In this document: one piece after another, positions 1 to 64,000 of the stretch
How the letters are laid out: the number at the start of each line of letters is the position of its first letter
Position numbering within the stretch: position 1 is the first letter of the stretch
Source of the DNA: a virus
Taxonomy: Duplodnaviria; Heunggongvirae; Uroviricota; Caudoviricetes
IMG/VR virus record: IMGVR_UViG_3300041405_000148
Span: 89,310-153,309 of that record
DNA: 64,000 nt
Direction: 5' to 3' (one strand)
The notes under the pieces: model-generated
Databases searched by the model: none
Told to the model about the DNA's origin: nothing
The model's input: only the letters and a program-made list of their open reading frames with translations
Made by a program: the position numbers and the translations under genes

Positions 1-52
1 CTATGAAAGGAAAATTGATGAGCAATCCCCTACGAAGAAAGAGTTTGTTGCA

Positions 53-256
53 ATGCTGAACAAGCTTCAACTAAAGGATGGCCCTTTGACTTGGGTTTCC
101 CCTGTGAAAGGTGACGAAGCTGTTAGGATGTACAATAAATATCTAAAAGTTATTGAGTACACCACTGAAACTGAAGCAGGAAGACGGCTTGAGTCAGGTT
201 ATTATGATTTTTACCTGACAGAAGAAGAGTTTAACTACTTCAGACAAAGTTTATGA
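53..256 (+). CDS. hypothetical protein (67 aa)
   Basis: Intact ORF. An intrinsic terminator follows immediately. Confidence 0.5.
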   Translation: MLNKLQLKDGPLTWVSPVKGDEAVRMYNKYLKVIEYTTETEAGRRLESGYYDFYLTEEEFNYFRQSL

Positions 257-260
257 GATG

Positions 261-285
261 AAGCCACCTTCGGGTGGCTTTTTTG
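261..285 (+). terminator. rho-independent terminator
   Basis: Stem aagccacc / ggtggctt with loop ttcg, followed by a T6 tract. Confidence 0.7.
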
Positions 286-518
286 TGCTTGCAACTCACC
301 TAACAATTGAGTATACTGTGTGAAACCTTAAAAGGAGGAAATTAAATTGGCTATTGATGTAGTTGGAGAATTGATAGGGGCAGTTCTGGATGGACTTGCA
401 GAGTTTGCTTTCCGTGGAGCACGTGGTTGGGATTTATTTTTCCGTATTGTGATTGTTTTTGTTTTGATACCTGCTATTATTGCAGGACTTTATTGTTGGT
501 TAACATAAGGGGTAATGG

Positions 519-899
519 ATGAAAATTAATAATTATGAAGTTGAACAAACGATCATTGAAGAAACCGGTATAACATGCTACTCTTACTTTGCTTGCACTT
601 GTGAAGAGGAAGATAAAAAGTTTTGGGGAGAAGCTTTAACTAACTACTCAAAAGGTACAGAAGTAGATATTGACTCAGTACTTATTATGGATCTGACTCA
701 CACTTACCATGCAGGTGTTACAGGTATTGGTTGTGATATGTGGTTTGGAATAAGTATTAGTGCAGGTTATGGCTCTTTTGTTGGCAGTAAATTTGTTTAT
801 GATAAAGAGTGTGAGCTTTATATCCAGTGTGATGAACTTTCACACGGATTGCTTGCAGCTGTGATGATCCTTAAAGACCTTGGTTATGATGAAGAGTAA
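519..899 (+). CDS. hypothetical protein (126 aa)
   Basis: ORF preceded by a GGGG/AAGG ribosome-binding site. No recognisable motif. Confidence 0.5.
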   Translation: MKINNYEVEQTIIEETGITCYSYFACTCEEEDKKFWGEALTNYSKGTEVDIDSVLIMDLTHTYHAGVTGIGCDMWFGISISAGYGSFVGSKFVYDKECELYIQCDELSHGLLAAVMILKDLGYDEE

Positions 900-902
900 A
901 AC

Positions 903-1184
903 ATGAGTCCATTTTACAAAATTTTTAAATGGAAACCTTGGACAATCACATCTAATTATGATAAAGATAATGAATGTCAAAGATGTCCTAAGTGTGGGTC
1001 TACAAGCTTCATCACAACTGTCACAGATACTGTTGCTAATAACGCATCAGAGGTTGACACTCATTGTGCTGAGTGTGGTGAATATGTAAATTACTGGGCA
1101 TATGGAAGTTTTCATCCTTCCTTTAAGATGTGGGATAGAAGCTTTCAGATGTGGCTTGTGAGGTTAGGAAATTTTGGAAGTTAA
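903..1184 (+). CDS. Zn-ribbon protein (93 aa)
   Basis: Two CxxC pairs (CPKCGS...CAECG). Confidence 0.5.
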   Translation: MSPFYKIFKWKPWTITSNYDKDNECQRCPKCGSTSFITTVTDTVANNASEVDTHCAECGEYVNYWAYGSFHPSFKMWDRSFQMWLVRLGNFGS

Positions 1185-1187
1185 TTT

Positions 1188-1574
1188 GTGGAGGTAACTT
1201 TGGAGCTTAAGATTATTGAGAGTGAATCAGATGGTATCTCTGAAGATGGTTTGATATCACTGTTGTCCACAGGTAGTTGCGATATAATTAGTAAACCTGT
1301 GCCAGACAAAGCCCTTGCTTTACAAGCACTGGATTTTTGGGTTGAGGAATGGTGGATACGTGGTGTTGAAATTCTTTCTGCTGAACTACATACTAACTTT
1401 GATCCAGAAGATGGTGTTTGGTTTTTTACAATTGAGTTGACATGTGAAAATAGTGAAGACATAGACTCTTTCCTTGACAAAGAGTTCAACATCTTTGATG
1501 CTATGGTGGAGAACTCTTCATGTGAAACATGGTGGAGAGATTATAGTGTTTCAACTAAAAGGGTTGGAGATTAA
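1188..1574 (+). CDS. hypothetical acidic protein (128 aa)
   Basis: ORF with a GTG or TTG start after GGAGG. Confidence 0.4.
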   Translation: MEVTLELKIIESESDGISEDGLISLLSTGSCDIISKPVPDKALALQALDFWVEEWWIRGVEILSAELHTNFDPEDGVWFFTIELTCENSEDIDSFLDKEFNIFDAMVENSSCETWWRDYSVSTKRVGD

Positions 1575-1780
1575 ATGAATACATTTGTACTTATTTTCTG
1601 GTTATACCAACCACCAGGTTTTGGGGAAACATTTCCTTCTCAAATAGAAGTCACTAAAGTAGAACAACTGGATGAAAAGACTTGTAATAAATCTTTATCT
1701 TTAATATTGAACAAGGTTTCAAAGAGTAAAGTGATTACTGCTGAGGGTATCTGTATACCCATCAATTATGAGAGGCCTAT

Positions 1781-2086
1781 ATGGAAATAACAATAAGACT
1801 TGGAGGCAGGGAATTTATCTTTAAGGATGTAACTCTTCAAGAGAGTTTTCAAATTTGTGAGAAGTTTATCCAGAAAGAAGAAGAAGAAGAAGTGCATAAA
1901 CCACAGGATTTCAAAATTTATAAAATTGGTTCGCCAGTCCTCAATTTTGTAAGCCTTGCAACTGGGGTTGTCTTAGATGAGTATGCATCTTCTATTCACC
2001 TTACTAGACTTTACAGTGAAAATGATATAGAATTTAGGGAAAGGATTTTAAACAAACTTTGTGAATTGACACAACAAGGAAGTTAA
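1781..2086 (+). CDS. hypothetical protein (101 aa)
   Basis: ORF. Confidence 0.45.
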   Translation: MEITIRLGGREFIFKDVTLQESFQICEKFIQKEEEEEVHKPQDFKIYKIGSPVLNFVSLATGVVLDEYASSIHLTRLYSENDIEFRERILNKLCELTQQGS

Positions 2087-2301
2087 ACATGAAAGTAAAA
2101 GAATTTAAGGGGAGTTTATGATCACAATTGAAGAATTACTTGAGTTGCCAGCTGGCACAGTTATTTACGTAGCAGCACCCGCTAATCAAGGGCTTATGGA
2201 CTTTATTCTTCTTGCTATGAAAGTAGATGATGGCTTTGTTCAACGTGGTCGGATTCACGGCGCGGGTAAACCTGATTATGTTTACCATAAGAGGTGTAAG
2301 G

Positions 2302-2547
2302 ATGAGTGAAACACAGTCACAATTTATTGAGCCTAAGAGGAAATTCAGAAAAACAGGCCCAAATCCGGTTTTGTATCATTTGGTGACAGAGCATTTCGAC
2401 TGTGGTGAACTTATCTTTACCTACAAGTACTGGTCTAAACGTTGGCAATGCTGGATGTATGAAACTAAAACTGCAAAAGAGTATGATTATATTTGGAAGC
2501 TGGAGAAGGAATTTTTGCCTGAGGTCAGTTCCAAAAGTTCAGAATGA
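2302..2547 (+). CDS. hypothetical protein (81 aa)
   Basis: ATG at 2302 after an AGGTG ribosome-binding site. The track ORF 2227-2547 overlaps the upstream gene. Confidence 0.45.
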   Translation: MSETQSQFIEPKRKFRKTGPNPVLYHLVTEHFDCGELIFTYKYWSKRWQCWMYETKTAKEYDYIWKLEKEFLPEVSSKSSE

Positions 2548-2631
2548 TTTAGCTTAAAGAACTATAGACAAACTCGATTTGAAGTATTATACTATTTGTA
2601 AGTAACATAACCCTAAAACAGGAGAAGAAAA

Positions 2632-3189
2632 ATGTCTATTCAAGAAAGAAATCGTGGCGGTGAAGGTGAACGTAATACCTACCAGAGGAAAAATATTTCT
2701 GAACGTGAAATAACAGGTCTATTAGTCAGTAACTTTATGACGATGTTAGAAGACTCGTTAACCACGGGAGTCAACCTGAGCTTTGAAAGTTCTGTTGTTA
2801 TTCAGCATCTTCATGACGATAGAGTACAGTGTGCATACCTCACTAATTTCTATCCTTTAGATGTTGAATTGGAGGTAGAAGAGCAGAAGGAAGTCATTCG
2901 CACCATGAGTTATGGTGGTTACAGTGGATTACCTGCTGTAATAAAAGAAATGCTGAGAGAGCAAGTCAAGAACATAGTAGAAGAAGTCGAGAGAGTTAAA
3001 CGTTTTCATCCAGACACTGAAGTAACAGTTTATTTCTCTCCTGCTGATACTCTTGACCATTGTGGCACAGTTGCTAAACCAATCTACGGTTGGATTATTT
3101 TTGGAGAAAAGTCTTACTTCCAATCTGAGTGTAGTTTTGTTGTCATCCCTCATGATGAAAGTAGTCGTGCATACATGAGTAAAGACTAA
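2632..3189 (+). CDS. hypothetical protein (185 aa)
   Basis: ORF preceded by an AGGAGAAG ribosome-binding site. Confidence 0.55.
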   Translation: MSIQERNRGGEGERNTYQRKNISEREITGLLVSNFMTMLEDSLTTGVNLSFESSVVIQHLHDDRVQCAYLTNFYPLDVELEVEEQKEVIRTMSYGGYSGLPAVIKEMLREQVKNIVEEVERVKRFHPDTEVTVYFSPADTLDHCGTVAKPIYGWIIFGEKSYFQSECSFVVIPHDESSRAYMSKD

Positions 3190-3238
3190 CTTTTGAAGAT
3201 CAACAATTGGCAACTTCGGTTGCCATTTACCTTGTAGG

Positions 3239-3667
3239 GTGATTATGGAAATTGAAATGAAAAGTGAATTTGAATTAAATGGTGAACAGTTCCCCATTGC
3301 AACTAATTTCCCTGCTTTAGATGAGAGAACATTACTTTGGGTGTCTTCGGGTGTCTATTTTGGTTATCCTAAAAGGGATATAATTTCTTTCTGTCAAATG
3401 TGCATAGGAAAGAGAGAACAAACATTGACGGAAGTCCTTTCTGGCACAGGTTATGTGCCGTATGATATTTTCCCAGATAAGAATAAGTTAATTGAAGAGA
3501 TAAATAAAAATCGTTACAACAAAGAGCCATTTAATGAGAAAGATACAAAAGCTAACTACTCTACCCTTGTAGAAAAAGCAAGGTATGACCAAAATATTAT
3601 AAAAACTTTACTCAGTAAGGATGAAGGTTTTATTAAAAAGGTCTATGAAATTCTAATAGCTTTTTGA
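3239..3667 (+). CDS. hypothetical protein (142 aa)
   Basis: ORF. Confidence 0.5.
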   Translation: MIMEIEMKSEFELNGEQFPIATNFPALDERTLLWVSSGVYFGYPKRDIISFCQMCIGKREQTLTEVLSGTGYVPYDIFPDKNKLIEEINKNRYNKEPFNEKDTKANYSTLVEKARYDQNIIKTLLSKDEGFIKKVYEILIAF

Positions 3668-3814
3668 TTAAAAGGAGACAAAATGTTAATTTACAATAAA
3701 GATGGTTATCAGGTGGTTCAACATCCGCACCTTCAGTATTTCCACATTAATAAGTGGTCTGGTTACAGTTATTTTATTGACCGGAGCTTAACGAAAACAG
3801 TTAATGGAGGTTGA

Positions 3815-4219
3815 ATGACTATTGCATACGTAGCACATGTAGCTGATGAGAGAGAGCATGATGAAATAACAAAAGCCAACATGGCACAAGATGATATTCA
3901 TTTTCTTACAGATTTCAGGATGGGTGACTATTATGATGAACAGATTTGTGGTATGGATTACCAAGGTGTGATCATCTCAGACCAGGCAAGAATTAGCGAA
4001 AGTAGTTTACTTTATCTTTTAAGTAGAGTTAGGAATGAAGGTGAACTTTTTGTCCAATTAGGTGATTACCATAAAGACCTGATGGAGAGGTTTTATACAA
4101 ATCAGTGGATAGGTAATAATCTAGCATGGAGTAAATATCTTTCAGAGGAGGAAATGATAGAACTCAGAAATTGGGATCGGAAATTTTGTCTAATTCTTGG
4201 GATAACCCCTACCTTTTAA
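3815..4219 (+). CDS. hypothetical protein (134 aa)
   Basis: ORF preceded by a GGAGG ribosome-binding site. Confidence 0.5.
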   Translation: MTIAYVAHVADEREHDEITKANMAQDDIHFLTDFRMGDYYDEQICGMDYQGVIISDQARISESSLLYLLSRVRNEGELFVQLGDYHKDLMERFYTNQWIGNNLAWSKYLSEEEMIELRNWDRKFCLILGITPTF

Positions 4220-4228
4220 GGAGTAATA

Positions 4229-4843
4229 ATGGCAGGTGATTTAATTGTTATTAGCTTCAGGGATAAAGTTCCTGAAGGTTATAAGGTGATCAATACCACC
4301 AGCAGGGACACAGAGCACTATGGCAAAGGTCTTAGTCCTTTCTACCTGCGAGACATCCCTTTATACGGCGGTCGGATCTCAAAGAACATGGAGAACGCAT
4401 GGCAGTATTCTAAGGTGTATGAATGTCATGTGGATGACCAAGGTTGTCCAACTGAGGAATACTTTCAGTGGGCAACTGCGGGCTGGTCAAGCTGGAAAGC
4501 TGACAGGTATCCTATGGGTAAAGGTGCTAAGCCTTTATATAGTTACTGGGATGGAAAGAAACTGGATTACATTGAAGCACGTAAGCAACTCTACTTCCCA
4601 ATGTATGCGAAAGCTGTCAGAAAGTCACCTGTGTTTCAGGAGATAAAAGATCTACTCTCATCTGGGATTAATGTCGCACTGAAAGATTTTGATGGATACA
4701 ACCATAGACAACTTGGCATGAGTTTTTATGATGTGATTAACAATACTGAAAAGAAATGTGGACATGCATTTGTGATCTATGGTTTACTAACAGGTGAGTT
4801 AGTTGTCCATAAAGATAGCACATACATAAAGTTGATAGCATAG
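4229..4843 (+). CDS. NADAR (YbiA-like) domain protein, a putative ADP-ribose/N-glycoside processing enzyme
   Basis: LSPFY...ENAWQYSK...HAFVIYG matches the NADAR pattern (fLSNFy...EhafQ.K). Confidence 0.5.
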   Translation: MAGDLIVISFRDKVPEGYKVINTTSRDTEHYGKGLSPFYLRDIPLYGGRISKNMENAWQYSKVYECHVDDQGCPTEEYFQWATAGWSSWKADRYPMGKGAKPLYSYWDGKKLDYIEARKQLYFPMYAKAVRKSPVFQEIKDLLSSGINVALKDFDGYNHRQLGMSFYDVINNTEKKCGHAFVIYGLLTGELVVHKDSTYIKLIA

Positions 4844-4851
4844 GAGGTAGA

Positions 4852-5100
4852 ATGTTTTATCCAGAGTTAGTTACAAGGTACATGCAGATGCTATTAAACA
4901 ATGAACGTTTCTATCTTGACAAGTTTGACAACACTGACCACCTGATTTGGATGCTTAATGAACTCAGCAACAATCAGCAGCAATCCTTAACCAAGAAGCA
5001 TAGGTGGTTAGGTTACATCCAGCACAGCTTAATTGCTGTAGGGTTTACAGATGTAATGACTGAAAGAGACTACACAAGAGACCTGTTTAAGGGTGACTAA
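4852..5100 (+). CDS. hypothetical protein (82 aa)
   Basis: ORF preceded by a GGAGG ribosome-binding site. Confidence 0.5.
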   Translation: MFYPELVTRYMQMLLNNERFYLDKFDNTDHLIWMLNELSNNQQQSLTKKHRWLGYIQHSLIAVGFTDVMTERDYTRDLFKGD

Positions 5101-5123
5101 ACTAATTTTATTGAGGAGTTATA

Positions 5124-5558
5124 ATGAATAAAGTTAACACTGAGAAGTACACAGAATCGTTTGAACAATGGTTCAGAGATGTTGAAGCAGGGGATGATCC
5201 TAACTGGTCCTCACCTCCGTACCTGTCAGAAGAATGGTATCAATACCTTTCTCGTAGAGAGTTAGCGTTGGGTGCATGGACCAAAGCTGTTGAGGTTGCA
5301 CTATCCATACTGGAGCAGCTGGAGCGGGGTGGTGACTGGATTGAGTGCAGTGACAGGTTACCGCCAGACGAAACGGCGGTCTTAGTTAACTTCAATGGCG
5401 AGCCGAGAATTGGCGAACTCCGCTGGGATCATCCAACACATGAAGAATCTTATAAATCATTTCGGTATTGGGATTGCCCGTACAACGACGGGCAGCCTTG
5501 GGAGGTTTTCGATATCACACACTGGCAACCACTACCGGCACCGCCGGAAGGTGAATAA
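5124..5558 (+). CDS. DUF551-like phage protein
   Basis: C-terminal WIECSDRLPPDETAVLV motif characteristic of phage DUF551. Confidence 0.4.
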   Translation: MNKVNTEKYTESFEQWFRDVEAGDDPNWSSPPYLSEEWYQYLSRRELALGAWTKAVEVALSILEQLERGGDWIECSDRLPPDETAVLVNFNGEPRIGELRWDHPTHEESYKSFRYWDCPYNDGQPWEVFDITHWQPLPAPPEGE

Positions 5559-5561
5559 TCA

Positions 5562-5837
5562 ATGAAAGAAACTTTGCCCGCAGCATACAGGTTAGATGAT
5601 GAGTCTGTATGGGATCGTGATGACGTATCTGAAATGTACCCTGAGCTTGTAGACTACTGGAAATCTAAAGGTGCCACAGACATTGTAGTTATGCCATGTG
5701 GGCCTGTGGATGAAGATGTTCTTTATATTCATGGTAAGTTTCAGGGCTATTGCAGGATGCCCTTTGAATGGAAATTAAGAGAAGATCTGACACAAGACGA
5801 GCGCCCACCGAAAGCTAAGCAGAGGAGGACTAAATGA
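5562..5837 (+). CDS. hypothetical protein (91 aa)
   Basis: ORF. Confidence 0.45.
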   Translation: MKETLPAAYRLDDESVWDRDDVSEMYPELVDYWKSKGATDIVVMPCGPVDEDVLYIHGKFQGYCRMPFEWKLREDLTQDERPPKAKQRRTK

Positions 5838-6016
5838 AAGTGTACGCTTTAATAGAATCTCGATATGATTTTTGTAATACATGGGAAACCACTTATGCCC
5901 TCTATAAATACCAGGATACAGCTGAGTGGGAAAAACTTACATTAGAGGAATCTAATCAAGATGAACAAATAACTTACCACATTAAAGTTTGGACTTTAGA
6001 TGAATCTAAAATATAA
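5834..6016 (+). CDS. hypothetical protein (60 aa)
   Basis: ORF that overlaps the upstream stop codon. Confidence 0.4.
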   Translation: MKVYALIESRYDFCNTWETTYALYKYQDTAEWEKLTLEESNQDEQITYHIKVWTLDESKI

Positions 6017-6040
6017 ACTAGGTGAAAAGGGGAGGAAATA

Positions 6041-6457
6041 ATGTACGAACTATGTGTAGCATATACCACAGGAGATTCTTTTGGCAGCCATGCTGTTGAA
6101 AAAGATGAGCTTGGTATTGTTTTTGCAACAAAAGATCTAGCTGTCCGAGGTTTGAAAGATTTAGAAGAACACTACCGATACGTTGAACTTTACGATGAGG
6201 CTTATTATGAAAATAGTCCATTAAGCAAGGGGTATCCTGAAGATAAAACAAAAGAACAAATTCGCGTAGAGGCCTTAACTAAGGCTTGGTCATATTTTGA
6301 AAATACATATTCAGATAGCTGGCAATTTTCTATGTCTTTTGAGACAGGTTTAACTGACGGACGCACTTTTATCAGTTTACCTTATATAGGTTATTTTGAG
6401 ACATTAAAACGTGCCTGGGTGGAAGAGGTTAATACACCACTTGAGGTTAGATTTTAG
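6041..6457 (+). CDS. hypothetical protein (138 aa)
   Basis: ORF preceded by a GGGGAGG ribosome-binding site. Confidence 0.5.
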   Translation: MYELCVAYTTGDSFGSHAVEKDELGIVFATKDLAVRGLKDLEEHYRYVELYDEAYYENSPLSKGYPEDKTKEQIRVEALTKAWSYFENTYSDSWQFSMSFETGLTDGRTFISLPYIGYFETLKRAWVEEVNTPLEVRF

Positions 6458-6475
6458 TTCATTAAGTTAGAGGAG

Positions 6476-6835
6476 ATGAGCACAATGCATAACTGGAAAG
6501 GTATTTTACATGTCAAGGTGACTGATGACATTAGTAAAGTTAAATTGAATTCAGTAAAGGGGCGGGATGACTATAGTATAACATTCCCTTCTTCAAAAAT
6601 CACAGATGAAGAGTTAAAGGCTCAAGCGTATTTTAGATATTATCGCACCTCCCCTGTTATGGAGTTAGCGTATGGCCCTGCTGGGTTACAGTTTGATAAG
6701 CTCTTCATTGAAGATGGTGATTATCATAAAGAGGTTTACTCTGGTGCTATACCATACCTGATAACAAGGGTGGTAGGTAAGGTAATGTGTCCTGTAGGTG
6801 TCTTATGGCACATGTTGAATTATAGTGAAGATTGA
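6476..6835 (+). CDS. hypothetical protein (119 aa)
   Basis: ORF preceded by an AGGAG ribosome-binding site. Confidence 0.5.
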   Translation: MSTMHNWKGILHVKVTDDISKVKLNSVKGRDDYSITFPSSKITDEELKAQAYFRYYRTSPVMELAYGPAGLQFDKLFIEDGDYHKEVYSGAIPYLITRVVGKVMCPVGVLWHMLNYSED

Positions 6836-6872
6836 TCGCACAATAAATCTTTGGACAGACCTATAATAAACT

Positions 6873-7100
6873 ATGGACAACTCTATGTATTGTTTGCACA
6901 TTTACGGGAGAACTCAGTTAGACATGAAAAGCGATCAGCACAATGATGGGGTAAAGACACCTCTGGAGAGGATAAAAGAGCTACGTGAGAAAGGTATAGT
7001 TTTATTCCCAAATCTGTCCATTGAAGCTAAGAGATGTTTACTTTATATTGAAGATGAACCTATCATAATAGCTGGACAGTCCCAAGAGTTTGATAACTAA
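6873..7100 (+). CDS. hypothetical protein (75 aa)
   Basis: ORF. Its start shares the motif aactATGGACaactct with the downstream terminator repeats. Confidence 0.4.
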   Translation: MDNSMYCLHIYGRTQLDMKSDQHNDGVKTPLERIKELREKGIVLFPNLSIEAKRCLLYIEDEPIIIAGQSQEFDN

Positions 7101-7104
7101 ACAA

Positions 7105-7180
7105 TGGACGACTCTGGTCGCTGACTTAGGTCAGTTAGCTTTAACAAGCTAAAGTGCTTCGCACTCCGGTCGTCCTTTTT
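7105..7180 (+). terminator. composite hairpin: a split copy of the GGACGAC...GTCGTCC terminator enclosing two internal hairpins
   Basis: ggacgactctggtcg ... ccggtcgtccttttt, with ctgacttaggtcag and ttagctttaacaagctaa palindromes in between. Confidence 0.5.
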
Positions 7181-7240
7181 ATTGTATAAAGAAATGTAGC
7201 ATGTTATGATGTGTTCACTGAAAACAGATAAGGTGACGTT

Positions 7241-7402
7241 ATGGACGGTTTCGAATTATTTTTAATTGGTCTGATAATTCTATCAGTGATGCTGTTGGTA
7301 GGTTATATCATCTCAGCATGGTTGATGAGTACAAAAGGGTATATTAGCACAAAAGATAAGGAGGATTGTTGGATACTGCTATTACTAAGCAACTTACTAT
7401 AA
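7241..7402 (+). CDS. small membrane peptide (53 aa)
   Basis: ATG ORF encoding MDGFELFLIGLIILSVMLLVGYIISAWL, a hydrophobic helix. Confidence 0.35.
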   Translation: MDGFELFLIGLIILSVMLLVGYIISAWLMSTKGYISTKDKEDCWILLLLSNLL

Positions 7403-7412
7403 AGTTAAAAAA

Positions 7413-7440
7413 CTGTGGACGACTCTGGTCGTCCTTTTTA
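7413..7440 (+). terminator. rho-independent terminator (repeat copy 2)
   Basis: GGACGAC-tctg-GTCGTCC followed by TTTTT. Confidence 0.65.
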
Positions 7441-8263
7441 TTTGCACAATAAGCAGTGGACAGATCTGATCCGCTATGTCATAATCTCTACAGGTTATGG
7501 TCACTGGATTCCGTGGGAGACATTTGTGAAATCTGAATCTGAGCACATATCTGAATTTATTGCCACTGGTAAATTCCCTGAAGGTGCTATCTTTAAAAAA
7601 TTAAGTGTCCAGGGACTTTGGCAATATACCTGCCCGATTTGTAAAGATGATGAATACTGTCTCGCAGGGTTATGTGATGGTAATTTTAAATGTAACATCA
7701 GAAGCCTTAAAAGAGGGGAGTTGCCTTGTCGTTGCTCAAAGAAAGCAAGACTTTCAGGGGAGCAGTGGACGTATAGAGTGAGAAAGGAGTGTGAGAAACG
7801 GTCTTATACTTTCCTACGTTGGACTACCGAAAAGATAGGTTCGCACCATAAGTTTGAATGTGAATGTAGAATTCATGGGAAGTTTTCTTTAGCACCTAAC
7901 ACGTTGTTGAAGGGCACTGGTTGTGCTAAATGTGTGAATGTAAATCAGACACAAGCTTATGTGAATGTGATTAAGGATGGGGAGGTTGACCTTGGGATTA
8001 AGTATGGTATAACAAATGAAACAACAATAAGGTTGCGACATCAAAATAAAAGGAATGCACTTAAAATGGTAAATTTATGTGTCTTTAAATTCCCAAATTC
8101 AGGTCTTGCCAAGTTAGCTGAATTAAACTGCAAGAAGAGGCTAGGTAAACCATTACTTAAAAGGTTAGATTTAGTAGATGGATGGACAGAAACTACACAC
8201 ATAAATAACCTGGATATTGTGATATCCACATACAAAGAGTTTGGTGGCATAGAAATGAAATAA
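7415..8263 (+). CDS. Cys-rich protein, a possible free-standing endonuclease-like gene (282 aa; the true start is probably downstream of the hairpin)
   Basis: Several CxxC/CxC clusters and an HHKFECEC motif. The gene is bracketed by near-identical terminator hairpins. Confidence 0.4.
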   Translation: MDDSGRPFYLHNKQWTDLIRYVIISTGYGHWIPWETFVKSESEHISEFIATGKFPEGAIFKKLSVQGLWQYTCPICKDDEYCLAGLCDGNFKCNIRSLKRGELPCRCSKKARLSGEQWTYRVRKECEKRSYTFLRWTTEKIGSHHKFECECRIHGKFSLAPNTLLKGTGCAKCVNVNQTQAYVNVIKDGEVDLGIKYGITNETTIRLRHQNKRNALKMVNLCVFKFPNSGLAKLAELNCKKRLGKPLLKRLDLVDGWTETTHINNLDIVISTYKEFGGIEMK

Positions 8264-8271
8264 TCAATAAA

Positions 8272-8300
8272 ACTATGGACGGCTCCGGTCGTCCCTTTTT
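8272..8300 (+). terminator. rho-independent terminator (repeat copy 3)
   Basis: aactATGGACGGCtccgGTCGTCCCTTTTT. Confidence 0.65.
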
Positions 8301-8400
8301 CTTATAAATACTCCTTGCTTTGGACAGCTCTAAAGTGTATATTATACTCAATGAGGAACGCCGAAACTCGAATCCAAGACACTAGGGTTGTTTTGCAACT

Positions 8401-8418
8401 GAGATGAGAATTCATCTC
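8401..8418. repeat. palindrome gagatga-gaat-tcatctc (member of the GAATGA-N3-TCATTC family)
   Basis: Perfect 7-bp arms. Confidence 0.5.
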
Positions 8419-8874
8419 ATTATCAATTTTTAAACGGGCATTAGAAGCCCTGAAATTGATAACCTGACACCAAACCTGCCCACAGTTTACTTATACCATT
8501 TTGCAGATAAATCTTATAGAATTCTCTCAGGATATTATAATAATAAACCTGTATTTTCCCAATAATAACCCCTCCCCCGCAAAACAGACCCTAAAACAGG
8601 GTATGCCTTCCCAAAATATCCTCCAAGAAAATATCTAACATACTGATCTATTTAATCTTTTATCTTTTCCTCCCATACATTTCCTCCCCAAATTATAGCT
8701 AAATTTGTGTTTACCCCTTTCCCATATTTTACTGTCGCAATGTCTTGGGTGCTAAGCGCCGCCGATCCCCAGTCCTAGGCCAATCACAGAAATCCCAAAA
8801 TATCAAGAGAAAATAAAAATAAATATATCGCTTGACTTTCAGAACTGGCATGGTTTTTGCTGGAGGACAGCTTT

Positions 8875-8889
8875 GAATGAGAATCATTC
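8875..8889. repeat. palindrome GAATGA-gaa-TCATTC
   Basis: The same motif recurs four times at 22360-22475. Confidence 0.55.
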
Positions 8890-9059
8890 GCAACTACTTG
8901 AAAAGTAACAGCTAAACGACCGTTTACTAACTGTAACTCAGGTGAACCCGTGTCGATCTGTTAGTTAGTGAACAGTGAAACTATCACATCATGAACTCTT
9001 TCCGCTGAATACGAATCAATCTTATTACCATTAACATTTGCTTTCGCATCCGCCCAACT

Positions 9060-9076
9060 GAGAATGATTAGCATTC
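9060..9076. repeat. degenerate GAGAATGATTAGCATTC site
   Basis: Family member. Related sites also occur at 9011 and 22401. Confidence 0.4.
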
Positions 9077-9230
9077 CCATTTGTGCTGACTGAAAAATTT
9101 TTAAGAAAAACTTGACAAAGGGATAAAAATTTGCCTGACAATCTCACGTTATCCGTTCGATTTGCGACCAAATTTTAAAGGTGATAAACTAATTTACTGT
9201 TGACCGCAAAGCGGTTTAAGCTTTGCTTAA

Positions 9231-9523
9231 CTCACAGAGTGAGTACTATAGTTATTGTTAGCGAACATAATAACCAACCGAGGCGGTAGCCGCGTTGCGT
9301 TATTGTTCGTTCGCTAACGATTAGGTTTTTAATCATTTCTATAAGAAATAGTTGTTACTGTTAAGAATTACCGTAGGTAATTATTTTATAGCTAATCATT
9401 CATTCTTCTTTCAGGCGAACGAACAATTAGCAACGGAATAATCCCTAAAGGGGATTGTTACGGTTGGTTATTATGTTCGGCTCGCCGCCTAAAGCGTCTC
9501 GCCTCACTCACAATTAGCAACGG
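9231..9523. repeat. large dyad-symmetry element
   Basis: Perfect 19-bp inverted repeat cgaacataataaccaaccg (9262-9280) versus cggttggttattatgttcg (9462-9480). Inner 13-bp arm attgttcgttcgc versus gcgaacgaacaat. Central palindrome attaccgtaggtaat (~9367-9381). Direct repeats caattagcaacgg at 9424 and 9511. ctcacagagtgag hairpin at 9231. Confidence 0.6.
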
Positions 9524-9846
9524 TAATTTATTGCTCTGAATAAAAATACCTCAGAACATCGCTTATTCAATAAAGTGAATAACTATTCATGTAACATCGG
9601 CTAAAAGTGGTGATATGAGGTGAAAAGCTGTGATCTTGTTTTTGTGTATGGTGTTTAAAGAGCCTGTAAGCGATTCTAAGAGGTTTTATTGATAAGGTGT
9701 ATGGTAGGGTTGTCTTTCTGAGATGTCTTGTTTAAGCGGTTTAGTGAATAACTTCAGCGACTGTTATTGATAAGTAAAAGCTATTGGACTATTTCAGGTA
9801 AAAGAAAACCCGCTGTTAGGCGGGTTAATGTTATTCTAGATTTGAT

Positions 9847-10134
9847 TTATCTATCTTTTTCAACTTCATAAACAAAGTTAATCAGATCATCACAAACATA
9901 AAAAGTTGTGTGTATAGGGTTGACATTTGCATGGTTAGTGATCGATTGGTTATACTGACTTTCCAGCCAGTCAATATTTTCTTTGTCGTCTAACTGAATA
10001 CCACAAGTAAGGGCAACTAACATAACAGCGGTTTTCCGTGGTTCTTCAGTGTTCACCAGATTGATTTTAACGTCTAACACGTTGAAGCCGAAACGGTTAA
10101 CAGTGACGTGAACAAATGGAGTTGAAGTAGCCAT
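9847..10134 (-). CDS. hypothetical early protein (95 aa)
   Basis: ORF. Promoter-like TTGACG-N18-TATACT at about 10180-10215 on the minus strand. Confidence 0.5.
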   Translation of the reverse strand: MATSTPFVHVTVNRFGFNVLDVKINLVNTEEPRKTAVMLVALTCGIQLDDKENIDWLESQYNQSITNHANVNPIHTTFYVCDDLINFVYEVEKDR

Positions 10135-10253
10135 TTTTAAAACCCTTTAGAGAGTGGTTGGCGGTATTGCCTCCCGATGAAAAGAGTATAGCAAAAAGCC
10201 CGGAAAGGCGTCAACCCCTCCAGGCTAAAAAGATTGGATTATTTTCAGATTAT

Positions 10254-10499
10254 TTAGTTGTAATAACCTTGTAAGTTTCTAACGGCATATTCAATAAAAT
10301 CAGTCTGCCCTTTAATGTCGTAAGTTGAAAATTTATCTTGATAAGCATAATCAGGGTTACCCTCCGCATTTAAAGGGGTTGTAACAATAACAAATATTTC
10401 TGACCCATTATTTACAGGGATAAGATCAATATGTAAGCCTTTATCTTTTGCTTCAACAATAGCCCGGAAAAAGTTTAATGTAGTCATTTCATCGCCCAA
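10254..10499 (-). CDS. hypothetical protein (81 aa)
   Basis: ORF. Confidence 0.45.
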   Translation of the reverse strand: MGDEMTTLNFFRAIVEAKDKGLHIDLIPVNNGSEIFVIVTTPLNAEGNPDYAYQDKFSTYDIKGQTDFIEYAVRNLQGYYN

Positions 10500-10548
10500 G
10501 TTATAAGCCCCTTTCAGGGCGTTATGTTATACCAGGAGGTTAGTGCTA

Positions 10549-10884
10549 TCAGATAACGTAAACGTCGATATAGTCACCAACTAAATCCATGGTGAATTCG
10601 TAACCATCAACTGAAGAACAGCAATCCAGTGTCACCAGATAGCAAAGGCTACTTTTATCAATACTTGCCACTTGATAAAACCCGCCTTTAAGTGAATTCT
10701 TGACGATATCACCAACTTTTAAGTCTTTAGCTTTGACACGTGTCCGCACAGAAGCAATTGCAAGGATATCAGATGAATCGTATGATTTTGACAAGGAATT
10801 CAATGCTGCGATTTTAAATTTGATGGTCATTTGCTTAGTCTCTTTGATTAGCGGGAACCATTCCCGCCCTTCGATAAACATCAT
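10549..10884 (-). CDS. hypothetical protein (111 aa)
   Basis: ORF. Contains the conserved GCGGGAA-cca-TTCCCGC hairpin. Confidence 0.45.
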   Translation of the reverse strand: MMFIEGREWFPLIKETKQMTIKFKIAALNSLSKSYDSSDILAIASVRTRVKAKDLKVGDIVKNSLKGGFYQVASIDKSSLCYLVTLDCCSSVDGYEFTMDLVGDYIDVYVI

Positions 10885-11089
10885 ATCATAGTGAGCGGGT
10901 AGATCAACTATTCTTTTGTAAAGATTTAGAAACGAGAATCATTCTTATCTAGTAAATAACGTCCAGGCTCGGTGTTTGTCTCCGCCTGCTACCAGGTGCG
11001 CCGTTCGATATACAGCATAACAAAAAGGCCCAAATCGGTCAAGCCTTGAGCCTCTTTTATTTCCATCCTTTAAACTACCTTTCAAAGAA

Positions 11090-11281
11090 TCATTTTAAAG
11101 CTTCTTTTATTAAATCAAAAGCCTTATAGGCATTTTGTTTATCAAAATAAGTTGATAAGCCACACTCAATATCTGAGACATCAATACGCCAGTACTCGAA
11201 CCCGTTTCCATCAATAATCTTGAGCAATTCAACAATTTTTGACCCTTTGGAAAATTTTTCAATCACAGTTTTCATTGTCAA
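11090..11281 (-). CDS. hypothetical protein (63 aa)
   Basis: ORF. Confidence 0.4.
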   Translation of the reverse strand: MTMKTVIEKFSKGSKIVELLKIIDGNGFEYWRIDVSDIECGLSTYFDKQNAYKAFDLIKEALK

Positions 11282-11294
11282 CCCTTATTTATTT

Positions 11295-11456
11295 TACTCT
11301 GATTCTACCCACTCCAAAGCCTCTGTTAGTGTCTCAAAGTGCCCGCTATGGAACATATCTAGGGCATATTCTATTTCGCCCCGATTCAACTTATGCCATT
11401 TAGCCTGGAGGCTGTAAGATTTGCCGCAATACAGAACGTTAAAATAATTTTCCATT
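11295..11456 (-). CDS. small hypothetical protein (53 aa)
   Basis: ATG ORF (MENYFNVLYCGKSY...), not in the ORF track. Confidence 0.35.
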
Positions 11457-11458
11457 TC

Positions 11459-12022
11459 TTAATCCTCGTTATATTGCCAAACGTTTAAAGGCTCTTCAAA
11501 CATCCAGTCAATTGTATTACAATACAGTTTAGCCGTCAAGTGTTGAATATAAAATTCATCATTCGCCCACTCTCTGACAGCTTCTAAAAATGTGGGGTAG
11601 TCATAGCTACTTGCTTCCTGTGTACTATGCCAAGGATAAAGGCGGCTGTAAAGCGCTTTTAACTTTTCTTCCTGCTCTTTAAACGTCATAGACTCAGGAT
11701 CATATTCATCTGTTAACTTATCTTGTAAGTTGTTACACCTGTTGTTTGCCTTGTCCCACGCTCGCAGAATACGCCACGCATTAACCTGGTGGTCTCCTCT
11801 CACCTTTTCCAGGTAATCCTGTGTTAATGCCCCGCGCTTTCTCACCAGATGCAAAAGGGCTAACGTGTTGTCAATCCGATAATGTAACCCCTTGCCATTG
11901 TTAAGGTTAACTATCTGATGAATCGTGATCGGTGTTCTCTTCTCCACTACGCTGGCAAATAGGCGCGGCGCTTTCTGCTGCTGTTGCCACCATGAAAAAA
12001 CAGTGTTTGACAGATTAATCAT
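11459..12022 (-). CDS. hypothetical protein (187 aa)
   Basis: ORF. Confidence 0.5.
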   Translation of the reverse strand: MINLSNTVFSWWQQQQKAPRLFASVVEKRTPITIHQIVNLNNGKGLHYRIDNTLALLHLVRKRGALTQDYLEKVRGDHQVNAWRILRAWDKANNRCNNLQDKLTDEYDPESMTFKEQEEKLKALYSRLYPWHSTQEASSYDYPTFLEAVREWANDEFYIQHLTAKLYCNTIDWMFEEPLNVWQYNED

Positions 12023-12348
12023 TTCGTGTTACCTCTTTTTATCTCGCCTTCTTTCGGTAACAATAGCAGATCCTGCGCGTTATGTCCAGTGTATCGGATT
12101 TGTTCTAGTGCTTGCTCTACCTCTGCGATCTTCGCTTGCAATGCTTCGCGCCTTGTGATAAGTGCTAACCGTAAATTGTCTACGGCTTCTGTTGGTGTTG
12201 TTCCCTGACTTTCTATTTCACCATTGCCAAGGCCTGGCCCTGCCCCAGCTTTACTGGTGGCAGTGTAGTGACCGCGTTTAGACCAATAAACCTTTAGGCT
12301 GTTAAGCTGGAATACATACTTTTTAAGAGATCGGCAAAAGATAACCAT
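12019..12348 (-). CDS. hypothetical protein (109 aa)
   Basis: ORF. Confidence 0.45.
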   Translation of the reverse strand: MVIFCRSLKKYVFQLNSLKVYWSKRGHYTATSKAGAGPGLGNGEIESQGTTPTEAVDNLRLALITRREALQAKIAEVEQALEQIRYTGHNAQDLLLLPKEGEIKRGNTK

Positions 12349-12427
12349 AATTAAGCCCTTTTAGCTTGTTCGATTGCATTGATGATGGTTTGCACCTTGT
12401 CAATGGTGACAGTGATTTCTTTGTTAA

Positions 12428-12652
12428 CTACATGCTTCCATCAGCTTCACAGCCTGAGTTAACCATACCAATAAAACCGGAGAAGATAGCAACTAAGAAA
12501 CATAACATCTCAGCACCTGCTAAAGCAGGGATAATCACGTTAACCAGGACAATGGAAGCAATAAACAGTACTATAGCAAGGATGAAAGAAAAGCGCATTT
12601 TAGTATTCCTGATTTTGAAGGGGAAGATGTTTCCCCTTTCGATATAAAACAT
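12428..12652 (-). CDS. small membrane protein (74 aa, 2 TM)
   Basis: Two hydrophobic helices. Confidence 0.45.
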   Translation of the reverse strand: MFYIERGNIFPFKIRNTKMRFSFILAIVLFIASIVLVNVIIPALAGAEMLCFLVAIFSGFIGMVNSGCEADGSM

Positions 12653-12695
12653 TATACAGTGATTTAATTAAGATGCAAGCTTTTGTTTGCTTTTA

Positions 12696-12914
12696 TCAGT
12701 GCACTGCGGAAGGCGTGACGCTCCAGCCACAAGATATCACTTCACCTTTTTCTAACTCAAATTCCCAATAAAGATCTTTATGAGTAATATAAACATAGCG
12801 AGTTATTTCAACATCTTCCTGATAATTAACTACACCATAACGGCGACACTCTTTATAAATACTTTCTAAGTCACCTTTCTTTTGTGTAGCTTTCAGTTGT
12901 GATTTAGTTAACAT
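12696..12914 (-). CDS. hypothetical protein (72 aa)
   Basis: ORF. Confidence 0.4.
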   Translation of the reverse strand: MLTKSQLKATQKKGDLESIYKECRRYGVVNYQEDVEITRYVYITHKDLYWEFELEKGEVISCGWSVTPSAVH

Positions 12915-13079
12915 TGTTTATCTCACTTAGTTAGCGTTATTGCCTGATAAAGATATTACTAAAAGCGCCTAACGTTTGCAAGCGCTTTTGATAAATATTT
13001 TATTAATAAGTACCTTCCGGCAAGTAACCACTATCAAATAGTCTTTGTAAAATTCGAGATACTTCTTCTTTATTATAAG

Positions 13080-13283
13080 CTAATTTAATAGTTTCTTTTC
13101 ACCATACTCTGAAAACTTCTCAGATAGCCAACACTCTTTTGCGTTGTCTGTCAACACAAGATAACCGTAAACAGCATGGCTACGAATAACAGGGTAATCT
13201 TTGTTTGCTGTAAACATATATTCATATTGAGGCTTGACATTATCAAATGTTATGATCATACATTTACCTTTTATGAAAGTCAA
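13080..13283 (-). CDS. hypothetical protein (67 aa)
   Basis: ORF. Confidence 0.4.
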   Translation of the reverse strand: MTFIKGKCMIITFDNVKPQYEYMFTANKDYPVIRSHAVYGYLVLTDNAKECWLSEKFSEYGEKKLLN

Positions 13284-13566
13284 TCGCTGAAGTTAGCTTG
13301 TTGAGTCCGGCCTTAACTTCTGAAGTTATGCTATAATAAGCTTTTTCTTTAACAGGTGCAAGCATTAGTTTCTTTATTTCCATATTTGCTTTTACCTTCT
13401 GTTTAGTGTTCATCTTGCTGTTATTTTTGATAAGCAGCAATAAGTTATTGACTTTATCATTATGTTGACGGTAAATAAATTCCGGCTTAAACTCTTGCCT
13501 TTCACAGTGTTCAATTGTTGACTTAGCCAATGCACGTAAAGTTGAGAGAATTGTCAAGTTATCCAT
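13264..13566 (-). CDS. hypothetical protein (100 aa)
   Basis: ORF. Confidence 0.45.
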   Translation of the reverse strand: MDNLTILSTLRALAKSTIEHCERQEFKPEFIYRQHNDKVNNLLLLIKNNSKMNTKQKVKANMEIKKLMLAPVKEKAYYSITSEVKAGLNKLTSAIDFHKR

Positions 13567-13576
13567 GTTTAACCCT

Positions 13577-13750
13577 TACTTTTCAAAGCGCACAAGTTTA
13601 TCAGCAGCGCGGCGGCCCCATTTACCATTTGATGCCTGTACATCTTCAATCGCCTTGTTTACCTTTTTGATTTCGGCTGAATAAGCAGAAATAACGCAGA
13701 GAACAGGGACAACAGTAGCTAAAACACTGAGGGCGATAATCAGTGACATT
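13577..13750 (-). CDS. small membrane protein (58 aa)
   Basis: ATG ORF (MSLIIALSVLATVVPVLCVISAY...), not in the ORF track. Confidence 0.35.
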
Positions 13751-13852
13751 TTAATTTTCTCACACTACAGGCTAACCGTTAGCCCGTCTCTATGTGTAGT
13801 AATATACAGAAAAGCCGCTAAGGCGTCAACCCCAGCGGCTAAGATATTCCAA

Positions 13853-14176
13853 TTATTTTACGTTTATATTTTCTTTATATTGTGTAAAGCTATCATCTGC
13901 ATCATCAACGTTTTGCAGGTAATAAACATTCTTATTCATGCCTACCCATTCACCAGGCAAGACACGGTAACAGCCTGCAAACTGGTACTGTCTCGTTACT
14001 GGGTTACTGCGAACATCATCAGGAAACAACGCTTTCAATTGCTCTTTACAATCCGCTTGATCCTTGCTGTACTGTGATCCGCCCTGCCAGCTCTTATGAT
14101 AGGCAGTTTCACACTTATCCTTATTGTCCGGCGTTAAGGTGCAAAGGAACGTGGCAAAAACGATTGATGCGATCAT
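13853..14176 (-). CDS. secreted or periplasmic protein (107 aa)
   Basis: N-terminal hydrophobic signal-like segment. Confidence 0.45.
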   Translation of the reverse strand: MIASIVFATFLCTLTPDNKDKCETAYHKSWQGGSQYSKDQADCKEQLKALFPDDVRSNPVTRQYQFAGCYRVLPGEWVGMNKNVYYLQNVDDADDSFTQYKENINVK

Positions 14177-14214
14177 GATATTTTCTCTTAGTTTATTGTT
14201 TGGTTAACTTCTTC

Positions 14215-14254
14215 GCTCTGAGTTCTAATCTACAGAACTCAGAGAGATAAGTCA
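14215..14254 (-). promoter_or_regulatory. sigma70-type promoter TTGACT-N17-TAGATT with the -10 hexamer in the loop of an 11-bp perfect hairpin
   Basis: Minus strand reads TTGACTtatct CTCTGAGTTCT gTAGATT AGAACTCAGAG. Confidence 0.6.
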
Positions 14255-14265
14255 ATCACTTTTAT

Positions 14266-14454
14266 TTACCTCTTTGTTTCTTTCCATTCACCTGTCCAGA
14301 AGTAAATGAAAAACGGCGCCGCTATTACACAAGTATAAACCATGTAATCAAAAGAGGATTTTTTAGTCCCAGCATCTAAAGGTAAACAAAGACAAACAAA
14401 AGCTTGCATTATCCCTAAAAACGTGATAACTAAGATTATACTTGATTTACTCAT
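14266..14454 (-). CDS. small membrane protein (62 aa)
   Basis: ORF preceded by a hairpin-type promoter. Confidence 0.45.
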   Translation of the reverse strand: MSKSSIILVITFLGIMQAFVCLCLPLDAGTKKSSFDYMVYTCVIAAPFFIYFWTGEWKETKR

Positions 14455-14620
14455 GATCCACCTTCACCAGGATATCAAAGCCAAAATTTTCATTTGATAG
14501 ACGTTCTAAAATGGTGTAGCCCTTTGTTTCTATTTCAGCATGAATACCTTTTGACGTCCAGGCAGAAAAGAAACGTTTACGGGTATTATCATCAACTAAA
14601 TGAAAATGTTTATCATTCAT
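14447..14620 (-). CDS. small hypothetical protein (57 aa)
   Basis: ATG ORF (MNDKHFHLVDD...) whose stop overlaps the start of the downstream gene. Confidence 0.3.
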   Translation of the reverse strand: MNDKHFHLVDDNTRKRFFSAWTSKGIHAEIETKGYTILERLSNENFGFDILVKVDHE

Positions 14621-14772
14621 GTTTAAGATCCTCGATCAACTCTTCGATTTTAATAACACAGCCTGCAATAAAAACCATCGTAATGATAAAGATTAATAGT
14701 GGCATGTTCTTACCCTCTTTTGTTTCGATATAAGAAGAATATCATAACTAAAACGAGAGTCAAGGGTTTTTA

Positions 14773-14976
14773 TTAATCTTTGTAGATTTTTATTCTTACA
14801 TAGCTATTAGCTGGATATTCAACCTCGTAATAAGTAAGCTCTTCCGAAGATAACTCTTTTTCCAGATGTAAAGTGGTTGTTGTACTATTATGCACAGCAC
14901 CTATAATGATTTCACCGCTAACCAGTTCGTCATAATCTCGAACATCTTGGATCTTGATAAGTTTTCGTTCAAACAT
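14773..14976 (-). CDS. hypothetical protein (67 aa)
   Basis: ORF. Confidence 0.4.
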   Translation of the reverse strand: MFERKLIKIQDVRDYDELVSGEIIIGAVHNSTTTTLHLEKELSSEELTYYEVEYPANSYVRIKIYKD

Positions 14977-15176
14977 TAGATTGCCTTTATCTGAATTACT
15001 TTAGAAAGTTCTACCCGATTTGATAAGTTATCAACATAAATGAATTCGAGTTCATTTTCAACTAAAATTTGATTGCTTAAACAAATACCCCAGACCCTAA
15101 AATTATATTCATCACGATATTGCACTTTGTTGCGTTTGCTGCTAGTCAACATAGCCTCTACCTTTTCTTTTTGCAT
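14976..15176 (-). CDS. hypothetical protein (66 aa)
   Basis: ORF. Confidence 0.4.
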   Translation of the reverse strand: MQKEKVEAMLTSSKRNKVQYRDEYNFRVWGICLSNQILVENELEFIYVDNLSNRVELSKVIQIKAI

Positions 15177-15439
15177 TAGATCATACCTTTTAAACTAGGG
15201 CTTGACAAACGAAAGAGATCATGCACTACAGGCGCAAGCTTCTTTTGCACTTCTGCTGCACTCTTAGCGTTAATAATTGTCCTTTCTGGCTTGTGACCGT
15301 CTACAAAGTGCATCACAAAGCCACGGGCAGACTTTTGGCAGATCATATCAATAACGTTTGAACCTTTACGGAAAGTGATCCCGCCACGGTTGATAGTTGC
15401 GGTAATATCAGCGTTTAAGTTTTGCAAGTAGATAGACAT
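15176..15439 (-). CDS. hypothetical protein (87 aa)
   Basis: ORF. Confidence 0.45.
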   Translation of the reverse strand: MSIYLQNLNADITATINRGGITFRKGSNVIDMICQKSARGFVMHFVDGHKPERTIINAKSAAEVQKKLAPVVHDLFRLSSPSLKGMI

Positions 15440-15682
15440 TTGAACCTCGTTAGGATTAAGTTGACTTCTAAGGTAAGATTAACACATTTGAGCAATAAAG
15501 CAAGCTTTAGAGTAAATAATTTACACGCCAGTAATTCTTAGTCACTCTATAACGTCCTAGAAACGATTCTAAGGGCTTTTAAAGTTAACAAGTACCATCG
15601 GCAGGATTTAGATTAAAAGTTGCTTACGATCGTTTCTAGACCCATAGAAATGACAAAGCCAGGTTTTACCCTGGCTCTTAGT

Positions 15683-15826
15683 TATGCTGCATAGGCTTCA
15701 CTACGCTTTTCGCTTCTGTCTCTTCGGGTTTTGTTGCGCTTATCTCCCTTGCGTCCTTGCCCTTCTTCTGTCCAGTCTAATTTTTTACGGGACTGAATTT
15801 TTTCAAAGTTTTTAAAGTTTTCCATT
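15683..15826 (-). CDS. small basic protein (47 aa)
   Basis: ATG ORF (MENFKNFEKIQSRKK...), Lys/Arg-rich. Confidence 0.3.
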
Positions 15827-15834
15827 GACTACCC

Positions 15835-16149
15835 TTATTTAATGTTGAATGCAGAATTTAAATCGCTTTTTAAAGCTTCATTGAATTTAGAATACTCATA
15901 ATCATAAAGATCAAACATATCCTCTTCAGAACCTTGCCCTATGACAGTGAAATCAATAACCTCCCGAACCATAACCCGGCTACGTAGTCCAGCCTGGTGA
16001 GTCAAGTTATTTTCATGATCCATCACAGGACATAAAACCGTCTCACCTGAAGATAATGTGTACTTCATTACGTAGAAAGTTTTATTCTCTCTTTCATTTA
16101 GTACCCATCGCCTTATGGCATTTGATACTATATCTTTGATCTTTGACAT
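15835..16149 (-). CDS. hypothetical protein (104 aa)
   Basis: ORF. Confidence 0.45.
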   Translation of the reverse strand: MSKIKDIVSNAIRRWVLNERENKTFYVMKYTLSSGETVLCPVMDHENNLTHQAGLRSRVMVREVIDFTVIGQGSEEDMFDLYDYEYSKFNEALKSDLNSAFNIK

Positions 16150-16152
16150 ATT

Positions 16153-16587
16153 TTATTCTTCCATAGAGTCTACTACAGCCCTTGCGATTTCTTCTACAAC
16201 AGCTTTGCAAGCTACATCAAAGACTTGATCAACCGCGTCACCTTTACCAGTATACAATGCTTGATTGATTTCTTCAATGGTGTATTGTGAGACTAAATCC
16301 CATTTATCCATCATAGAACCAACAGAATCATGATCATAATAATATTCCTCTGACAAAGATTTCAGCCAAGATTTAATTGCTGGCGCGTGGTTGCGGAAAA
16401 ATTTCACGCTGTCAGTGTAATAGATAAAGCTGATACCCGTGTTAGCACCATACTTGCTAATGTCACTAGAAATCTCTTTAAACTCATCCCATCCACCATG
16501 CCAGCGAACAATAGCACGGATAAGAGTTGCATCGATGTTAGAGTTTTCGATAACAGTTGACAGCTTCAGAGATTTTAAAGTTTTCAT
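16153..16587 (-). CDS. hypothetical protein (144 aa)
   Basis: ORF. Confidence 0.5.
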   Translation of the reverse strand: MKTLKSLKLSTVIENSNIDATLIRAIVRWHGGWDEFKEISSDISKYGANTGISFIYYTDSVKFFRNHAPAIKSWLKSLSEEYYYDHDSVGSMMDKWDLVSQYTIEEINQALYTGKGDAVDQVFDVACKAVVEEIARAVVDSMEE

Positions 16588-16685
16588 AGCATTTTCCTAG
16601 TTAGTGCTGTTTAAGTTGGAAGGTTATTTCTCTTCCTGTTGGCCGCTATTATCTAACAGCCAATCAGCAGAGTCAACAACTATTT

Positions 16686-17051
16686 TTAATTATTTTCTTC
16701 GTTGTTTTCGGCTTGCTCTTCAGCCTCTTCTAATTCAGATTCCAGATCCTCTAACTCACTTTCCAGATCTTCTAACTCTGAATATAAATCGCGGTATTCT
16801 TCCACACCGTTTAAATCAATGTTAGATTCATAATCAGACTTGCCGCAACGATACGCAACAGGATCACAATTTTTAATAATGTCTGAAGGGTAAAACTCCA
16901 TACCTCCAACACTCACAGCCCCTTCACAATCCAAAAATTCATCGTATTCTGATTCTGTAGCTTCATATTCAAAAGCTTCTACTTCCTGTTGCTTTTCGGA
17001 AACTTCCAGTTTTTTGGCTTCAATTGCTGCTTTCAGAGTTGCGATAGTCAT
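16686..17051 (-). CDS. acidic coiled-coil protein (121 aa)
   Basis: LEDLESELEDLESELEE repeats. The GGCGGGAA-tag-TTCCCGCC hairpin lies in its 5' leader. Confidence 0.45.
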   Translation of the reverse strand: MTIATLKAAIEAKKLEVSEKQQEVEAFEYEATESEYDEFLDCEGAVSVGGMEFYPSDIIKNCDPVAYRCGKSDYESNIDLNGVEEYRDLYSELEDLESELEDLESELEEAEEQAENNEENN

Positions 17052-17138
17052 TTTCTTTTCTCTTTGATTTGGCGGGAACTATTCCCGCCTTGTTGATAGA
17101 TACTTTAATTGTTTTCTTTGTTGCCGTCAATCTTTATT

Positions 17139-17438
17139 TTAAAATTCTTCTGCTTCATTTTCCCAGGGATCGCCGTAAGCGCTTTCAATATCAGAATAAC
17201 ATTCATCACAAACAAGTGGCGCACCTTCCCAGTGGATAGCTATTTGTTGTGGAACTAAACCACAACCATCCCTTAGCCCTTCTAACAACTCCACAAATTT
17301 TTCTTTTGTGCAACTTGAACATAAGCATCCGCCTTCCTCTGTTACTAATACTTTTGGATAAGAACCAATAGAAGTAAAAGGATTACGGGCGAAAGATTTT
17401 ACATCTGCGATCAGTTCAATGTTTTCTGAGATTTTCAT
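17139..17438 (-). CDS. Cys-rich protein (99 aa)
   Basis: CxxC motifs. Confidence 0.45.
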   Translation of the reverse strand: MKISENIELIADVKSFARNPFTSIGSYPKVLVTEEGGCLCSSCTKEKFVELLEGLRDGCGLVPQQIAIHWEGAPLVCDECYSDIESAYGDPWENEAEEF

Positions 17439-17526
17439 TTTCTTGCCTTAGTTGTGAGGTTGTTATCTGATAAAATCTATTCTACCTTAACCGCTAAGGA
17501 TTGCAAGCGGTTAAGAGAAAATAGTT

Positions 17527-17760
17527 TTAGTTTGATGCAAGATTATCAAAATAAGATTGAGGCTTGACAATTACATTTTTACCGCCATTACTTAACCATG
17601 CATTAATATGGCGTGTTGTGGTGTTTGAATACTTGCGGTCTGTTTTATAACTTACCCCGTCAAAGATCGCCGCCACTGGTGTTTCGTAAGAAAAGAAAAC
17701 CTCGCAACCGCTTGACAGTGTAACAACAGTTTGATTTGCAGCTAAGGATTGAATACGCAT
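17527..17760 (-). CDS. hypothetical protein (77 aa)
   Basis: ORF. Confidence 0.4.
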   Translation of the reverse strand: MRIQSLAANQTVVTLSSGCEVFFSYETPVAAIFDGVSYKTDRKYSNTTTRHINAWLSNGGKNVIVKPQSYFDNLASN

Positions 17761-17834
17761 TTTATTAATCTCTGTTTGTGTTGGTTAAAGAATCTTAGCA
17801 AAGAGCCTGCTTTATTGCAAGCCCTTTTAGAAGA

Positions 17835-18038
17835 TTATTTACGGCGGGTTAATGTGCCTTTGCCGTCATTGTGGATTAACTGGACGCCCCATCCATTCTT
17901 ATCTTTAACATCCTGCTTAACAGTGATTGAGGTTCCTTTTGTACGCTGGCGGAGCATCTTAGCAACGTTGCGGGCTTCTTCACGCTTAGCATAACCAGAC
18001 AGCAGAGAATGAGATTTTACGTTAGCAATGTTGAACAT
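17835..18038 (-). CDS. small basic protein (67 aa)
   Basis: ORF. Confidence 0.4.
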   Translation of the reverse strand: MFNIANVKSHSLLSGYAKREEARNVAKMLRQRTKGTSITVKQDVKDKNGWGVQLIHNDGKGTLTRRK

Positions 18039-18080
18039 GATATATACCTTTTGGTTTTGGGTTGATTTAACTTTTTCTCT

Positions 18081-18117
18081 ATGCCCTGTATTCTAACAGG
18101 GCATAACGATAAGTCAA
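18081..18117 (-). promoter_or_regulatory. sigma70-type promoter TTGACT-N16-TAGAAT with the -10 hexamer as the loop of a 9-bp hairpin
   Basis: Minus strand reads TTGACTtatcgtt ATGCCCTGT TAGAAT ACAGGGCAT. Confidence 0.6.
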
Positions 18118-18352
18118 GTCTTATTGAACACCGAATTTCTGAATTCCTACAGGAGAAAGATCGGAGTAATTTTCATCAATAAAGGCTTGAGCGCTATCCT
18201 CTGAATCAAAAACACCTTGTACCGGGCAAGTTTGGTTATCAAAATCCACAACTACAAATACGGCATTGTTCATCTTATTTACCTTTTCAGTTTAGGCGCT
18301 GCACCATTGCCGCGCCTTGTGTGAGTAATTATCGGTTATTTGGTTTTAGTTG

Positions 18353-18565
18353 TCAACAGAAAATCAAAGAAAATTTGTAAGTTGAGTCAGATAATTTGTA
18401 TTCGGTCTGATTGCGAACGTCAGCGACTTTATAGAGACGGCCTTTAATCTGCATTAAATCTTTAATATCCTCTAAGTTTTTAACCCCTGTAATATCTTTG
18501 TTAAAAACTTCAGAATCACAAAATAACACTTGATTTGCTTGTTTAATTTTGGATTGAATATTCAT
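18353..18565 (-). CDS. hypothetical protein (70 aa)
   Basis: ORF. Confidence 0.4.
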   Translation of the reverse strand: MNIQSKIKQANQVLFCDSEVFNKDITGVKNLEDIKDLMQIKGRLYKVADVRNQTEYKLSDSTYKFSLIFC

Positions 18566-18818
18566 TTTAATTTCCTTTTTAACTGGTTAGTGTTTCTCTT
18601 ACTTGATAGCCCTTATCTTAAAGGGCTATCTGATAAGAGTCAACTGATCTCTTCTAATTTTTCTATTCGCCAGGAGTATTTAGTTAGCTTGCTTAACATC
18701 ATGCAACCTTCCGCATGATTTAACGGCGAATCATTCATGATCACTTTAACGCCTGTTTTATTGTTGACTACCACGACATTGTACTTTCTCATTGTTTCGG
18801 CTCCTGGTTTCTCTTCTC

Positions 18819-18856
18819 TATAGCGCCCATTATAGAACGCTATAACGAAAAGTCAA
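18819..18856 (-). promoter_or_regulatory. sigma70 consensus promoter TTGACT-N16-TATAAT with the -10 inside a TATAGCG/CGCTATA hairpin
   Basis: Minus strand reads TTGACTtttcgt TATAGCG ttcTATAATggg CGCTATA, followed by AGGAG and the ATG of a roughly 50-aa ORF. Confidence 0.6.
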
Positions 18857-19086
18857 CGATTATTTTTAATAATACAATTCATATTCACTAATGTGAAACT
18901 TCTGCCCTCTTTTGTAATCACTTCAATAACTCTTGTACCGTTGCCGATGATATTATAATCCTTGACATCGCCAGAGAACACTAATGAACCACCAGAATAA
19001 CACTCTATTTCTACAACTGGTAACACCGCACTAACTTGCATTGTAGCCAAAAGTAATGGGAACAGACCAACTTTAAAAAATTTCAT
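18853..19086 (-). CDS. secreted protein (77 aa)
   Basis: Signal peptide MKFFKVGLFPLLLATMQVSA. Confidence 0.45.
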   Translation of the reverse strand: MKFFKVGLFPLLLATMQVSAVLPVVEIECYSGGSLVFSGDVKDYNIIGNGTRVIEVITKEGRSFTLVNMNCIIKNNR

Positions 19087-19096
19087 CGTTTTAACC

Positions 19097-19306
19097 TTAA
19101 AGATAATAAACCGCTGTTACATCATGGCGAGTGCATCCACCGTTGGTAGAGATAGTAACATTTTTGATACCGTATGCAAGATCTTTTTTCAGATACCAAT
19201 CTTCAGCGCCGATACGCTCAAAGCGTCCGCAAACCTTGGCAAAGTAGCGATAATTGCCCGTCTTATCATTCTTAGTCCGACGTAACTCAGAAGTGTAACG
19301 TGTCAT
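19097..19306 (-). CDS. hypothetical protein (69 aa)
   Basis: ORF downstream of the 19351-19387 promoter. Confidence 0.45.
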   Translation of the reverse strand: MTRYTSELRRTKNDKTGNYRYFAKVCGRFERIGAEDWYLKKDLAYGIKNVTISTNGGCTRHDVTAVYYL

Positions 19307-19350
19307 AGTATAACCTCAGGTAATGTTAGGGGTTTATGTTTCTCTTGTTT

Positions 19351-19387
19351 CTGAGTCCTATTATAAGGACTCAGTGACCAAAGTCAA
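19351..19387 (-). promoter_or_regulatory. sigma70 consensus promoter TTGACT-N16-TATAAT with the -10 as the loop of a 9-bp hairpin
   Basis: Minus strand reads TTGACTttggtca CTGAGTCCT TATAAT AGGACTCAG. Confidence 0.65.
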
Positions 19388-19390
19388 CAA

Positions 19391-19597
19391 TTATTTAGTA
19401 AGAAAAGCAGTATTGCAACCAAAATCTTTTTCAAAAAGGTAGCCGTTATATTCTAATGCCAATAGCCAGGAGTTATGATCAAACTCTTTATCAGTAACCT
19501 CGACAAAATCATTGACATTACTTGTTTGTGAAGGTAAGTCAAATTTAATTTTAATCCAGTCGCCACGGCTTATTTCTTGAATTGTTTTTACTTTCAT
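19391..19597 (-). CDS. hypothetical protein (68 aa)
   Basis: ORF. Confidence 0.4.
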   Translation of the reverse strand: MKVKTIQEISRGDWIKIKFDLPSQTSNVNDFVEVTDKEFDHNSWLLALEYNGYLFEKDFGCNTAFLTK

Positions 19598-19837
19598 TTT
19601 CTTATCTCAATTAGGGTAAACAGGTTTAACAACATAGCGCACAGCGCCATAAGCATTATCACGGTTATCGGCTGCACGTGTTGCACCGTTGCGAGTCTTG
19701 CACGTCTTGACGACAAAGCCAGTTTGTGAATCTACAACCTGATAGCTACTTGCTGTTTTCATCTTAGTCCCTAATTAGTTTTTGCTGTTTTGATAAGAAC
19801 AAGTATATGTTATTATTCGGTCAAGTCAATTAATTTT

Positions 19838-20041
19838 TTAATTGCCTGTCCAACTTTTACAAGGACGTGAACTAATATAAACTTTACTACCGTGTTGCAT
19901 TGCATAGCTTGATCGTCTAATTTGAACAAGAGTTAAAAAAGATCTTTTGTTAGAAAAATCAGATTGGTTTATTTCTGCAAGTGTTTTAACAATCCTTTTG
20001 CCCTTGGAATCTGAAGTCTTAACGTTGATAAATTTTTTCAT
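19838..20041 (-). CDS. hypothetical basic protein (67 aa)
   Basis: ORF. Confidence 0.4.
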   Translation of the reverse strand: MKKFINVKTSDSKGKRIVKTLAEINQSDFSNKRSFLTLVQIRRSSYAMQHGSKVYISSRPCKSWTGN

Positions 20042-20050
20042 ATATTTTCC

Positions 20051-20239
20051 TTACCTACCCTGAAGACTGACAACAGTTATTTTTGCCTGCCTTTTCTGAT
20101 AGCGCTCAAAGCAAAAATGTGTTTTATGATCATCTGCTAACAAAGAGCTTAAAATAAAATTAACAGGGCATCCTAACCAAATGGAAACATCAACAGCTAT
20201 TTTTAATTTATTAACCCCGGAAAAATTTTTAATTTCCAT
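20051..20239 (-). CDS. hypothetical protein (62 aa)
   Basis: ORF. Confidence 0.4.
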   Translation of the reverse strand: MEIKNFSGVNKLKIAVDVSIWLGCPVNFILSSLLADDHKTHFCFERYQKRQAKITVVSLQGR

Positions 20240-20481
20240 TTTGCCGCCTTATCACACAAAAAAGATAAAGTAAGCAATAGCCCAAAAAGTAGCAGAGAAC
20301 GCAAGAGCCAGAATCCCGCCCAGCAAGGTCACGCCACGATTAGCACGATCATCAGAGTTTTTAGCCGCGTGAACTTTGTCGAGTGCATTAAAGTCGGTAG
20401 TCATTTTAGATCCTTATTAATTAGATAATGATTCATTTTAAAGTACCCTGATTAGAATTTCAAGATACTTTTGAAAATAAA

Positions 20482-20739
20482 TTATTGCCAGTCTGCCGGA
20501 TCTTCCTTACAAACGTAAACCGGATCATCATTGACTAAGTTTGCAGCCAGTTTTACATCTTCTAAAGATTCTTTTGTCTCAATAGTGACTGCTGGCATAG
20601 ACACATCATCGTGATTTACATCATTATACAGCCGTGCCGGGTCTGCTGCAAGTACTTTAACACTCCCAGATAATACCATTGTATCCAAGACAGAAAGAAG
20701 AGTTGCGGCTGATTTGGTGTAAAGCGTTACGATAATCAT
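20482..20739 (-). CDS. hypothetical protein (85 aa)
   Basis: ORF. The leftward transcription block begins here. Confidence 0.45.
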   Translation of the reverse strand: MIIVTLYTKSAATLLSVLDTMVLSGSVKVLAADPARLYNDVNHDDVSMPAVTIETKESLEDVKLAANLVNDDPVYVCKEDPADWQ

Positions 20740-20919
20740 TTTAAATCCTTAGTTACTTTGTTAAGAGGCGTTTTGCCTTGATGTGATACATAGTAAGGGA
20801 TCATAAATCTGGCGTCAACTACTTTTTAAAATTATTTTCTAAATTATTTTCTTTGGGTTGTTGCTTTCTTTCCTCTATATAGGCACAATAGAACCACACC
20901 AACAGAAGAGGCTTTAAAG

Positions 20920-21462
20920 ATGGTCTTAAATAAATCAAAATTTTTATCTGACAATTATGTCAAAAATCTTTTGTCAACAGGTCGCTGGACGGATCACGGT
21001 TCAGATCTGAATGAATGGTTAGAAGATTGCGAGGAGGTTCCCGAGGCTTATCAAGGCGGGGATATTTTCGATCTAAGTAGTGACGAAAAATTTATCAGGT
21101 TTTTCAAAGACTATCTTTCTGCAAGGTTTGATTATGCGATGAATTATCTTTCCAAAGATTTGGTAGGAGAAGGGCCGCTAAGACTTAACCGGGCAATGCT
21201 AGTTACACAAGATTTCATAGAAAACCTTAAAATTGGCGAACTTTATGATTTTGGTCAATATTGGGCAACGCAGCATACGATCCCATATGGAGCAGAACCT
21301 GATGAACAAAAGCAAGAGTTGTTTTTAGTTTGTCAAGTAGAAAGAAATCAAGTTGACATAGAAAAAACAATGAAGTCTCGTATGGATTACATACATGGAG
21401 ATTATGAAATGGAGATTCAAACAAAGACTAAAGAGAAAGTTAAGTTACTTAGCTTTGATTAA
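20920..21462 (+). CDS. hypothetical protein (180 aa)
   Basis: ORF. Confidence 0.5.
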   Translation: MVLNKSKFLSDNYVKNLLSTGRWTDHGSDLNEWLEDCEEVPEAYQGGDIFDLSSDEKFIRFFKDYLSARFDYAMNYLSKDLVGEGPLRLNRAMLVTQDFIENLKIGELYDFGQYWATQHTIPYGAEPDEQKQELFLVCQVERNQVDIEKTMKSRMDYIHGDYEMEIQTKTKEKVKLLSFD

Positions 21463-21465
21463 GTG

Positions 21466-21494
21466 TTGACGCCAGGCGCAAGCCTGGTTATACT
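21466..21494 (+). promoter_or_regulatory. promoter TTGACG-N17-TATACT with a ccaggc-gca-agcctgg hairpin in the spacer
   Basis: Seen directly upstream of the 21524 gene. Confidence 0.5.
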
Positions 21495-21523
21495 ACCTGC
21501 ACTGAAACAAACGAGGTTTAAAG

Positions 21524-21757
21524 ATGAAACAGTTTTCTTTACTAGTAGCAAAATCCAACTTCCAGTTTAAAGCGCCTGGCGCTAAAGGCCGTGCTGTTAA
21601 GGTTTCTACCGGTGATCGTTTCCTGGTTACTTCCCCGCTTCACTCAAACAATGAAACTGTTTTGATTGCTAGGGAAAAGGGCGCACGCCTTAACGATGGT
21701 TATCGCTTTGCAGTCGATACCCTGGCGAATTACTTCACACAAGAAACAGAGCAATGA
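21524..21757 (+). CDS. hypothetical protein (77 aa)
   Basis: ORF with a ribosome-binding site. Confidence 0.45.
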   Translation: MKQFSLLVAKSNFQFKAPGAKGRAVKVSTGDRFLVTSPLHSNNETVLIAREKGARLNDGYRFAVDTLANYFTQETEQ

Positions 21758-21860
21758 AAACCAATACAGAATTATTGATGAATGCTTTAGGTTGGCAGGG
21801 CGTCCTGGCGGCGATGCAGAAAATAGAATCTAAATAATTGTAGACGGGGGCGAAAGCCCC

Positions 21861-21869
21861 TGATATAAT
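21861..21869 (+). promoter_or_regulatory. extended -10 element TGATATAAT, directly after a GGGGC-GAAA-GCCCC hairpin
   Basis: Seen in sequence. The GC-rich structured segment 21875-22030 lies downstream. Confidence 0.4.
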
Positions 21870-21874
21870 GTCCA

Positions 21875-22030
21875 GACAGTAACAGAACGCCTCTCCAACG
21901 GCGCTAAACCTGGCTAGCATACCGGCAGCGGATGCAAGGTGGATCGCCCGCAACACGTCTTGATAAATTAAAGCCCGGTCACGTGTGTTATTAAATGGCG
22001 GTTGCCGGGTCGCCCCATAGGCGAGTCACT
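21875..22030 (+). ncRNA. candidate structured small RNA (GC-rich island in AT-rich DNA)
   Basis: Local GC-rich segment with multiple potential stems (gcccggtc / gccgggtc repeats). No ORF with a ribosome-binding site. Lies downstream of TGATATAAT. Confidence 0.2.
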
Positions 22031-22045
22031 AGAAAAAATGAGATG

Positions 22046-22215
22046 GTTAGACGTGATCCCATTTTTCATATTTCCTAAAAATCCAGGAAAATTTTTTCCT
22101 ATCACCAAATTTCACGGGAAAATTTTTTACTCTTAGGAAATTTTCGCCGCAAGAAAAAACCTCTTATATAATTTGACACGCAAGAAAAAACGTGCCTGCA
22201 AATTTTGAATTTTCC
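22046..22215. repeat. A/T-tract direct repeats (GGAAAATTTTTT x3, GCAAGAAAAAAC x2)
   Basis: Seen in sequence. Phased A-tracts of this kind are typical of bent origin or regulatory DNA. Confidence 0.5.
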
Positions 22216-22359
22216 ATTTTCCGGGCTAATGAGTTTTGTAAATATTCAAAAAATCGCTTGCTGTCTTTAGTGATTGTGTTATTATACCTGCATAAAGACA
22301 GCGGCGGGGAGAATTGACCCGGAGACAATCACCGGAGCTGGGCGCTATTCCGGTAATAC

Positions 22360-22475
22360 GAATGATTCTCATTCAAATGGATGAATACAAATCAAAATGA
22401 GAATGATTCTTATTAGCATTCAATATCTTGAATGAGAATGACTATCATTTGCAGATGAGAATGATTCTCATTCAA
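22360..22475. repeat. cluster of four palindromic sites of the GAGAATGA-TTCTCATTC family
   Basis: Sites at 22360-22374, 22397-22420, 22430-22450 and 22457-22473. These are the same motifs found at 8401, 8875 and 9060. Confidence 0.6.
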
Positions 22476-22616
22476 CCCAAAAATTTTTATCGGGATCTGA
22501 TTTTGGAGGTACACCCATATTTTCAGAAAAATTTCAAATCTGAAATTCCGAAACCTCCAAAATGCTAATTTGAAATTCCCGCCGGGGCAAATTCTCCGTG
22601 AAAAATAAATTCTGAG

Positions 22617-22625
22617 TGATATAAT
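22617..22625 (+). promoter_or_regulatory. extended -10 element TGATATAAT
   Basis: agTGATATAATt. An identical 12-mer recurs at 22668. Confidence 0.4.
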
Positions 22626-22667
22626 TCATGAGTTTGGGTAAAAATAAGGACAATTACTTTTTAATAG

Positions 22668-22676
22668 TGATATAAT
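22668..22676 (+). promoter_or_regulatory. extended -10 element TGATATAAT
   Basis: Second copy. The downstream 200 nt carry no ORF and end in a ggttgc/gcaacc hairpin. Confidence 0.4.
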
Positions 22677-22917
22677 TTAGTTTGAAAAATTTCAAGGACT
22701 TATTTGAAAATCTTGAGAATAAAGTTTTGGAGAAAATTTCAAATCTGTTTTCAATAAAGTCTAAAAATGCTAGTATTTATTTTCACTTTCAGAAGAAAAT
22801 TGTTGCGGATTCTACTGAGGATATAAAGTGAAAAAGGTTGCCATCTCCAGCAACCTCCAACTTTTCAGGGAAAGGGGTGTCAATTTATTTTAGTGTTTAC
22901 TTTTAAAATATCCTGCC

Positions 22918-23109
22918 TTACTTCCCCTCTATAATTTTAAAATTTACGTAGTCACCTTTAACTTTCAGACAACGGATCTCTTCTTTGGGATCATCTTTAG
23001 GAAACTGTGTCATAAAGTAGCATTGCTCTGGGTTAGTGTATACCCCATCACCTACAGTACCCTGTATTTTTCCATTGACTAATACAACCGCTAGATATAA
23101 TGAAATCAT
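22918..23109 (-). CDS. hypothetical protein (63 aa)
   Basis: ORF. Confidence 0.4.
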   Translation of the reverse strand: MISLYLAVVLVNGKIQGTVGDGVYTNPEQCYFMTQFPKDDPKEEIRCLKVKGDYVNFKIIEGK

Positions 23110-23670
23110 TTTAGCTCCTTAAGTTTAGCTCTGATACGTTTCTTTGAGGCCATTAGCCTTATACCCATGTTAATTTCTGTCTGTCTTTTACTCTGCTGAA
23201 CTTGTTGTGTTATAAAGTATTCATTCCAAGGTACTGCCCCCTTGCGAAGCAGAGCTTCAATATAGGCCCATTGACTGGGATTTAAAAGGGTCTCTTTATC
23301 GTTCAGTTGTTTCATATCCCAATGGAAATTCTCACGATCATAACTGATAGCTTTAATTAGACCGTCGCCCATGTCAAACTCTAACCAACAATCATTAGGT
23401 GTCATGTAGAATCCTACACGATTGTAAACTACTTCGTGCGCCGGGTAGTGTTGAATCAAATCAAACTCGACAGGTTCAAGCCCTTCCTTGGCTCTTCTGC
23501 TGTTCTTCCATTGCCACAAACTTACACTTGTTTGATAGGGGTTAGGTAGAACTTTAAGTTTAGCTCTTTCAACCTCTTGTGGCCCGTTGTAATCCCAGCA
23601 CTTACAACAAATTACACCAGAGGAAGTCCTGCCCTCACTAGGAACCCATTTATGTTCGCATTTAATCATT
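23106..23670 (-). CDS. hypothetical Cys-containing protein (188 aa from ATG 23670)
   Basis: GGAG ribosome-binding site plus ATG (MIKCEHKW...). The longer track ORF overlaps the upstream gene. Confidence 0.45.
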
Positions 23671-23697
23671 TTTACTCCTGTCTCATTTAATCGGCAT

Positions 23698-23991
23698 TCA
23701 GGTAGTTTTAATAGGTGGTACTGTGAACCACTCTGCCCTAACCTCTTCATACTCACGTGGGCCATGTGGACTATAAAAACTACCCTCACCTGGGTTTTCA
23801 ATTTCCCATAACTCAGGTTCAGCTTTAAGTGAAGCCAGAGCAATTTGGTAAACTTTCACCTCTTTAGATAAAAGTGCGATCACTCCGTGAGAATCATTAC
23901 CTAATCTCTTGAAAGCTTCAATGTTTTCTTTTGCAGCTGCAATAGCTTTCTCACAATGTTCAATTAGTTCTTGCTTCTCTTGTTCAGTCAT
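23698..23991 (-). CDS. hypothetical protein (97 aa)
   Basis: ORF. Confidence 0.45.
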   Translation of the reverse strand: MTEQEKQELIEHCEKAIAAAKENIEAFKRLGNDSHGVIALLSKEVKVYQIALASLKAEPELWEIENPGEGSFYSPHGPREYEEVRAEWFTVPPIKTT

Positions 23992-24170
23992 TTTTGCAAC
24001 CTCCTCAGCTCAAAATACCAAGTCTCACGCCGTACCACCTCCCCCCACAACTTTTGAACTGTAGATCGGGCAGACTCGCTTAAGTCATCACTATTATTAA
24101 TTAAATTAAAGACTTCCATCTCCAAAGACCATTCCTCTGAACTGTTTGGGATTAATGGTTTGTTAATCAT
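23988..24170 (-). CDS. hypothetical protein (60 aa)
   Basis: ORF. Confidence 0.4.
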   Translation of the reverse strand: MINKPLIPNSSEEWSLEMEVFNLINNSDDLSESARSTVQKLWGEVVRRETWYFELRRLQK

Positions 24171-24181
24171 ACATAACTCCT

Positions 24182-25060
24182 CTACGCCAACCTTTTAAAC
24201 ATTTTAGCCAACTCTGTTACACTCAGCCCCATTTCAACTGACAATGCACTGATCTTATGCCCAAACTGTTCATCAACAACTGCCATGTTTTCACGTGTAA
24301 CAGGCTTCTCTTTGTCCAAGACGAGCACAAACTTGCTTGCATTATCTAAGACTTTACCTGAGAATGAACACGTCTTACGTCCCAGACGGGCTTTAAACTC
24401 AGCGTAGTTGATTGAAAACTCCATGCCATCTTTGGCTACGATCTCAGCCAGAGTTGCGTAATAACGTGCCACACGAACATCATCTGGAAGTTTGTAGGTG
24501 GTTTTCTTTTGAGTTGGTGCTGGTACGGCTTCGACTTTTGACATTGCTTTCTCCTCAATATTTGTATCTTCAATTTCTTGTTCAAGAATAACGCTTACCA
24601 CTGACTCTTGTAAATCGCTAAAGTGATTTTTGTAGAGATCTGTAGTAGGATTATAATTCATATCTGCCCGATACTTCTGCCTTAAGTGATCAAGATACTC
24701 TGGTGTTAGCTTTGTACGTAGAGCATCCAGGATCTCCAAAGAATCTTTACGGACACGGAAAGCTTTCACGTGACTCTTATCCAGCAAAGAATCCTTCATC
24801 TGGTTAGCTTGTTCACAAGTCAAACATAGATTACCCGGTTCATAACCAAGCTTATCATTAATACGTTCAATGGTTGGGACACGTTTATCTGTGAATGGTA
24901 AGCCTGTGTAATCACAATGACCTGAATTACGCTCAAACAGTACACGTAAGTCATTATGGTCTAAAGAAAACTTAATGCCACGTTTGTTTGCATTTGACAA
25001 TTTAGCTTTGTGCTTAGCATTTAATTTAGTAGTTGAGATTTTCATGTTGTCTCCTTTCAT
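24182..25060 (-). CDS. HNH homing endonuclease
   Basis: HCDYTGLPF...PTIERIND...GYEPGNLCLTCEQANQMK. An HNH motif with Zn-ligand cysteines. Confidence 0.7.
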   Translation of the reverse strand: MKGDNMKISTTKLNAKHKAKLSNANKRGIKFSLDHNDLRVLFERNSGHCDYTGLPFTDKRVPTIERINDKLGYEPGNLCLTCEQANQMKDSLLDKSHVKAFRVRKDSLEILDALRTKLTPEYLDHLRQKYRADMNYNPTTDLYKNHFSDLQESVVSVILEQEIEDTNIEEKAMSKVEAVPAPTQKKTTYKLPDDVRVARYYATLAEIVAKDGMEFSINYAEFKARLGRKTCSFSGKVLDNASKFVLVLDKEKPVTRENMAVVDEQFGHKISALSVEMGLSVTELAKMFKRLA

Positions 25061-25072
25061 GTAGATGTGCTT

Positions 25073-25132
25073 AGATTACCTGATAAAAAGTTTATGTCAA
25101 CCCCTTGACGTAAGAAATCTGTCTGGTAATAT
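25073..25132. promoter_or_regulatory. divergent overlapping promoters (TGTCAA-cccc-TTGACG)
   Basis: Plus strand TTGACG(25105)-N16-TAATAT(25127). Minus strand TTGACA(25100-25095)-N16-TAATCT(25078-25073). Confidence 0.55.
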
Positions 25133-25158
25133 CTCTTCATCAGAACTCAGGAGGTAAT

Positions 25159-25446
25159 ATGAATTTTAAGACTTGGTTTAAATGCTTTAAGAAACAACCT
25201 GAACCACAGCCAGATGATTTCAATCAACAATTCGATGCTTGGTTAGCAGGTAAACTCTTTAAAGGTTCTGAGGAAGTGTACACGTTAGCAGTGAAAGGTA
25301 ATAGAGGTATCGCTGTTATTGAAGGAACATTCGAGTTTCACCAAGAATGGAAGCAAGCAGAAGCACGTAGGGTAGAATTGCAATCAGGCAATCCTGGTGT
25401 TAAGATTGAGATTCGTAAGATTACTTTTGATTATAAATACATTTAG
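25159..25446 (+). CDS. hypothetical protein (95 aa)
   Basis: ORF preceded by a GGAGG ribosome-binding site. Confidence 0.5.
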   Translation: MNFKTWFKCFKKQPEPQPDDFNQQFDAWLAGKLFKGSEEVYTLAVKGNRGIAVIEGTFEFHQEWKQAEARRVELQSGNPGVKIEIRKITFDYKYI

Positions 25447-25648
25447 GAGGCTTTATGATTTTTCTAATTGCAAACATGTTCTTCATGGTATTAGGCCAAT
25501 ACTTCTTTTTGATTGAAGGAAACCAAATCATGGGTTACACTATGATCGTAGCTCAAATCACCTGCCTCTTAGGCAGCTACATTGAAACTAGGTTCTTAAA
25601 TTAAGATGGCTTATCTACTTGCAAACATTCTTTGTGGTGTTATAATGC

Positions 25649-26029
25649 TTGGCACTGTCTACATGTCATTTTGTTGAGGTAAATATGTCTGTTTTTGATG
25701 GTATCGACTTTTCTGTTCTTGAATGCAGCCGGGCAGAAAAGAACATTGCTGATGATTGGGATCGTAAGCACATTACCACACGATTAGAATTTAAAGATGA
25801 AGCAAACCAACTCGTCTTCGCCGTGCGATCAAGTTACACAATATCTGAAGATCTGACGACAATGTTTGAAGAAGCTATCAAAATCTCATGCGACAACTTC
25901 AAAGAAAGCAGCAAGATACGTTTAAGAGTCTTTGGAGAACACTCAGTCTCAAAAGATTTGAAAAAAGACCTGGACATTATCGAAAAACTCTTCCATAATG
26001 CACCCAATGAAGTTAAACGAGTTTACTAA
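25649..26029 (+). CDS. hypothetical protein (126 aa)
   Basis: ORF. Confidence 0.45.
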   Translation: MALSTCHFVEVNMSVFDGIDFSVLECSRAEKNIADDWDRKHITTRLEFKDEANQLVFAVRSSYTISEDLTTMFEEAIKISCDNFKESSKIRLRVFGEHSVSKDLKKDLDIIEKLFHNAPNEVKRVY

Positions 26030-26049
26030 AACCTCTTAAGGAGAACAAA

Positions 26050-26517
26050 ATGGCTATCCCTGATTACTGTGACCCACGTGCTGAAAAGAATTTTACTCGT
26101 GGTTTTGTAGGTAGTTCACATGGTGATAATGGCTCTGCTTACCGTTATAGTTGGGACTCTCAATGTGGGCAAAAGAAAACGACTATGCTTGATCGCTACT
26201 GTGCTTATTGTGGAAATAGGGGTTTACCACTGCAACCCCTTATTGACATTTATAAAGATTATACAGTGCTAGGCCACACTTGCATCTGTAAGGACGCAAT
26301 GGATGAGTTAGAACTCAAAGATGCAGCACATCAAGTGCGAGTTAAAGCTGAAGAAGAGATTCAGGTGCTCAAGGGTAAAATGCCAAAAATAAACCCTAAA
26401 GTTATTAAAACCTTGGTTGAAAATAAATTTAAGAGTTCTTTGAACCATATTGAAAAAGGTTTTTGCTCAGAAAGCATCCTTAATGATTTAAATATTAACT
26501 TAGAGAAAGGGGAGTAA
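26050..26517 (+). CDS. Cys-rich hypothetical protein (155 aa)
   Basis: CxxC...CxC motifs. Confidence 0.5.
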   Translation: MAIPDYCDPRAEKNFTRGFVGSSHGDNGSAYRYSWDSQCGQKKTTMLDRYCAYCGNRGLPLQPLIDIYKDYTVLGHTCICKDAMDELELKDAAHQVRVKAEEEIQVLKGKMPKINPKVIKTLVENKFKSSLNHIEKGFCSESILNDLNINLEKGE

Positions 26518-26520
26518 AGA

Positions 26521-27318
26521 ATGGAAAAGATTGTTAAAATTACACAAGATGATGTTGGACGTGTCGCTGTCAGTGAGAATGGACGCTACCGTGTACGTGT
26601 AAAAGCTGTCAACCATGATCGTTATGCAGTAGTGGAACATTTAATAGAAGCTGATGGTGCTTTAAAGGGAGATATCTCAGCAAATTTTTTATTAGTCCGT
26701 GGTGGGCTTGACATGTTTTGGGAAGATGAGATGAACGAAGAAGTTAAAAAACCTACAACTCCATTTGAAATTTGGTGTGATGTAAATGGTTATGACCCAA
26801 AAGGTGAGTTTGTTTACACAAACGACACAGACGAAAATGAAGTTTGTGGATTCTTTAAGCAAGGTGACATTTTAACACTAGAATCAGATGACAAAACTAT
26901 TTGTCCAGCTTTTTGTAATCAAGAAGAGGTAGTTGCTTATGAGTATTTTGATTTCAACGCGGTTATTTTAAAGCAAAAAGGGAAAAGTAAACCTCGTTTT
27001 CATAAACCACGTAAGAAACCACCTATTCGCAAGAAAACAGATGTGGTTGTGCATTATAAAACAGGGGAGAGTTATACCATTAAGAATGTTGACAGTGTTA
27101 CAATCAACAACACTTTTTCAGAGTTGTCCTCAACTAAGGTGATTGAAAAAGGTATCCGTACTCAGTTGAGTCAGGTTATTGAGAAGCATTTAATTTCAGC
27201 GCTGGTGATTAAAACACCAAAAGGTCATATTGTAGCCACTAACTGCAACAATGATTGGGTTATTAACTCTGGCATGTCATGTGGTGTCTGCTCCCAGTGG
27301 TGTTTTAATGACCTTTAA
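26521..27318 (+). CDS. hypothetical protein (265 aa)
   Basis: ORF. Confidence 0.5.
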   Translation: MEKIVKITQDDVGRVAVSENGRYRVRVKAVNHDRYAVVEHLIEADGALKGDISANFLLVRGGLDMFWEDEMNEEVKKPTTPFEIWCDVNGYDPKGEFVYTNDTDENEVCGFFKQGDILTLESDDKTICPAFCNQEEVVAYEYFDFNAVILKQKGKSKPRFHKPRKKPPIRKKTDVVVHYKTGESYTIKNVDSVTINNTFSELSSTKVIEKGIRTQLSQVIEKHLISALVIKTPKGHIVATNCNNDWVINSGMSCGVCSQWCFNDL

Positions 27319-27350
27319 TTAACTTAGTTATAAATAGAGGAGAATTTAAT

Positions 27351-27827
27351 ATGAGAATGAAAGGTAAGAAAGTCTATTTTAGCTATCGGGATACATTTAG
27401 CTTGGATAGTGTACTTTCCCCAGTGATTTTATCAGCACTGAAGCGATTTAAAGAAGTTGTTACAGACCCAGAAAATGTAGATTACGCAGGGATTCCAGGA
27501 CGTGTTATTCAGGATATGTTCCCAGATGCTGGTTATGACACAACTGAGGAGCAATCAGCCCAAGCTCATGCACGGTGGTTAGAAATCTTAGACCAGATGA
27601 TTTATGCTTTTGACCTAAAAAATGAACCTAGTAGCAGGGATTACAATTTCAAATTCAATCGGTTATTCAGTGACAGCGAAGAGAATTCAATGTACAGGAA
27701 ATTTGATTTATCTGTAGATAACCAAGAAGAGTATGATCGTTATTGCAAAGATACCGAAGAGTACCATAAGAAAGTGCAAGAAGGTCATGAGCTTTTGGGT
27801 CGTTATCTGGCATCACTCTGGTGGTGA
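27351..27827 (+). CDS. hypothetical protein (158 aa)
   Basis: ORF. Confidence 0.5.
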   Translation: MRMKGKKVYFSYRDTFSLDSVLSPVILSALKRFKEVVTDPENVDYAGIPGRVIQDMFPDAGYDTTEEQSAQAHARWLEILDQMIYAFDLKNEPSSRDYNFKFNRLFSDSEENSMYRKFDLSVDNQEEYDRYCKDTEEYHKKVQEGHELLGRYLASLWW

Positions 27828-28005
27828 TAAAAAGTTTAAAATAGTGCTTTACATGACAACATGGATGTTGTCTAATATCACAACCAAATGAAGTAAACAA
27901 ATCACTAAAAATAAGAGGAACTATAACTATGTTTGAACAATCTGTTCCGTGCTTGGTAACCAATTTAAGGCGGCTTCGGTCGCCTTTATTTTATAAGAGA
28001 GGTAT

Positions 28006-28494
28006 ATGATGGAAATTAAAAATTGTCCTTTTTGTGATATCCAACCAGAGTCATGGGTTGATAGTAATTGTCAAGATAAATTTGTGGTTGAGTGTGCCGA
28101 TTGTGGAACACAAAAACGTGATGAATACAGTTTTGAAAGTGCCCTTAACGAGTGGAATACGCGGCCTGGAGAGAACAAAGACAAGATGTCAAACCTTCAG
28201 TTTCTTTTGACTAAGTTGTCTGAAGAATGCAATGAAGTTGGTCAGATGGCTGCGAAGTGTCAACAGTTTGGGATTGATGAAGTGTACTCAGGTGATGGCA
28301 ATACCCTGACAAATCGTGAACGTCTTCATGGAGAAATCAATGATCTATTAGGTGTTATTGACATGTTGAACTCTGAAGAAAACTTTAATTTTAACCCTGA
28401 TTGGACTGCAAAGCTCAAGAAACAACAGAAAATCGATCATTACCGCGAATACTCCAGAGATTTAGGTATGGTAGGCTTGACAACAGGGTCATGA
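28006..28494 (+). CDS. Lar-like Zn-ribbon N-terminus fused to a MazG-like all-alpha NTP pyrophosphatase-like domain
   Basis: CPFCD...CADCG at the N-terminus. LTKLSEECNEVGQ ... GEINDLLGVIDML resembles the MazG EExxE/ExxD helices. Confidence 0.35.
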   Translation: MMEIKNCPFCDIQPESWVDSNCQDKFVVECADCGTQKRDEYSFESALNEWNTRPGENKDKMSNLQFLLTKLSEECNEVGQMAAKCQQFGIDEVYSGDGNTLTNRERLHGEINDLLGVIDMLNSEENFNFNPDWTAKLKKQQKIDHYREYSRDLGMVGLTTGS

Positions 28495-28537
28495 CAACTT
28501 AAGATGGTGACTCAAACAAAGATACTAAGGATTTAAA

Positions 28538-28879
28538 ATGTCTGATTCAAAGAGTATTAATGAAATGGTTGTGTCACCATCTGTCTATGTGTTCATTAAT
28601 TTGATGCAAACCCAACCTAAACGCTTTGAAGCAAGTTATGGGAGCAATGCTATGCTGTTCATCAAAGACTTTGTGACAGGTGTTAGAGGAAGTGTATACT
28701 ATGGCAAGGAGTTTTTCCCTGGGGTTGACCCTGTAGAGTTGGGTTATGGCTGCATGGATTTTCATTTTGTAAATGCTTTGGAAGCTAAAGTGCTTTATGA
28801 AGCCATTTCGAAGTTTATGCAAGATAATCCGTTTGAATTACCTGATGAATCACCTGAGAAGTTCAAGAATGCCTATTAG
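28538..28879 (+). CDS. hypothetical protein (113 aa)
   Basis: ORF. Confidence 0.45.
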   Translation: MSDSKSINEMVVSPSVYVFINLMQTQPKRFEASYGSNAMLFIKDFVTGVRGSVYYGKEFFPGVDPVELGYGCMDFHFVNALEAKVLYEAISKFMQDNPFELPDESPEKFKNAY

Positions 28880-28914
28880 GTTTAACAGGAAGCCCTAGAA
28901 CTGGTTTTATTGGT

Positions 28915-28940
28915 GTGGGGTATACCATAGCCCCACTTTT
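28915..28940 (+). terminator. rho-independent terminator
   Basis: gtgggg-tataccatag-ccccac followed by tttt. Confidence 0.55.
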
Positions 28941-29489
28941 GACTAAAACGTCTTAGAATCGATTACAGAGAGGATTTATGTGGATTACTATTGAAGTAGA
29001 CAAAGAAGATTTAGAAGAAGTAAATATGACTCCTGAAGAACTCAAAGAAGCAATCATTCAGGACTTGGATGATGCACGTGATTATCCAGGTTTCTATGTG
29101 AAAATCGAAGTAACCAAGTAAATTGGTCTGACCAATTGCAATTGGTAAAGTGGTCTGACCAGCACTTACATTTCATGGGTGAGGCAAAAGGCCTGGCACA
29201 TGAAATATTTTTCATTTAGGGTATTGACAAATCTGAAAGATGTGATACCCTAAAGATCTTTAATAACAAGAACGAAGGTCAACAGACCGAAGTGATTGTT
29301 ATTAAAGATAGTTTTGTTTTTGTTTTATAAAATAATCAGGAAACGTAGTGAGTGGTTATTTTATAGGTGTATGTTTTAATAAAATTATTATAAAACGTAT
29401 GTGACTAATAATTTTATATTATAAGTATAATTTTAATTAAATCTAAACTATGATCTTACATAGATCTGTGATCTAAAGAGGAGATACAC

Positions 29490-29924
29490 ATGAATGAATC
29501 TAAACCAAATACAACAAGTCTGGATACTATCATCACACTAATCAAAGTAACCCTTGAGGATAAGAAAGTAGCAGAAGGACACTTACAGGCTATTGATACC
29601 CGTCTAAAGGCTCTCTATGATCAAGCACGTGCTGCTTTAGAAGGTACAGGTCTGTCCTTAGTCCTCATGGATACCTTTGCAGATAGCACAGTACAAAACA
29701 TTACAATCACAAGGTGTGAGGAATTGCAAGATGGTGATACTGTCAAGGTTAAAGTCGCTGAATGGTGGGGTGGTTCTGGTAAATGGCAAGCTTGCAGGGT
29801 TTCTGGTGCAGATATTGATGAAGACGGCTTCAGTGTTTATGAAACGCTAAGTGATGATAGTTCGTATGTAGATGCAGGCACCGATGAGTGGGAGTTCGTG
29901 TCTCGTCCATCCGGTAGCAAGTAA
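29490..29924 (+). CDS. hypothetical protein (144 aa)
   Basis: ORF preceded by an AGAGGAG ribosome-binding site, after a 370-bp AT-rich leader. Confidence 0.5.
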   Translation: MNESKPNTTSLDTIITLIKVTLEDKKVAEGHLQAIDTRLKALYDQARAALEGTGLSLVLMDTFADSTVQNITITRCEELQDGDTVKVKVAEWWGGSGKWQACRVSGADIDEDGFSVYETLSDDSSYVDAGTDEWEFVSRPSGSK

Positions 29925-29994
29925 ACAGCTTGACAAGGGCATTGATTAAGTGTAGGCTGTGCCCTACAAAGACTAAACAAACAGGAGTCATAAA

Positions 29995-30459
29995 ATGAGT
30001 GCAACAGATCAGCTGAAAGAGAAAGGTGCAGAAGCTTTGGTTAACATGATCGATGTAACTGTGAAGACTATGAGTGATGTTGTAGATTTCAGTAAGCAAC
30101 AAATCCCTGACGTTCTCCATCAATTATTAATGTGGAAGGCTGTAGAGAGTCTTGTCGGATTCATCCTGCCATTGATCCTGGCGATAGCTTTGCTATCTTA
30201 TTGTCTCTCTTTCTGGAAAAGTATTCCTAAACAATTATCCCGTGATCGTGATGGACGAGCACCTTGGATTGCAGACGAATTCCAAGGAGCAGATGGTGCG
30301 CTGTACGGTCGTTATTGGTTCCGTGGATACGTTTGTTTTGTATTAGGCATCTTGGCTTCAATTGTTGCTTTCTTCAGTTTCAATCTGGATTGGTTGCAGA
30401 TTTGGATCGCACCTAAAGTTTACCTGATTCAGTACGCTGCCGAACTAATTAAAAAATAA
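29995..30459 (+). CDS. membrane protein (154 aa, about 3 TM)
   Basis: Hydrophobic helices. Confidence 0.5.
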   Translation: MSATDQLKEKGAEALVNMIDVTVKTMSDVVDFSKQQIPDVLHQLLMWKAVESLVGFILPLILAIALLSYCLSFWKSIPKQLSRDRDGRAPWIADEFQGADGALYGRYWFRGYVCFVLGILASIVAFFSFNLDWLQIWIAPKVYLIQYAAELIKK

Positions 30460-30476
30460 TTTAGGGGAAATAACAA

Positions 30477-31169
30477 ATGCAAAAGTGGAAAATTATTAAA
30501 GGTACAGAAGCTGATTTTATCAATTGTCCTGATTGGGTGACAGTTGTATTCAAAACATCTGGTACGAATGGCCGTGGGTATGCATCTAAATGGGAGGTTG
30601 GTGCTGATCTGGTGTATGGTGATGCCTCAAAGGGTCCTAATTCACAGAATGCTGATGATGAACTACAAGGCTGGTATCAGGCAGGGTTCCTGATTGGAGA
30701 GCGTGTACCAGTTGAAGATGTAATGGCAATTCCTCGTGGTTGGTTAGTGAATGGTAAATTCACAGAAGATGATCGATATGCTCAGTGGGCAACACAGCAC
30801 GGTTATGAAGTTATTGCAATTCATGATAATGAGTCTCAACCCTCAATTGTGGATGTGATCCTTGAGACTTCTTTAAATGTGCCAGGGCGGTCAGTTCGAC
30901 ATGTTTATAAGAAACTCTGTGAAGAGGTCGGTGAAGTGGGTGATGCATTGTTGGCAATCGCAGAACATGAAGAGCCTGATGAACCACTCGAAGGTGAGAT
31001 TGCTGATGTTATCATTTGTGCAGTGGACCTACTTTTTGTCAGTAAATTTTATGAACGTGAGTGGCATCATAGCCCTGAAGAAGTGGCAGATATCGTTAAA
31101 GATCTTCTTCGAGATCGCGTTAAAGCTAAAACACAGAAGTGGATGGAAAAAGCTCATGAATCATCTTAA
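30477..31169 (+). CDS. MazG-like nucleotide pyrophosphohydrolase domain protein
   Basis: C-terminal EEVGEVGDALLAIAEHEEPDEPLEGEIADVIICAVDLL, a MazG/dUTPase-like EExGE...E.aDv motif pair. Confidence 0.45.
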   Translation: MQKWKIIKGTEADFINCPDWVTVVFKTSGTNGRGYASKWEVGADLVYGDASKGPNSQNADDELQGWYQAGFLIGERVPVEDVMAIPRGWLVNGKFTEDDRYAQWATQHGYEVIAIHDNESQPSIVDVILETSLNVPGRSVRHVYKKLCEEVGEVGDALLAIAEHEEPDEPLEGEIADVIICAVDLLFVSKFYEREWHHSPEEVADIVKDLLRDRVKAKTQKWMEKAHESS

Positions 31170-31605
31170 AATTGCAGAGGCTTTAAAAGCCTGTGATTGG
31201 TCTGGAGTTAGTATTGGTAACAAAGTAATAATTCAAGCAGCTATCACTGCACTTTCTGTGCAGCCTGTTGCCCATTTCCTACTAATTGATGGAGAGTATC
31301 ACCAGTTGGCAGATGAATTAATCACAGCTTTAGGTGGAACCAATGAGGATCTACACCGTGATAACAGCACAAAGATGTGTGAAACATGGGACCATCTAAA
31401 TGATCACTTGGCACCACCTGCTGTTGTTAAAGCTTTAGCAGAAGAGCTGCTAGCAGGGTTAACTCAAAGATCAATTATGGTGAGTAATGAGAATTTTAAT
31501 TCTGCATTGTCATTATTAAATGATTGTCTTGGTGATTGTGGTGACAGCGAACGTGGATTGCTGTTGGCGCTTTCCCGAATGGGTATTGAAGTGGAGGGTG
31601 AGTAA
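31156..31605 (+). CDS. hypothetical protein (149 aa)
   Basis: ATG at 31156 (MNHLKIAEALKA...). The long track ORF from 30877 overlaps the MazG gene. Confidence 0.45.
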   Translation: MNHLKIAEALKACDWSGVSIGNKVIIQAAITALSVQPVAHFLLIDGEYHQLADELITALGGTNEDLHRDNSTKMCETWDHLNDHLAPPAVVKALAEELLAGLTQRSIMVSNENFNSALSLLNDCLGDCGDSERGLLLALSRMGIEVEGE

Positions 31606-31717
31606 TGGGTGTATTATGGCTTTTAACTTTTTCAACTCTACTAACGATTTTAATTTTTGGGCTACCCTTGATGATTTTACTCAATTGGATTAATAAAAAA
31701 GAGCAAGAGGAAACTGA

Positions 31718-32281
31718 GTGATGAAAGAGCTGAATGAATTAGTTGAACTAGCTGAGATAGCAGATTCTGTAGGTAATACGATTGATTGTATAGATCCGCA
31801 CACCATCCTCGCCATTGCCAAAGCATTCCTAGCGCTGGAGCAGGAGAAAGAAGCGGCAGCCCGTTATGCCGAACGCCTCAACACGCTGTTGGATGACCGT
31901 GAAGCAACGCTTTCTCGTTACGAGGTGAAGCAGGAGCCGGTTGCATACACCGACGCTGAAGAGCTGAAAAGAATGCGTAAAGATACTTACGCAGACATGT
32001 TTACGCCATGTTTTGAATACCAATCAAAACCGGAATGGACTCCGTTATTCACCCGCCCTACCGCTGACCTAAGACCTGATGATATCAAGCGAGACGCTAT
32101 TCGCTATCGCTTCTTAAGAGAGAGTGACTATTTTGGTGCAGAGGATGAAGTTGGGTTAGCAAGCTGGGATGACCTGTGTGACCTTAGCTGCAATGATTTC
32201 GATGCAGCTGTAGATGCTCGAATGAATCACCCTGACTCTTTGTACACTCCCATGCTCCAGAACATTGAGGATGGCAAATGA
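31718..32281 (+). CDS. hypothetical protein (187 aa)
   Basis: ORF. Confidence 0.5.
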   Translation: MMKELNELVELAEIADSVGNTIDCIDPHTILAIAKAFLALEQEKEAAARYAERLNTLLDDREATLSRYEVKQEPVAYTDAEELKRMRKDTYADMFTPCFEYQSKPEWTPLFTRPTADLRPDDIKRDAIRYRFLRESDYFGAEDEVGLASWDDLCDLSCNDFDAAVDARMNHPDSLYTPMLQNIEDGK

Positions 32282-32820
32282 AAGGAACAGTCTGGTCTCT
32301 TTTCTTTGACCTCAAGGAAGGGATACTCTACTGGAAACCAGATCCCGGTTCTTCTAAAGAGAGTAGAAGATGGAATACTAGGTATGCTGGTAAGGCAGCA
32401 GGATCTCCTCTATCTGAAGGTAATTATCTCACAATAAAACTTAAAAGGTTGGGTATTTATCAAATTTATGTGCATAGGATTATATATGAGATGTCGTATG
32501 GACCAATACCTGAAGGCATGTTTGTTGACCACATAAACCATAACAGGCAAGATAACAGACCTTGTAACCTACGGTTGGTGACCCGAGCGGAAAACAATAG
32601 AAACGCTTCAAAGAGATCTGACAACACTTCAGGTTACACAGGGGTCAATTGGAGTAATGCTCATGGAGTTTGGGTTGCAAGAATCCAAGTAGATGGCAAG
32701 AGAAAATTCTTAGGTTATTTTGAAAGCCTCGAAGATGCTGTCTTTGCAAGAAGTTCTTGTGTGGAAAACAAAATGTTTCACGACAATCATGGGGAGGAAA
32801 ATGAAAGGGATAGTATATAG
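32278..32820 (+). mobile_element. HNH-AP2 homing endonuclease
   Basis: HRIIYEMSYGPIPEGMFVDHINHNRQDNRPCNLRLVTRAENNRN (HNH) followed by GYTGVNWSNAHGVWVARIQVDGKRKFLGYFESLEDAVFAR (AP2 DNA-binding domain). Confidence 0.75.
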
Positions 32821-33484
32821 TTTATTTGATGGGTCAGGCATTATGGGATTGCCTTGGGCTGAAGCAGGATACCAAGTGTTCTGTTTCAACTCTGATGATG
32901 GGGATCATGGTGAATATGAAGTTAAGATGCGACACCCCAATATGACGTATGTTAACTGTTGGATTGATGAATCCTTTGATCCTGAAGGATTCTATCTTGA
33001 CCTCTGTCACCCTATTGGAAAACCTGATATCATTTTTGCTTTCCCCGATTGTACAATGCTCTCAGGTGCTGGTGCTCAACATGAGCGTACAGAAGAAGCT
33101 GTTCAGAACTCAATCAGGAATGCAAAATTAGTGGAAAGTCTTGGTGATAAATACAACTGTCCATATATGATTGAGAATCCTGTAGGTAAGATGTCAACTC
33201 TGTGGAGAAAGCCAGACTATTATTTCGATCCCTATGAGTATGGTGGTTATCTCAAACCTGATGAAGGTAGTTTCCATCTGAAAATGCCAGTCCGTGATGC
33301 TTATACTAAGAAGACTTGCCTTTGGGTAGGAAACGGGTTTATTATGCCAGAGAAGAAACCTGTAGAACATTGTGGTTTCTTTTGGGGTTGGAAGTCATTA
33401 GGCGGCAAGTCTGTGAAAACTAAGCAGTTACGCTCACTAACCCCACGTGGTTTTGCAAGAGCAGTTTTTGAATTTAATAAATAG
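32801..33484 (+). CDS. small C5-cytosine-methyltransferase-like protein (227 aa, no obvious target-recognition domain)
   Basis: VYSLFDGSGIMG (motif I-like), FPDCTMLSGAG (PCQ-FS-AG-like motif IV), IENPVG (ENV motif VI). The ATG at 32801 follows a GGGGAGG ribosome-binding site. Confidence 0.5.
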   Translation: MKGIVYSLFDGSGIMGLPWAEAGYQVFCFNSDDGDHGEYEVKMRHPNMTYVNCWIDESFDPEGFYLDLCHPIGKPDIIFAFPDCTMLSGAGAQHERTEEAVQNSIRNAKLVESLGDKYNCPYMIENPVGKMSTLWRKPDYYFDPYEYGGYLKPDEGSFHLKMPVRDAYTKKTCLWVGNGFIMPEKKPVEHCGFFWGWKSLGGKSVKTKQLRSLTPRGFARAVFEFNK

Positions 33485-33492
33485 GAGATTTT

Positions 33493-34971
33493 ATGGCGTT
33501 TTCACCAACTGAAGAACAGGTAAATTGTGGTCAACTTTTTATGGTCAATGACCGACTTAAGGTGCGAGCACTTGCTGGTTCGGGAAAATCAAGTACCTTA
33601 CGTTACATTGCAGAGCAAAACCCTGATATGAGTTTTCTGTACCTTGCTTTCAATAAGAGTATGGCAGAAGAAGCACAAGCTACTTTCCCTGACAATGTAG
33701 AAGTAAGGACTGTTCATTCTTTGGCTTATCGATCAGTTGGTGTAAAATACTCTCACAAACTGGTCAGACCATCTGGAAGATACGTAAATGTTGCTGGAAC
33801 TGGTAACGAAATTGCTTTATATTATGGCATTGGAGATATCAAAACTGGCCCAAACAAAGCTATCCGCAAAGCTTATCTGGGTTTGATTGCAAAAGATACA
33901 GTGAATCGGTTTGAACGCTCTAATTATGAGACATTAACAGATAAATGCATCCCTAAACATTATCTTGAAGATATTGATAAACGATTCAATGTTGACATTG
34001 CAAAAGTCAAGAAAGAAATTCTGGATGTTGCTAAGCATCTTTGGAAAGACCGCTCTAATGAGAACAGCAGAGTTTTAGCAACACATGATACTTATCTTAA
34101 ACTTTACTCACTGTCAAAACCTGATCTGACAGACTATGATTGTGTTTTCGTTGATGAGGCACAAGACAGCAATCCCGTAACGCTTTCACTGTTTGACAAT
34201 GTGAAGAAGATTGTATATGTTGGTGATGAGCGCCAAGCTATTTATGGATGGAGATCTGCGGTGAATGCCATGAAACTTATCCAGACGGCTGAGGGAAGAC
34301 TGTCTAAATCATTCCGTTTTGGTCAGGCTATTGCGGATGTTGCAGCTGCGATCATCAAAGAAGAAGTTTATGGGAATGAGAATATTGAGTCTGTTGTGGG
34401 TGAAGTTGATCCAACTAAACAGTACACAATCCTTTACCGTAAAAATCTGACTTTGGTAAATGAAGCGGTTGATATGATCCTGAATGGTGAAAAAGTTTAT
34501 CTAAATATTGATGTACAAGACTTTATTGCTATGTTAGCATCAGCTCAAGCACTGAAGGATAAGGACTTGAAAAAGGTTAAACATGACCTGATCATGCCAT
34601 TCAGTACATGGAGTGAATTAACCACAGAAGCTAAAGGTGATCCATCTTTAGGTAAACTGGTCAAAATCATTCAAGAGCAAAAGGCTCAAGAGGTGCTCAA
34701 TACACTTGCAGCAAGCCACAGAAACCCTAAGACAGCTGATGTTGTGATGACTACAGTTCACAAGTCAAAAGGTCTGGAGTGGGATCAGGTTATCCTTGCA
34801 GAAGACTTTGATGGTCTTTTTGATGAAGAAGGACGCTTGACAGAAGACGAACAAGAGATTAATCTTATGTACGTAGGTGCGACACGAGCTAAGAAGGTTC
34901 TGAAAATCAATGAAGCCCTTGAGACTTTGATTTTGATGAACAAAAGTGATGAAGACAAATTAGTTTCATAA
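33493..34971 (+). CDS. UvrD/PcrA-like SF1 DNA helicase
   Basis: AGSGKSS (motif I), VFVDEAQD (II), VGDERQAIYGWR (III), TVHKSKGLEWDQVIL (VI). Confidence 0.8.
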   Translation: MAFSPTEEQVNCGQLFMVNDRLKVRALAGSGKSSTLRYIAEQNPDMSFLYLAFNKSMAEEAQATFPDNVEVRTVHSLAYRSVGVKYSHKLVRPSGRYVNVAGTGNEIALYYGIGDIKTGPNKAIRKAYLGLIAKDTVNRFERSNYETLTDKCIPKHYLEDIDKRFNVDIAKVKKEILDVAKHLWKDRSNENSRVLATHDTYLKLYSLSKPDLTDYDCVFVDEAQDSNPVTLSLFDNVKKIVYVGDERQAIYGWRSAVNAMKLIQTAEGRLSKSFRFGQAIADVAAAIIKEEVYGNENIESVVGEVDPTKQYTILYRKNLTLVNEAVDMILNGEKVYLNIDVQDFIAMLASAQALKDKDLKKVKHDLIMPFSTWSELTTEAKGDPSLGKLVKIIQEQKAQEVLNTLAASHRNPKTADVVMTTVHKSKGLEWDQVILAEDFDGLFDEEGRLTEDEQEINLMYVGATRAKKVLKINEALETLILMNKSDEDKLVS

Positions 34972-35045
34972 CTTGAAATAAAGTATTGACAGTAAAATCC
35001 GACACAGATAAGATGGTTACAACAAACACTAAAGAGGAAATATAA

Positions 35046-36071
35046 ATGAGTAATCAAAACATTGCAGATAAAATCCCAGCTTTTTATATTAATTTAGAGA
35101 CAGTTACCTCAGAGCAAATGAACGAAGTACTGAGTCTTGCTGTAGAACTTGGTGCTCTGCCAACTGAGGCAGTTTGGGATGATGAGAGACAGGAAGATTA
35201 TCTGCGATCAAAATTTAGTAATCTCAGCCATGTTGAGTTTTACATCAAAAATAATTTTAGATTTGCAGGTATTAATACTAACGAAGTTACTTTTGTAAGT
35301 GATAACATCTATAATTACAACGAAAATAAAATGACTTATCCTGATGCGATGCAAATGTTAAAAGAATTAAAGGGTGGTGAAGCAGTGAAAGAAGTTAATA
35401 AAGTTTCAAAAACTGAATCACTCAAATCATTTTATGTCAATATGTCAGAGGCAAATAGTGATCCAAGCCGAGTCCAAAAACTTTTTGAAGGTTTTATTGA
35501 GTTAGGTGCAGTCGCAAATGAATTGGTTTCAAATGGAGAAAATATTGATAGCGATCGTCGTCTCCACAGAGAAAAATTTGGGTCTAATGTTTATACTTAT
35601 AACATGGACGGCTTTGAATTCTTTGGGTTAACTAAAAGTGAAGATAAAAAATCAGTTTTTACTTATCTTGAGGATGATTCAGACCAATGGGATGAGGATG
35701 CTGTTGCGATGACAATTGAGGAAGCAGAAGATTATCTTAAATCTTTACAGAAATCTCAGAAAAAGTCTAAAGTCCCTGCACTTCGTCAGCGGAAAGTGTT
35801 CTTGACTTACACCAACGATAAACAATATCTTCTGAAAAACGTAGTTGGACTTGACATTAAGCAGAAAGAAGGTTATGTTGCAGTGACTTATAGTCACAAA
35901 AAAGGTAAAGTGTCTTTGAATACAAACGTTGTTATCCCATTCTCAGAGCTTAAGTCTGTGAAGTTTGTAGCTCCTGGTACAATTGGTGCTGAGTATATCT
36001 TTAAAGGTGGTAAAGTTGTCCAGGTTATCCAGGACTTCAGCCACGAAGACTTTACCCATAAATCCCACTAA
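35046..36071 (+). CDS. hypothetical protein with internal duplication (341 aa)
   Basis: Repeated LAVELGALPTE / FIELGAVANE modules. Confidence 0.5.
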   Translation: MSNQNIADKIPAFYINLETVTSEQMNEVLSLAVELGALPTEAVWDDERQEDYLRSKFSNLSHVEFYIKNNFRFAGINTNEVTFVSDNIYNYNENKMTYPDAMQMLKELKGGEAVKEVNKVSKTESLKSFYVNMSEANSDPSRVQKLFEGFIELGAVANELVSNGENIDSDRRLHREKFGSNVYTYNMDGFEFFGLTKSEDKKSVFTYLEDDSDQWDEDAVAMTIEEAEDYLKSLQKSQKKSKVPALRQRKVFLTYTNDKQYLLKNVVGLDIKQKEGYVAVTYSHKKGKVSLNTNVVIPFSELKSVKFVAPGTIGAEYIFKGGKVVQVIQDFSHEDFTHKSH

Positions 36072-36089
36072 ATTTCAGTATGCTGAACC

Positions 36090-36115
36090 AGACCTCGCTT
36101 CTGCGGGGTCTTTTT
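36090..36115 (+). terminator. rho-independent terminator
   Basis: agacctcgc-ttct-gcggggtct followed by ttttt. Confidence 0.55.
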
Positions 36116-36134
36116 ATGTCTGTCAGGAGAAATC

Positions 36135-36569
36135 ATGAGCAAGTCTTTCCGAAATTACTATCATGCAGGTCTTTCACCTATCACTAAGTTTAACATCAAC
36201 AAAGGTGGTCTGCACATGGGAGGCCGCTACAGTGCCTTAGAGGCCGCTGCAAGGAAAGTAAGGGAAATGCCTACCGAGGCGAAGAAAAGCGCTAAGATTT
36301 ACTTACACAGCGTTTTAGTGGATGATTCGACCTTCAGTGAGGTCTTTGATTGTGGACATAATGATTTATGGGAAACTTACCTTCAGAGTTGGTTGAAGGT
36401 TGGTATCAGAGGGATGAAGTATAAAAATGAATTTGAACCTGATATCCGTAAAAGTATCATTTTGTGCTGCACAAGTCTGATAAAAGAAATTTCTAAGGTA
36501 GAGGTCTTGACATTAGATGAGGCAGAGAGTATCTTGGAACGCATGGAAGAACACTACTCATACAAATAG
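36135..36569 (+). CDS. hypothetical protein (144 aa)
   Basis: ORF. Confidence 0.5.
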   Translation: MSKSFRNYYHAGLSPITKFNINKGGLHMGGRYSALEAAARKVREMPTEAKKSAKIYLHSVLVDDSTFSEVFDCGHNDLWETYLQSWLKVGIRGMKYKNEFEPDIRKSIILCCTSLIKEISKVEVLTLDEAESILERMEEHYSYK

Positions 36570-36579
36570 AGGTGATAAA

Positions 36580-36885
36580 ATGACTGAATTCGAAATGTTT
36601 GTATCACGATTTAAACGGAACCCAGAAACTTTCCGTGAAGAAATGAAACGTGAGTCCACCTATGACTTTGCAGAAGTTGCCCGAAAGCTTCAGTCCGCTC
36701 AGAATAATCTCTCTGGTTATATTATGGTTGATTTGTTTGGTGAACAACTGGGTAGTCATCTATTTGAGAAGTTTGTAACACAGTATAACCGTAATCTGTT
36801 ACTGTTCATGAATGCGTTAGGAACTGAGGAGCATTTCTTTCTTATGCATCAGTTCAACACCAACACTCATCATTGGCGGGGTTAA
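36580..36885 (+). CDS. hypothetical protein (101 aa)
   Basis: ATG at 36580 (MTEFEMFVSRF...). Confidence 0.45.
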   Translation: MTEFEMFVSRFKRNPETFREEMKRESTYDFAEVARKLQSAQNNLSGYIMVDLFGEQLGSHLFEKFVTQYNRNLLLFMNALGTEEHFFLMHQFNTNTHHWRG

Positions 36886-36887
36886 AA

Positions 36888-37421
36888 ATGAGAGCACATT
36901 TCCATATCACTTTAGGTGAAGTTGACACTGATCAGTTAATGTTAGGGGCACGTTTGGTTCGTGCTAAATGCACAACCATTGACCTTCATCGTGATACACG
37001 CTCTCAACGTGATCGGATGTTAACTAAATACCAATCTGGAATTGGTCTTGAAACCATGCAGGATGCAGTCCAAAAGCTTGAGAAAGCTGGTTTTAAGGTT
37101 CTTCGTTACAAACTTGAATTGATGTTCACTAATATTGAAGAACTTCTTCAGGAAGAATTCAGCAAAAAGAATTATGGTGAAGTCCATATTAAGACTGAGG
37201 CTAATCACCCAGTTGTAGAAACAGGATTCTTTCAGTTATCATCAAATGCAGAAGAGGTAGATTATCGGTTTTACAATGCCAGGATCTATACAGAATCTGA
37301 TAAAACTCTATTCATGGAAGCTTATCAGCAACTGCTGGATGAAGGTGTACTAATGCGATCTGCTCACTATGAAAAGACAATCTTTGATAGTAAGTATCAT
37401 TTTGATTCTTGGTGGGCGTAA
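36888..37421 (+). CDS. 2H phosphoesterase (LigT/CPDase-like)
   Basis: Two H-x-T-x motifs (HITL near the N-terminus and HIKT about 100 aa later) in a 177-aa protein, the hallmark of the 2H superfamily. Confidence 0.5.
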   Translation: MRAHFHITLGEVDTDQLMLGARLVRAKCTTIDLHRDTRSQRDRMLTKYQSGIGLETMQDAVQKLEKAGFKVLRYKLELMFTNIEELLQEEFSKKNYGEVHIKTEANHPVVETGFFQLSSNAEEVDYRFYNARIYTESDKTLFMEAYQQLLDEGVLMRSAHYEKTIFDSKYHFDSWWA

Positions 37422-37422
37422 G

Positions 37423-37602
37423 ATGAGAACAGATTATCTTGGTAGGGTCATCCCTGAGATGAAAGTCCCTGATAAAAATATCTTGTGCTATCGGTGTCTT
37501 CGGGTGTATAATCTTTCCACTGCACCACGGGTAGCACCTGCAAAGTTGGATGTAAAAGAGCCTTGCTGTCCTAATTGCAAATGTAAAATCTACTACTCTT
37601 AA
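37423..37602 (+). CDS. small Zn-ribbon protein (59 aa)
   Basis: CYRC...CPNCKC. Confidence 0.35.
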   Translation: MRTDYLGRVIPEMKVPDKNILCYRCLRVYNLSTAPRVAPAKLDVKEPCCPNCKCKIYYS

Positions 37603-37777
37603 GGAGTCTTAAAATGTTGATAGCTCTGATGTATGGCTTCTTACACTGCTTTGGTAAGAGACCTCCTACCTCTGACATGGGATTTTGTGCCTTTTTGGGT
37701 GCAGCATTCGAGATGTGTACAATAGATATGGTAATTCTTTTGTCACTTGCATATTAAATCATTGGGAGTAAAAGTAA

Positions 37778-38253
37778 TGACTGAGACTAAAAAATTAACA
37801 CCTTGTCAAGAACTTTCATTGGCAGTGAAACTTGCTGCTGAAGGTCACCTTAACCAAACAGATAAAGGTGGTAAACCTTATATCCTGCATCCTCTTAAAG
37901 TGATGCACTATCTTAAGACAGATGATATGCAACTTATGGCTATTGGTGTCCTTCATGATCACGGCGAAGATTGTGGAGGTACTTCTGAACAGTACCGTTC
38001 CTTAGGTTTTAGTGAAAGAGTTATCAGAGGTATTGACCTGTTGACAAAGAAGGATGGGATCTCTGACGATGAGTACATTGCAGCAATCAAAATGAATGTT
38101 GATGCTGTTAAGGTGAAGCTTGCTGACCTGCGTCACAACACTGATGTTCGTCGTTTGAAAGGTTTATCAGATAAAGACTTGCTTCGTATGCGTAAATATC
38201 ATAATATGCATGTGGAGTTAACAAAAGCACTTAAAATTCATGAGGGGTTATAA
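37778..38253 (+). CDS. small alarmone hydrolase (RelA/SpoT-type HD domain, (p)ppGpp hydrolase-like)
   Basis: AAEGHLNQTDKGGKPYILHPLKV...GVLHDHGED matches the SpoT HD hydrolase signature (H..Q.RK.G.PYI.HPL...LHD..ED). Confidence 0.65.
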
Positions 38254-38645
38254 TGCCAAAATTCAATAAAGGTGATAAAGTTGTACGTACAAATGGAAGC
38301 GCATTCGGATGTAAAGAAAGAGATATCGTAACTGTTGTGAGTTGTAACGATCGTCAGTTATCTCTTGAAGAACATATACATTTCACTTATGACCCAGATT
38401 ATTTTGAATTACTGGTGGAAGAAACGCTACCTGAAGTGCCAGATTCAACACGATATGAATGTGATATGTACCCAGGTCGAGACTTTATCCGTCTAATGAA
38501 AAAGAGAGATAGTGTGATAATTAAGACTGAAGAAGAAGATGAGTTTTCATCTGTCGTATTGTCAGTTGAAACTGCATTGGCTATGGCTTCCGACCTTCGT
38601 CGCATGGCTATGAAGATCAAACGTGAACAAGAAAGTTCTGAATAG
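38253..38645 (+). CDS. hypothetical protein, paralog of the 40914 gene (130 aa)
   Basis: MPKFNKGDKVVR...ASDLRRMAM versus MSKFNIGDVLVR...CHDLRRYAM. Its start overlaps the stop of the alarmone hydrolase gene. Confidence 0.5.
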   Translation: MPKFNKGDKVVRTNGSAFGCKERDIVTVVSCNDRQLSLEEHIHFTYDPDYFELLVEETLPEVPDSTRYECDMYPGRDFIRLMKKRDSVIIKTEEEDEFSSVVLSVETALAMASDLRRMAMKIKREQESSE

Positions 38646-38735
38646 TGTTTTTTCACACAGCACCAAGGATGGTGCTAAACCATTTTATGCAACTAATCTT
38701 AAATAACATTCATCCAAAAGGCCAGCGAGGAAAAT

Positions 38736-39131
38736 ATGGATACCTTACAACAATGGGTCACTCAAGCTTTGAAGTACCCTGTGATGGAAATTTATGGTGG
38801 AAAAGATTTAGCACAAACTAAAGAAGAGAAGCGTGTAATCAAAGTTTGTGAGGATATTTTTAAACTTAGTGCATCTACACCCTCAGAAAGTCTACCGAGA
38901 GTTGAAATGAGTGTAGCTTGGCGAGACTTGGAAGTGGCATTAAAGCTTACCACAACTGTTCCTGTGAAGCCTGAGTACATACAAGAACAAAAAGAAAAGT
39001 TCTTACAATCTGCGAAAGAGTTTATTATACTTCTTGAAACTACTTACAAAAAAGAACAAGTGCTGAAGGTTTACTATGAAAGTTGGAAACTTAAATATCA
39101 AGAAGTAAAAGAATTAGTTTATCACCTATAG
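38736..39131 (+). CDS. hypothetical protein (131 aa)
   Basis: ORF. Confidence 0.45.
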   Translation: MDTLQQWVTQALKYPVMEIYGGKDLAQTKEEKRVIKVCEDIFKLSASTPSESLPRVEMSVAWRDLEVALKLTTTVPVKPEYIQEQKEKFLQSAKEFIILLETTYKKEQVLKVYYESWKLKYQEVKELVYHL

Positions 39132-39142
39132 GAGATTATATA

Positions 39143-39451
39143 ATGGCTAAGTGGAATGAGACACTAGATTTATCTGATGTTTGGGAAAAAAGTAAATGGA
39201 ATGATAAAAATGTTCAGGAGTTAGGTAAAATTATTGCAGCTCGAATTCGAAAACTGAAATCCTTTAATGAAGAAGACTGGATTTTTGTGGGAGACTGTGT
39301 TGAACGGTTTGAAAATGTTTATCCATTTGAGGAGTTTATGGATGATCATGGTGAAATGCCTTACACACCAACTGAAGATTTTGATGAAGCAATGCGAGAG
39401 CTTTATGATTGGGCTGATTATAATCGGGTTTGGGTTAAAATCAATTTTTAA
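39143..39451 (+). CDS. hypothetical protein (102 aa)
   Basis: ORF. Confidence 0.45.
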   Translation: MAKWNETLDLSDVWEKSKWNDKNVQELGKIIAARIRKLKSFNEEDWIFVGDCVERFENVYPFEEFMDDHGEMPYTPTEDFDEAMRELYDWADYNRVWVKINF

Positions 39452-39465
39452 TTGAGGAGAAAATA

Positions 39466-39774
39466 ATGAACGAGAATCTAAATTTAAAACGTGCTGTTGA
39501 AATGCATCGTGAGTTTGCTGCTTTAGATAGCAGCCTTTTTCTTGACTTTGATTTGATTGAGAACATCTGGACACGTGCCTCTCAGGATGAAATTAATTGG
39601 AATAGTGATAATAACGAAGAGGATCTTCAGTCAGGTAATGGTAAAACCTACAGCATTGAAACTTATCGTGGAGCACTTTATGAAGATGATGATTACCTAT
39701 TGATTTTAGGTGATAATGGTTGTGGTGATAAAAGTTATTATCTTTTCCTGAAAGAGCGGGAGCTTTCATCATGA
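39466..39774 (+). CDS. hypothetical protein (102 aa)
   Basis: ORF. Confidence 0.45.
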   Translation: MNENLNLKRAVEMHREFAALDSSLFLDFDLIENIWTRASQDEINWNSDNNEEDLQSGNGKTYSIETYRGALYEDDDYLLILGDNGCGDKSYYLFLKERELSS

Positions 39775-40016
39775 GGTTTCAAATTGTAAAAGAGATAATG
39801 GCCGATGGGTTTGTTAGGTTTTATATAAGAAAAAAGGATTTTCTTTTTTGGGAGAAAGTAAAGTCTTATAAGAATTCGCACTCAGGGGAAATTCTATACT
39901 TTACAGATTTAATGGATGCACAGATCAAAGTTTGTGAGTACGTTGATAAAGAGCTTTCAAAGACTAAATTAGAGTCTGAGGTAGTTTGGGATTCTTTTAC
40001 AAAAGAAGGAGATTAA
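39771..40016 (+). CDS. hypothetical protein (81 aa)
   Basis: ORF. Confidence 0.4.
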   Translation: MRFQIVKEIMADGFVRFYIRKKDFLFWEKVKSYKNSHSGEILYFTDLMDAQIKVCEYVDKELSKTKLESEVVWDSFTKEGD

Positions 40017-40017
40017 A

Positions 40018-40404
40018 GTGAATTTAAATGAAATTTTGGATATACAACCTCAAGTCATTGAAGTTGAATTTGGACCAGAACCAAGTTTACGTCAGTTGAT
40101 TGAGAAATATTACGAGCCACACTTCCCTGAGGATTACAAAGATTATGTGGAAAGTTACCTATGCAAGCTACAAGAAATGGTTTCTGGATCTCCAATTAAA
40201 GTTGGTGATCATGTGCAGGTAGTTTTTGATGCCAGAGAGGGTTCACCTACCTCTTTGGTTAACTATGGTGTTAACCTTGAAGATGTTGGCGTTGTAACCA
40301 GTTTAGTTAAAGATGAATTATTCCCTGTTAGTGTTGATTTTGGCAATGGAAAAGAAATTGCTTTTACAGAGAAAGAACTGAGGAAAATTTATGTTGAAGT
40401 ATAA
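40018..40404 (+). CDS. hypothetical protein (128 aa)
   Basis: ORF with a GTG start. Confidence 0.4.
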   Translation: MNLNEILDIQPQVIEVEFGPEPSLRQLIEKYYEPHFPEDYKDYVESYLCKLQEMVSGSPIKVGDHVQVVFDAREGSPTSLVNYGVNLEDVGVVTSLVKDELFPVSVDFGNGKEIAFTEKELRKIYVEV

Positions 40405-40897
40405 AGTTGGTGATCTGATTGAAGCTGCTAAAAGTGGAGAAGTGCATGTTATAGCACACTGCTGTAATTGCCTTCATTCTATGGCGAGCGGGATCGCCCC
40501 TTTAATTAAAGAGGCTTTCCCTTACGCTTATGAAGCTGACCTAGAAACTGCAAAAGCAGATCCTAAGAAATTAGGTACAGTAAGTTATGGCATAGCAGAG
40601 CCTGAAGATTGGACAGACACAGTATATTGTCCTGATGTATTTAATCTTTATGGTCAATACAGCTACACCAAACGTAGAACCGGTGGCAGGGATCTTAATT
40701 ACGATGCACTTTATGACTCTCTTGTTGCAATGACTAAGAAGTTAAATGAGTGGGGAACCGAAAAACTGGAGACACGTATTGGTTTACCTATGCTTGGAGC
40801 AGGACTCGCAAATGGTGATTGGGATATCATAGAAATGATGATCAAGAAGACCTTGTGCTCTGCTGGATTTAATGTTACTATCTACACACTAAATTAA
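40391..40897 (+). CDS. macro domain protein (ADP-ribose binding/hydrolase)
   Basis: HVIAHCCNCLHSMASGIAPLIKEAFP and LPMLGAGLANGDW match the macro-domain signature. Confidence 0.6.
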   Translation: MLKYKVGDLIEAAKSGEVHVIAHCCNCLHSMASGIAPLIKEAFPYAYEADLETAKADPKKLGTVSYGIAEPEDWTDTVYCPDVFNLYGQYSYTKRRTGGRDLNYDALYDSLVAMTKKLNEWGTEKLETRIGLPMLGAGLANGDWDIIEMMIKKTLCSAGFNVTIYTLN

Positions 40898-40913
40898 AGA
40901 GGGGTAAAATATT

Positions 40914-41339
40914 ATGAGTAAATTTAATATTGGTGATGTCTTAGTTCGAGCTAAGTGGCATAACACTGATCCAAATTTGGTGGGTACTGTGAGTCAAGCT
41001 GATATTTATGGTGTTGGTGAGCTAATCATTACAGAAAGTAACACAAAGGACTACCCAGTTGGTTATGTTTATCTTTATTCACCAGATGCATGGAATCTTA
41101 AAGAAGAACAAGAAGAGGAAAAACTTCCAGAAATGCCTGATGAAGTGACTTACAGGGGTTCAGGACGTGAGTTGACAGTGGCACCTTATCATACCAGTCT
41201 AGGTGATATCTTTATTGGGATACGTACTGACGGAGGGTATGGGGTTCAGACTATGCACATGGATGCAGAAGATGTATTATCTCTTTGCCATGATCTTCGT
41301 CGCTACGCTATGGATGCTATCCGTAACCGTGATAAATAA
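40914..41339 (+). CDS. hypothetical protein, paralog of the 38253 gene (141 aa)
   Basis: See the 38253 entry. Immediately follows the macro-domain gene. Confidence 0.5.
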   Translation: MSKFNIGDVLVRAKWHNTDPNLVGTVSQADIYGVGELIITESNTKDYPVGYVYLYSPDAWNLKEEQEEEKLPEMPDEVTYRGSGRELTVAPYHTSLGDIFIGIRTDGGYGVQTMHMDAEDVLSLCHDLRRYAMDAIRNRDK

Positions 41340-41351
41340 GAGGGTACACAT

Positions 41352-41510
41352 ATGCAAGTAAGATATTACTACTGCAAGTCCTGTGGTTATGAAGAGTTTA
41401 ATATTTGGGCAGGTTATGCACGTACTGTTGGCAATGGTATGCTATTTTATTGCCCTGCTTGTAATAAAGAGAACTTTGTTGATGTTGAGGAGGAGGAGGA
41501 GGAGTAATGT
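41352..41510 (+). CDS. small Zn-ribbon protein (about 52 aa)
   Basis: CKSCG...CPACN with an acidic EEEEEE tail. Confidence 0.35.
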
Positions 41511-41839
41511 CTTATAGCAAGATGTACATTGCTGTATTGGATGAAGCACCGGATTACATGACTCCAACTCTGGTAGCACATTCTGTTCTTGCTGCTCACC
41601 TGAAATTTCAGGATGAAGAAATTTATAAAAAGTGGTTGACGGACTCATTCAGGAAGGTTACATTACGTGTCAACAGAAGAGAGTTCGACAAAATCAGAAG
41701 TACACTGGTTTGTCACGAAGGGCATGAAAACACGATCTGCAATGCAGAAGCAAGTTGCTTGGTTGTGATGCCAGTAGAAGCTGAATCTATTCCAAATGTT
41801 CTTAAATTTGGTAAACTGTGGAAACCAAAACAAGCTTAA
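41507..41839 (+). CDS. PTH2-like (peptidyl-tRNA hydrolase 2 family) protein
   Basis: KMYIAVLDEAPDYMTPTLVAHSVLAAH...W...FRKVTLRV...C..LVVMP matches the PTH2 pattern in length and motifs. Confidence 0.35.
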   Translation: MSYSKMYIAVLDEAPDYMTPTLVAHSVLAAHLKFQDEEIYKKWLTDSFRKVTLRVNRREFDKIRSTLVCHEGHENTICNAEASCLVVMPVEAESIPNVLKFGKLWKPKQA

Positions 41840-41850
41840 GGAGAAAATAA

Positions 41851-42252
41851 ATGACATTGGTAGAAAAACTTAAACAAGACCAACTGAATGCACGTAAAGA
41901 AGGTGACACTGCTAAAGCGTCTAACCTGACTTTCCTGCTGGGACAACTTTCACAGAAGAAGACACCAACTGACCAAGATGCAATTGACCTGATCCGTGCA
42001 ACAGTTAAATCCACTAAAGCTGCATATAAAGATGAACTGCCTACATCTGTATCATATGACATTCAGATCATGGAGAGTTATCTTCCAAGTGAATTGACAG
42101 ATGATGAAATTTATACTTTCCTGGATTCCGCTCGTGATTCAGGGGATAAGATCACTAAAGCTTATATGGGTAAAATCAATCTGTTTGCTAAAGCTCAGGG
42201 CAAGATTGTGAACAATGCCAATGCTTCTCTGATTCTCCAAGCTTATATTTAA
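41851..42252 (+). CDS. GatB/YqeY domain protein
   Basis: LKQDQLNARKEGD...LLGQL...YLPSELTDDEI...MGKINLFAKAQGK...ASLIL matches the YqeY family. Confidence 0.55.
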   Translation: MTLVEKLKQDQLNARKEGDTAKASNLTFLLGQLSQKKTPTDQDAIDLIRATVKSTKAAYKDELPTSVSYDIQIMESYLPSELTDDEIYTFLDSARDSGDKITKAYMGKINLFAKAQGKIVNNANASLILQAYI

Positions 42253-42255
42253 GAG

Positions 42256-42963
42256 GTGAAAATGAAAATTAAATTGTTAAATCTTGCTCCATATTGTGGT
42301 GTTGGCAACATTAAATTTCCTGTAATCGTAGAATGTTCTGGGGAATTTGATTTAAGCGGTGATACAGAAATTTTAGGTTCCGAAATCATTCGCCTCGGCG
42401 GGAATGAAGACGCTTTCATAGAGTCTCTCCCTTATACTGTTTATGAAGATTCGTTTGAACTAATTGAAACACAAAATAAAACCCACTGGACTCAGCTTGA
42501 AGCTGGTGATATCATTCTTGTAGAAGGTGTTGAACGCACAGTTGACGATATTGAGTATCTACGTATTTCTGGGACTGATCTTGAGGGTGATTATACTATT
42601 TCATTAAAAGAGGAAGACGTTGGAGATTTAGAGTGTACATGTGGGACATGGTTTAACACACAAAAACACCCTTGGTCTTTTGTTCGCAAAGCAGGGCAGA
42701 AAGCTGAAGAAGTGACTTCAGAAGAAGGTGAAGAGATCCCAAAAGATGTTTCTGAGGATTTTCTTTATATCGCAGATTATGGAAGCTCAGGAAGGATGTT
42801 ATCCGTTGAAAAACTTACGTTTGATAGCATCATGCTTCAAATGAGGTCTTATGAAAACAGATTTTTAGCTGGAGTAACTTTTACCCCAGAGCAGACAATT
42901 GAATTTGCAGAAGATCTACTTCGCCTTGCAAATCAAATGATTGAAGATGAAGGGGGTAAATAG
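42256..42963 (+). CDS. hypothetical protein (235 aa). Its N-terminal domain is paralogous to the 43733 gene.
   Basis: MKMKIKLLNLAPYCGVGNIKFPVIVE versus MIMKVLLLNSANYGDMQNVNFPVEVE. Confidence 0.5.
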   Translation: MKMKIKLLNLAPYCGVGNIKFPVIVECSGEFDLSGDTEILGSEIIRLGGNEDAFIESLPYTVYEDSFELIETQNKTHWTQLEAGDIILVEGVERTVDDIEYLRISGTDLEGDYTISLKEEDVGDLECTCGTWFNTQKHPWSFVRKAGQKAEEVTSEEGEEIPKDVSEDFLYIADYGSSGRMLSVEKLTFDSIMLQMRSYENRFLAGVTFTPEQTIEFAEDLLRLANQMIEDEGGK

Positions 42964-42965
42964 AG

Positions 42966-43211
42966 ATGATTTATTGGATTTACTGGGTCTTTGCCGTAAC
43001 TTCCTTTATTATCTTTTTCTCCTTACTTTATCAAGAGGAAGCAAGAAGTTCAAACGGTTGGGTGACAGGTGATGATGTTATGTTATTTCTCCTTTTTACC
43101 ATATTACCCACCATCTTTTGGCCTTTAGCGTGGTCGTTAATTATCTTGTATTTTTTGATAATCAAACCTTTGATTTACCTTAACAAGAAAATTTATGAGA
43201 AAAATCATTGA
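42966..43211 (+). CDS. small membrane protein (81 aa)
   Basis: Two or three TM helices. Confidence 0.45.
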   Translation: MIYWIYWVFAVTSFIIFFSLLYQEEARSSNGWVTGDDVMLFLLFTILPTIFWPLAWSLIILYFLIIKPLIYLNKKIYEKNH

Positions 43212-43220
43212 GGAGTAATT

Positions 43221-43436
43221 ATGAAAAAACTTGTTGTAATCTTAGCTCTGGTCATGATATCTTCTGTGTCCTCAGCGGCTGATGGTAAGCCAGACGTTAA
43301 AGAAATTTATGATGGTTGGGATGTTGATAAAATTTATGTTATGACTGACATCGAACGGGGTAAATGGTGTTATATTGTACGGGATACTGGCCGGGTTGGT
43401 TTGCAATGCTTCGACATCAAAGAAGGAGATAAATAA
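43221..43436 (+). CDS. small secreted protein (71 aa)
   Basis: Signal peptide MKKLVVILALVMISSVSSA. Confidence 0.45.
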   Translation: MKKLVVILALVMISSVSSAADGKPDVKEIYDGWDVDKIYVMTDIERGKWCYIVRDTGRVGLQCFDIKEGDK

Positions 43437-43672
43437 TGAGACTGAGAATGTATAAAGGTATTGATGAGAAGGATGGAGCTTTGTCTCTCTTTTTGGTATC
43501 AACTAAAGGTACAGCATGTTCCTTTTACTTAGGTGAGGGAGACCCTTGGGAAGACAAAGAAACTTTCCTTGACCTATATGGTATGGATTGTGATATGGTT
43601 CTGTTTGTTGACACATATGAATACATTGATTCAGTGAAAAATGCTGAACTTATTTGGGAAATTGTTGAATAA
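43436..43672 (+). CDS. hypothetical protein (78 aa)
   Basis: ORF. Confidence 0.4.
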   Translation: MRLRMYKGIDEKDGALSLFLVSTKGTACSFYLGEGDPWEDKETFLDLYGMDCDMVLFVDTYEYIDSVKNAELIWEIVE

Positions 43673-43732
43673 ATTTACTTGACTTAAGATTCTGATGAGG
43701 TATACTTACCTCATCAAGACAACAAAGAGGAA

Positions 43733-43978
43733 GTGATTATGAAAGTGTTACTGTTAAATTCTGCTAACTACGGTGATATGCAAAATGTTAATTTTCCTGT
43801 TGAAGTAGAGGCAACAGAAGCTGAAGCAACAGAAGCTGAAGCTCTAGGGTGCTACGTTAAAGGCTCTGAACTTCTTCGGGTAGGTGCAACACAAACAAAA
43901 GAAGACCCTTGGGATGAAGATTTCGATTACTACTTTAGCCACTTTCGTAATCAGTTTGTTAAAATAAATCAAGACTAA
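43733..43978 (+). CDS. hypothetical protein (81 aa) with an EATEAEATEAEA tandem repeat
   Basis: 12-bp tandem repeat gcaacagaagct at 43807-43842. Confidence 0.45.
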   Translation: MIMKVLLLNSANYGDMQNVNFPVEVEATEAEATEAEALGCYVKGSELLRVGATQTKEDPWDEDFDYYFSHFRNQFVKINQD

Positions 43979-44018
43979 TTAAAAACTTAGAAATTAAATC
44001 ATTATAGAGGAGTTACAC

Positions 44019-44993
44019 ATGACGCATCACTTCGGTTTTCCAATGCTGGACATTATCGTCCTTGTATCGGTTCTTATTTTATCAATTGGAGTTGACTTCC
44101 TAGGTCATAAAGATGGAAAAGAAATTGGGATTAAATCTGCTCTAGCTTGGTCAGGTTTTTGGATTGCACTAGCCTTAGGCTATTATGCCTTTGTGTGGGT
44201 TGAATATGGAAAAGAATTTGCATCTATGTTTCTTAGCGGTTATGTGCTTGAGAAATCATTGAGTGTTGATAACCTGGTTGTTTTTGCAGCTATCTTTGCA
44301 AGCTTTGGTATTCGTAGTACAGCACTGCAACATAAGATTCTGCTCTTGGGGATTGCAGGTGCAATTATTTTCCGAGGTATCTTTGTTGCACTAGGTACGG
44401 AATTGTTTCATCTTCACTGGTCAGTTCAGATCTTTTTTGGTATAATCGTAGCATGGTCTGCGTATGCAATCATTAAAGGTGGTGATGAAGAGGAAGAGGT
44501 CGATTATACAAAGCATTGGGCTGTTAAGTGGGTTAATAAGATTATCCCAGTAGGTGGCACTAACGGTGACAAGCTAATCACAAAAGTCGGTAAAAAATGG
44601 TATGCTACTCCTGCACTCGTTTGTGTGGCTGTTGTTGAGCTGACAGATATTATGTTCTCACTAGATAGTGTACCTGTGGTTATCTCAGTGACCCAAGAAC
44701 CTCTGCTAGTTTATTCAGCAATGCTGTTTGCAATCTTAGGTCTTCGTGCTCTGTATTTTGTACTCAGTGTTGCGATGAAGTACTTGGTTCATCTGGAAAA
44801 GGCTGTAGCTCTTGTTCTAGTGTTTGTTGGTGGTAAGATGATTTACCATGCAATGAATGAACAGTTCCACCTGAGCACCTTTGATATCTCTGTTAACGCA
44901 AGTTTGTATGTTGTACTGGGCACACTTGCAGCAGGCGTTATTGCGAGTCTGGTGTTTCCAAACAAGGAACCTGAAGAAGAAACTATCGTATAA
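44019..44993 (+). CDS. terC: TerC family integral membrane protein
   Basis: Multi-TM protein with the EKSLSVDNLVVF signature of the TerC family. Confidence 0.8.
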   Translation: MTHHFGFPMLDIIVLVSVLILSIGVDFLGHKDGKEIGIKSALAWSGFWIALALGYYAFVWVEYGKEFASMFLSGYVLEKSLSVDNLVVFAAIFASFGIRSTALQHKILLLGIAGAIIFRGIFVALGTELFHLHWSVQIFFGIIVAWSAYAIIKGGDEEEEVDYTKHWAVKWVNKIIPVGGTNGDKLITKVGKKWYATPALVCVAVVELTDIMFSLDSVPVVISVTQEPLLVYSAMLFAILGLRALYFVLSVAMKYLVHLEKAVALVLVFVGGKMIYHAMNEQFHLSTFDISVNASLYVVLGTLAAGVIASLVFPNKEPEEETIV

Positions 44994-45001
44994 TCAACAA
45001 A

Positions 45002-45024
45002 AGCCCCCATCAAGGGGCTTTTTA
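45002..45024 (+). terminator. rho-independent terminator
   Basis: agcccc-catcaa-ggggct followed by ttttt. Confidence 0.7.
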
Positions 45025-45042
45025 ATTGAGAAGGGGCTTGCA

Positions 45043-45216
45043 TGGCTAAGTATATTGAGGTAACATTGGTTGTAGAAATTCCAGATGTTGCAGAAGAAAA
45101 AGATATCAAAGATTTCGTAGATGTTCATTTTGCAGAATGCAATAGTATGCAGATGAACAATCCGATTCAGGATAATTATGAAATCGTAGAGCATTACTGG
45201 GAAATTTCCCAATAAT
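45043..45216 (+). CDS. small hypothetical protein (57 aa)
   Basis: ATG ORF (MAKYIEVTLVVEIPD...). Confidence 0.3.
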
Positions 45217-45243
45217 TAGATTCTTAGTATAAGAGGAGCTAAA

Positions 45244-45447
45244 ATGAAAAAGTTTTTTAACATTTTGTGGGTGATTTATACATGCGTTGCTGAGATTGTT
45301 GGTACATTTATCATTATCATGTTTATTCTTTCTTTGTTTGGTCATGGTAAGTTTGAGGTTGGTCACGGTAATTGGCAGCAATGTTTCGGTGATTGCCAAA
45401 AAGTTGAACAAAACTCTGTTAATCCTGTAAAAGAAGAGGTAAAATAA
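45244..45447 (+). CDS. small membrane protein (67 aa)
   Basis: TM helix. Confidence 0.4.
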   Translation: MKKFFNILWVIYTCVAEIVGTFIIIMFILSLFGHGKFEVGHGNWQQCFGDCQKVEQNSVNPVKEEVK

Positions 45448-45938
45448 TGACTCAAGAATATGTTAAATGTCTTAGTAAATTTTCTGGTGTAACTGTGGGT
45501 GAAGTTTATCCTATTGTTCAGCGTGAAGAGAATTCTTTTTGTCTAATCAATGATGCTGGCAAACAAGATGTTTGGTGGCTAGCTGATGGTGAGTTTGAAT
45601 TAGTTGATGGGCCTGAAGAAGTTAAGGAAGAGAGTAAAGCCACTCGTGAAATGAAGTTCTCAACTAAAGAAGGATCTGCTGTTGTCCATTATAAATCAGG
45701 TCAGACTTTCCATATCAGTTATCTGACACATATGGTAGTGGCAGGAAGTAGAGTTCAGGTAACACGTGAGTATACTCAGGATGGTATAGAGTTTTCTCAA
45801 ACTGCATACATCCCTTTTGAAAAGTTCGGTAAGGTTATTTGTCAAGCTTATAATGGAGAGTTAGAAATAACACTTTCCAAAGATGGAAAACTGAGTTATC
45901 CTACAGTTGTAGAAAAGAAAGAAATGTTCTTTAACTAA
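45447..45938 (+). CDS. hypothetical protein (163 aa)
   Basis: ORF. Confidence 0.5.
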   Translation: MTQEYVKCLSKFSGVTVGEVYPIVQREENSFCLINDAGKQDVWWLADGEFELVDGPEEVKEESKATREMKFSTKEGSAVVHYKSGQTFHISYLTHMVVAGSRVQVTREYTQDGIEFSQTAYIPFEKFGKVICQAYNGELEITLSKDGKLSYPTVVEKKEMFFN

Positions 45939-45963
45939 TTAAATAAACTAAGAGGAAATAAAC

Positions 45964-46671
45964 ATGACTAAACTATCACTTGAAAAACGTACCGAAAATG
46001 TTAAACTATCTCTGGAGAAAGCTGGTGTTCAGCGTAAAGATATCTGTGTCCGTGTAGGTCTGGCACTTGATAAATCTGGTTCAGCTGAAATCTTTTATCA
46101 CAACGGTCAGTTTGAAGAGTTGGTTGACCGACTGCTGCCAGTCAGCGCAAATATGGATGATGATGGCACGATTGACACTTGGCTGTTCCACAATGAATCT
46201 ATGGAAGTTGGTCCAGCTACACCTAAAAATTATGGTAGCTTTATCTCCAAAGAAGTTATGCAGGGTAAATACCGCAGTGATTGGGGTGGCACAGAATATG
46301 CACCAGTTATGAAAGATATTCATCACTTTTACTTTGGTTATGAGCAGAAGAGAAGTTTCTTTGGTTTCGGTGGTGGCAAGAAAGCTGTAACTGATTCAAA
46401 TATCCCTGCTTTGGTGTTCTTCATCACAGATGGCGCTAACAGCGACCATTCTGAGACCATCAAACTGCTTGACAGCATTAAAGATGAGCCTGTATACTGG
46501 ATGACAGTTGGTGTTGGCCGGGAAGACCAGTTTACTTTCCTGAAACAGATTGCTTCCCGTTATGATAATGTTGGTTTTGTTAATTTCAGTAATCTGAACA
46601 TCAGTGATGATGAAATGTATAATGCCATTCTGGATGGTGAACTGGCTGAGTGGATTAATAAAGTTTGCTAA
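45964..46671 (+). CDS. vWA domain protein (ter-associated, TerY-like)
   Basis: MIDAS residues: LDKSGSA (DxSxS), TEYAP (T), FITDGANSD (DG). Confidence 0.6.
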   Translation: MTKLSLEKRTENVKLSLEKAGVQRKDICVRVGLALDKSGSAEIFYHNGQFEELVDRLLPVSANMDDDGTIDTWLFHNESMEVGPATPKNYGSFISKEVMQGKYRSDWGGTEYAPVMKDIHHFYFGYEQKRSFFGFGGGKKAVTDSNIPALVFFITDGANSDHSETIKLLDSIKDEPVYWMTVGVGREDQFTFLKQIASRYDNVGFVNFSNLNISDDEMYNAILDGELAEWINKVC

Positions 46672-46958
46672 GGAGCACTAATATGACTAAAGAAGAATAC
46701 CTAGAGCAACTGAAGGTTGGTGATACCCTTACACGCTTCTTTCATGGCGCAGGATTTGTTACCCAAGGTGAAGAAATGGAGGTTGTTCATCTAACAGATT
46801 CTCGCATCTGGTTAGAAGAAAAAATGGAAAATCAGGTTGACTATAAAGCAGATAGTGTTTATAGTTATGACAGAAAAACAGGTAAACAATATACTGATCA
46901 ATTTAGCTTTGGTATGTATCACACTATTGAACTGCCAAACTCTAAAGCCCCCGACTAA
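46665..46958 (+). CDS. hypothetical protein (97 aa)
   Basis: ORF. Confidence 0.4.
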   Translation: MLRSTNMTKEEYLEQLKVGDTLTRFFHGAGFVTQGEEMEVVHLTDSRIWLEEKMENQVDYKADSVYSYDRKTGKQYTDQFSFGMYHTIELPNSKAPD

Positions 46959-46987
46959 TAATTTTTTAACAAAAGAGGAAATAAAAT

Positions 46988-47569
46988 ATGTCACTTAATC
47001 TGCAAAAAGGTTCTTCCCTGAAACTGACTAAAGATGATGGTAAAACTGCCCTAAATCGTATTCGTGTAGAGCTGTCTTGGAACCCTAACGAAGGATCTTC
47101 GCAGTATTCGTTTGACTTGGATGTAATCGGTGCAGTTTGTAAGAATGAGAATCTGCAAGCTGTTTCTGGTGAACATGTTGCTTTCTTTAATCAGAAGAAT
47201 ACTGCGGCTATCCAGGTATCCCCTGATAATACAACTGGTGCTGGCGATGGTGTAGATGAGTTCCTGGATATTACTCTGAACAATGTTCCGGTAGAAGGTG
47301 ACCGAATCCCAGTCCTGGTATGTATTTATGGTGCTCGTGGCAAGAATCAGAGTTTTTCTCAGGTAGATGGTGCAACAGTTGTGCTGCGTGATCTGGATAA
47401 CGGTAAAGTAGTTGGTTCTTGTAACATCTCTGAGAAAGGCTCATCTACAGATGAATCTCTGCTGGTAGGTGTTTTTGAGAAGCAGTCTGATGGCTCTTTT
47501 GTTTACAATCAGGTGAACGAGTTTTACAATAAGAGTTTTGAAGAGTGGATTGGTGTTTTCACTAACTAA
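46988..47569 (+). CDS. terD: TerD-domain protein
   Basis: MSLNLQKGSSLKLTKD...RVELSWNP...DLDVIGAV...GDG. This is the TerD/CABP fold signature. Confidence 0.75.
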   Translation: MSLNLQKGSSLKLTKDDGKTALNRIRVELSWNPNEGSSQYSFDLDVIGAVCKNENLQAVSGEHVAFFNQKNTAAIQVSPDNTTGAGDGVDEFLDITLNNVPVEGDRIPVLVCIYGARGKNQSFSQVDGATVVLRDLDNGKVVGSCNISEKGSSTDESLLVGVFEKQSDGSFVYNQVNEFYNKSFEEWIGVFTN

Positions 47570-47587
47570 GAGCAAATAAATAGATTA

Positions 47588-47614
47588 AGGCCCTTGTTTA
47601 GGAGGGCCTGTTTT
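47588..47614 (+). terminator. rho-independent terminator
   Basis: aggccc-loop-gggcct followed by gtttt. Confidence 0.5.
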
Positions 47615-47639
47615 AACAAAGATAAAGGAGATACTTAAC

Positions 47640-48230
47640 ATGGCAATTACTTTGGAAAAAGGTTCTAAACTCTCTCTGGATAAGTTCCAGGCATCAGACC
47701 TTAAAGTCCTTCGTGTAGAAATGACGTGGGATGCACCAGAAACCACAGGTTCAAAGTTCAAAACTTATGACTACGATTTGGATGTTATTGCTTTCATTAT
47801 TGATGAGAACAAAAAAGCTGTAAATAACTATAAACATTTTTGCTTCTTTGGACAGCAAGTCACCCCAGCAATCGAGAGTTCTGGTGATGACCTGAATGGT
47901 GAAGATGGTGGTGAATCCCTTCTGATCACACTGGATAATGTGCCAAAGAATGGTGTACAGATCCCTATCATCGTTGACTTACACAAGGCTAAAGAGCGTA
48001 AACAAAATCTGTCTCAGATGAAATCAGGTAACCTGCGTATCCTGAACCATGACACAGATGAGCTACTGGCTGAAGTAAACATGAGTCAGTTTGCAAGCAA
48101 CGAAACATCTTTCCTGTTTGCTTTCATCAACCGTACTGCAACAGGTTTTGAGGTAGAAAGTGCTCCAACAGGGTTTGATAAAAACATTCAGGATTGGGTT
48201 GATCTTTATGGAATTGACTTGAGCAAGTAA
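47640..48230 (+). CDS. terD: TerD-domain protein (second copy)
   Basis: MAITLEKGSKLSLDKF...RVEMTWD...DYDLDVIAF...GEDGG. Confidence 0.75.
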   Translation: MAITLEKGSKLSLDKFQASDLKVLRVEMTWDAPETTGSKFKTYDYDLDVIAFIIDENKKAVNNYKHFCFFGQQVTPAIESSGDDLNGEDGGESLLITLDNVPKNGVQIPIIVDLHKAKERKQNLSQMKSGNLRILNHDTDELLAEVNMSQFASNETSFLFAFINRTATGFEVESAPTGFDKNIQDWVDLYGIDLSK

Positions 48231-48250
48231 TCTTTAAGTGGTAATATCAA

Positions 48251-48273
48251 TGGGTGACAATAAGTCACCCATA
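48251..48273 (+). promoter_or_regulatory. perfect hairpin atgggtgac-aataa-gtcacccat (terminator or regulatory stem)
   Basis: 9-bp perfect stem. The following T-tract is weak. Confidence 0.35.
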
Positions 48274-48290
48274 TTAATTTCAGGAGTCTT

Positions 48291-49178
48291 ATGAGCACCG
48301 ATTATAAAAACCTTTTTAATACAAAGAAAGATTATTCTAATCTGTTTTCTAATAAGGAAAATACCCAATCACAACCTAAGCAGGAAAGAAACATGGCATA
48401 TAAAAATTTATTTGATAATGTTGTCAATGAAACAAAACCTGCAAGGGTTCAAACAACATTACCTCAAAAAGTTGTTGACCCACGAGTTGCTGATATACAA
48501 GCAATTGACCCTAAGATCAGCACACATGCAGTCATCGAATGGCTTGAAGCTTTTGATGACAACATGAAAAAGTTAACCCAAACTAATCATGGACTCTCTC
48601 AAAGAGAACTGGATTTGGCTATGGAATTCACTGATGGAAGACTCTGTGTCCAAGAGCTTTTTAATCAGATCAAGGCAACAGTTGCAACGCTGAAAGGGCC
48701 AGAAAAGAAAACAGGGTTTCTATCAAAGCTCTTTAACTCAGATCAAGAGTTTAAATTAAGTCAAGATTTGATCACACAAGTTATTCAGACAATTAGAAAA
48801 CTATTAGAAGATTTCAAAAATAAGTCTAAATATAATAATAGTATGTTTATTAAATCTGAGATGCGTAGGATCGAATCAAACATTTTTGATTTGAAAAGTG
48901 AATTGGAGTGTGCTAGAGTAGCTGCAACTTACTTAGTCAATCAAGATGATTTTAAAGGTGCAGCAAGACTTGAAAAGGTTAAGCAACTCTCAGGGTTAGT
49001 GAATGTCTCAGAGTTGCAATTAAAAAATACTTACAATCTTCTTGAGAAAGATATGGAAGCATATGAGAACTTAAAAGACGTGACAGTACCTTTTTTGTAT
49101 GCTAAGATCCAAGGATTAATGAGTAGTACTTTAGATTCTGAAGCACTCAATGTTATTAACGATATAAATAAACTCTGA
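48291..49178 (+). CDS. TelA-like (toxic anion resistance) family candidate (295 aa)
   Basis: All-helical protein with N-terminal Y(K/S)NLF repeats. Position is between terD and the HAD/PRTase genes. Sequence match to TelA not verified. Confidence 0.3.
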   Translation: MSTDYKNLFNTKKDYSNLFSNKENTQSQPKQERNMAYKNLFDNVVNETKPARVQTTLPQKVVDPRVADIQAIDPKISTHAVIEWLEAFDDNMKKLTQTNHGLSQRELDLAMEFTDGRLCVQELFNQIKATVATLKGPEKKTGFLSKLFNSDQEFKLSQDLITQVIQTIRKLLEDFKNKSKYNNSMFIKSEMRRIESNIFDLKSELECARVAATYLVNQDDFKGAARLEKVKQLSGLVNVSELQLKNTYNLLEKDMEAYENLKDVTVPFLYAKIQGLMSSTLDSEALNVINDINKL

Positions 49179-49189
49179 GGAGAGACACT

Positions 49190-50269
49190 ATGTCATACGG
49201 CAACCTTTTTACAACAGAAACAAAAACTGAATCACAGGCTACTAAGCCAACTAGTTTTGAACAGTCAGTTAAATCACTCCCTGTCCTTAAGGATGCAGAA
49301 GGTAAAGTTTACCCAATGGAGTTGAAAGACATTCAGAATTTTGGTATTGTTAAAAACTCAAAACAATCTGAAATCAATAACCAAATTCTGTCAAAGACAT
49401 TGGTCGCAGATAGTGGTGTAATGGCCCAGGGTTTTACTCAGATCATGGCGCTTTCCCAAAAAGTAGATATTGGATCTCTCTCTGATGGTAAAGTTGGCCT
49501 GTTTAAATCTATTCGTAATAAGTTTATTGATCGAAAAGCTGAGGTTAAAGCACAGTTTACAACTGTTCGGAGTCAGATCACAACCATTGCTTCGGAACTA
49601 AAGAACAACATTGTAGAGATGCAGAAAGAAGGTCAGTGGCTTGACCAAATGTACAAAGTCAATCTTGAAGAAGTACGTATGTGGGAACAAAACAAGGTTT
49701 TGGTTAATGAAGCCTTTACTACAGCAGAAGAATATTTGAAACATCTTGTTGACAATGGAGCACCAATAGAGCAAATTGAAGAGACACGGATGAAAGTTAA
49801 TGCGTTGAGCAAGCAAAGTGATAAAGTTAATAAAATGCATCAGCTTAGTGCTATTGCAGCGCCTGAGATCAGGATGATGCAGGTAACAAATTTCAACAAT
49901 ATTAATAAGTTTAATGACATTATTGAATTAACTATCCCATATTGGGAAAAGAAAATGTCACTTGCACTAAATGCTGAGAATCAGCGCAAGCAGATCGCAC
50001 AAGCAAAAATTATGGATGACTTCACTAATGATTTAATCAAAGAAACTGCTAAACAGGTTGGACAAAACATGGTAGAGTCAGCTAAAGCAAACCAGCGTGG
50101 TATTGCTGATGTAGATGTAATGGTAGAGGCAACAAACGTGATCATCAACTCTATTAAAGAGGTTGTTGAGATTGATAAAGAAGGGAATAATACCCGTAAA
50201 GAGAACGCCAAGAAGATTGAAAAATCGTTGGTTGACATGGAAGATACTCTACGGTCAGTACTTTCTTAA
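49190..50269 (+). CDS. TelA-like protein (359 aa)
   Basis: Size and helical character fit TelA/KlaA. N-terminal YGNLF motif shared with the upstream gene. Sits in ter context. Confidence 0.4.
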   Translation: MSYGNLFTTETKTESQATKPTSFEQSVKSLPVLKDAEGKVYPMELKDIQNFGIVKNSKQSEINNQILSKTLVADSGVMAQGFTQIMALSQKVDIGSLSDGKVGLFKSIRNKFIDRKAEVKAQFTTVRSQITTIASELKNNIVEMQKEGQWLDQMYKVNLEEVRMWEQNKVLVNEAFTTAEEYLKHLVDNGAPIEQIEETRMKVNALSKQSDKVNKMHQLSAIAAPEIRMMQVTNFNNINKFNDIIELTIPYWEKKMSLALNAENQRKQIAQAKIMDDFTNDLIKETAKQVGQNMVESAKANQRGIADVDVMVEATNVIINSIKEVVEIDKEGNNTRKENAKKIEKSLVDMEDTLRSVLS

Positions 50270-50289
50270 AAATACTTAGGAGAACTAAA

Positions 50290-50937
50290 ATGATTTTATC
50301 TTTTGATGTATGGAATACACTGCTGTCGGCTAACCCTGAGTTTAAAACTGCACGTATTGACGCTATTGTTTCTGAAACAGGTCTACCTAAGATTGCTGTA
50401 GCCACAAAGCTGCGTGACACCAAACGTGTACTCGACTTCATTCAAGAAGATACTGGCAAAGCTTTTACATCTTTATTTTGTTGGAAGCTGTTCTTGAAAC
50501 ATGTGAATTATGAAGGAGATATTGATGAAATGGGGAGGACTTTACTGGAAATCTCAAATACTTTGTTTGTAAGGTATCCTCCATCTTTTGATGTTGAGTT
50601 GGTAAAGGTAATTCGTAAAATGAAGAAGGGCATGTCACACATTGATGAGATAGTACTAGTGAGCAATACTAACTTCGTACCAGGTAATCTACTTTGGACA
50701 ACTTGTTTTGAACACCTAGATTTGTTTGATAGTGCATTCTTTTCAGATCAGTGGGGTGTTGGTAAACCAAGTGAAGAAGCTTTCGCTCGTGGTTGGCCTT
50801 TAATTTGTGGTCGGAAAGTGATTCATGTAGGGGACACTATTGTCACTGATGGTGCTTGTACAAAGTATGGTGCAGAATTTATCTTGGTAAAAGATCCATC
50901 AGACACACTTAAACGCTTGACAGAGTTTACGGTCTAA
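50290..50937 (+). CDS. HAD-superfamily hydrolase (ter-linked phosphatase)
   Basis: Motif I FDVWNTL (the second Asp is replaced by Trp), motif II VLVSNT, motif III GKP, motif IV GDTIVTD. Confidence 0.55.
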   Translation: MILSFDVWNTLLSANPEFKTARIDAIVSETGLPKIAVATKLRDTKRVLDFIQEDTGKAFTSLFCWKLFLKHVNYEGDIDEMGRTLLEISNTLFVRYPPSFDVELVKVIRKMKKGMSHIDEIVLVSNTNFVPGNLLWTTCFEHLDLFDSAFFSDQWGVGKPSEEAFARGWPLICGRKVIHVGDTIVTDGACTKYGAEFILVKDPSDTLKRLTEFTV

Positions 50938-50976
50938 CGTAACCTTGCTGCAACTTAACTACACAGGAATTAAATA

Positions 50977-51810
50977 ATGAATCAAACTACACAATTTGCT
51001 GTACACTACTTTGATAATCTTGAAGATATGTCATTTTGTCCAAAAGATTACTCCTTCCTAAAGTTCGGTAGCGACAAAGTGGCTAAAAAGTTTGGGTATG
51101 AGTTGGCAGAAGCTTTCTTTCAAGAACATAAAAGTCGATTGGTTGCGGAGCAATTTGTTGTGATCCCTTCTCCGTATAATTATGTTAAGAATGCTGCAAC
51201 CATTATGTCAGAGCACTTTGTAGACCGTTTAAATCATCTTGTAGTAAGTGCGGGAGGTTTGCATGTAGAATGGAGTACTATTAACCGTAAGATGTCTTAC
51301 ATTAAAGATTATGGCTTCCTGTCAGCAGACGAAAGGAAGAAACTTATTGATGGGGACACTTTTCATGTGAATAAAGGCTATCTGGAAGGTAAAAACCTTA
51401 TTTTCATTGACGATGTAAACATCACTGGTACACATGAAAGGAAGTTAGAAGAGATTCTGGATGAAAGTCAAGTTTTTAATGATAGATTTTTCTTATATTA
51501 TGGTAAATTTGTTGATAGTGGTAAAGCTGGCGCTGACATTGAATCTAAAATCAACTTTGCAGGTATTCAAGATTTAGAGGATTTTGTAAAGTTAACCAAG
51601 GAACCTAATCACCAAATTATTGTAAGACCTATAAAATTCTTGTTGTCAAGGACTCCAAATAAATTTGAACAGTTTGTAGATTTGGTGGATGAAGAATTCT
51701 TATGTAAACTTTATTATGGTGCTATTGCAGAAGGTTATTATAACATTCCTGATTATAAGTTAAACCTGAATTATTTAAATTGGTACATCCAGAAAGAAGA
51801 AAACAAATAA
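50977..51810 (+). CDS. phosphoribosyltransferase (PRTase) domain protein
   Basis: PRPP-binding loop NLIFIDDVNITGT. Confidence 0.6.
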   Translation: MNQTTQFAVHYFDNLEDMSFCPKDYSFLKFGSDKVAKKFGYELAEAFFQEHKSRLVAEQFVVIPSPYNYVKNAATIMSEHFVDRLNHLVVSAGGLHVEWSTINRKMSYIKDYGFLSADERKKLIDGDTFHVNKGYLEGKNLIFIDDVNITGTHERKLEEILDESQVFNDRFFLYYGKFVDSGKAGADIESKINFAGIQDLEDFVKLTKEPNHQIIVRPIKFLLSRTPNKFEQFVDLVDEEFLCKLYYGAIAEGYYNIPDYKLNLNYLNWYIQKEENK

Positions 51811-51834
51811 TTGTCATTTAAAAGAGGAAAAATA

Positions 51835-52755
51835 ATGAACGAACAAGCTCAAGCAATTAAGAAAGTAGTGAAGTATGTAGGACTTGCAATTCTGGCGATT
51901 GTAGCTATTATCACTGCATTAAATTCTTACACTGTTGTCCAAGATGGCACAGTCAAGACTCAGACTTTCCTAGGTAAAGTAAACCCAGAGCCTGTTAAAC
52001 CTGGTTTCCATCTGGTTAACCCGTTTGCAAGCTTTGACACCTTCAGCACCAAAGACATTGCTCTGAAGTTTGATAAGCTGCAAGTGCCAAGCCAGGACAA
52101 GTTTAAGTCAAGTGTTGACATGACTGTTATGCTGAAGTTTGATGGCAATAAAGCACCTATCAACCGCATCAATGCAGGCACACAAGACCAAGCCTTAGAA
52201 AAATACGTAACTGAGAAACTGCTTTCAACTGTACGTGAGTTTGGTAAGTCAGTGCCAAAAGCACAAGACCTGTTTAATGCCGATATTCAGGCTAAACTAC
52301 AGACTCAGGTTCAGCAAGAGATTGAAGAGTATGCACGTCCATATGGTTACACAGTAAGTCAGATTTTCCTGCAAGACATCACTCTGCCGGAAGTTATTAT
52401 GACTCAGGTAACTAACACCAAGATCCGTGAAGAGCAGGTTAACGCAGCTAAAGCAGAACTGGCACGTGTGCAACAGGAAACACAGCAAAGCGTAGCTAAG
52501 GCAGTTGCAGACCGTGAATCTCGTGCTAATGAAGCACAGGCTAATGAGCGTGATGCAGATGCTAAGCTTTATGCCGCACAGAAAGAAGCTGAGGCTAACG
52601 CCGTACTGCAACGCACAATTACCCCAGAGATGATTCGTTGGAAAGAGCTGGAAGTGTCAATGAAACGTGCTGAGAAATATCAAGGTGGTGTTCCAAGTAC
52701 AGTAATTGGTGCTGACTACGAAGGTAAACTAATTATGGATACCCGGTCTAAATAA
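51835..52755 (+). CDS. SPFH/band-7 (HflC/prohibitin-like) membrane protein
   Basis: N-terminal TM, then YTVVQDGTVKTQTFLGKV...PGFHLVNPF..., followed by a long coiled-coil tail. The ATG at 51835 follows an AAGAGGAAAAA ribosome-binding site. Confidence 0.7.
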   Translation: MNEQAQAIKKVVKYVGLAILAIVAIITALNSYTVVQDGTVKTQTFLGKVNPEPVKPGFHLVNPFASFDTFSTKDIALKFDKLQVPSQDKFKSSVDMTVMLKFDGNKAPINRINAGTQDQALEKYVTEKLLSTVREFGKSVPKAQDLFNADIQAKLQTQVQQEIEEYARPYGYTVSQIFLQDITLPEVIMTQVTNTKIREEQVNAAKAELARVQQETQQSVAKAVADRESRANEAQANERDADAKLYAAQKEAEANAVLQRTITPEMIRWKELEVSMKRAEKYQGGVPSTVIGADYEGKLIMDTRSK

Positions 52756-52764
52756 GGAGTTAAT

Positions 52765-53118
52765 ATGAATCGAATCGTAATCAATGGTCAGGTTATTAAC
52801 GGAGATTTAGTTGGTGGCAAATCCATCAATATCTCAAGTAATGGTGATAAGGTCATTATCAACGGCTCTGAAGTCTTCACCACAACAAGCAAAACCATTT
52901 ACATCACTATTGAAGGAAATGTAGAAGGTAACGTAGAAACTGTCTCTGGAGATGTTGAGGTTTATGGCAACGTTCTGCGAGGTATTTCAACAACTTCTGG
53001 GGATGTTGATGTGGACGGTGATGTAGGGGAAGGTGTAAAAACAGTATCTGGTGATGTTTCTGCCAGCTCAATTAAGGGTAATGTTAAAACCGTTTCCGGT
53101 GATATCCGAACAAAGTAA
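52765..53118 (+). CDS. beta-helix repeat protein (bactofilin/DUF4097-like)
   Basis: Five or more repeats of (T)VSGDV...G(N/D)V with a period of about 18-20 aa. Confidence 0.35.
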   Translation: MNRIVINGQVINGDLVGGKSINISSNGDKVIINGSEVFTTTSKTIYITIEGNVEGNVETVSGDVEVYGNVLRGISTTSGDVDVDGDVGEGVKTVSGDVSASSIKGNVKTVSGDIRTK

Positions 53119-53180
53119 AATTGTTTTAAATGAAAGGGGCAGATGCCCCTTTTTGTTTTATAGAGTAAAAGGAGATTTAT

Positions 53181-53672
53181 TTGATCAAGAAGATAACATT
53201 GGCGGTATTGTTCGGCCTTATGATGGGAAATGCCCAAGCAAAACCAAAAGAAAGACCAAAGACAGTTCACATATGTACGTCTTCAGACACACCCCAGAAT
53301 GTTTTAAGCTGTGCCATGTACTTCGAAGCGAGGAGTGAAAAAGAAAAGGGAATGGAGTATGTAGGTAATGTGATCCTTAATCGGAGGAGTCATGATCAAT
53401 ACCCATCTAAAATGAGTAAGGTGGTATACCAAAAGCACCAATTCTCTTATGTTCGTAAGAGGTTGAAAATTCAGGATAAAGACAGTTGGAAGTTAGCTCA
53501 AAATGTAGCAAGAAAACTTTTATCAATGTCAGATGAAAAAAGACGCTTAACAGATCCAAGCAAAGGGGCTATATTCTTCACAAGAAAAGATATCAAACGT
53601 TCTTGGGCTAAGCATTACCAAAGAACAGCGTCTTATGGCAAACATGTTTTTTATCGGGAGAGAATTAAATGA
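53181..53672 (+). CDS. SleB-like cell-wall hydrolase with signal peptide
   Basis: Signal peptide, then AMYFEARSE...VGNVILNR...YPSKM, the Hydrolase_2 (SleB) signature. Confidence 0.6.
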   Translation: MIKKITLAVLFGLMMGNAQAKPKERPKTVHICTSSDTPQNVLSCAMYFEARSEKEKGMEYVGNVILNRRSHDQYPSKMSKVVYQKHQFSYVRKRLKIQDKDSWKLAQNVARKLLSMSDEKRRLTDPSKGAIFFTRKDIKRSWAKHYQRTASYGKHVFYRERIK

Positions 53673-53914
53673 TTTTATTTTATCTACGAAATCGATGGAC
53701 TGGAGAAGTGGTTACATTTGACTCTGGTTATAATGAAGAAGGTAGTTGGGTAGAGTTGGATTATGGTTATTCAAATCCTTACTTTAACAGAGAAGACATT
53801 CTTAAGAAAATTGCTTCAGGTGAAACTAAGAGTACTTGGTCTGTTGAAATTTCCAACTGCATCCAAAAAGATGCAGAAGAGGGTCTTTTAGAGGTTATCG
53901 AAGTAGAACTTTAA
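53669..53914 (+). CDS. hypothetical protein (81 aa)
   Basis: ORF. Confidence 0.4.
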   Translation: MILFYLRNRWTGEVVTFDSGYNEEGSWVELDYGYSNPYFNREDILKKIASGETKSTWSVEISNCIQKDAEEGLLEVIEVEL

Positions 53915-54144
53915 CAAGGGGAAAATAAATGAATAAATTTTGGTGAGGAGTTAAAAGTGAAAAGAAAGGAAATTAAAGAATTCTTAAAGGCTTTTGAATT
54001 ATGGAAGTCTAAAGGTTCACCTGAGATGATCCCTGTTGTTACGGGCAAAGGCCCTTTTAGTTCTAAATTAACTCTTGCATCTAACTTCAGATTGTTTCAT
54101 CTTTATGATCCTAAATATGTGAGACTTGCAGAGGAGATTGTTGA

Positions 54145-54408
54145 ATGAAACCAATAGAACCTGGCTGCAAGGCTATGATTATTGGATTAGTTGTCCACAC
54201 TGAAGATAACTATAAAATTGTAGATGTTGTTGGTAAGGAATGGTATGAGGATGGTGAGGGTTGGCTTTGTGAAGGAGATATAATTTCACAAGAGGGTTTT
54301 GTTGGGATCTCCGCTTATAATGAAAGGAATTTAATACGTATTGATGACCCATTAAATGAAGATAACCCATACCAAGTAAAAGATAAGGAGAAAAGTGATG
54401 CAACATAA
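54145..54408 (+). CDS. hypothetical protein (87 aa)
   Basis: ORF. Confidence 0.4.
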   Translation: MKPIEPGCKAMIIGLVVHTEDNYKIVDVVGKEWYEDGEGWLCEGDIISQEGFVGISAYNERNLIRIDDPLNEDNPYQVKDKEKSDAT

Positions 54409-54560
54409 AGTCTTCCTAACTAAATCTGATGTTCAGGATGTTGTTGTAGGGGAACTGATCGGCATAGGTTATCCTTATATCCACAATGTGTACCGTATAT
54501 CAAATGAAGGTACTTTAAATTTTATTTACCATTTTACTAAATCAAAAGAAGGAGAATCAC

Positions 54561-54953
54561 ATGAAAAAACTTATTGCAGCTGTTGCAATCGTCCTGTCAG
54601 TGTGTGCTAGTGCTCAAGCACAGAATCTGGATATCAAGAAATGCGACAGTGTAGTTGTCGCTGTAAAGCACCCTGACACCCCAAGCCAAGAGATTATCCA
54701 GCTTTCTCCTGTGAAAAAGAAATCTGTAATGATCCTTGACTCAGGTGAGCAATTTCAGGTAGTCTATGAGGGTGGCAGGATCGCTTCACCAGTCTTAACT
54801 GAGGTAGCACCAGGTATTAAATCTAACCTTGGTAAGCTTCCGAATGGGGAACAGGCAATGTTCATCAAACGTGATGGTGATTACCAAGTAACAGGTGATG
54901 GTGTACGATACCTTCTGTTTAAAGATTGTGTTGACGCAACAAGCCTAATTTGA
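54561..54953 (+). CDS. secreted protein (130 aa)
   Basis: Signal peptide MKKLIAAVAIVLSVCASAQA. Confidence 0.5.
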   Translation: MKKLIAAVAIVLSVCASAQAQNLDIKKCDSVVVAVKHPDTPSQEIIQLSPVKKKSVMILDSGEQFQVVYEGGRIASPVLTEVAPGIKSNLGKLPNGEQAMFIKRDGDYQVTGDGVRYLLFKDCVDATSLI

Positions 54954-54992
54954 TAAAATCTTAGTACACAAACAAATAAGAGGAATTACTAA

Positions 54993-55559
54993 ATGAAGAA
55001 ACTGTTTCTGGCAAGTGTGGTTGTAGGTCTCGCTGTCCTTGTAGCAGGTTGTGATGATGAGGATGAACAAAAACGGACTCAGCAAGTGTATTCAGAGCAG
55101 CAAGTCCAACAGAATTATGATCAACAACAGCAAGCCCAGCAGGCTCCTGCAGTGATGCAACAGCCTCCACAAACTGTTGTGGTGCAAGGTTCTAATGGTG
55201 GTCATTCTGGCCCGTCTATGAGTGATGTTATTGTAGGATCAGCTTTAGGCAGCGTTGCAGGAACTGTAGTGGGCAATCATCTGTCAGGTAATACTGGCAA
55301 TAATAACAATGGAGGTTATCGTGAAGTCAATCGTACTACAGTCATTAATAACAACACTCGCTCTGGTAGCTATTCTCAGCCTAGCCGTAGCATTGTTAGC
55401 AAACCTGTGTCTCGAAGCCTTTCTACAACAAAGTCTGTGAGTACATTTAGCTCCTCTCGACCATCTAGTTCTTATAGTTCACCTTCACGGTCTTACAGTA
55501 GCAAGAGTTATAGTCGAAGCAGTAGCAGCTTTCGGTCTAGTTCATCACGTCGTCGATAA
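54993..55559 (+). CDS. lipoprotein with a glycine-zipper segment and a Ser/Arg-rich tail
   Basis: Lipobox LVAGC. Q-rich linker. VIVGSALGSVAGTVVGNHLSG glycine zipper. C-terminal SRS/SSS repeats. Confidence 0.6.
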   Translation: MKKLFLASVVVGLAVLVAGCDDEDEQKRTQQVYSEQQVQQNYDQQQQAQQAPAVMQQPPQTVVVQGSNGGHSGPSMSDVIVGSALGSVAGTVVGNHLSGNTGNNNNGGYREVNRTTVINNNTRSGSYSQPSRSIVSKPVSRSLSTTKSVSTFSSSRPSSSYSSPSRSYSSKSYSRSSSSFRSSSSRRR

Positions 55560-55845
55560 TTGGAGGATTTCATGTTAAAATCAGGAATGAAGTTAAGATG
55601 TTCAGGTCTAGGTGGGAACCCGGATTTTAAACCAGGTACTGTTTACACAGTTATTGAAGTGGTTGATGAAAATGAAAGTCCTTATTTAGTTACAATTCGT
55701 GATGATGGTGGATTTTTGTGCCATTGTTTAATTTCACCAACACACCGATGCCCTCATGCAGGGGAGTGGGAAATTATAAGTTGACTTTTACTTGGAGGGA
55801 TTCTACAATCCCTCTTGTTAAAAGAAATCACATTTTGGAGTTACG

Positions 55846-56046
55846 ATGAGTCATTGTATTGAAGAAGTTGAAGTGTTTTATGTTGAGTTAGTGAACCGTG
55901 TGACAGGAGAGCTAATTAGGGATGTATATTGTGGTCAAGATTATGAGCAAGCACAACGAGAAAAGGACAACATGGATCTTATTTGGGATGATGGCTCAAC
56001 ATACACTTCTATCGTTTCTGATTTTGTTGATGAAGACCAAATTTAA
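55846..56046 (+). CDS. hypothetical protein (66 aa)
   Basis: ORF. Confidence 0.4.
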   Translation: MSHCIEEVEVFYVELVNRVTGELIRDVYCGQDYEQAQREKDNMDLIWDDGSTYTSIVSDFVDEDQI

Positions 56047-56055
56047 GGGGAGACA

Positions 56056-56286
56056 ATGAGTAATATTATTAATGTAGATTTTCTGGCTAAGAAAAAGATT
56101 GAATCATTTACAATAACACCTTGGAAATGTATTATTTGTCTTCAAGGTTTTGAATCAGATTCAAGGAATGTAAGTGAAAGCAAGCGAGTTTTTGTTCGGG
56201 AAGCGACACGGAAGAAAGAGGCTGAGTATATTTGCAAAGAGTGTTGCTTGGTTATTGCAAAGATTGCAAAAGAGGAGAATTGGTAA
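56056..56286 (+). CDS. hypothetical protein (76 aa)
   Basis: ORF. Confidence 0.4.
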   Translation: MSNIINVDFLAKKKIESFTITPWKCIICLQGFESDSRNVSESKRVFVREATRKKEAEYICKECCLVIAKIAKEENW

Positions 56287-56480
56287 TATGTTGGTTATTG
56301 AAGATTATACAGATCTAAGTAAGGCACCTTTGGATAAGCTTTATAAACTGCGAGATGTTGCAACAGATAACTGTATTGAACAGAAGCGTGAATATCAAGA
56401 AGCTCAAGAACGTCTGGTTGAAATTCAGATGGAGATCGCTAATAGAAAAGCACAAGTAAGTTCACTCTAAAGGAGGTTTA

Positions 56481-57041
56481 TTGACGGAAGTTTATTATTC
56501 AACCCCGTACCTTTGCGGGGATATTGGCAAGGGTATCAATGACTTTATTGAACTTTTGCCCGAGGACTGTTGGGTCGTGATTCGTGATGCAGATACATTG
56601 TTTATGACATCAGACCAGCAAGCTCAAATCCAAAGAATCGTAGAGAGTAACCCACCTTACGATCTAATTGGTTGTCGCACTAATCGCTTACGATCCCCAT
56701 ATCAAGCTGTAGATGGCCTGTTTGAAGAAGATTCAATAATGGTTCATTTAGATCTTGCAAAGAGTCTTGAGAAGGAGTATGATACCGTAATTGAAGACTT
56801 ACCCGCACCAAATGTTATTGCAGGGATGTTTATGTTATTCAGGAAAAGTTTATGGAAAGAACACCCCTTCCCAGAAAGAACAATCCAGTTTGATATGGTT
56901 TACAGTAATCAAATCCGTGAGGCTGGAAAATCCTTAGGTATTGCTCAAGGCATCTACCTATTACACTTATACCGGTATGGTGCCAATGACCCGTTCAAGG
57001 CCATAGAGCACTTGATACACTGTCATGAATTCAACGTATAA
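56481..57041 (+). CDS. putative glycosyltransferase-like protein (GT-A-like, DxD motif)
   Basis: TTG start after an AGGAGG ribosome-binding site. VVIRDADTLF is a candidate DxD motif. Weak assignment. Confidence 0.3.
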   Translation: MTEVYYSTPYLCGDIGKGINDFIELLPEDCWVVIRDADTLFMTSDQQAQIQRIVESNPPYDLIGCRTNRLRSPYQAVDGLFEEDSIMVHLDLAKSLEKEYDTVIEDLPAPNVIAGMFMLFRKSLWKEHPFPERTIQFDMVYSNQIREAGKSLGIAQGIYLLHLYRYGANDPFKAIEHLIHCHEFNV

Positions 57042-57052
57042 AGAGGTTTATT

Positions 57053-57361
57053 ATGCAAATTATTGAAAATCCAGTTATTACATCTGATGGATATCTTCAT
57101 CCAGAATATCCTGACTTTGAAGGAAGAGAGTGGATCACTTTTGATGAATGGAAGGAATGGTTAGATCAAGAAAATCTTGAAGATTCTACTCACCTTTTAG
57201 AGTATGAAGATACGCCTTTCAGCGAGGCTTACTTTGAAGGTCAAGCTGTAGAACTGTCAGAGTGGGATATTAATAAGCCAGAAGGGGATGGTTGGTTTCT
57301 TGGTGCGATGTTCGACACTGAAGATGGCCCGTATTGTGTTTGGCTAAGAAATAAGGAGTGA
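57053..57361 (+). CDS. hypothetical protein (102 aa)
   Basis: ORF. Confidence 0.45.
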   Translation: MQIIENPVITSDGYLHPEYPDFEGREWITFDEWKEWLDQENLEDSTHLLEYEDTPFSEAYFEGQAVELSEWDINKPEGDGWFLGAMFDTEDGPYCVWLRNKE

Positions 57362-57542
57362 AAAATGGAACGAGTATACTTAGATAAAGAAGAGTTTCAA
57401 AACTTAGTTAATAACTCTTGTGAAGATGTAACTTTCAACCAAATTACTGAAGTGATTGACAGAGATCCTGAGTTAGAAGGATTGCGAACATTTGAGTTTA
57501 CTGGCATCCAGTATATTGAGAAAAGAGTCTACGAGGAATAAT

Positions 57543-58217
57543 ATGAAGACAGGTATTGGCATTATTTCAACTGGCGACAGAGCAATAAGCTCTAATATAA
57601 CACAACAGTTAGAGCTTAACTGCTTAGTTAGCATTTATGTGGACAAAGATAGAAAAGGCCCAGGGTATGGCCGGAATCAAGTAATCAAATCGCTATATGA
57701 TTCAGGTTGTGAACATTTTTTCCTCTTTGATGATGATGTATATCCTTTAAGGAAGAATTGGGATACCCACATAATTAACTTAGCTCAAGAAAACAATTTA
57801 GACTTTATTGGTTTCCCTCATGTTTGGGACAGCAAGGCAATAGAACTTGACAGGGGGATGCCTGTTTTTCCGGGTGTAACTGTCCAGTTTGCTTACCTGT
57901 CACGTAAATGTGTAGAAACAGTGGGTTATTTTGACTTGCGCTATGGTAAATATGGCCCAGAAGATATCACATATGCTTATCGCGCTCATTTAGCAGGTCT
58001 TTGTGGAAAAGGTTCTGCTTGGACAACCCCACTTGAGGTAATAAGTGGTATTTATGTGGAAGACATGTACTCTGGCTTTGAGAAAACAGTGGTTGAATCT
58101 GAAGTCAAGAAAGCTGGGATGGAAGCTGGTAAAAAGTATTTAGATGAACTTGTAGCTAACAGTGGCCCAATTTATTTGTCATATGAACAGGAGGTTAATA
58201 ATGTCAACACCGCTTGA
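57543..58217 (+). CDS. family-2-like glycosyltransferase (GT-A fold)
   Basis: GIGIIS...YGRNQ...FLFDDDVYP (DxD)...GPEDI. The ATG at 57543 follows AGGAAT. Confidence 0.5.
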   Translation: MKTGIGIISTGDRAISSNITQQLELNCLVSIYVDKDRKGPGYGRNQVIKSLYDSGCEHFFLFDDDVYPLRKNWDTHIINLAQENNLDFIGFPHVWDSKAIELDRGMPVFPGVTVQFAYLSRKCVETVGYFDLRYGKYGPEDITYAYRAHLAGLCGKGSAWTTPLEVISGIYVEDMYSGFEKTVVESEVKKAGMEAGKKYLDELVANSGPIYLSYEQEVNNVNTA

Positions 58218-59160
58218 GGATTTCGAAGAACTGAGCAATAAATTGATCCTTGATGTAAGAACAACTACATCTTGTGACTATCATCGAATACTTCTGCCAT
58301 TTAGCTACTGTGATATTAAACCAAAAGTTCCTGTGTTTATGTTTAATCGTATTGCTTCATATGGATATGACTTTTTATTTGATTTGAAGAAAGATGGTGT
58401 TAAGATCGTGATGGATATTGATGACCATTATCAATTAGACCCATCACATCATCTTTACAGTGATTTTCTGCGAAATGGTATGATGCAGCAATTGATTAGT
58501 AACCTCAAAATCGCTGATGTGGTGACAGTCACTACACCCCTATTAGCAAGTAAACTGAGACACTTGAATTCAAATATCGTTGTCATTCCAAATGCTTTAC
58601 CTTTTGACCAAGAGCAATTTGTTCTTTCACCAGATACAGAAAGTAAAAGTCCAATTGTTTGGTGTGGCGGCTCTTCTCACTACAATGACCTGAAAGAAAT
58701 TCAGGGAACACCTTTAGGTGAAAAGATGACATTTGTTGGTTATAACCCTGAAAGCACAGAATGGAAGAAAATAAATGCTGACCACCCTGACGTAACGTAT
58801 GAAGGTGAAATCAAACTTCCATTTTATATGCGAGGCTACAATGGGCATAAGTTTGCCATTGCCCCTTTGACAGATTCCGTCTTTAATAGTTGCAAATCTA
58901 ACCTGAAAATCCTGGAAGCAGGTGCAAAAGGTATCCCAATTATCTGCTCCCGTGTAGAGCCTTACTTCAACAGTGTGGATAAAGAAGTTGTCCTTTATGC
59001 AGATAACAAGACAGAGTGGCACTCTCAGATGAGTAAATTGCTAACTTATAAAGACCTGTGCTCTGATCGTGGTGCTGCATTAGCTGAGCACGTCCGCCTA
59101 CACTACAGTCTGTCAGATGCCAATGAGCTTAGGCGGCAGGTGATTGAATCTTTTTCATAA
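58201..59160 (+). CDS. GT-B type glycosyltransferase (GT1/GT4-like)
   Basis: C-terminal LKILEAGAKGIPIICSRVEPY matches the EX7E-type GT-B motif. The ATG at 58201 follows a GGAGG ribosome-binding site. Confidence 0.45.
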   Translation: MSTPLEDFEELSNKLILDVRTTTSCDYHRILLPFSYCDIKPKVPVFMFNRIASYGYDFLFDLKKDGVKIVMDIDDHYQLDPSHHLYSDFLRNGMMQQLISNLKIADVVTVTTPLLASKLRHLNSNIVVIPNALPFDQEQFVLSPDTESKSPIVWCGGSSHYNDLKEIQGTPLGEKMTFVGYNPESTEWKKINADHPDVTYEGEIKLPFYMRGYNGHKFAIAPLTDSVFNSCKSNLKILEAGAKGIPIICSRVEPYFNSVDKEVVLYADNKTEWHSQMSKLLTYKDLCSDRGAALAEHVRLHYSLSDANELRRQVIESFS

Positions 59161-59174
59161 AATTAAGGAGTTGT

Positions 59175-59426
59175 ATGTTTTACACAATAGATCTCGAACT
59201 GTTTGAACCTGATTATGTGACTGTTGAGGTTGAGATCTATTTCTACCCAGCTGACTACAACACTGATGCGTCAGACTGGGATTCCTTTGATTACTGGGAA
59301 ATATCTAAATGTTCTGTATTTTCAAATGGTAAAGAAATAGATCTTGAATTGGATGACAAATTTCTGTATAGTAAGGTCAAGGAAAGGCTGCGTGAAATTG
59401 ATTTAATGGATGTTGGAGGATTTTGA
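59175..59426 (+). CDS. hypothetical protein (83 aa)
   Basis: ORF. Confidence 0.45.
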   Translation: MFYTIDLELFEPDYVTVEVEIYFYPADYNTDASDWDSFDYWEISKCSVFSNGKEIDLELDDKFLYSKVKERLREIDLMDVGGF

Positions 59427-59440
59427 TAGTTGGAGGTTGG

Positions 59441-61252
59441 ATGTCATCTAGGTTTAAAGAAACAGAAATAACAAGATATGGGATTACAATAGATTTAACA
59501 CAAGAAGGTCATGTTGGTTGCCCAAAGTGCATTAGTAAAGGTAATGACAATTCACGTAACAACTTGATGGTTTATGGGGTTGACTGCAACGGTGAGCATC
59601 TTGGAGGCAAGTGTTTTGCTTGTGGGTATACAATCCCTAGCGTTGAATGGTTACGCGAAAATGGCGACGATGTTTTTGAAGACGAAGAGGAGGAAATAGT
59701 GGGGAGTGAGTTTAACCCTGAAGTACATAGTAAACTAAAAGCTGAGAGTGGCACAAACCCAATGGGCTATCGTGGCATTCGAGAGGATATTTCAAAACCC
59801 TTTGGTGTTAGATACAAGTATGAAAGAGATAACACCAATGTAATCAAATCTACACTTTACCCTGTGACAAAGAACTATGAAATCTCTGGTTATAAACAAC
59901 GCATTCACCCAAAAGATTTTACTCAACCAATTGGTGAGACAGGTAAAGATTGTGATCTCTTTGGTCAGTTTAAATTTAAGACTTTCACCAATACACTTTT
60001 GATTGTCGGTGGTGAACACGATCAGCTGTCTGCTTATCAGATGTTGCTTGATGCACAGAAAAATAAAAGCTTTGACCCTGTTGCAGTTGTAAGTGGTACA
60101 ACAGGAGAGTCTTCTTTATTCCGTCAGCTCCAGAACAATTATGATTTCATTAACCAGTTTAAAAAGATTGTAATTTGTATGGACTCAGATGCAGCGGGCA
60201 AAGAAGCAATGGAACGTGCTTATGATGTGTTGCCTAAAGGCAAAGTGTTCGTCATGAAGATGCGTCTTAAAGATCCTAATTCTTATATTTACAATAAAGA
60301 ACGAGCTGAATTAGTTCATCGTGAAAGTGAATTTATCAGTGACTTCTGGAGTGCTAAGCCTTATACTCCAGATGGAGTTAAATCAGCTGCTGATGGATTT
60401 GAGGAAATTGATGAGGAGCTTTCCAAAGAGCGAATTACACTTCCTGGCTATATGCACAAGATGCAGGCTATGATGGGTGGGGGTATGATCCAAGGACGTA
60501 TTGCTAACGTTATTGCAGATACATCTTCTGGTAAATCAACTCATGTTAACAGGATGGTCCACCACTGGATTTTCCATAGCCCTGTGACACCAACTATCGT
60601 CAGTCTTGAGGCAACAGCTGCTCAATATATGCTGGAAATGATGTCTATTCACATGGAGATAAACCTTCTCTGGAAGATGACAAGTGAAGAGATTAAAGAG
60701 TTCATTAAAACAGAACGTGGTCAACAAATCAAAAACGAGCTGTGTTATAAAGAAAACGGCCAACCAAGATTCTTTATTTTAGATGATCGCGCTGGTAGCA
60801 TTAAAGATTTGGAAGCAGAGCTTGAAATGTTGTACCGCAAGCATGACAGCCGTTTGTTTGTCATTGACGTTCTTTCAGACCTTCTCCGTGGAAGTAGTGA
60901 GCAACATGCAGAAGACCACATGAACTTCCAACGCAACATGGCTAAGAATGGTGTGACTACAGTCAACGTCCAGCACACGCGTAAACCGCCTCAGAACGCT
61001 GATGGTAAGCCTCGTAAGGTCACAGAGTATGATACCCTTGGCACTGGTAGTTTCGTTCAGTCAGCTGCTTATAATATCGTTCTCAACCGTGATAAACTAT
61101 CAGAAGACCTTATTGAGAAGAATACCACTGAAGTTGATCTACCAAAATGTCGTGGTGGTAAAACTGGTTCAGCTGGTAAATGGTATTATGAGTTTGATAA
61201 GGCCAAGTGTCACGACTTGGATGACTATTTTTCAGGGAACCGTGCTGCCTAA
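59441..61252 (+). CDS. bifunctional DNA primase/helicase (T7 gp4-like)
   Basis: N-terminal Zn-ribbon CPKC...CFACGY. TOPRIM motifs (LIVGGEHDQ, ICMDSDAAG). Walker A DTSSGKST and Walker B FVIDVLSD. Confidence 0.8.
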   Translation: MSSRFKETEITRYGITIDLTQEGHVGCPKCISKGNDNSRNNLMVYGVDCNGEHLGGKCFACGYTIPSVEWLRENGDDVFEDEEEEIVGSEFNPEVHSKLKAESGTNPMGYRGIREDISKPFGVRYKYERDNTNVIKSTLYPVTKNYEISGYKQRIHPKDFTQPIGETGKDCDLFGQFKFKTFTNTLLIVGGEHDQLSAYQMLLDAQKNKSFDPVAVVSGTTGESSLFRQLQNNYDFINQFKKIVICMDSDAAGKEAMERAYDVLPKGKVFVMKMRLKDPNSYIYNKERAELVHRESEFISDFWSAKPYTPDGVKSAADGFEEIDEELSKERITLPGYMHKMQAMMGGGMIQGRIANVIADTSSGKSTHVNRMVHHWIFHSPVTPTIVSLEATAAQYMLEMMSIHMEINLLWKMTSEEIKEFIKTERGQQIKNELCYKENGQPRFFILDDRAGSIKDLEAELEMLYRKHDSRLFVIDVLSDLLRGSSEQHAEDHMNFQRNMAKNGVTTVNVQHTRKPPQNADGKPRKVTEYDTLGTGSFVQSAAYNIVLNRDKLSEDLIEKNTTEVDLPKCRGGKTGSAGKWYYEFDKAKCHDLDDYFSGNRAA

Positions 61253-61256
61253 TTGA

Positions 61257-61278
61257 AGGGTGCATGTCACCCTTTTTA
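61257..61278 (+). terminator. rho-independent terminator
   Basis: gggtg-catgt-caccc followed by ttttt. Confidence 0.55.
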
Positions 61279-61288
61279 AGGAGGATAA

Positions 61289-63505
61289 ATGAAGCAGATT
61301 ACTAATTGGAGAAAAGGTACTGTAGTTGACATTGAAACAGATAATCTTTTAGAGGAATTGACTAAATGTCATGTAGTCAGTTTTCAAATGGAGGGTAAAT
61401 CAGAACCATCTTCAATCAAAGGATCTGATCTCCAACGTATTAAAGATATGCTTAAGTGGCATATTGATAATAAAATCCCTATTGTCGGACATAACTTCAT
61501 TCTGTTTGATGCACCCGCTCTGGAAAAAGTTACGGGTATGGATGTTTCTGAGTTAATGGTTATTGATACTTTAGCTTTGAGTTGGTATCTTAATACATTC
61601 CGTAAACAACATGGCCTTGATAGTTTTCATGATGACTATGGAATTAAAAAGCCAGAGGTTGCTGACTGGCAAAATCTAAGTTACGAAGAGTATAAACATC
61701 GTTGTGAAGAGGATGTTAAGATCAACAAAGCACTGTGGGAAGACTTTAAAAACCGTCTTATCACCATGTACACAATGTCAAGTGATATGATCACTGCTGG
61801 GTTAGTTGGGGGTAGTCGAGTTTCTCCTGATGAAGAGATTTACATTGATTCTCTTAAGGGGATGACAGCTGACCAGCATATTGAGCGATTCCTGACTTTC
61901 CTTATGTTTAAACTTGATACGTACCGTATTCAAGAAAAAGTTGGGATCTTACTTGATAAAGAGTTTCTTGAGAAAGCAGAAGCAGACTTTGGTGAGAAGG
62001 TAGAGGTGTTGAAGCAGAAACTTGAAACAGTTATGCCGAAAATTCCAAAATATACAAAGAAAAAGAAACCTGCTAAACCGACCAAACAAAATGGAGATCT
62101 AAGTGCAGCTGGACTGGCTTGGGAAGAAGTTAAGGAAAGGTTTAATTCAGGTGAAGTTGATGAATTTGGAACACGGATGGTTTTACTTGGCAAAGATGAG
62201 CCTACTTTAATTGTCAATGGAGTTGAAAGGGCCAGACGTGTCGAAGATATTGAAGAGTTCCAAGTGTTCTCTAAATATGAAGAACCTAATGCAAACTCAC
62301 CTGATCAAATCAAGTCTTTCCTCTACTCTCATGGATGGGTGCCAGAGACATTCAAGGAAATTAAAGACAAGGAAGCCGACCAAAAATGGCAGGAGGAAAT
62401 GAAGCAATGGAGGGCAATTAAAGGACGTAAACCAAAGAAACCAGAGCGACCTGTAGCCCGTCAAGTGCCTCAGGTGACAATTCCTGGTGATGATGGTAAA
62501 GAACTTTGTCCTAGTGTGGAACGACTGGCTGAAGATGTACCAGAAATCAAAGTTTACTCAAACCTGAACTTATATAAACACAGACATGGTGTCGTAAAAG
62601 GTCTGTTGAATAATATGGATTCAGAAGGTAGAGTTAAGGCAACATTGAATGGTCTAACAAATACCTTAAGGGTTAAACATAAAAACGTAGTTAACTTAGT
62701 TGGTGTTGATAAAATCGGTGGCAAAGAAATCCGTGGCGGTTTTATCTCTGATGAAGGTATGATCCTTTTAGGAAGTGACTTATCAAGTCTTGAAGATCGA
62801 ACGAAGCACCATTTTATGCTACCGCTTGACCCAGAGTATGTTAGCACAATGATGGAAGATGACTTTGATCCGCACTTACTTATGGCTGTGACTGCTGGAT
62901 TTATCAGTATGCAAGATATGATTGACTATAAAGCAGGTAATAAAAAACCTCACGTAGCCAAAGGTCGTAAGTTAGGGAAATCTACCAACTATAGCGCTGT
63001 ATATGGGGCCGGAGCACCTAAGATTGCTCAGACAGCTGGCGTTGATGAAAGTACTGGTAAGCAGTTGCACACAGCTTATTGGGATCTGAACTGGTCGGTG
63101 ACAGCTATTGCGGATGAACAACAGGTGGTTGAATTTGACCAAGATGACCACAGGTATTCTGGTTGGCATAAACTTTGGTTAATTAACCCAATTAACGGTT
63201 TCCTCTATAGCTTACGTGCAAGAAAGGATATTTTCAGTACATTGTGCCAAGGTACAGGTTCTTATTTCTTTGATGTTTGGGTGTCTCATGTATTACGGAG
63301 ACAGAAAGAAACTTTTGGCCTACAGAAAATTCAGCTACAAATGCATGATGAGATCGCATTCTGTTTTAAAGATACGCCACGTTTAAGGGAAGTCTTCTTT
63401 AACATTGTGAAGGAAGCGATTCATGACGTTAACAAAGAGTTCAAACTAAGACGTACTTTAGATAATGATATTCAATTTGGTCACCGTTATAGCGATATTC
63501 ACTAA
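61289..63505 (+). CDS. family-A DNA polymerase with 3'-5' exonuclease domain
   Basis: Exo I VVDIETD. Motif B KSTNYSAVYGAG. Motif C HDEIAF. Total length 738 aa. Confidence 0.85.
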   Translation: MKQITNWRKGTVVDIETDNLLEELTKCHVVSFQMEGKSEPSSIKGSDLQRIKDMLKWHIDNKIPIVGHNFILFDAPALEKVTGMDVSELMVIDTLALSWYLNTFRKQHGLDSFHDDYGIKKPEVADWQNLSYEEYKHRCEEDVKINKALWEDFKNRLITMYTMSSDMITAGLVGGSRVSPDEEIYIDSLKGMTADQHIERFLTFLMFKLDTYRIQEKVGILLDKEFLEKAEADFGEKVEVLKQKLETVMPKIPKYTKKKKPAKPTKQNGDLSAAGLAWEEVKERFNSGEVDEFGTRMVLLGKDEPTLIVNGVERARRVEDIEEFQVFSKYEEPNANSPDQIKSFLYSHGWVPETFKEIKDKEADQKWQEEMKQWRAIKGRKPKKPERPVARQVPQVTIPGDDGKELCPSVERLAEDVPEIKVYSNLNLYKHRHGVVKGLLNNMDSEGRVKATLNGLTNTLRVKHKNVVNLVGVDKIGGKEIRGGFISDEGMILLGSDLSSLEDRTKHHFMLPLDPEYVSTMMEDDFDPHLLMAVTAGFISMQDMIDYKAGNKKPHVAKGRKLGKSTNYSAVYGAGAPKIAQTAGVDESTGKQLHTAYWDLNWSVTAIADEQQVVEFDQDDHRYSGWHKLWLINPINGFLYSLRARKDIFSTLCQGTGSYFFDVWVSHVLRRQKETFGLQKIQLQMHDEIAFCFKDTPRLREVFFNIVKEAIHDVNKEFKLRRTLDNDIQFGHRYSDIH

Positions 63506-63749
63506 TTTTATAAGGGAGGGGTCTTTATGTTTTTAGTCTTTTTATTTACACTTAACTTGATAACGATTGTGTTGAGTTACTGTGCTTTTGGCCTGACTTA
63601 TCTTGGCTTTTTTATTTTCATGCAATTTGTTTTTGGTTACATCATTTACCTAGAAAATAAAGCCAAAAATTAAAATAATTATTGACAGGAGGTTCAAGAT
63701 TTGCTATTATGAGCCTTCTGGAACTCAACTTAAATTAAAGAGGATACTA

Positions 63750-63929
63750 TGGAAAAGATTGAACGGTATAATGTTTCCGCCAGGGAGCTACGCGGAAATA
63801 GTGCAGAAGATTGGTCAAGAATCATTCAGAGACTTGCTAGTGTTGATGTGTGGCCTGAAGGTGAGGAAGGTATTAAATTAGCACTTCAATTAATTGGGAT
63901 TGAGAAAGAGGAAATTGAAAATGAATAAA
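63750..63929 (+). CDS. small hypothetical protein (about 59 aa)
   Basis: ATG ORF preceded by a ribosome-binding site. Confidence 0.3.
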
Positions 63930-64000
63930 CAAGTCATTGTACAGCAAAAAGGTGGAGTTGGATTCTTAGGACTTCTGACAATTGCCTTCATTGTTTTAAA

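Follow-up and report, generated by a model that had tools for sequence, protein, structure and literature searches.

Why do two long gene-free regions of a phage genome, both situated where leftward and rightward genes converge, carry repeated copies of the same palindrome? For the 64,000-nt stretch of phage DNA analysed here (the window), the initial annotation described near-palindromes with the core GAATGA-N3-TCATTC in both regions and interpreted them as operator, iteron or centromere-like arrays. The repetition itself is real, far above chance and concentrated in the two regions. With at most one mismatch, the core occurs five times in the window (8875, 9062, 22360, 22436 and 22459), in each case inside one of the two non-coding regions, compared with 0.40 occurrences expected, and none of 100 shuffles reached a count of five. 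In its full form, the motif is a 19-bp dyad, AATGAGAAT-N-ATTCTCATT. Likewise, both regions, termed A (8264-9846) and B (21758-22917) in the following, are free of open reading frames of at least 60 amino acids, a search for small protein genes within them yielded nothing convincing, and the ORF blocks on either side of each region point toward each other.

The palindromes are equivalent in sequence to validated operators of the host ferric uptake regulator, Fur. De novo motif discovery on 15 Fur-regulated intergenic regions of E. coli K-12 generated a matrix derived from the host only (AATGATAATAATTATCATT, with a weak T/G at position 6), the top matches of which in the window are located at 22431 (24.0), 22396 (23.7), 22355, 22454, 22402 and 9057. 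Seven matches reach at least 18 bits, compared with 0.2 expected from 200 shuffles, and the sites of the window (15-24 bits) score within the span of the own Fur sites of E. coli (12-28 bits, same matrix). The reverse comparison leads to the same result. Motif discovery on phage non-coding DNA alone gave AATGAGAATCATTCTCATT, and this phage-only matrix, applied to 87.5 kb of E. coli DNA, placed all of its top 15 matches in known Fur-regulated promoters, which constitute 3.9% of that DNA. The best matches were those of ryhB (27.5), gpmA (27.4) and fecI (21.4), and 24 of the 26 matches with at least 8 bits were positioned in such promoters. Moreover, the phage-only consensus is identical to the published Fur box consensus of Xanthomonas campestris, AATGAgAATcATTctCATT (Blanvillain et al., 2007, PMC1790865). 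The exact dyad is also found in at least 120 bacterial genome stretches, where about half of 28 sampled flanking genes belong to metal- or iron-uptake families, i.e., TonB-receptor plug (5), Fe3+-type binding proteins (3), ZnuA (2), Peripla_BP_2 (2) and FTR1 (1). Fur clusters are known to consist of overlapping sites with an offset of 6 (or 3) bp (Chen et al., 2007, PMC2189734), and overlaps with the 6-bp offset occur in the window at 22390/22396/22402, 9057/9063, 9008/9014 and 8403/8409. In addition, the two halves of the dyad vary independently of each other. Among 66 unique phage sites, positions 6 and 14 read GC in 20, GA in 17, TC in 14 and TA in 10 (30 paired, compared with 31.0 expected), and paired counts match the expectation of independence at all nine position pairs. 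This argues for the site of a dimeric protein and against a hairpin. The initial annotation had named a similar density in coding DNA as an outcome that would indicate a compositional artefact. In the window, nine of the 15 matches with at least 15 bits fall into regions A and B, which make up 4.3% of it, and a tenth (10931) is intergenic; thus, the motif is not spread across coding DNA.

In region A, the array comprises boxes of different strength (all scores in bits refer to the E. coli-derived matrix). The outermost of the proposed sites, at 8401-8418, fails as GAATGA-N3-TCATTC with up to one mismatch; present there is a weak overlapping Fur-like pair with a 6-bp offset (8403-8421 and 8409-8427, i.e., 8403-8427 in total; 11.6 and 10.2 bits). 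A promoter-like element can be read from the sequence on the plus strand at 8832-8860, in which a -35 (TTGACT) is separated by 17 nt from a poor -10 (TTTTGC); 15 nt downstream of this element, the first Fur box begins. This box, A1 (AATGAGAATCATTCGCAAC, 8876-8894, 15.1 bits), corresponds to the core at 8875-8889, which proved to be an exact match. It is followed by two weaker overlapping Fur-like sites at 9008 and 9014 (9008-9032; 14.5 and 14.7 bits, 6-bp offset), which have syntenic AATACGAAT... counterparts in the Klebsiella phages FBKp34 and KP13-16. The palindrome placed by the annotation at 9060-9076 holds with one mismatch at most (9062) and lies within the overlapping boxes A2 (ACTGAGAATGATTAGCATT, 9057-9075, 18.8 bits) and 9063-9081 (15.5 bits), again offset by 6 bp and together covering 9057-9081. 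A AAAAATTTTT tract directly follows the array (9093-9102). A 311-nt segment that comes after region A has a 19-bp inverted repeat without mismatches, and its predicted fold is extreme (z = -8.3). Among the relatives compared, the layout of region A is common only to FBKp34 and KP13-16, both of which carry TTGACA-17-TCTAAA and then a Fur box. A blastn comparison of region A with the phage collection gave no match, an exact 19-mer scan of IMG/VR for closer relatives found nothing, and the 95-aa protein flanking the region has no relative in IMG/VR.

Region B is organized around a predicted sigma-70 promoter (TTGCTG, 16-nt spacer, TG-n-TATTAT; plus strand, 22258-22285), which was read from the sequence and is directed rightward into the array. 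Between this promoter and the first Fur box, a conserved leader element extends from 22296 to 22350 (plus strand; core GGAGACAATCACC at 22321-22333), of which the core GAGACAAWCACC is invariant across 15 sequences. Neither for this element nor for the upstream conserved element was a consensus RNA structure obtained, and a structured leader or hairpin was rejected as single-sequence folds were no more stable than those of shuffled sequences (z -0.5 to -1.5). The array of four separate sites claimed for 22360-22475 is present and contains additional overlapping ones. It begins with box B1 (AATACGAATGATTCTCATT, 22355-22373, 20.8 bits) about 63 nt after the predicted transcription start and continues with the cluster B2, in which three sites (22390, 22396 and 22402; 15.5, 23.7 and 20.4 bits) overlap with 6-bp offsets within 22390-22420, with box B3 (AATGAGAATGACTATCATT, 22431-22449), the 24.0 bits of which are the highest score in the window, and with box B4 (GATGAGAATGATTCTCATT, 22454-22472, 20.5 bits). 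Directly after the array, AAAAATTTTT is found again (22479-22488). This tract has only three copies in the window, two of which directly follow arrays A and B, and similar tracts come after the arrays of the phages phiTE, Hena1, FBKp34, KP13-16 and T5. In 19 module copies of related phages, the promoter occupies the same aligned place and the order of promoter, conserved leader and first box is kept; the first box beside the leader is present in all relatives. No gene is found downstream of the region B promoter on its own strand, so that a product regulated there would be a non-coding transcript.

Two strong or modular sites were detected beyond the positions listed by the initial annotation. 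The first, module C, lies on the minus strand (11042-10931) and repeats the organization of region B, with a predicted promoter (TTGACC at 11042-11037, TATGCT at 11019-11014), the element core GGAGACAAACACC at 10983-10971 and a Fur box GATAAGAATGATTCTCGTT at 10949-10931 (15.5 bits), which is located at about +60 from the predicted start. As the next ORF begins at 10884, module C is placed between a promoter and a gene start, and homologous second modules exist in FBKp34 and two IMG/VR contigs. The second is an isolated strong Fur box, AATGAAAATGTTTATCATT (14599-14617), which overlies the first codons of a small ORF on the minus strand (14447-14620); its 23.6 bits compare with a best score of 23.4 in 200 shuffles of the window.

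Selection maintains the arrays in several phage lineages. They are syntenic in FBKp34 and KP13-16 and, beyond these, motif arrays occur in Vequintavirinae, other Stephanstirmvirinae and T5 (Demerecviridae), i.e., in at least three phage groups. In five phage groups, the boxes are more conserved than the spacers, and the first region A boxes of FBKp34 and KP13-16 differ at several positions while both score 22-25 bits. The number of boxes per array ranges from one to about 12 among relatives, with Hena1 and L217 having a single box at the locus of promoter and leader, and positions beyond the first box are not fixed. The motif was also found in more than 120 viral contigs with G+C contents of 29-65%; a 15-mer scan of viral contigs gave mostly chance matches and was filtered. 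As Fur-box arrays are kept in several phage groups, these phages appear, judging from their DNA, to recruit the host iron sensor Fur. The sole match in a megablast search of 20 kb of the window was the TerD gene of a Xanthomonas jumbo phage.

What Fur might do at these positions can be approached from the geometry of promoters and boxes. With moderate confidence, the palindromes are best explained as Fur boxes that would act as iron-responsive cis-regulation of the adjacent sigma-70 promoters. In an iron-replete cell, each array would be coated by Fe2+-Fur dimers. In regions B and C, a strong predicted promoter and a conserved leader directly precede the boxes, the first of which is at about +63, and in region A the first box is found some 15 nt past the promoter-like element. 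Due to this position downstream of promoters, bound Fur would act as an operator or roadblock and limit transcription by the host RNA polymerase across the non-coding region. In region B, the transcription limited in this way would enter the convergent genes at their 3' ends, and in region C it would enter the next early gene. In an iron-starved cell, apo-Fur would depart and the transcripts would extend, and this part of the phage programme would consequently depend on the iron status of the host. E. coli offers precedents at fepD-entS, fecA and yddA, where Fur clusters are located downstream of the promoter and ahead of the start codon (PMC2189734). Several observations stand against promoter control. 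The boxes of region B are found at +63 to +180 from the predicted start, whereas classical Fur repression takes place over the -35/-10 elements, and the repression by such downstream clusters in E. coli was only weak (PMC2189734). In region A, the -10 is poor and a simple promoter scan did not call the element at 8832-8860. Furthermore, no promoter firing into the arrays of T5 and the phage NR01 is evident, so that a role common to the different phage families may not be promoter control.

The variation in box number from one to about 12 is no less compatible with a dosage or sink role than with promoter control. According to such an explanation, which is rather unlikely to be the correct one, the arrays would act as a trap for host Fur during replication of the phage genome. 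Fur-controlled genes would thereby be derepressed, be it those of the host (iron uptake and RyhB) or those behind the Fur-boxed promoters of the phage itself; in the latter case, the arrays would form a timer sensing genome copy number. The sites of the arrays are at or above the level of the strongest host sites (24-27 compared with 12-28 bits), they are situated in DNA without coding constraint, and their number expands and contracts with only the position of the first box being fixed. E. coli contains about 5,000-10,000 Fur molecules per cell, and 10-15 strong sites in a few hundred genome copies would give a roughly comparable number. Nevertheless, titration needs many genome copies and would hence act late. 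At such a late stage, virulent phages of this kind have already largely shut off their host, and T5 has degraded the host DNA. Besides, a sink would not require that the first box always follow promoter and leader at a strictly conserved place, and the single box of Hena1 and L217 at this locus is not easily reconciled with a sink.

Still another use of host Fur would be architectural, with a nucleoprotein structure at the arrays serving DNA transactions instead of transcription, e.g., at a replication origin or terminus, as a barrier between converging transcription and replication, at a packaging site or, as suggested by the position in T5, as a DNA-entry arrest signal. This is unlikely as well. 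When scored with the Fur matrix, the T5 sites at 9473, 9577, 9612 and 9618 reach 20-27 bits; they coincide with the annotated copies 1-4 of direct repeat C and the palindromes E-I in the injection-stop-signal region (9468-9637; GenBank AY587007). They are part of Repeat Region 3 of the left terminal repeat, adjoin the 7.9% nick (9661) and span the estimated shear point of first-step transfer (9618). Similarities to the window include the motif, its arrangement in an array, the location in a long untranslated region on which gene blocks converge from both sides and the A5T5 tract thereafter. In NR01, the boxes adjoin paired DnaA boxes. All arrays seen (A and B in the window, and that of T5) are located at convergent transcription, a AAAAATTTTT tract follows each array of the window, and the extreme fold with its inverted repeat comes after region A. 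However, the T5 array, situated in a terminal repeat and next to the 7.9% nick, has DnaA-box pairs beside it, whereas regions A and B have no DnaA boxes. No phage of this group has a mapped origin, terminus or packaging site. Two-step injection is not known from any phages but the T5-like ones, and module C has the form of an ordinary intergenic leader. Moreover, the replication origins of T5 have been reported near the centre of its genome (10.1101/866236). The iteron array suggested by the initial annotation does not fit either, considering that the sites are dyads instead of same-sense repeats, that their spacing is irregular (41/35/23 bp) and that DnaA boxes are not enriched (8 in the window compared with 12 expected). 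The examination of the locus as an origin identified no initiator, and the AT-rich element is limited to the A5T5 tract.

In a more far-reaching and quite doubtful version, the abundant host protein Fur would be deliberately recruited to conserved arrays by large virulent phages that infect Enterobacterales and belong to at least three unrelated groups, for purposes beyond ordinary promoter repression. Since the T5 array spans the halt point of first-step transfer, Fur bound to the entering DNA could contribute to the long-sought host-dependent signal that stops injection. In FBKp34-like and rV5-like phages, the arrays could instead form a sink releasing the Fur-boxed phage promoters as the genome copy number rises.

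The proposal that repeated protein-bound dyads of the operator type are present is supported for regions A and B, whereas the binders that the initial annotation named, a phage repressor, an initiator or a partition protein, are improbable. With such a binder, the likeness to Fur boxes would be a coincidence or mimicry. The phage consensus favours GAGAAT while E. coli favours GATAAT, and many small ORFs with no assigned function surround the regions. Nevertheless, GAGAAT half-sites are found in the strongest Fur sites of E. coli (ryhB, gpmA, fecI, fhuA and exbB), GATAAT-type and GAGAAT-type halves mix freely among the phage sites, and a tblastn search of the window with an approximate Fur query sequence revealed no homologue. 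The motif, being the host Fur box, flanks bacterial iron-uptake genes and is common to three unrelated phage groups (Stephanstirmvirinae, Vequintavirinae and Demerecviridae) as well as to the viral contigs of widely different G+C content mentioned above. It is thus not private to the phage, which makes a phage-encoded binder unlikely. The weakest alternative, an RNA element in which the palindromes form hairpins of a transcript (a small-RNA scaffold, a processing site or the mimic of a repeat-RNA antitoxin), can be largely dismissed, because compensatory changes are lacking and the halves are independent and because the arrays of T5 and NR01 have no evident upstream promoter, even though array B would be transcribed if its conserved promoter is active and each dyad can form a hairpin of 6-8 bp in single-sequence folds. 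Searches for tRNA and tmRNA genes found none, and Rfam gave nothing credible for the whole window at the gathering score or for regions A and B at a permissive E-value.

With iron-responsive control by Fur remaining the preferred explanation, a comparison with known systems reveals in which respects the arrays are new. They resemble the Fur clusters of Enterobacteria (ryhB, gpmA, fhuF and fepB-entC; PMC2189734) in the 19-bp dyad, the range of scores, the 6-bp offsets and the occurrence of several sites per cluster, and they share the GAGAAT-type half-sites with the host sites of ryhB, gpmA and fecI. In contrast, host clusters are mostly placed over the -35/-10 elements of iron-gene promoters, whereas the phage arrays are situated in long non-coding regions, downstream of a promoter or with none evident, and have no iron gene attached. 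The consensus of Xanthomonas was defined upstream of bacterial genes for TonB-dependent receptors (PMC1790865), while Klebsiella, Escherichia, Erwinia and Pectobacterium serve as hosts for the relatives of the window phage. In temperate lambdoid phages, a Fur box accompanies the sitABCD operon (PMC6969025). Such boxes of temperate phages and prophages are likewise host operators on phage DNA, but they occur singly at the promoters of cargo genes and within the host regulon, whereas the window phage and its kin have conserved multi-site arrays in the non-coding DNA of strictly virulent phages. The genes nohA, ydfK and ynaE of E. coli K-12 are presumably prophage genes. Fur clusters have been described at these three loci (PMC2189734).

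Two further systems show partial similarities. The arrays share many strong Fur boxes on replicating DNA with the Fur titration assay, which is a laboratory artefact employed for screening. In this assay, ascribed to Stojiljkovic and colleagues in 1994, multicopy Fur boxes reportedly derepress a Fur-controlled reporter. The promoter-early stem-loop (PeSL) cassettes, which Arbiol and colleagues are said to have described for T4-type phages in 2010, likewise combine an early sigma-70 promoter with a conserved downstream segment, are repeated in the genome and are common to diverged phages; they differ in that the GAGACAAWCACC element has no supported stem-loop and is coupled to a Fur box. Full-text searches of the literature brought up no account of virulent phages with Fur-box arrays, and "Fur" occurs zero times in the searchable text of the T5 preprint by Davison (10.1101/866236). 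So far, Fur boxes on phage DNA have been known only as single operators in front of the cargo genes of temperate phages. The new aspect is the existence of conserved multi-site arrays close to the consensus at non-coding junctions of strictly virulent phages, common to Stephanstirmvirinae, Vequintavirinae and T5-like phages, which would imply an ability of these phages to read the cellular iron status or to manipulate it. For T5, this gives a concrete identity to the elements termed direct repeat C and palindromes E-I, which have been without an assigned function, so that a fur mutant would allow a direct test of whether a host factor takes part in two-step injection. Phage receptors such as FhuA, FepA and CirA are themselves controlled by Fur. 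As infection sites are normally iron-starved and several receptors are under this control, the arrays may also be of relevance to phage therapy.

With at most one mismatch allowed, the 64-kb window contains five copies of the palindrome GAATGA-N3-TCATTC (8875, 9062, 22360, 22436, and 22459) versus 0.4 expected by chance; a count this high was not obtained in any of 100 dinucleotide shuffles. All five matches are located in the two regions to which the initial annotation had assigned the motif, region A (8264-9846) and region B (21758-22917), and its further site at 8401-8418 turned out to be a weak relative only. The description of these regions as non-coding and convergent was confirmed, as neither contains an ORF of at least 60 aa and each is situated between a rightward and a leftward ORF block; a search for small ORFs in both revealed none that was convincing. 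In full, the motif extends over 19 bp as the dyad AATGAGAAT-N-ATTCTCATT, which the annotated core represents in a register shifted by 3 bp. It resembles the enterobacterial Fur box, the operator of the iron-sensing ferric uptake regulator of the host.

This identity was tested in both directions, from host to phage and from phage to host, without a textbook consensus. Starting from random seeds, a palindromic expectation-maximisation search was run on 15 E. coli K-12 intergenic regions controlling known Fur-regulated genes (fepA-fes, fepD-entS, fepB-entC, ryhB, gpmA, fhuF, exbB, fecA, fecI, fiu, fhuA, cirA, tonB, feoA, and fhuE). The resulting host-only motif, AATGATAATAATTATCATT (17.4 bits), features a weak T/G at position 6, and a GAGAAT-type half is used by several of the best host sites (ryhB, gpmA, fecI, fhuA, and exbB). 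Its best matches in the window were found at 22431 (24.0 bits), 22396 (23.7), and 14599 (23.6), followed by 22355 (20.8), 22454 (20.5), 22402 (20.4), and 9057 (18.8). These seven matches of at least 18 bits compare to 0.2 expected from 200 shuffles, and E. coli's own sites reach 12-28 bits under the same matrix. In the reverse direction, the same search on the non-coding DNA alone of nine phage regions resulted in AATGAGAATCATTCTCATT, for which all of the best 15 matches in 87.5 kb of E. coli DNA were placed in known Fur-regulated intergenic regions (3.9% of the DNA scanned), led by ryhB (27.5), gpmA (27.4), and fecI (21.4); with a threshold of 8 bits, this applied to 24 of 26 matches. For Xanthomonas campestris, the published Fur box consensus is AATGAgAATcATTctCATT (PMC1790865). 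The exact dyad is present in at least 120 viral contigs with G+C contents of 29-65% and in at least 120 bacterial genome stretches from many phyla. About half of 28 ORFs taken at random from those flanking the bacterial matches listed match metal- or iron-uptake families, i.e., TonB-receptor plug (5), Fe3+-type binding protein (3), ZnuA-type binding protein (2), siderophore-type binding protein (2), and FTR1 permease (1). Where sites in the window overlap, neighbours are shifted by exactly 6 bp relative to each other (22390/22396/22402, 9057/9063, 9008/9014, and 8403/8409), in agreement with the overlapping 6-bp-offset pattern described for Fur clusters (PMC2189734). By every testable sequence criterion, the sites belong to the Fur box family; they are equivalent to operators of Fur and very probably bind Fur in vitro.

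The initial annotation had proposed origin iterons, a partition site, or a phage repressor site. Its general idea of operator-like, protein-binding dyads was right, whereas the suggested binders were not, and host Fur is almost certainly the binder instead. A phage-encoded binder is unlikely because the motif is the host Fur box and is found in diverse phages and bacteria; no Fur homologue is encoded in the window. Half-sites vary independently across a set of 66 unique phage sites scoring 17 bits or more. Position pair 6/14 is occupied by G..C (20), G..A (17), T..C (14), and T..A (10), corresponding to 30 complementary pairs versus 31.0 expected for unlinked halves, and the other eight position pairs behave likewise. 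Such independence fits a dimeric protein accepting G or T at position 6/14 and is at odds with a hairpin kept by pairing; together with the lack of an Rfam match, it renders an RNA role unlikely.

Among the genes of the window, which belongs to a virulent myovirus, are those for DNA polymerase I and a primase-helicase as well as a tellurite-resistance cluster. The latter (TerD family, 46988-50269) includes about 760 bp with 74.6% DNA identity to the Xanthomonas jumbo phage XaC1, which is the sole megablast match for 20 kb of the window. The nearest sequenced relative, Klebsiella phage vB_KpM_FBKp34 (Stephanstirmvirinae; 76.7% amino-acid identity of the polymerase), carries Fur-box arrays at both syntenic non-coding junctions (13104/13219/13237/13264 and 25195/25224/25253), the first of which also features an array in KP13-16. 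The layout of region B recurs in phiTE (Certrevirus), Hena1 (Henunavirus), phiWec179 (Phapecoctavirus), and several IMG/VR contigs of 137-152 kb. In five phage groups, boxes are more conserved than spacers (0.82 vs 0.65, 0.33 vs 0.16, 0.64 vs 0.54, 1.0 vs 0.79, and 1.0 vs 0.89), and box number turns over between one and four. The first region-A boxes of FBKp34 (AATGATAATGCTTCTCATT, 22.0 bits) and KP13-16 (AATGAGAATGATTATCAAT, 24.9 bits) differ at several positions and are both strong Fur boxes. The boxes are kept under selection.

In region B, a sigma-70 promoter is followed by a conserved leader of about 55 nt (22296-22350, plus strand), the first Fur box, further boxes, and an A5T5 tract. 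The leader, with the invariant core GAGACAAWCACC and the extended form GAGACAAWCACC...TG..CG..ATT, is always preceded by an early-type sigma-70 promoter and followed by the first Fur box, and is found in two module classes per genome across Stephanstirmvirinae and Vequintavirinae. No consensus RNA structure was detected for the leader, which might serve as a protein site, as a sequence signal in RNA, or as a recombination cassette. A second promoter-leader-box module on the minus strand (11042-10931; leader copy 10995-10955, minus strand), a short distance upstream of the ORF that begins at 10884, has equivalents in FBKp34 and other contigs. Moreover, an isolated, very strong Fur box of 23.6 bits (14599-14617) covers codons 2-7 of a minus-strand ORF of 57 aa that belongs to the early-gene block, and might confer an iron response on this gene.

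We infer that host Fe2+-Fur binds the arrays during infection. Among three roles considered, an iron-responsive operator or roadblock is preferred, followed by a Fur sink and an architectural function, with the case for iron-responsive cis-regulation being evenly balanced. In region B and the minus-strand module, the conserved strong promoter would fire straight into the boxes, the first being located at about +63, and the first box of region A lies about 15 nt past a conserved promoter-like element. With plentiful iron, bound Fur would restrict transcription that crosses the junction or enters the next early gene. Nevertheless, this geometry is not the classical promoter overlap, E. coli Fur clusters placed downstream exert weak repression only (PMC2189734), the region B promoter has no gene downstream of it on the same strand, and the T5 arrays lack an evident promoter. 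The arrays may instead titrate host Fur, as the sites are very strong and variable in number and a replicating genome would hold enough of them to matter; still, titration acts late and leaves the fixed place of the first box unexplained.

Finally, an origin, terminus, barrier, or DNA-entry arrest signal could be marked by the arrays, all of which are situated at convergent junctions. Such a role would also suit the location of the T5 array, the A5T5 tract AAAAATTTTT, and a 311-nt segment adjoining array A; however, DnaA boxes are absent from regions A and B, site spacing is irregular, and no such function has been mapped. Two of the three window copies of AAAAATTTTT directly follow the last box of each array (9093-9102 and 22479-22488), and similar A5T5-6 tracts succeed the arrays of phiTE, Hena1, FBKp34, KP13-16, and T5. 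The segment just downstream of array A (9225-9535) has a predicted fold of -108 vs -67 kcal/mol in shuffles (z = -8.3) and contains a perfect 19-bp inverted repeat (9262-9280/9461-9479); FBKp34 and KP13-16 feature an analogous 'cgaacata...tatgttcg' structure at the corresponding position. The segment matches no Rfam family and could form a large structured RNA or a cruciform. In T5 (AY587007), the elements at 9468-9637, annotated as direct repeat C copies 1-4 and palindromes E-I, reach 20-27 bits with the Fur matrix and are strong Fur boxes. Their location is Repeat Region 3, which is part of the left terminal repeat and the candidate injection stop signal; the 7.9% nick (9661) adjoins them, and the estimated first-step-transfer shear point (9618) falls within their span (10.1101/866236). 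The same preprint treats DnaA boxes, and the word 'Fur' is absent from it. The T5-like Salmonella phage NR01 harbors about nine strong boxes (2996-3270 and 3608) in a 750-bp untranslated stretch, adjoining paired DnaA boxes.

The genes nohA, ydfK, and ynaE are prophage genes. Fur clusters at these loci were described by Chen et al. (PMC2189734). The Fur boxes known from phage DNA are single operators that serve cargo genes in temperate phages, e.g., sitABCD (PMC6969025). In contrast, the present sites form conserved multi-site arrays at non-coding junctions of virulent phages, a setting distinct from the known cases. Neither such arrays nor the identity of the T5 repeats as Fur boxes was found in the full-text literature searched, in which subscription journals are thinly covered, so that a prior report of either is possible.

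Both regions feature additional elements. Another conserved non-coding element (21841-21965, plus strand; ...ACGGCGCTAAACCTGGCT...AAGGTGGATCGCC...), located about 400 bp upstream of array B, has its own promoter, TAGACG-17-TATAAT (21841-21869), shows 85% identity in Erwinia phages, and is recognisable in phiTE, phiWec179, and FBKp34. It may be an unclassified small RNA, with its predicted pairs being invariant and hence lacking covariation support. Further downstream (22520-22760), two copies each of AAAATTTCAAATCTG and GAAAAATTTCAA are accompanied by a pair of identical extended -10 promoters (AGTGATATAATT, at 22615 and 22666), all directed rightward to a hairpin that has a T-run on either strand (22833-22858) and that the scan classed as a terminator for the minus strand alone; this arrangement suggests further short non-coding transcripts. 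A 292-aa ORF beside region B (24182-25060, minus strand) matches HNH-endonuclease families as well as the 'decoy of host sigma-70 / Srd anti-sigma' phage families (PHROGs). In region A, a C-rich stretch (8560-8700), which contains CCTCCC repeats as well as the phrase AAAATATCCTCC(A/C)AGAAAATATC, is conserved in FBKp34 and KP13-16, for whose region A blastn gave no overall similarity.

Follow-up and report, generated by a model that had tools for sequence, protein, structure and literature searches.

The phages T7 and T5 already offer examples of structured DNA that acts in cis next to a terminal repeat. In T7, packaging requires an end-proximal origin (PhiOR) together with pac and the terminal repeat, and concatemer processing passes through a hairpin-ended DNA intermediate that contains the repeat. 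In T5, the injection stop signal (iss) region spans 1.66 kb of non-coding DNA at the repeat boundary; it carries nested inverted repeats, palindromes and host-factor boxes, and it is better conserved than the adjacent ORFs. Integron attC sites, the ssi sites of plasmids and phages (primosome assembly) and the N4 hairpin promoters form a further set of comparisons. In these, structure rather than sequence is conserved, one strand folds productively, and short stems with 3-nt loops are frequent; each system either passes through a defined single-stranded phase or relies on an enzyme of its own (integrase, primase or PriA, virion RNA polymerase). Genomes of the Stephanstirmvirinae, the group of phi92 and phAPEC8, are in general ended by direct terminal repeats (DTRs), according to another paper, and for one member, Klebsiella phage vB_KpM_FBKp34, the combination of a T4-like terminase with short DTRs was taken by its authors to imply an uncharacterised packaging mechanism (PMC8386662). 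We focus here on a nested inverted repeat, or dyad, in a relative of these phages, which, judged from sequence comparison, is probably part of the machinery for copying or packaging genome ends.

The DNA analysed, referred to as the window, is a 64,000-nucleotide stretch of a viral record in IMG/VR. That it is phage DNA, as a sequence-only reading had proposed, is borne out by its PHROG matches, which include a T7-type primase-helicase, a Pol I-type polymerase, helicases and HNH endonucleases, and by the relatives of its polymerase. The best of these, with 77% amino-acid identity, is that of FBKp34; the next, with 58%, is that of Klebsiella phage 05F01, and both phages belong to the Stephanstirmvirinae; by protein similarity, the window is thus a phi92-like myovirus related to that subfamily. 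At the DNA level, megablast and blastn of the window and of its gene-free module against deposited phages gave no close relative or useful match, and exact look-ups of three window proteins found none on record. Retrieval of loci through the flanking proteins yielded one useful contig (L023), and another such search was empty. Scans of IMG/VR and JGI metagenomes with patterns from the conserved islands described below returned chance matches (L006-L020) apart from two, one an FKP3-like contig and one a jumbo-phage motif match; a pattern for the right half of the dyad had 24 viral matches, with matching left arms in none of them.

The sequence-only reading had described a 19-bp perfect inverted repeat and a second, 13-bp arm pair, placed symmetrically around a central perfect palindrome. 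The outer arms, CGAACATAATAACCAACCG at 9262-9280 and CGGTTGGTTATTATGTTCG at 9461-9479 (one base off the 9462-9480 given before), are indeed complementary at 19/19 positions, and the inner arms, ATTGTTCGTTCGC at 9302-9314 and GCGAACGAACAAT at 9415-9427, at 13/13, all coordinates being those of the + strand. The central element is present at 9366-9382 as a hairpin, AATTACC-GTA-GGTAATT, but falls short of a perfect palindrome, since the 3-nt centre GTA, which forms the loop, splits its 7-bp stem. The symmetry holds, with the three centres (9370.5, 9364.5 and 9374) all lying within 10 nt. The hexamer CGAACA, or its inverse TGTTCG, stands at the four arm ends in alternating orientation (9262+, 9304-, 9420+ and 9474-), the inner left arm containing it as TGTTCG, so that the window carries what we call a CGAACA-type nested dyad, defined by two concentric perfect stems and an alternating arm-end motif. 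The longer form CGAACAWW has four copies here; GGTGCTNA by itself is not unique, with 15 occurrences in the window. Two smaller hairpins lie between the outer arms, GGC-GGTA-GCC at 9282-9292 on the left, seen in the folds, and AATCCC-TAAA-GGGGATT at 9440-9456 on the right, seen in both sequence and fold. Sequence and fold likewise agree on a hairpin just left of the dyad (CTCAC-aga-GTGAG, 9231-9243), which had been pointed out before, as had the direct repeat ACAATTAGCAACGG at 9423-9436 and 9510-9523, whose second copy is a reiteration in the flank. The dyad is flanked by gctcgcc and ctaacaa.

The nested inverted repeat is real and far above chance. The DNA fold of 9200-9550, which had been suggested as a check, has an energy of -73.7 kcal/mol as against -34.8 +/- 3.9 for shuffled sequences (z = -10). 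A perfect 19-nt inverted repeat with a spacing of 30-320 nt is expected 1.8e-4 times per 64 kb, and a 13-nt perfect repeat nested within the 19-nt one 4.7e-4 times. Only three perfect inverted repeats of at least 13 nt exist in the whole window, of which two are the arms of the dyad, and the outer-arm sequence is single-copy in the window even when up to 3 mismatches are allowed.

The same nested dyad is found in FBKp34, in which the gene layout is the same and a gap at 12568-14338 holds the dyad at the syntenic site (13,489-13,666). Its outer arms, CGAACATATATAGAGTAAAG and CTTTACTCTATATATGTTCG (13489-13508 and 13647-13666), match at 20/20 positions and its inner arms, CTCTCTATATTGTTCG and CGAACAATATAGAGAG (13547-13562 and 13604-13619), at 16/16. 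The arm-end motif alternates as in the window (13489+, 13557-, 13604+ and 13661-), and no other perfect repeat of at least 13 nt exists in 40 kb of FBKp34. Ten of the 19 outer-arm positions differ between the window and FBKp34, and every difference is compensated on the partner arm, with the CGAACA ends kept. At the site that matches 9282-9292 of the window, FBKp34 folds into a hairpin of other sequence, and the string AAAGGG..TGTTAC of the right interior hairpin is common to both. The FBKp34 module contains seven copies of CGAACAWW, six of them around the dyad, in direct orientation in the flanks. KP13-16 carries a near-identical copy of the FBKp34 dyad, and this type of dyad is known from two independent lineages only. 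Conservation in relatives, with compensatory changes in the arms, had been named as a way of checking the element, and these phages provide it; analogous dyads elsewhere are described below.

These observations also bear on whether the dyad could be a selfish MITE-like mobile element, as a 19-bp perfect terminal inverted repeat around about 180 bp might suggest, or a chance repeat. The element is present in a single copy, its flanks (ttgttag and gctcgcc) are not duplicated, so that a target-site duplication is absent, its position is fixed and syntenic in every lineage of the subfamily, and a repeat of this kind has a chance expectation of about 2e-4. We regard either origin as extremely improbable.

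The dyad lies within a gene-free module at the genome end (8264-9846, 1.58 kb), situated between converging gene blocks according to the ORF lists; the region had been called free of genes, and it indeed holds only unconserved ORFs of up to 54 aa. On its left, a + strand HNH endonuclease gene ends at 8263, and on its right a - strand gene ends at 9847. Conserved islands are shared by the window module, the FBKp34 gap at 12568-14338 and KP13-16. On the left, CCCCTCCCCC and AAAATATCCTCCnAGAAAATAT (8569-8634), which would lie on the far side of the predicted DTR, are spaced by 44 nt in all three; on the right, a block that starts with TTTAAAgagCCTGTAAGCGATTCTAAGAGGT (9654-9800) is common to them, and its FBKp34 counterpart is present in about 120 Stephanstirmvirinae genomes. 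Since these islands are kept and the flanking proteins are barely conserved, the non-coding module is more constrained than its neighbour genes. The main strand switch in GC skew lies near 25 kb, away from the dyad, and ARAGORN finds no tRNA or tmRNA gene in the window, so that candidates of that kind were set aside.

Each gene block ends in a canonical terminator within the module, the + strand block in an intrinsic terminator at 8277-8294 (GGACGGCTCCGGTCGTCC then CTTTTTCTTA) and the - strand block in one at 9807-9826, a hairpin that is usable both ways and has equivalents in FBKp34, phi92 and 05F01. The terminator scan reports these two sites and 8588-8602 only, with none at the dyad, which lacks the G+C-rich stem directly followed by a U/T tract that marks an intrinsic terminator. 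The location between converging gene blocks might nevertheless suit a transcription barrier or insulator, which would act against early transcripts directed at the end or against transcription across concatemer junctions. In FBKp34, TTTTCT comes after the outer stem in the - strand reading, and just right of the dyad lie a small gene and an annotated - strand promoter. Against a barrier, canonical terminators already close both gene blocks, and the dyads of the window and of the phi92 type lack a flanking U-tract on both sides. The element is also far more elaborate than a terminator, and the strand bias described below favours the + strand, which carries zero upstream genes. We regard a barrier as very improbable.

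Reported genome ends lie beside the dyad in several relatives. In FBKp34, PhageTerm places the DTR at 12,982-13,347 (PMC8386662), inside the gap and with its right end about 140 nt left of the dyad. The GenBank record of phi92 annotates a 343-bp DTR (1-343 of our locus L029, in window orientation), and its dyad arms, at 595-609 and 728-742 of that locus, are about 250 nt inside the DTR. The DTRs just left of the dyad in these two phages are 343-367 bp long. For BME3, a 342-bp DTR was determined by PhageTerm (PMC12210895), and the dyad is at about 680-800 of the record; the records of FKP3 and 05F01 begin at the same terminal landmark, with the 05F01 dyad about 530 nt from the record start. The sequence-only reading had named absence from relatives, or ends that map elsewhere, as outcomes that would speak against it; instead, the element is present in relatives, and where termini are reported, for FBKp34 by PhageTerm and for phi92 by annotation, a physical end is beside it.

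The termini themselves share a landmark. The FBKp34 terminus at 12982 comes directly after GAGGTGCT, the annotated end of phi92 starts with TAACGCG, and this same string follows GAGGTGCT in FKP3 and in the viral contig UViG47, so that both reported termini come directly after GGTGCT. Since the window has GGGTGCT at 8747-8753, alignment to FBKp34 and phi92 predicts its terminus next to this motif, with the first base of the DTR at about 8754. The predicted DTR (8754-9135) would be about 360-380 bp long, its inner boundary falling at 9112 by the phi92 motif or at about 9135 by alignment to FBKp34 position 13347. At 9098-9122 the window has TTTTTAAGAAAAACT|TGACAAAGG, which, from the alignment and the phi92 annotation, is the homolog of an invariant motif at the inner DTR boundary, TTTAAGAGAAGGTGCT|CAACA; the inner boundary given by PhageTerm for FBKp34 (13347) is 31 nt past this motif. 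From terminus to dyad there are 508 nt in the window, counted from the predicted terminus, as compared with 507 nt in FBKp34, and the window dyad would start 130-150 nt inside the inner boundary of the DTR. The order of landmarks is alike in the window, FBKp34, phi92, FKP3 and 05F01, with the DTR of the window placed by homology, and the strongest perfect inverted repeat lies 140-380 nt inside the DTR boundary, before the right block and the terminator. Adjacency to a short DTR is therefore a matter of record for FBKp34, phi92 and BME3, and for the window it is predicted by alignment. A TTGACA box at 9113 was considered as a promoter; it has a poor -10 and aligns to the boundary motif of the DTR, and thus is probably not a promoter.

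The module as a whole resembles the T5 iss region in being non-coding, about 1.6 kb long and placed at a repeat boundary, in its nested repeats, in conservation above that of the flanking ORFs and in its host-factor-like boxes. The latter are two Fur-box-like palindromes inside the predicted DTR, at 8873-8891 (13/19 matches to GATAATGATAATCATTATC) and 9060-9078 (14-15/19). The first has a counterpart in the DTRs of FBKp34, phi92 and FKP3. Matches of at least 13/19 to the Fur box occur at about twice the shuffle level across the whole window and are not specific to the module. These shared traits raise the possibility of a site of injection control, which would stall or regulate DNA entry, possibly through binding of a host factor. 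The T5 repeat, on the other hand, is about 10 kb long and has paired DnaA boxes, whereas the DTRs here are about 0.35 kb, encode zero pre-early genes and are accompanied by no DnaA boxes; a DnaA-box array was looked for as such, and TT[AT]TNCACA is absent from the modules of the window, FBKp34 and phi92. No two-step transfer is known from this group, and strand-specific folding would, in addition, be unexpected of duplex DNA in passage through the tail. We consider this role very improbable.

In other lineages of the subfamily, the same position is occupied by dyads of other sequence. In FKP3, the arms TGCTAATAATACCGCA and TGCGGTATTATTAGCA are 99 nt apart and enclose three hairpins, with a fourth after them, and dyads of this phi92/phAPEC8/FKP3 type are present in 133 deposited GenBank genomes. 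Ten diverse members all have perfect arms of 15-16 bp, the arm sequence falling into five variants. In 05F01, the sole strong repeat in 30 kb is one of 16 bp (533-548 and 623-638). In every lineage sampled there is exactly one strong perfect inverted repeat, and this position is where it is always found. An alignment and covariance model of the phi92 type, built from ten phages with 158 positions and 53 pairs in five helices, has 99.8% of its cells paired, as compared with 92.0% when shuffled and 23-53% with slid partners. Double compensatory changes occur in 15 pairs, and none of 500 shuffles reaches the observed values. Among its cells are 53 G·U pairs and 1 non-pair, and the outer stems have G·U in 0 of 140 cells. 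The arm motif of this type is TGCTAATAAT, in place of the CGAACAWW of the window type, and the first 3 kb of the FKP3 record contain ten copies of GCTAAT, grouped about the dyad.

A cmsearch with the phi92-type model found nothing at the dyads of the window, FBKp34, KP13-16 or 05F01 at E<=10. The types are thus analogous in position and design and are not detectable homologs, and our argument across lineages is one of analogy in position and architecture. The window dyad is like those of the phi92 type in its position inside the DTR and before the right block and terminator, in its perfect closing repeat and interior hairpins, in its reiterated arm motif and in its + strand bias; it differs in the absence of detectable homology and in having a second long nested stem.

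The strand bias is seen in every sequence folded. In RNA folds, the + strand (its 5' end facing the terminus) comes out more stable than the - strand in 8/8 sequences; examples (in kcal/mol) are -91.9 and -80.1 for the window, -65.0 and -48.5 for FKP3, -67.1 and -56.0 for phi92 and -45.2 and -35.2 for 05F01, and the window folds contain 9 G·U pairs on the + strand as compared with 2 on the - strand. On the other strand, a G·U cell would be an A·C mismatch. With pairing this asymmetric, neither a symmetric cruciform nor a protein site that is purely duplex can explain the whole of the element. In the structure predictions, the bias thus points to a folded single strand and not to a two-strand cruciform. 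Reading of the folds and the alignment further shows 3-nt loops to be frequent. In the conservation of structure, one-strand folding and these 3-nt loops, the dyads are like attC, ssi and N4 sites.

The large cruciform that the sequence-only reading had envisaged is thus not supported. First of all, the arms in the window are 180 nt apart, with a non-palindromic spacer, and the continuous palindrome expected for cruciform extrusion or telomere resolution is not found. Second, the interior hairpins of the related families allow G·U on one strand only. Similar considerations apply to duplex palindromic sites, or an extruded cruciform, serving a recombinase, resolvase or telomere-resolving enzyme. 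The perfect arms and an end motif reiterated in alternating orientation would be in keeping with such an enzyme, and FBKp34 and phi92 encode a resolvase-family protein. However, the resolvase gene of FBKp34 is 12 kb off, arms 100-180 nt apart enclose non-palindromic interiors with strand-specific pairing, the arm interiors turn over between lineages yet stay complementary, and the continuous palindrome of protelomerase sites is absent. We judge this explanation, too, to be very improbable.

A folded single strand could be RNA, and the main rival to the reading favoured below is a non-coding RNA with a defined structure, for which the + strand would be transcribed from the genome end inward. 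The outer stem would then close a multi-branched RNA of ~220 nt, which might work in trans or else affect processing or stability. In keeping with an RNA, the phi92 type shows five helices with compensatory changes, many of its G·U pairs being invariant or transitional, and the + strand is the more stable throughout. All lineages have a right-edge hairpin terminator usable on the + strand, a hairpin in the adjacent right block covaries and has a loop of the GNRA type (in FKP3, GAGGcGCAAgCCTC), and the phi92 subgroup has TTGACA-17-TACACA upstream. Two of these observations also count against the reading that we favour below: multi-helix covariation with G·U on one strand is typical of structured RNAs, and in 05F01 two small + strand ORFs right of (that is, downstream of) the dyad indicate inward transcription there.

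Against an RNA, first, no promoter is conserved upstream of the dyad across lineages: the TTGACA of the window aligns to the DTR boundary motif, and a transcript started from the TATAAT that abuts the left arm in Phapecoctavirus would lack part of the stem. Second, no U-tract follows the structure. Third, the outer stems of 15-20 bp never contain G·U, and further copies of the arm motif lie outside the stems, a pattern known from protein-binding DNA sites. Finally, Rfam gives zero matches at the gathering threshold in the window and four relatives, with matches at chance level only at E<=5. A retron or IS605-type RNA was considered separately and rejected, as there is no reverse transcriptase or TnpB context and the relatives lack the HNH neighbour. 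Taken together, we regard an RNA as rather unlikely, although it is the leading alternative. Several of the same features hint at action at the level of DNA, namely the outer stems free of G·U, the arm motif reiterated in the flanks in direct orientation and the many 3-nt loops, as do the lack of a conserved upstream promoter and of a U-tract terminator downstream.

In our view, the dyad is best explained as the structured core of a non-coding region that is conserved in these phages and would control the genome end, and it would act in cis at the DNA level. The matched arms and the reiterated end motif CGAACAWW would be recognition sites of a phage protein, and, on unwinding, the + strand would fold into a multi-branched structure. 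Replication, nicking or priming may then restore the terminal repeat at the site marked by this fold, and would so yield packaging-competent ends. Protein binding, a single-stranded DNA state and a role in end replication or packaging are what we infer from the architecture and its conservation. Against this explanation stand, besides the RNA-like traits noted above, the GC-skew switch near 25 kb, the 15 occurrences of GGTGCTNA in the window, the 31-nt offset of the FBKp34 inner boundary from its motif, and the occurrence of the CGAACA type in two independent lineages only, with the phi92-type model failing to recognise it. Among the functional classes that the sequence-only reading had listed, the best supported is a signal for packaging or replication close to an end; a telomere-resolution site is not supported, there being no continuous palindrome.

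The dyad would, on this explanation, be the functional counterpart of the T7 cassette of ori (PhiOR), pac and terminal repeat. As in T7, with its 160-bp terminal repeat, it is non-coding unique DNA that would lie beside a short DTR, on one side only, and the replisome encoded in the window is T7-like, with a primase-helicase and a Pol I-type polymerase. Unlike in T7, on the other hand, there is no sequence similarity to that cassette and no identified phage-RNA-polymerase promoter here, the FBKp34 terminase is T4-like (PMC8386662), and a large, multi-branched, strand-biased fold with perfect arms of 15-20 bp has not been described for T7. We thus put forward a cis-acting, end-proximal element analogous to the T7 cassette tentatively, at slightly less than an even chance. 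A further reading specifies a folded + strand ssDNA intermediate: synthesis from a nick at the terminus would displace the + strand across the terminal repeat, the strand would fold just past the repeat, and the fold would stop or prime duplication of the repeat. We consider this unlikely; if true, it would constitute a new route to short DTRs in phages that have both a T4-like terminase and T7-like ends, and the arm motif of each lineage would co-evolve with its recognition protein.

No account of these dyads turned up in the literature that we could search, and their design, strand bias and subfamily-wide conservation appear to be undescribed so far. Myoviruses of the phi92/phAPEC8 kind are common candidates for therapy against E. 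coli and Klebsiella, and a conserved, single-copy cis element with defined stems, strand and motifs makes the question of how their DTRs are made and packaged directly testable. Such an element may be of use in engineering, for phagemids and minimal packaging cassettes, and the arrangement of GGTGCT^ ... dyad is a practical landmark for orienting and terminating genome assemblies of the subfamily. Were the element an RNA instead, more than 130 sequenced phages would share a new family of structured RNA.

Both boundaries of the terminal repeat carry a motif of the RGGTGCT^ type in identical orientation, which takes the form GAGGTGCT^TA at the outer boundary and GAAGGTGCT^CAACA at the inner one, with GCTCAACA of the inner form invariant among 8 phages. 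It is found at 8747-8753 and 9098-9122 of the window, at 12974-12981 and 13309-13316 of the locus from Klebsiella phage FBKp34 (L001), the closest relative, at 481-500 and 825-845 in FKP3 (L021), at 335-350 in phi92 (L029, in window orientation) and at 322-340 in Klebsiella phage 05F01 (L002). We regard this motif as a candidate terminase cut-site motif; in FBKp34, the inner boundary of the direct terminal repeat (DTR) called by PhageTerm lies 31 nt past it. The FKP3 record (PP895363.1) runs from a terminal repeat (1-317) through 183 nt of right-end unique sequence into the terminal repeat again (501-817), a layout that resembles an artefact created by the assembly or permutation of a DTR genome.

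The first base of the dyad lies 508 nt from the terminus in the window, where the terminus is placed by homology, and 507 nt from the reported terminus in FBKp34 (compared positions, 9254-9262 and 13482-13489, respectively). The intervening sequence has diverged strongly between the two, and the retention of this distance despite such divergence suggests that the spacing is under constraint. Apart from the dyad arms, the window holds one perfect inverted repeat of at least 13 nt, ATCTTTAATAACAA, whose 14-nt arms (29256-29269 and 29296-29309) are 26 nt apart.

Within the terminal repeats of the window, FBKp34, phi92 and FKP3, two Fur-box-like palindromes (TGAGAATSATTCTCA) are conserved, matching the Fur consensus at 13-15 of 19 positions. 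They lie at 8873-8891 and 9060-9078 of the window (8400-8422 is also listed), around 13100 and 13228 in FBKp34, and at 56-75 and 252-268 in phi92. They could be bound by host Fur or act as operators for a phage protein; their specificity is modest, since such matches across the whole window occur at about twice the shuffle level. A further non-coding stretch of about 1 kb (window ~21840-22900) contains at least five copies of the same Fur-box-like palindrome, TGAGAATGATTCTCA, arrayed at 22352-22475, together with GGAAAATTTTTT and GAAATTTC repeats. Its homolog is the gap at 12.6-13.9 kb of the 05F01 locus, and either a regulatory hub or an origin is a possible role for the region.

The gene for a free-standing homing-type HNH endonuclease (phrog_681, + strand) is inserted at 7415-8263, directly adjoining the end module on its left, a position at which FBKp34 has none. 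The arrangement recalls T5, where an HNH gene splits the repeat regions.

Between the dyad and the terminator lies the conserved right block, which begins TTTAAAnnnCCTGTAAGCnATTCTAAGAGG and occupies 9654-9800 of the window, 14145-14340 in FBKp34, 1724-1913 in FKP3 and 2590-2617 in a further locus (L003). In KP13-16 (L005), a 160-aa ORF on the - strand (2604-3086) separates the dyad from this block, and FBKp34 retains only a 52-aa remnant of it (13697-13855); dyad and right block are thus separable units. One hairpin of the FKP3 block (GAGGcGCAAgCCTC) has a GNRA-type loop and becomes G·U-paired in its FBKp34 counterpart, and the 22-nt start motif is found too in a 345-kb jumbo-phage contig. Common to about 120 Stephanstirmvirinae genomes, the right block might specify a small RNA or represent a leader.

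Follow-up and report, generated by a model that had tools for sequence, protein, structure and literature searches.

A Stephanstirmvirinae-like phage carries PeSL-type promoter cassettes whose -10-centred hairpins most likely act in RNA

The window analysed here is 64,000 nt of DNA from a virus of the class Caudoviricetes (IMG/VR record IMGVR_UViG_3300041405_000148, positions 89,310 to 153,309). In its leftward block of tiny ORFs, several early promoters place the -10 hexamer at the apex of an inverted repeat. This raises the question of whether the repeat serves the promoter as DNA or does its work at another level.

The four minus-strand hairpin-promoters described in the initial annotation (P19387, P18856, P18117 and P14255) are all present (Table 1) and, as expected of the sigma70-consensus early promoters it took them for, TTGACT precedes each of them at 16–17 nt. 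Of its two weaker versions, the one at about 16630-16660 is borne out as P16676. The other, at about 19790-19800 (P19829), is marginal: its AT-rich repeat has 8 Watson-Crick pairs and a T.C mismatch and could be a chance occurrence. The cassette P18643 was absent from that annotation. In six leftward cassettes the loop consists of the hexamer alone or the hexamer plus one base, and in two of them (P18856 and P18643) the -35 contains the TGA stop of the upstream gene.

Table 1. Promoter/hairpin cassettes in the window, with the position of the hairpin relative to the promoter elements
Cassette	Span	Strand	Promoter elements	Hairpin or repeat
P19387, class A	19351..19387	(-)	-35 TTGACT 19382-19387; -10 TATAAT 19360-19365	CTGAGTCCT-TATAAT-AGGACTCAG, 19351-19374; 9-bp perfect stem, hexamer as loop; aaacAAGAGAAAC next
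P18856, class A	18819..18856	(-)	-35 18851-18856; -10 18829-18834	TATAGCG-ttcTATAATggg-CGCTATA, 18819-18844; RNA stem TATAGCGTTC/GGGCGCTATA, 10 pairs (8 Watson-Crick + 2 U.G), hexamer as 6-nt loop
P18643, class A	18605..18643	(-)	-35 18638-18643; -10 TAAGAT 18615-18620	GATAGCCCTT-TAAGAT-AAGGGCTATC, 18605-18630; 10-bp perfect stem
P18117, class A	18080..18117	(-)	-35 18112-18117; -10 TAGAAT 18090-18095	(T)ATGCCCTGT-TAGAAT-ACAGGGCAT(A), 18080-18105; 10-bp perfect stem
P16676, class A, G.U-containing	16639..16676	(-)	-35 16671-16676; -10 GATAAT 16648-16653	TTGGCTGTT-aGATAAT-AGCGGCCAA, 16639-16663; 7 Watson-Crick + 2 U.G pairs
P14255, class A	14215..14255	(-)	-35 14250-14255; -10 TAGATT 14227-14232	CTCTGAGTTCT-gTAGATT-AGAACTCAGAG, 14215-14243; 11-bp perfect stem, 7-nt loop
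P19829, marginal	19793..19829	(-)	TTGACT-N16-TATACT	ATAATAACA/TGTTCTTAT, 19793-19816
P43679	43679..43716	(+)	TTGACT-N16-TATACT	TGATGAGGTA/TACCTCATCA, 43693-43716
P55781	55781..55814	(+)	TTGACT-N17-TACAAT	GAGGGATT/AATCCCTC, 55795-55814
P63682	63682..63720	(+)	TTGACA-N17-TATTAT, inside stem	CAGGAGGTTCA/TGAGCCTTCTG, 63686-63720; 11 pairs incl. 2 G.U
-35-in-loop subclass	13801..13840	(-)	-10 TATATT after T-tract in spacer	terminator hairpin AGCCGCTGGGG-ttgacg-CCTTAGCGGCT
-35-enclosing subclass	17479..17515	(-)	TTGCAA, then -10 TAGAAT	CTTAACCGCT/AGCGGTTAAG around TTGCAA
Spacer-filling subclass	21466..21494	(+)	TTGACG-N17-TATACT	CCAGGC-gcaa-GCCTGG, exact fit in spacer
Class B	17071..17130	(-)	TTGACG-N17-TAAAGT	GC hairpin GGCGGGAA-tag-TTCCCGCC, 17071-17089, at about +12

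Three additional hairpin-promoters that the initial annotation lacked (P43679, P55781 and P63682) lie on the plus strand. In P43679 the stem pairs the first two -10 bases, and in P55781 it overlaps the -10, with the last three -10 bases held in its 3′ arm.

Enrichment of such repeats around the -10 relative to shuffled sequence was a check set beforehand. Of the 34 TTGAC-N16-18-TAnnnT sites, 6 have the hexamer flanked by a perfect stem of 7 bp or more, against an expectation of 0.04 (mean of 2000 flank shuffles, maximum 2). Stem centres concentrate at offset 0 relative to the centre of the -10. Among about 120 unrelated IMG/VR loci with the same promoter and AGAGAAA pattern, which we used as a control, no flanking stem exceeded 5 bp.

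The repeats had been said to be selected as structure and not as sequence, and comparison of the cassettes supported this. In an alignment of 11 cassettes, double-sided changes occur in 9 of the 10 stem pairs and 99.1% of the cells pair, a level reached in none of 500 shuffles; 10 cells are G.U and none is A.C. The claim that stems differ while the structure stays also holds between orthologues: position-orthologous P18643 stems in KP13-16, FBKp34 and L126 differ through compensatory changes, with C-G to G-C flips setting FBKp34 apart from L126. The P18856 cassette is about 95% identical over 63–65 nt in about 60 Phapecoctavirus records with differing flanking genes, and its variants GCGCCT, GCGTCC and GCGTTC all face an invariant GGGCGC. 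Such orthologous variants keep their pairing solely via C/T changes opposite G. For P18117, identity over 45 nt is 96% with KP13-16 and 91% with FBKp34, where different genes lie downstream, and a C-to-T change in the FBKp34 counterpart yields a G.U pair. The -10 hairpins are thus real and under selection, and the phage that carries them is Stephanstirmvirinae-like (a relative of rV5, phi92 and phAPEC8), not T4-like.

Repressor operators typically show dyad symmetry, and here it is centred on the -10, which would make the repeats binding sites for a dimeric regulator covering that element. However, half-site sequences are unrelated between cassettes and complementarity alone is conserved, so that this reading, already disfavoured, is highly improbable.

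Conservation beside non-homologous genes (87–96% cassette identity across distant phages) might also mark a recombinational or selfish element, a repeat with no expression role that spreads by homologous or site-specific recombination, like the mini-circles of PeSLs. PeSLs (promoter-early stem-loops) are known from the T4-like phages RB49/phi1, PST/T4 and nt-1/KVP40 (Arbiol et al. 2010, PMC2839356; Comeau et al. 2014, PMC4122927), and crossover points within their loops have been reported (PMC2839356), which counts in favor of this idea. Copying, however, would conserve the stem sequence, whereas stems differ between paralogues and change by compensatory substitution, which indicates that pairing itself is selected. 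A strand-biased G.T pattern (see below) is also unexpected for a duplex recombination site. We therefore regard a purely recombinational element as very unlikely.

Both strands were folded, as RNA and as DNA. As RNA, the P19387 hairpin, which spans -21 to +3, reaches a dG of -16.1 kcal/mol (z -5.4), P18117 reaches -19.9 (z -8.1), P14255 -20.5 and P18856 -23.2. Sense and antisense RNA differ for P16676 (-15.9 vs -8.0) and P63682 (-17.3 vs -9.6). Wherever -10-centred stems differ by more than 2 kcal/mol, sense RNA is favoured (-12.3, the P18856 value, -7.9, -7.7, -3.1 and -2.4). As DNA, P18856, P16676 (-2.3/-4.9) and P63682 fold poorly, at -1 to -5 kcal/mol for one strand or both, against -12 to -23 for their sense RNA. 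Imperfect pairs in -10-centred stems are all G.T on the sense strand, with no A.C, and the complementary strand would therefore hold A.C mismatches. This bias comprises about 9 events, with some dependence among them. Together, the sense-strand bias and the G.U pattern fit a hairpin formed by read-through RNA and argue against a two-stranded cruciform; the G.T bias would also fit a hairpin of the non-template DNA strand alone.

The initial annotation had favoured a DNA device. Negative supercoiling would extrude a cruciform, or a hairpin confined to the non-template strand, and leave the -10 single-stranded (pre-melted) for sigma70, or else switch the promoter off at high supercoiling. Precedents exist: phage N4 promoters use small supercoil-extruded hairpins, and for a palindromic E. 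coli promoter, Horwitz and Loeb (1988) reportedly described regulation by the extrusion of a cruciform. Five or six stems directly abut the hexamer with a centre offset of 0, DNA hairpins of the perfect stems reach -7 to -9 kcal/mol per strand, and the G.T-bearing sense strand is the non-template strand read by sigma70. A cruciform, however, uses both strands, and the other strand carries A.C at P18856, P16676, P63682 and several orthologues, in addition to the weak DNA folds noted above. It would also abolish the duplex spacer on which the -35/-10 geometry depends. Extrusion of 24–29 bp relaxes only about 2.3–2.8 turns, and by our estimate from standard supercoiling energetics this is a borderline event at the superhelicity of a naked plasmid and an unfavourable one at unconstrained levels in vivo. 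Furthermore, key -10 bases (T-12/A-11 or T-7) are stem-paired in P43679, P55781 and phi1 PeSLs, which means that a single-stranded hexamer is not conserved.

Equivalent hairpins at other promoter positions also speak against this device. Those at 13813-13840, 11025-11047 and 10197-10226 are canonical intrinsic terminators whose loop contains the -35 and whose T-tract lies in the spacer (all three were flagged as terminator-like; the cassettes at 10185-10226 and 11014-11047 resemble 13801..13840), and their sense strand folds 6–10 kcal/mol better. The -35-enclosing stem has a counterpart with 2 G.U pairs at 17800-17827. The sequence of the class B hairpin is found again in KP13-16 and ASO2A, there behind TTGACA promoters, and a class B-like hairpin (18294-18317) follows P18356. 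As the hairpin elsewhere in the block is found around the -35, within the spacer or farther downstream, it belongs to the intergenic cassette and not to the -10. We consider the DNA-level device unlikely; most likely, the hairpin acts in RNA and not as a DNA cruciform.

It is worth stressing that the -10-centred hairpins are not canonical intrinsic terminators, as had been stated before. We looked for a T-run after each -10-centred stem and found none; the sequence 3′ of these stems is purine-rich. The annotation of phage ASO2A calls the identical hairpin a rho-independent terminator on the basis of a WebGeSTer prediction, which favours a role in RNA.

We think that the elements are probably compact PeSL-type promoter/stem-loop cassettes whose hairpin acts as RNA on read-through transcripts. 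Each tiny early gene, or set of 2–3, would have its own near-consensus sigma70 promoter, built of an AT-rich upstream region, TTGACT, a 16–17 nt spacer, TAnAAT and a purine-rich initial transcribed AGAGAAAC. A stem-loop of 9–11 bp would be packed into the same 60–90 nt of intergenic space, at about -22 to +4. Since it is too big for the spacer, the invariant, non-palindromic -10 hexamer would become the loop, as the -35 hexamer would in sister cassettes, and the exact fit of loop to hexamer in the six leftward cassettes may be attributed to geometry. On RNA from upstream promoters, the hairpin would fold just past the upstream stop codon and mark or insulate the upstream cistron at its 3′ end, probably through attenuation or pausing, or by blocking 3′ exonucleases. 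RNA started at the cassette itself would begin within the 3′ arm and so would lack the hairpin. As conserved repeats, the cassettes may also be recombination points that shuffle small genes. We infer both the action at the RNA level and the effect of a U-tract-less hairpin there; as E. coli RNA polymerase would hardly terminate efficiently without a T/U-tract, an attenuator role can be suggested by inference, and its sole experimental support is a lacZ assay on one RB49 stem-loop, from another phage family (PMC2839356).

In P18856, CUUUUC/GAGAAG pairing lengthens the RNA stem to about 20 pairs with small interruptions. This would suit a processing signal, in which a hairpin and a purine-rich single strand are cleaved on read-through RNA, by RNase III within the stem or by RNase E or a phage nuclease beside it, converting polycistronic to monocistronic early RNA. 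The sense-strand bias suits any RNA-level role, and AGAGAAAC is conserved 3′ of the stems. The extension, however, is absent from the other cassettes, and most stems, at 9–11 bp, fall well below the approximately two helical turns preferred by RNase III, which leaves the RNase III handle suggested in the initial annotation a weak candidate. AGAGAAAC is not A/U-rich as RNase E sites are, and is equally well explained as an initial transcribed sequence favouring promoter escape. On balance, a processing signal seems unlikely.

Among known systems, intrinsic terminators share with the PeSL-type cassettes of the window an RNA hairpin that directly follows a stop codon where phage genes are densely packed in an operon, but the -10-centred hairpins are followed by purine-rich sequence and not by a T/U-tract. 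In the lytic coliphage N4, too, the early promoters used by the virion RNA polymerase contain a small hairpin. There a phage polymerase recognises hairpins that form on the template strand, with stems of 5–7 bp and conserved bases in their 3-nt loops, whereas the window has full sigma70 -35/-10 elements and 6–8 nt loops, and its mismatch pattern (A.C) disfavours a template-strand hairpin. REP-type and phage 3′ mRNA-stabilising stem-loops are stable, U-tract-less hairpins located directly behind a cistron, where they can stop 3′ exonucleases. Those elements are separate from promoters, while the window stems, known from sequence, are promoter-integrated; a similar blocking role on read-through RNA is plausible.

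The closest match is the PeSL cassette, an architecture already published, whose definition is matched in each point, and found here in an unrelated, Stephanstirmvirinae-like lineage instead of a T4-like one. The two differ in that window stems are heterogeneous in sequence whereas RB49 stems are G(n)-loop-C(n), that the leftward loop is the -10 hexamer (plus at most one base) whereas the phi1 hexamer is partly in the stem, and that the conserved downstream motif is AGAGAAAC in the window and ataccgaaacga in phi1. Terminator activity and mini-circles are associated with the T4-like PeSLs; our cassettes are described from their sequence. Both combine a near-consensus sigma70 early promoter and an AT-rich upstream region with an overlapping stem-loop that takes several positions, including over the -10, and has G.T pairs in its stems. 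A position "overlapping the -10 box" is one of the two commonest for PeSL stems (Arbiol et al. 2010, PMC2839356), and our scan of phi1 reproduced this, with -10-overlapping, U-tract-less stems like those of the window. Both lie between tiny ORFan genes, end in a Shine-Dalgarno sequence and ATG, and are repeated within the genome next to genes that vary among related phages. In one window cassette, P43679, the 14 nt directly after the stem are identical to those of a phi1 PeSL.

The minus strand of the window between positions 14000 and 20000 carries a row of tiny genes (47–144 aa), and in almost all of the intergenic gaps we observed a near-consensus sigma70 promoter. The four hairpins that the initial annotation had drawn around the −10 hexamer are present on this strand exactly as written there. 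Of its two weaker sites, the one at about 16630–16660 turned out to be a genuine hairpin with two U.G pairs, while the other is present but marginal. We found a further example in the same block (P18643) and three on the plus strand, none of them in that annotation; all are collected in the table together with hairpins in other positions.

Hairpins associated with promoter cassettes (P + number) in the window
Feature	Position	Strand	Sequence or remark
−10 hairpin, P19387	19351-19374	-	in the initial annotation
−10 hairpin, P18856	18819-18844	-	in the initial annotation
−10 hairpin, P18117	18080-18105	-	in the initial annotation
−10 hairpin, P14255	14215-14243	-	in the initial annotation
−10 hairpin, P16676	16639-16663	-	TTGGCTGTT-aGATAAT-AGCGGCCAA
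−10 hairpin, P19829	19793-19816	-	marginal
−10 hairpin, P18643	18605-18630	-	GATAGCCCTT-TAAGAT-AAGGGCTATC; newly found
Hairpin, P43679		+	newly found
Hairpin, P55781		+	newly found
Hairpin, P63682		+	newly found
−35 hexamer in loop	13813-13840	-	T-tract in spacer; called terminator by scan
−35 hexamer in loop	11025-11047	-	T-tract in spacer; called terminator by scan
−35 hexamer in loop	10197-10226	-	T-tract in spacer; called terminator by scan
Stem enclosing −35	17486-17515	-	no clear T-tract; hairpin scan
Stem enclosing −35	17800-17827	-	no clear T-tract; hairpin scan
Hairpin exactly filling spacer	21472-21487	+	CCAGGC-gcaa-GCCTGG
GC hairpin about 12 nt into transcript	17071-17089	-	GGCGGGAA-nnn-TTCCCGCC; TTGACA/G promoter class (TTGACA-N16-TAAACT/TAAGAT); sequence-conserved
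−10 within 3′ arm of 8-bp repeat, 5′ arm overlapping −35	46837-46865	+	promoter-like site TTGACT-N17-TATAGT; repeat ACTATAAA/TTTATAGT

The reading of these sites as sigma70-consensus early promoters was borne out as well: every one has TTGACT-N16/17-TA(T/A/G)(A/G)AT, and an independent scan scores them at 9–11 of 12. The 20 nt upstream of the promoters are 65–90% A+T, compared with 61.7% for the window; this is least marked for P18117 and P18643, whose −35 elements are reached or entered by coding sequence. At 18640–18642, 18853–18855 and 18353–18355 (−) the upstream gene ends with a TGA inside the −35 hexamer (TTGACT/TTGACA) of the next promoter, an extreme packing of coding and regulatory sequence; in P18856 and P18643 this TGA is contained in TTGACT. 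Elsewhere, an ORF of 292 aa at 24182–25060 (−) has PHROG matches to an HNH endonuclease and also to "decoy of host sigma70" and "Srd anti-sigma factor", which are relevant to the phage's shut-off of its own sigma70 early promoters.

The stems are strongly enriched at the −10 element. Of the 34 TTGAC-N16-18-TAnnnT sites of the window, 6 have their hexamer flanked by a perfect stem of 7 bp or longer, compared with a mean of 0.04 and a maximum of 2 in flank shuffles (n = 2000). The centre of the stem coincides with that of the hexamer in five cases and is offset by +1 and −2 in two others. For the −10-centred stems folded as RNA, energies run from −12 to −23 kcal/mol and z-scores from −2.5 to −8. 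The pattern TTGACT-N16/17-TANAAT-N9-14-AGAGAAA, whose matches in IMG/VR are due to chance, served as a negative control only: a flanking stem of more than 5 bp occurs in none of the approximately 120 unrelated matches listed. An Rfam search of the whole window matched no family.

It had been proposed that the structure is kept while the sequence of the stems varies, and comparative analysis agrees with this. In an ungapped alignment of 11 cassettes, which were picked for having hairpins and several of which are closely related, 99.1% of cells pair and changes on both sides are seen in 9 of 10 pairs; none of 500 shuffles matched this, and in slid registers pairing falls to 27–54%. The GATAGCCCTT/AAGGGCTATC stem of the window has a position-orthologous counterpart, ATGCCTCTT/AAGAGGCAT, in Klebsiella phage vB_KpM_FBKp34, and KP13-16 carries the same stem but for one U.G pair. 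Compared with FBKp34, the orthologous stem of a further related locus (L126), ATGGCTGT/ACAGCCAT, amounts to two C-G to G-C flips. In the P18856 family the 5′ arm occurs as GCGCCT, GCGTCC or GCGTTC opposite an invariant GGGCGC, and U.G pairs keep the pairing in all of them.

With the −10 hexamer set as −12 to −7, the −10 hairpins extend from about −22 to about +4. The last base of the upstream stop codon lies at −31 to −46, and the 5′ UTR measures 30–54 nt. The probable start purine falls within the final bases of the 3′ arm. A transcript from the cassette's own promoter would thus lack the 5′ arm and could form no hairpin, which leaves read-through RNA from upstream as the only transcript able to fold.

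Each stem built around the −10 hexamer (window 14220–19350) is followed by (A)AGAGAAAC, a purine-rich motif that is conserved and occupies about +5 to +16 of the predicted transcript, 20–35 nt ahead of the actual Shine-Dalgarno sequence. In the RNA fold of P18856 this motif and CUUUUC of the spacer pair with each other. By analogy with T5 N25-type promoters, AGAGAAAC may act as an initial transcribed sequence that helps polymerase to clear a very strong promoter.

Transitions in a duplex palindrome are expected to yield G.T and A.C mismatches with equal frequency. In the −10-centred stems all non-Watson-Crick pairs are G.T on the sense strand (about 9 events, 10 alignment cells) and none is A.C, a tally that is small because the specific cassette pattern was found at just 2 IMG/VR and 9 metagenome loci, mostly the same three variants. 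The bias was specific to promoter-associated intergenic stems, as far as a noisy comparison allows: a general hairpin scan at a loose threshold gave 148 hairpins, mostly chance ones, with 43 G.T and 34 A.C pairs, too noisy for inference.

Fold energies point in the same direction. The sense RNA is more stable than the antisense by 12.3 kcal/mol in P18856, 7.9 in P16676, 7.7 in P63682, 3.1 in P18117 and 2.4 in P14255; the advantage of the antisense never exceeds 1.3 kcal/mol, and wherever the difference is above 2 the sense strand is the more stable one. With DNA parameters, perfect stems reach −7 to −9 kcal/mol per strand, and in P16676, P63682 and P18856 one strand or both give just −1 to −5. 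A hairpin is possible on both DNA strands in P19387, P18643, P18117, P14255 and P43679. This does not hold for P18856, P16676, P63682 and several orthologues, because a G.T pair in one of their strands becomes A.C in the other. In P43679, P55781 and the T4-like comparison phage phi1, moreover, some −10 bases that sigma70 needs unpaired sit inside the stem.

Taken together, the G.T bias, the stability of the sense strand, the DNA energies, the paired −10 bases and the varied registers of the hairpins speak for a hairpin formed by the sense RNA and against a two-stranded cruciform. The idea that the −10 hexamer is presented, pre-melted, in the loop of such a cruciform is unsupported.

A hairpin extruded on the non-template DNA strand only, under the supercoiling that phage DNA has just after injection, might instead tune the sigma70 promoters. 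That strand carries the tolerated G.T pairs and is the one read by sigma70; we consider this reading very improbable. If true, it would make the early promoters sensors of supercoiling, either pre-melted or self-inhibited until gyrase acts, and they would be the counterpart, for the host polymerase, of the hairpin promoters of phage N4. N4-type promoters have a stem of 5–7 bp with a 3-nt loop, form their hairpin on the template strand and lack sigma70 elements. The window cassettes, in contrast, have loops of 6–8 nt, consensus −35 and −10 elements and a mismatch pattern favouring the non-template (sense) strand.

Since hairpins occur in several registers, the hairpin is best regarded as a component of the intergenic cassette. 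Its exact centring on the −10 hexamer would be explained by geometry: a stem of 9–11 bp is too large for a 16–17 nt spacer and must straddle a hexamer, and because an invariant hexamer that is not palindromic fits only in the loop, we infer that it is placed there. The GGCGGGAA-nnn-TTCCCGCC hairpin recurs in KP13-16, ASO2A and phAPEC8-like phages, with several sites in two relatives' loci (L001 and L003), and could be a 5′-terminal stabilising stem-loop; in the window its opposite strand was flagged as terminator-like.

The hairpin most likely acts in RNA on read-through transcripts, within compact promoter/stem-loop cassettes that would double as recombination joints. In that role it would be an attenuator or pause, or a 3′ barrier delimiting the upstream cistron. 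As first annotated, the −10-centred stems are not intrinsic terminators: no T-run follows any of them, their tails are purine-rich, and an independent terminator scan left them unflagged. The −35-loop cassettes do have the terminator feature, a GC-rich hairpin directly followed by a T/U-tract. Because the −10-centred stems lack a U-tract and the phage has proper terminators elsewhere, canonical termination is not expected, and a 3′-end stabiliser or weak attenuator seems more plausible than efficient termination. RNase III sites are (near-)continuous RNA duplexes of at least about 20 bp, and the suggested role as an RNase III handle was rejected as a general one: the stems have 9–11 bp, and about 20 pairs are reached only in P18856, with interruptions. 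We also rejected an operator for a dimeric protein, as the half-sites are unrelated, and terminators in the antisense direction, as the other strand has no T-run either. A 240-nt ORF-free gap at 15440–15681 (−) starts with a canonical terminator, GAGCCAGG-gtaaaa-CCTGGCTTTGTCATTT (15655–15678); it gave no Rfam match and may contain a small RNA or the remains of a gene.

We found no close GenBank relative of the window. Its DNA polymerase (PolA) shares 76.7% identity with that of FBKp34, which, like KP13-16, belongs to the Stephanstirmvirinae, that is, the phi92/phAPEC8 group related to rV5; the phage is not T4-like. Genes for tellurite resistance (TerD-type) and membrane proteins are clustered at 44019–52755 (+), within which 47655–48412 shares 74.6% nucleotide identity with the Xanthomonas jumbo phage XaC1.

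Within the 6-kb region, conservation at the nucleotide level is confined to the promoter cassettes and one tiny gene. The surroundings of P18856 (63–65 nt) are about 95% identical in some 60 Phapecoctavirus records, and those of P18117 (45 nt) are 96% identical in KP13-16 and 91% in FBKp34. The genes flanking shared cassettes are mostly non-homologous between phages; the majority of the small proteins of the block have no homologue in the relatives, and no relatives of the 144-aa early protein were found in IMG/VR. In metagenomic copies of the cassettes the similarity stops directly after AGAGAAAC. The identity of about 95% that a cassette of 63 nt keeps between genera, beside unrelated genes, supports the cassettes as joints for swapping small early genes. 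In a distant BLAST search against GenBank phages the P43679 cassette gave one marginal match and that of P19387 none; both are apparently private to the window phage. In GenBank, bases annotated "promoter" in phAPEC8 are annotated "rho-independent terminator (WebGeSTer)" in ASO2A, and the rV5 paper gives promoters and terminators in separate lists.

Such cassettes have a precedent in the promoter-early stem-loops (PeSLs) defined in phages RB49 and phi1, which combine a stable stem-loop, with G-T pairs marked in the stems, with an early promoter of sigma70 consensus and an upstream region rich in A+T, and are situated between the ORFans of hyperplastic regions (Arbiol et al. 2010, PMC2839356). 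The functional traits of a PeSL are attenuation or termination of transcription from upstream by the stem-loop, and the formation of mini-circles. One PeSL stem-loop lowered the expression of a downstream lacZ to the same degree as rrnB T1, and genes were shuffled by recombination between PeSLs (PMC2839356); the description was later widened to other T4-like phages (Comeau et al. 2014, PMC4122927). In the literature searched, PeSLs are discussed for T4-type phages only.

When we folded the intergenic regions of phi1 for comparison, we observed spacer stems (GGGGATC...GATCCCC) and stems overlapping the −10 without a U-tract (GGGTGTAT-atcata-ATACACCC, GGGGATAT-agcata-ATATCCCC and GGGAGTA-gtaaga-TACTCCC). 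The 14-nt ATCAAGACAACAAA directly follows the hairpin both in P43679 (43712–43725, +) and in phi1 (L136, upstream of ORF204), and occurs nowhere else in the 2.35 Mb of loci compared. Unrelated phage families may have exchanged a cassette here, or the two leaders may have converged on a CA-rich sequence.

The window cassettes have every structural feature that defines a PeSL: a consensus sigma70 promoter with a 16–18 nt spacer and an AT-rich upstream region, a stable stem-loop (in several positions: −35, spacer, −10 or downstream), an intergenic location between small ORFan genes in a plastic region, and, at the end of the cassette, a Shine-Dalgarno sequence with its start codon. As in PeSLs, the cassette sequence is conserved while the flanking genes differ between related phages, the mark of modular shuffling. 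The −10-centred sites bear on how a stable hairpin without a U-tract, lying exactly over the −10 box, would affect read-through transcription. The difference is one of taxonomic range, not of mechanism: known PeSLs belong to T4-like myoviruses, whereas the window phage is related to the Stephanstirmvirinae. The host lineage is thus new, and the range of the PeSL cassette is extended from T4-like phages to myoviruses related to rV5, phi92 and phAPEC8.
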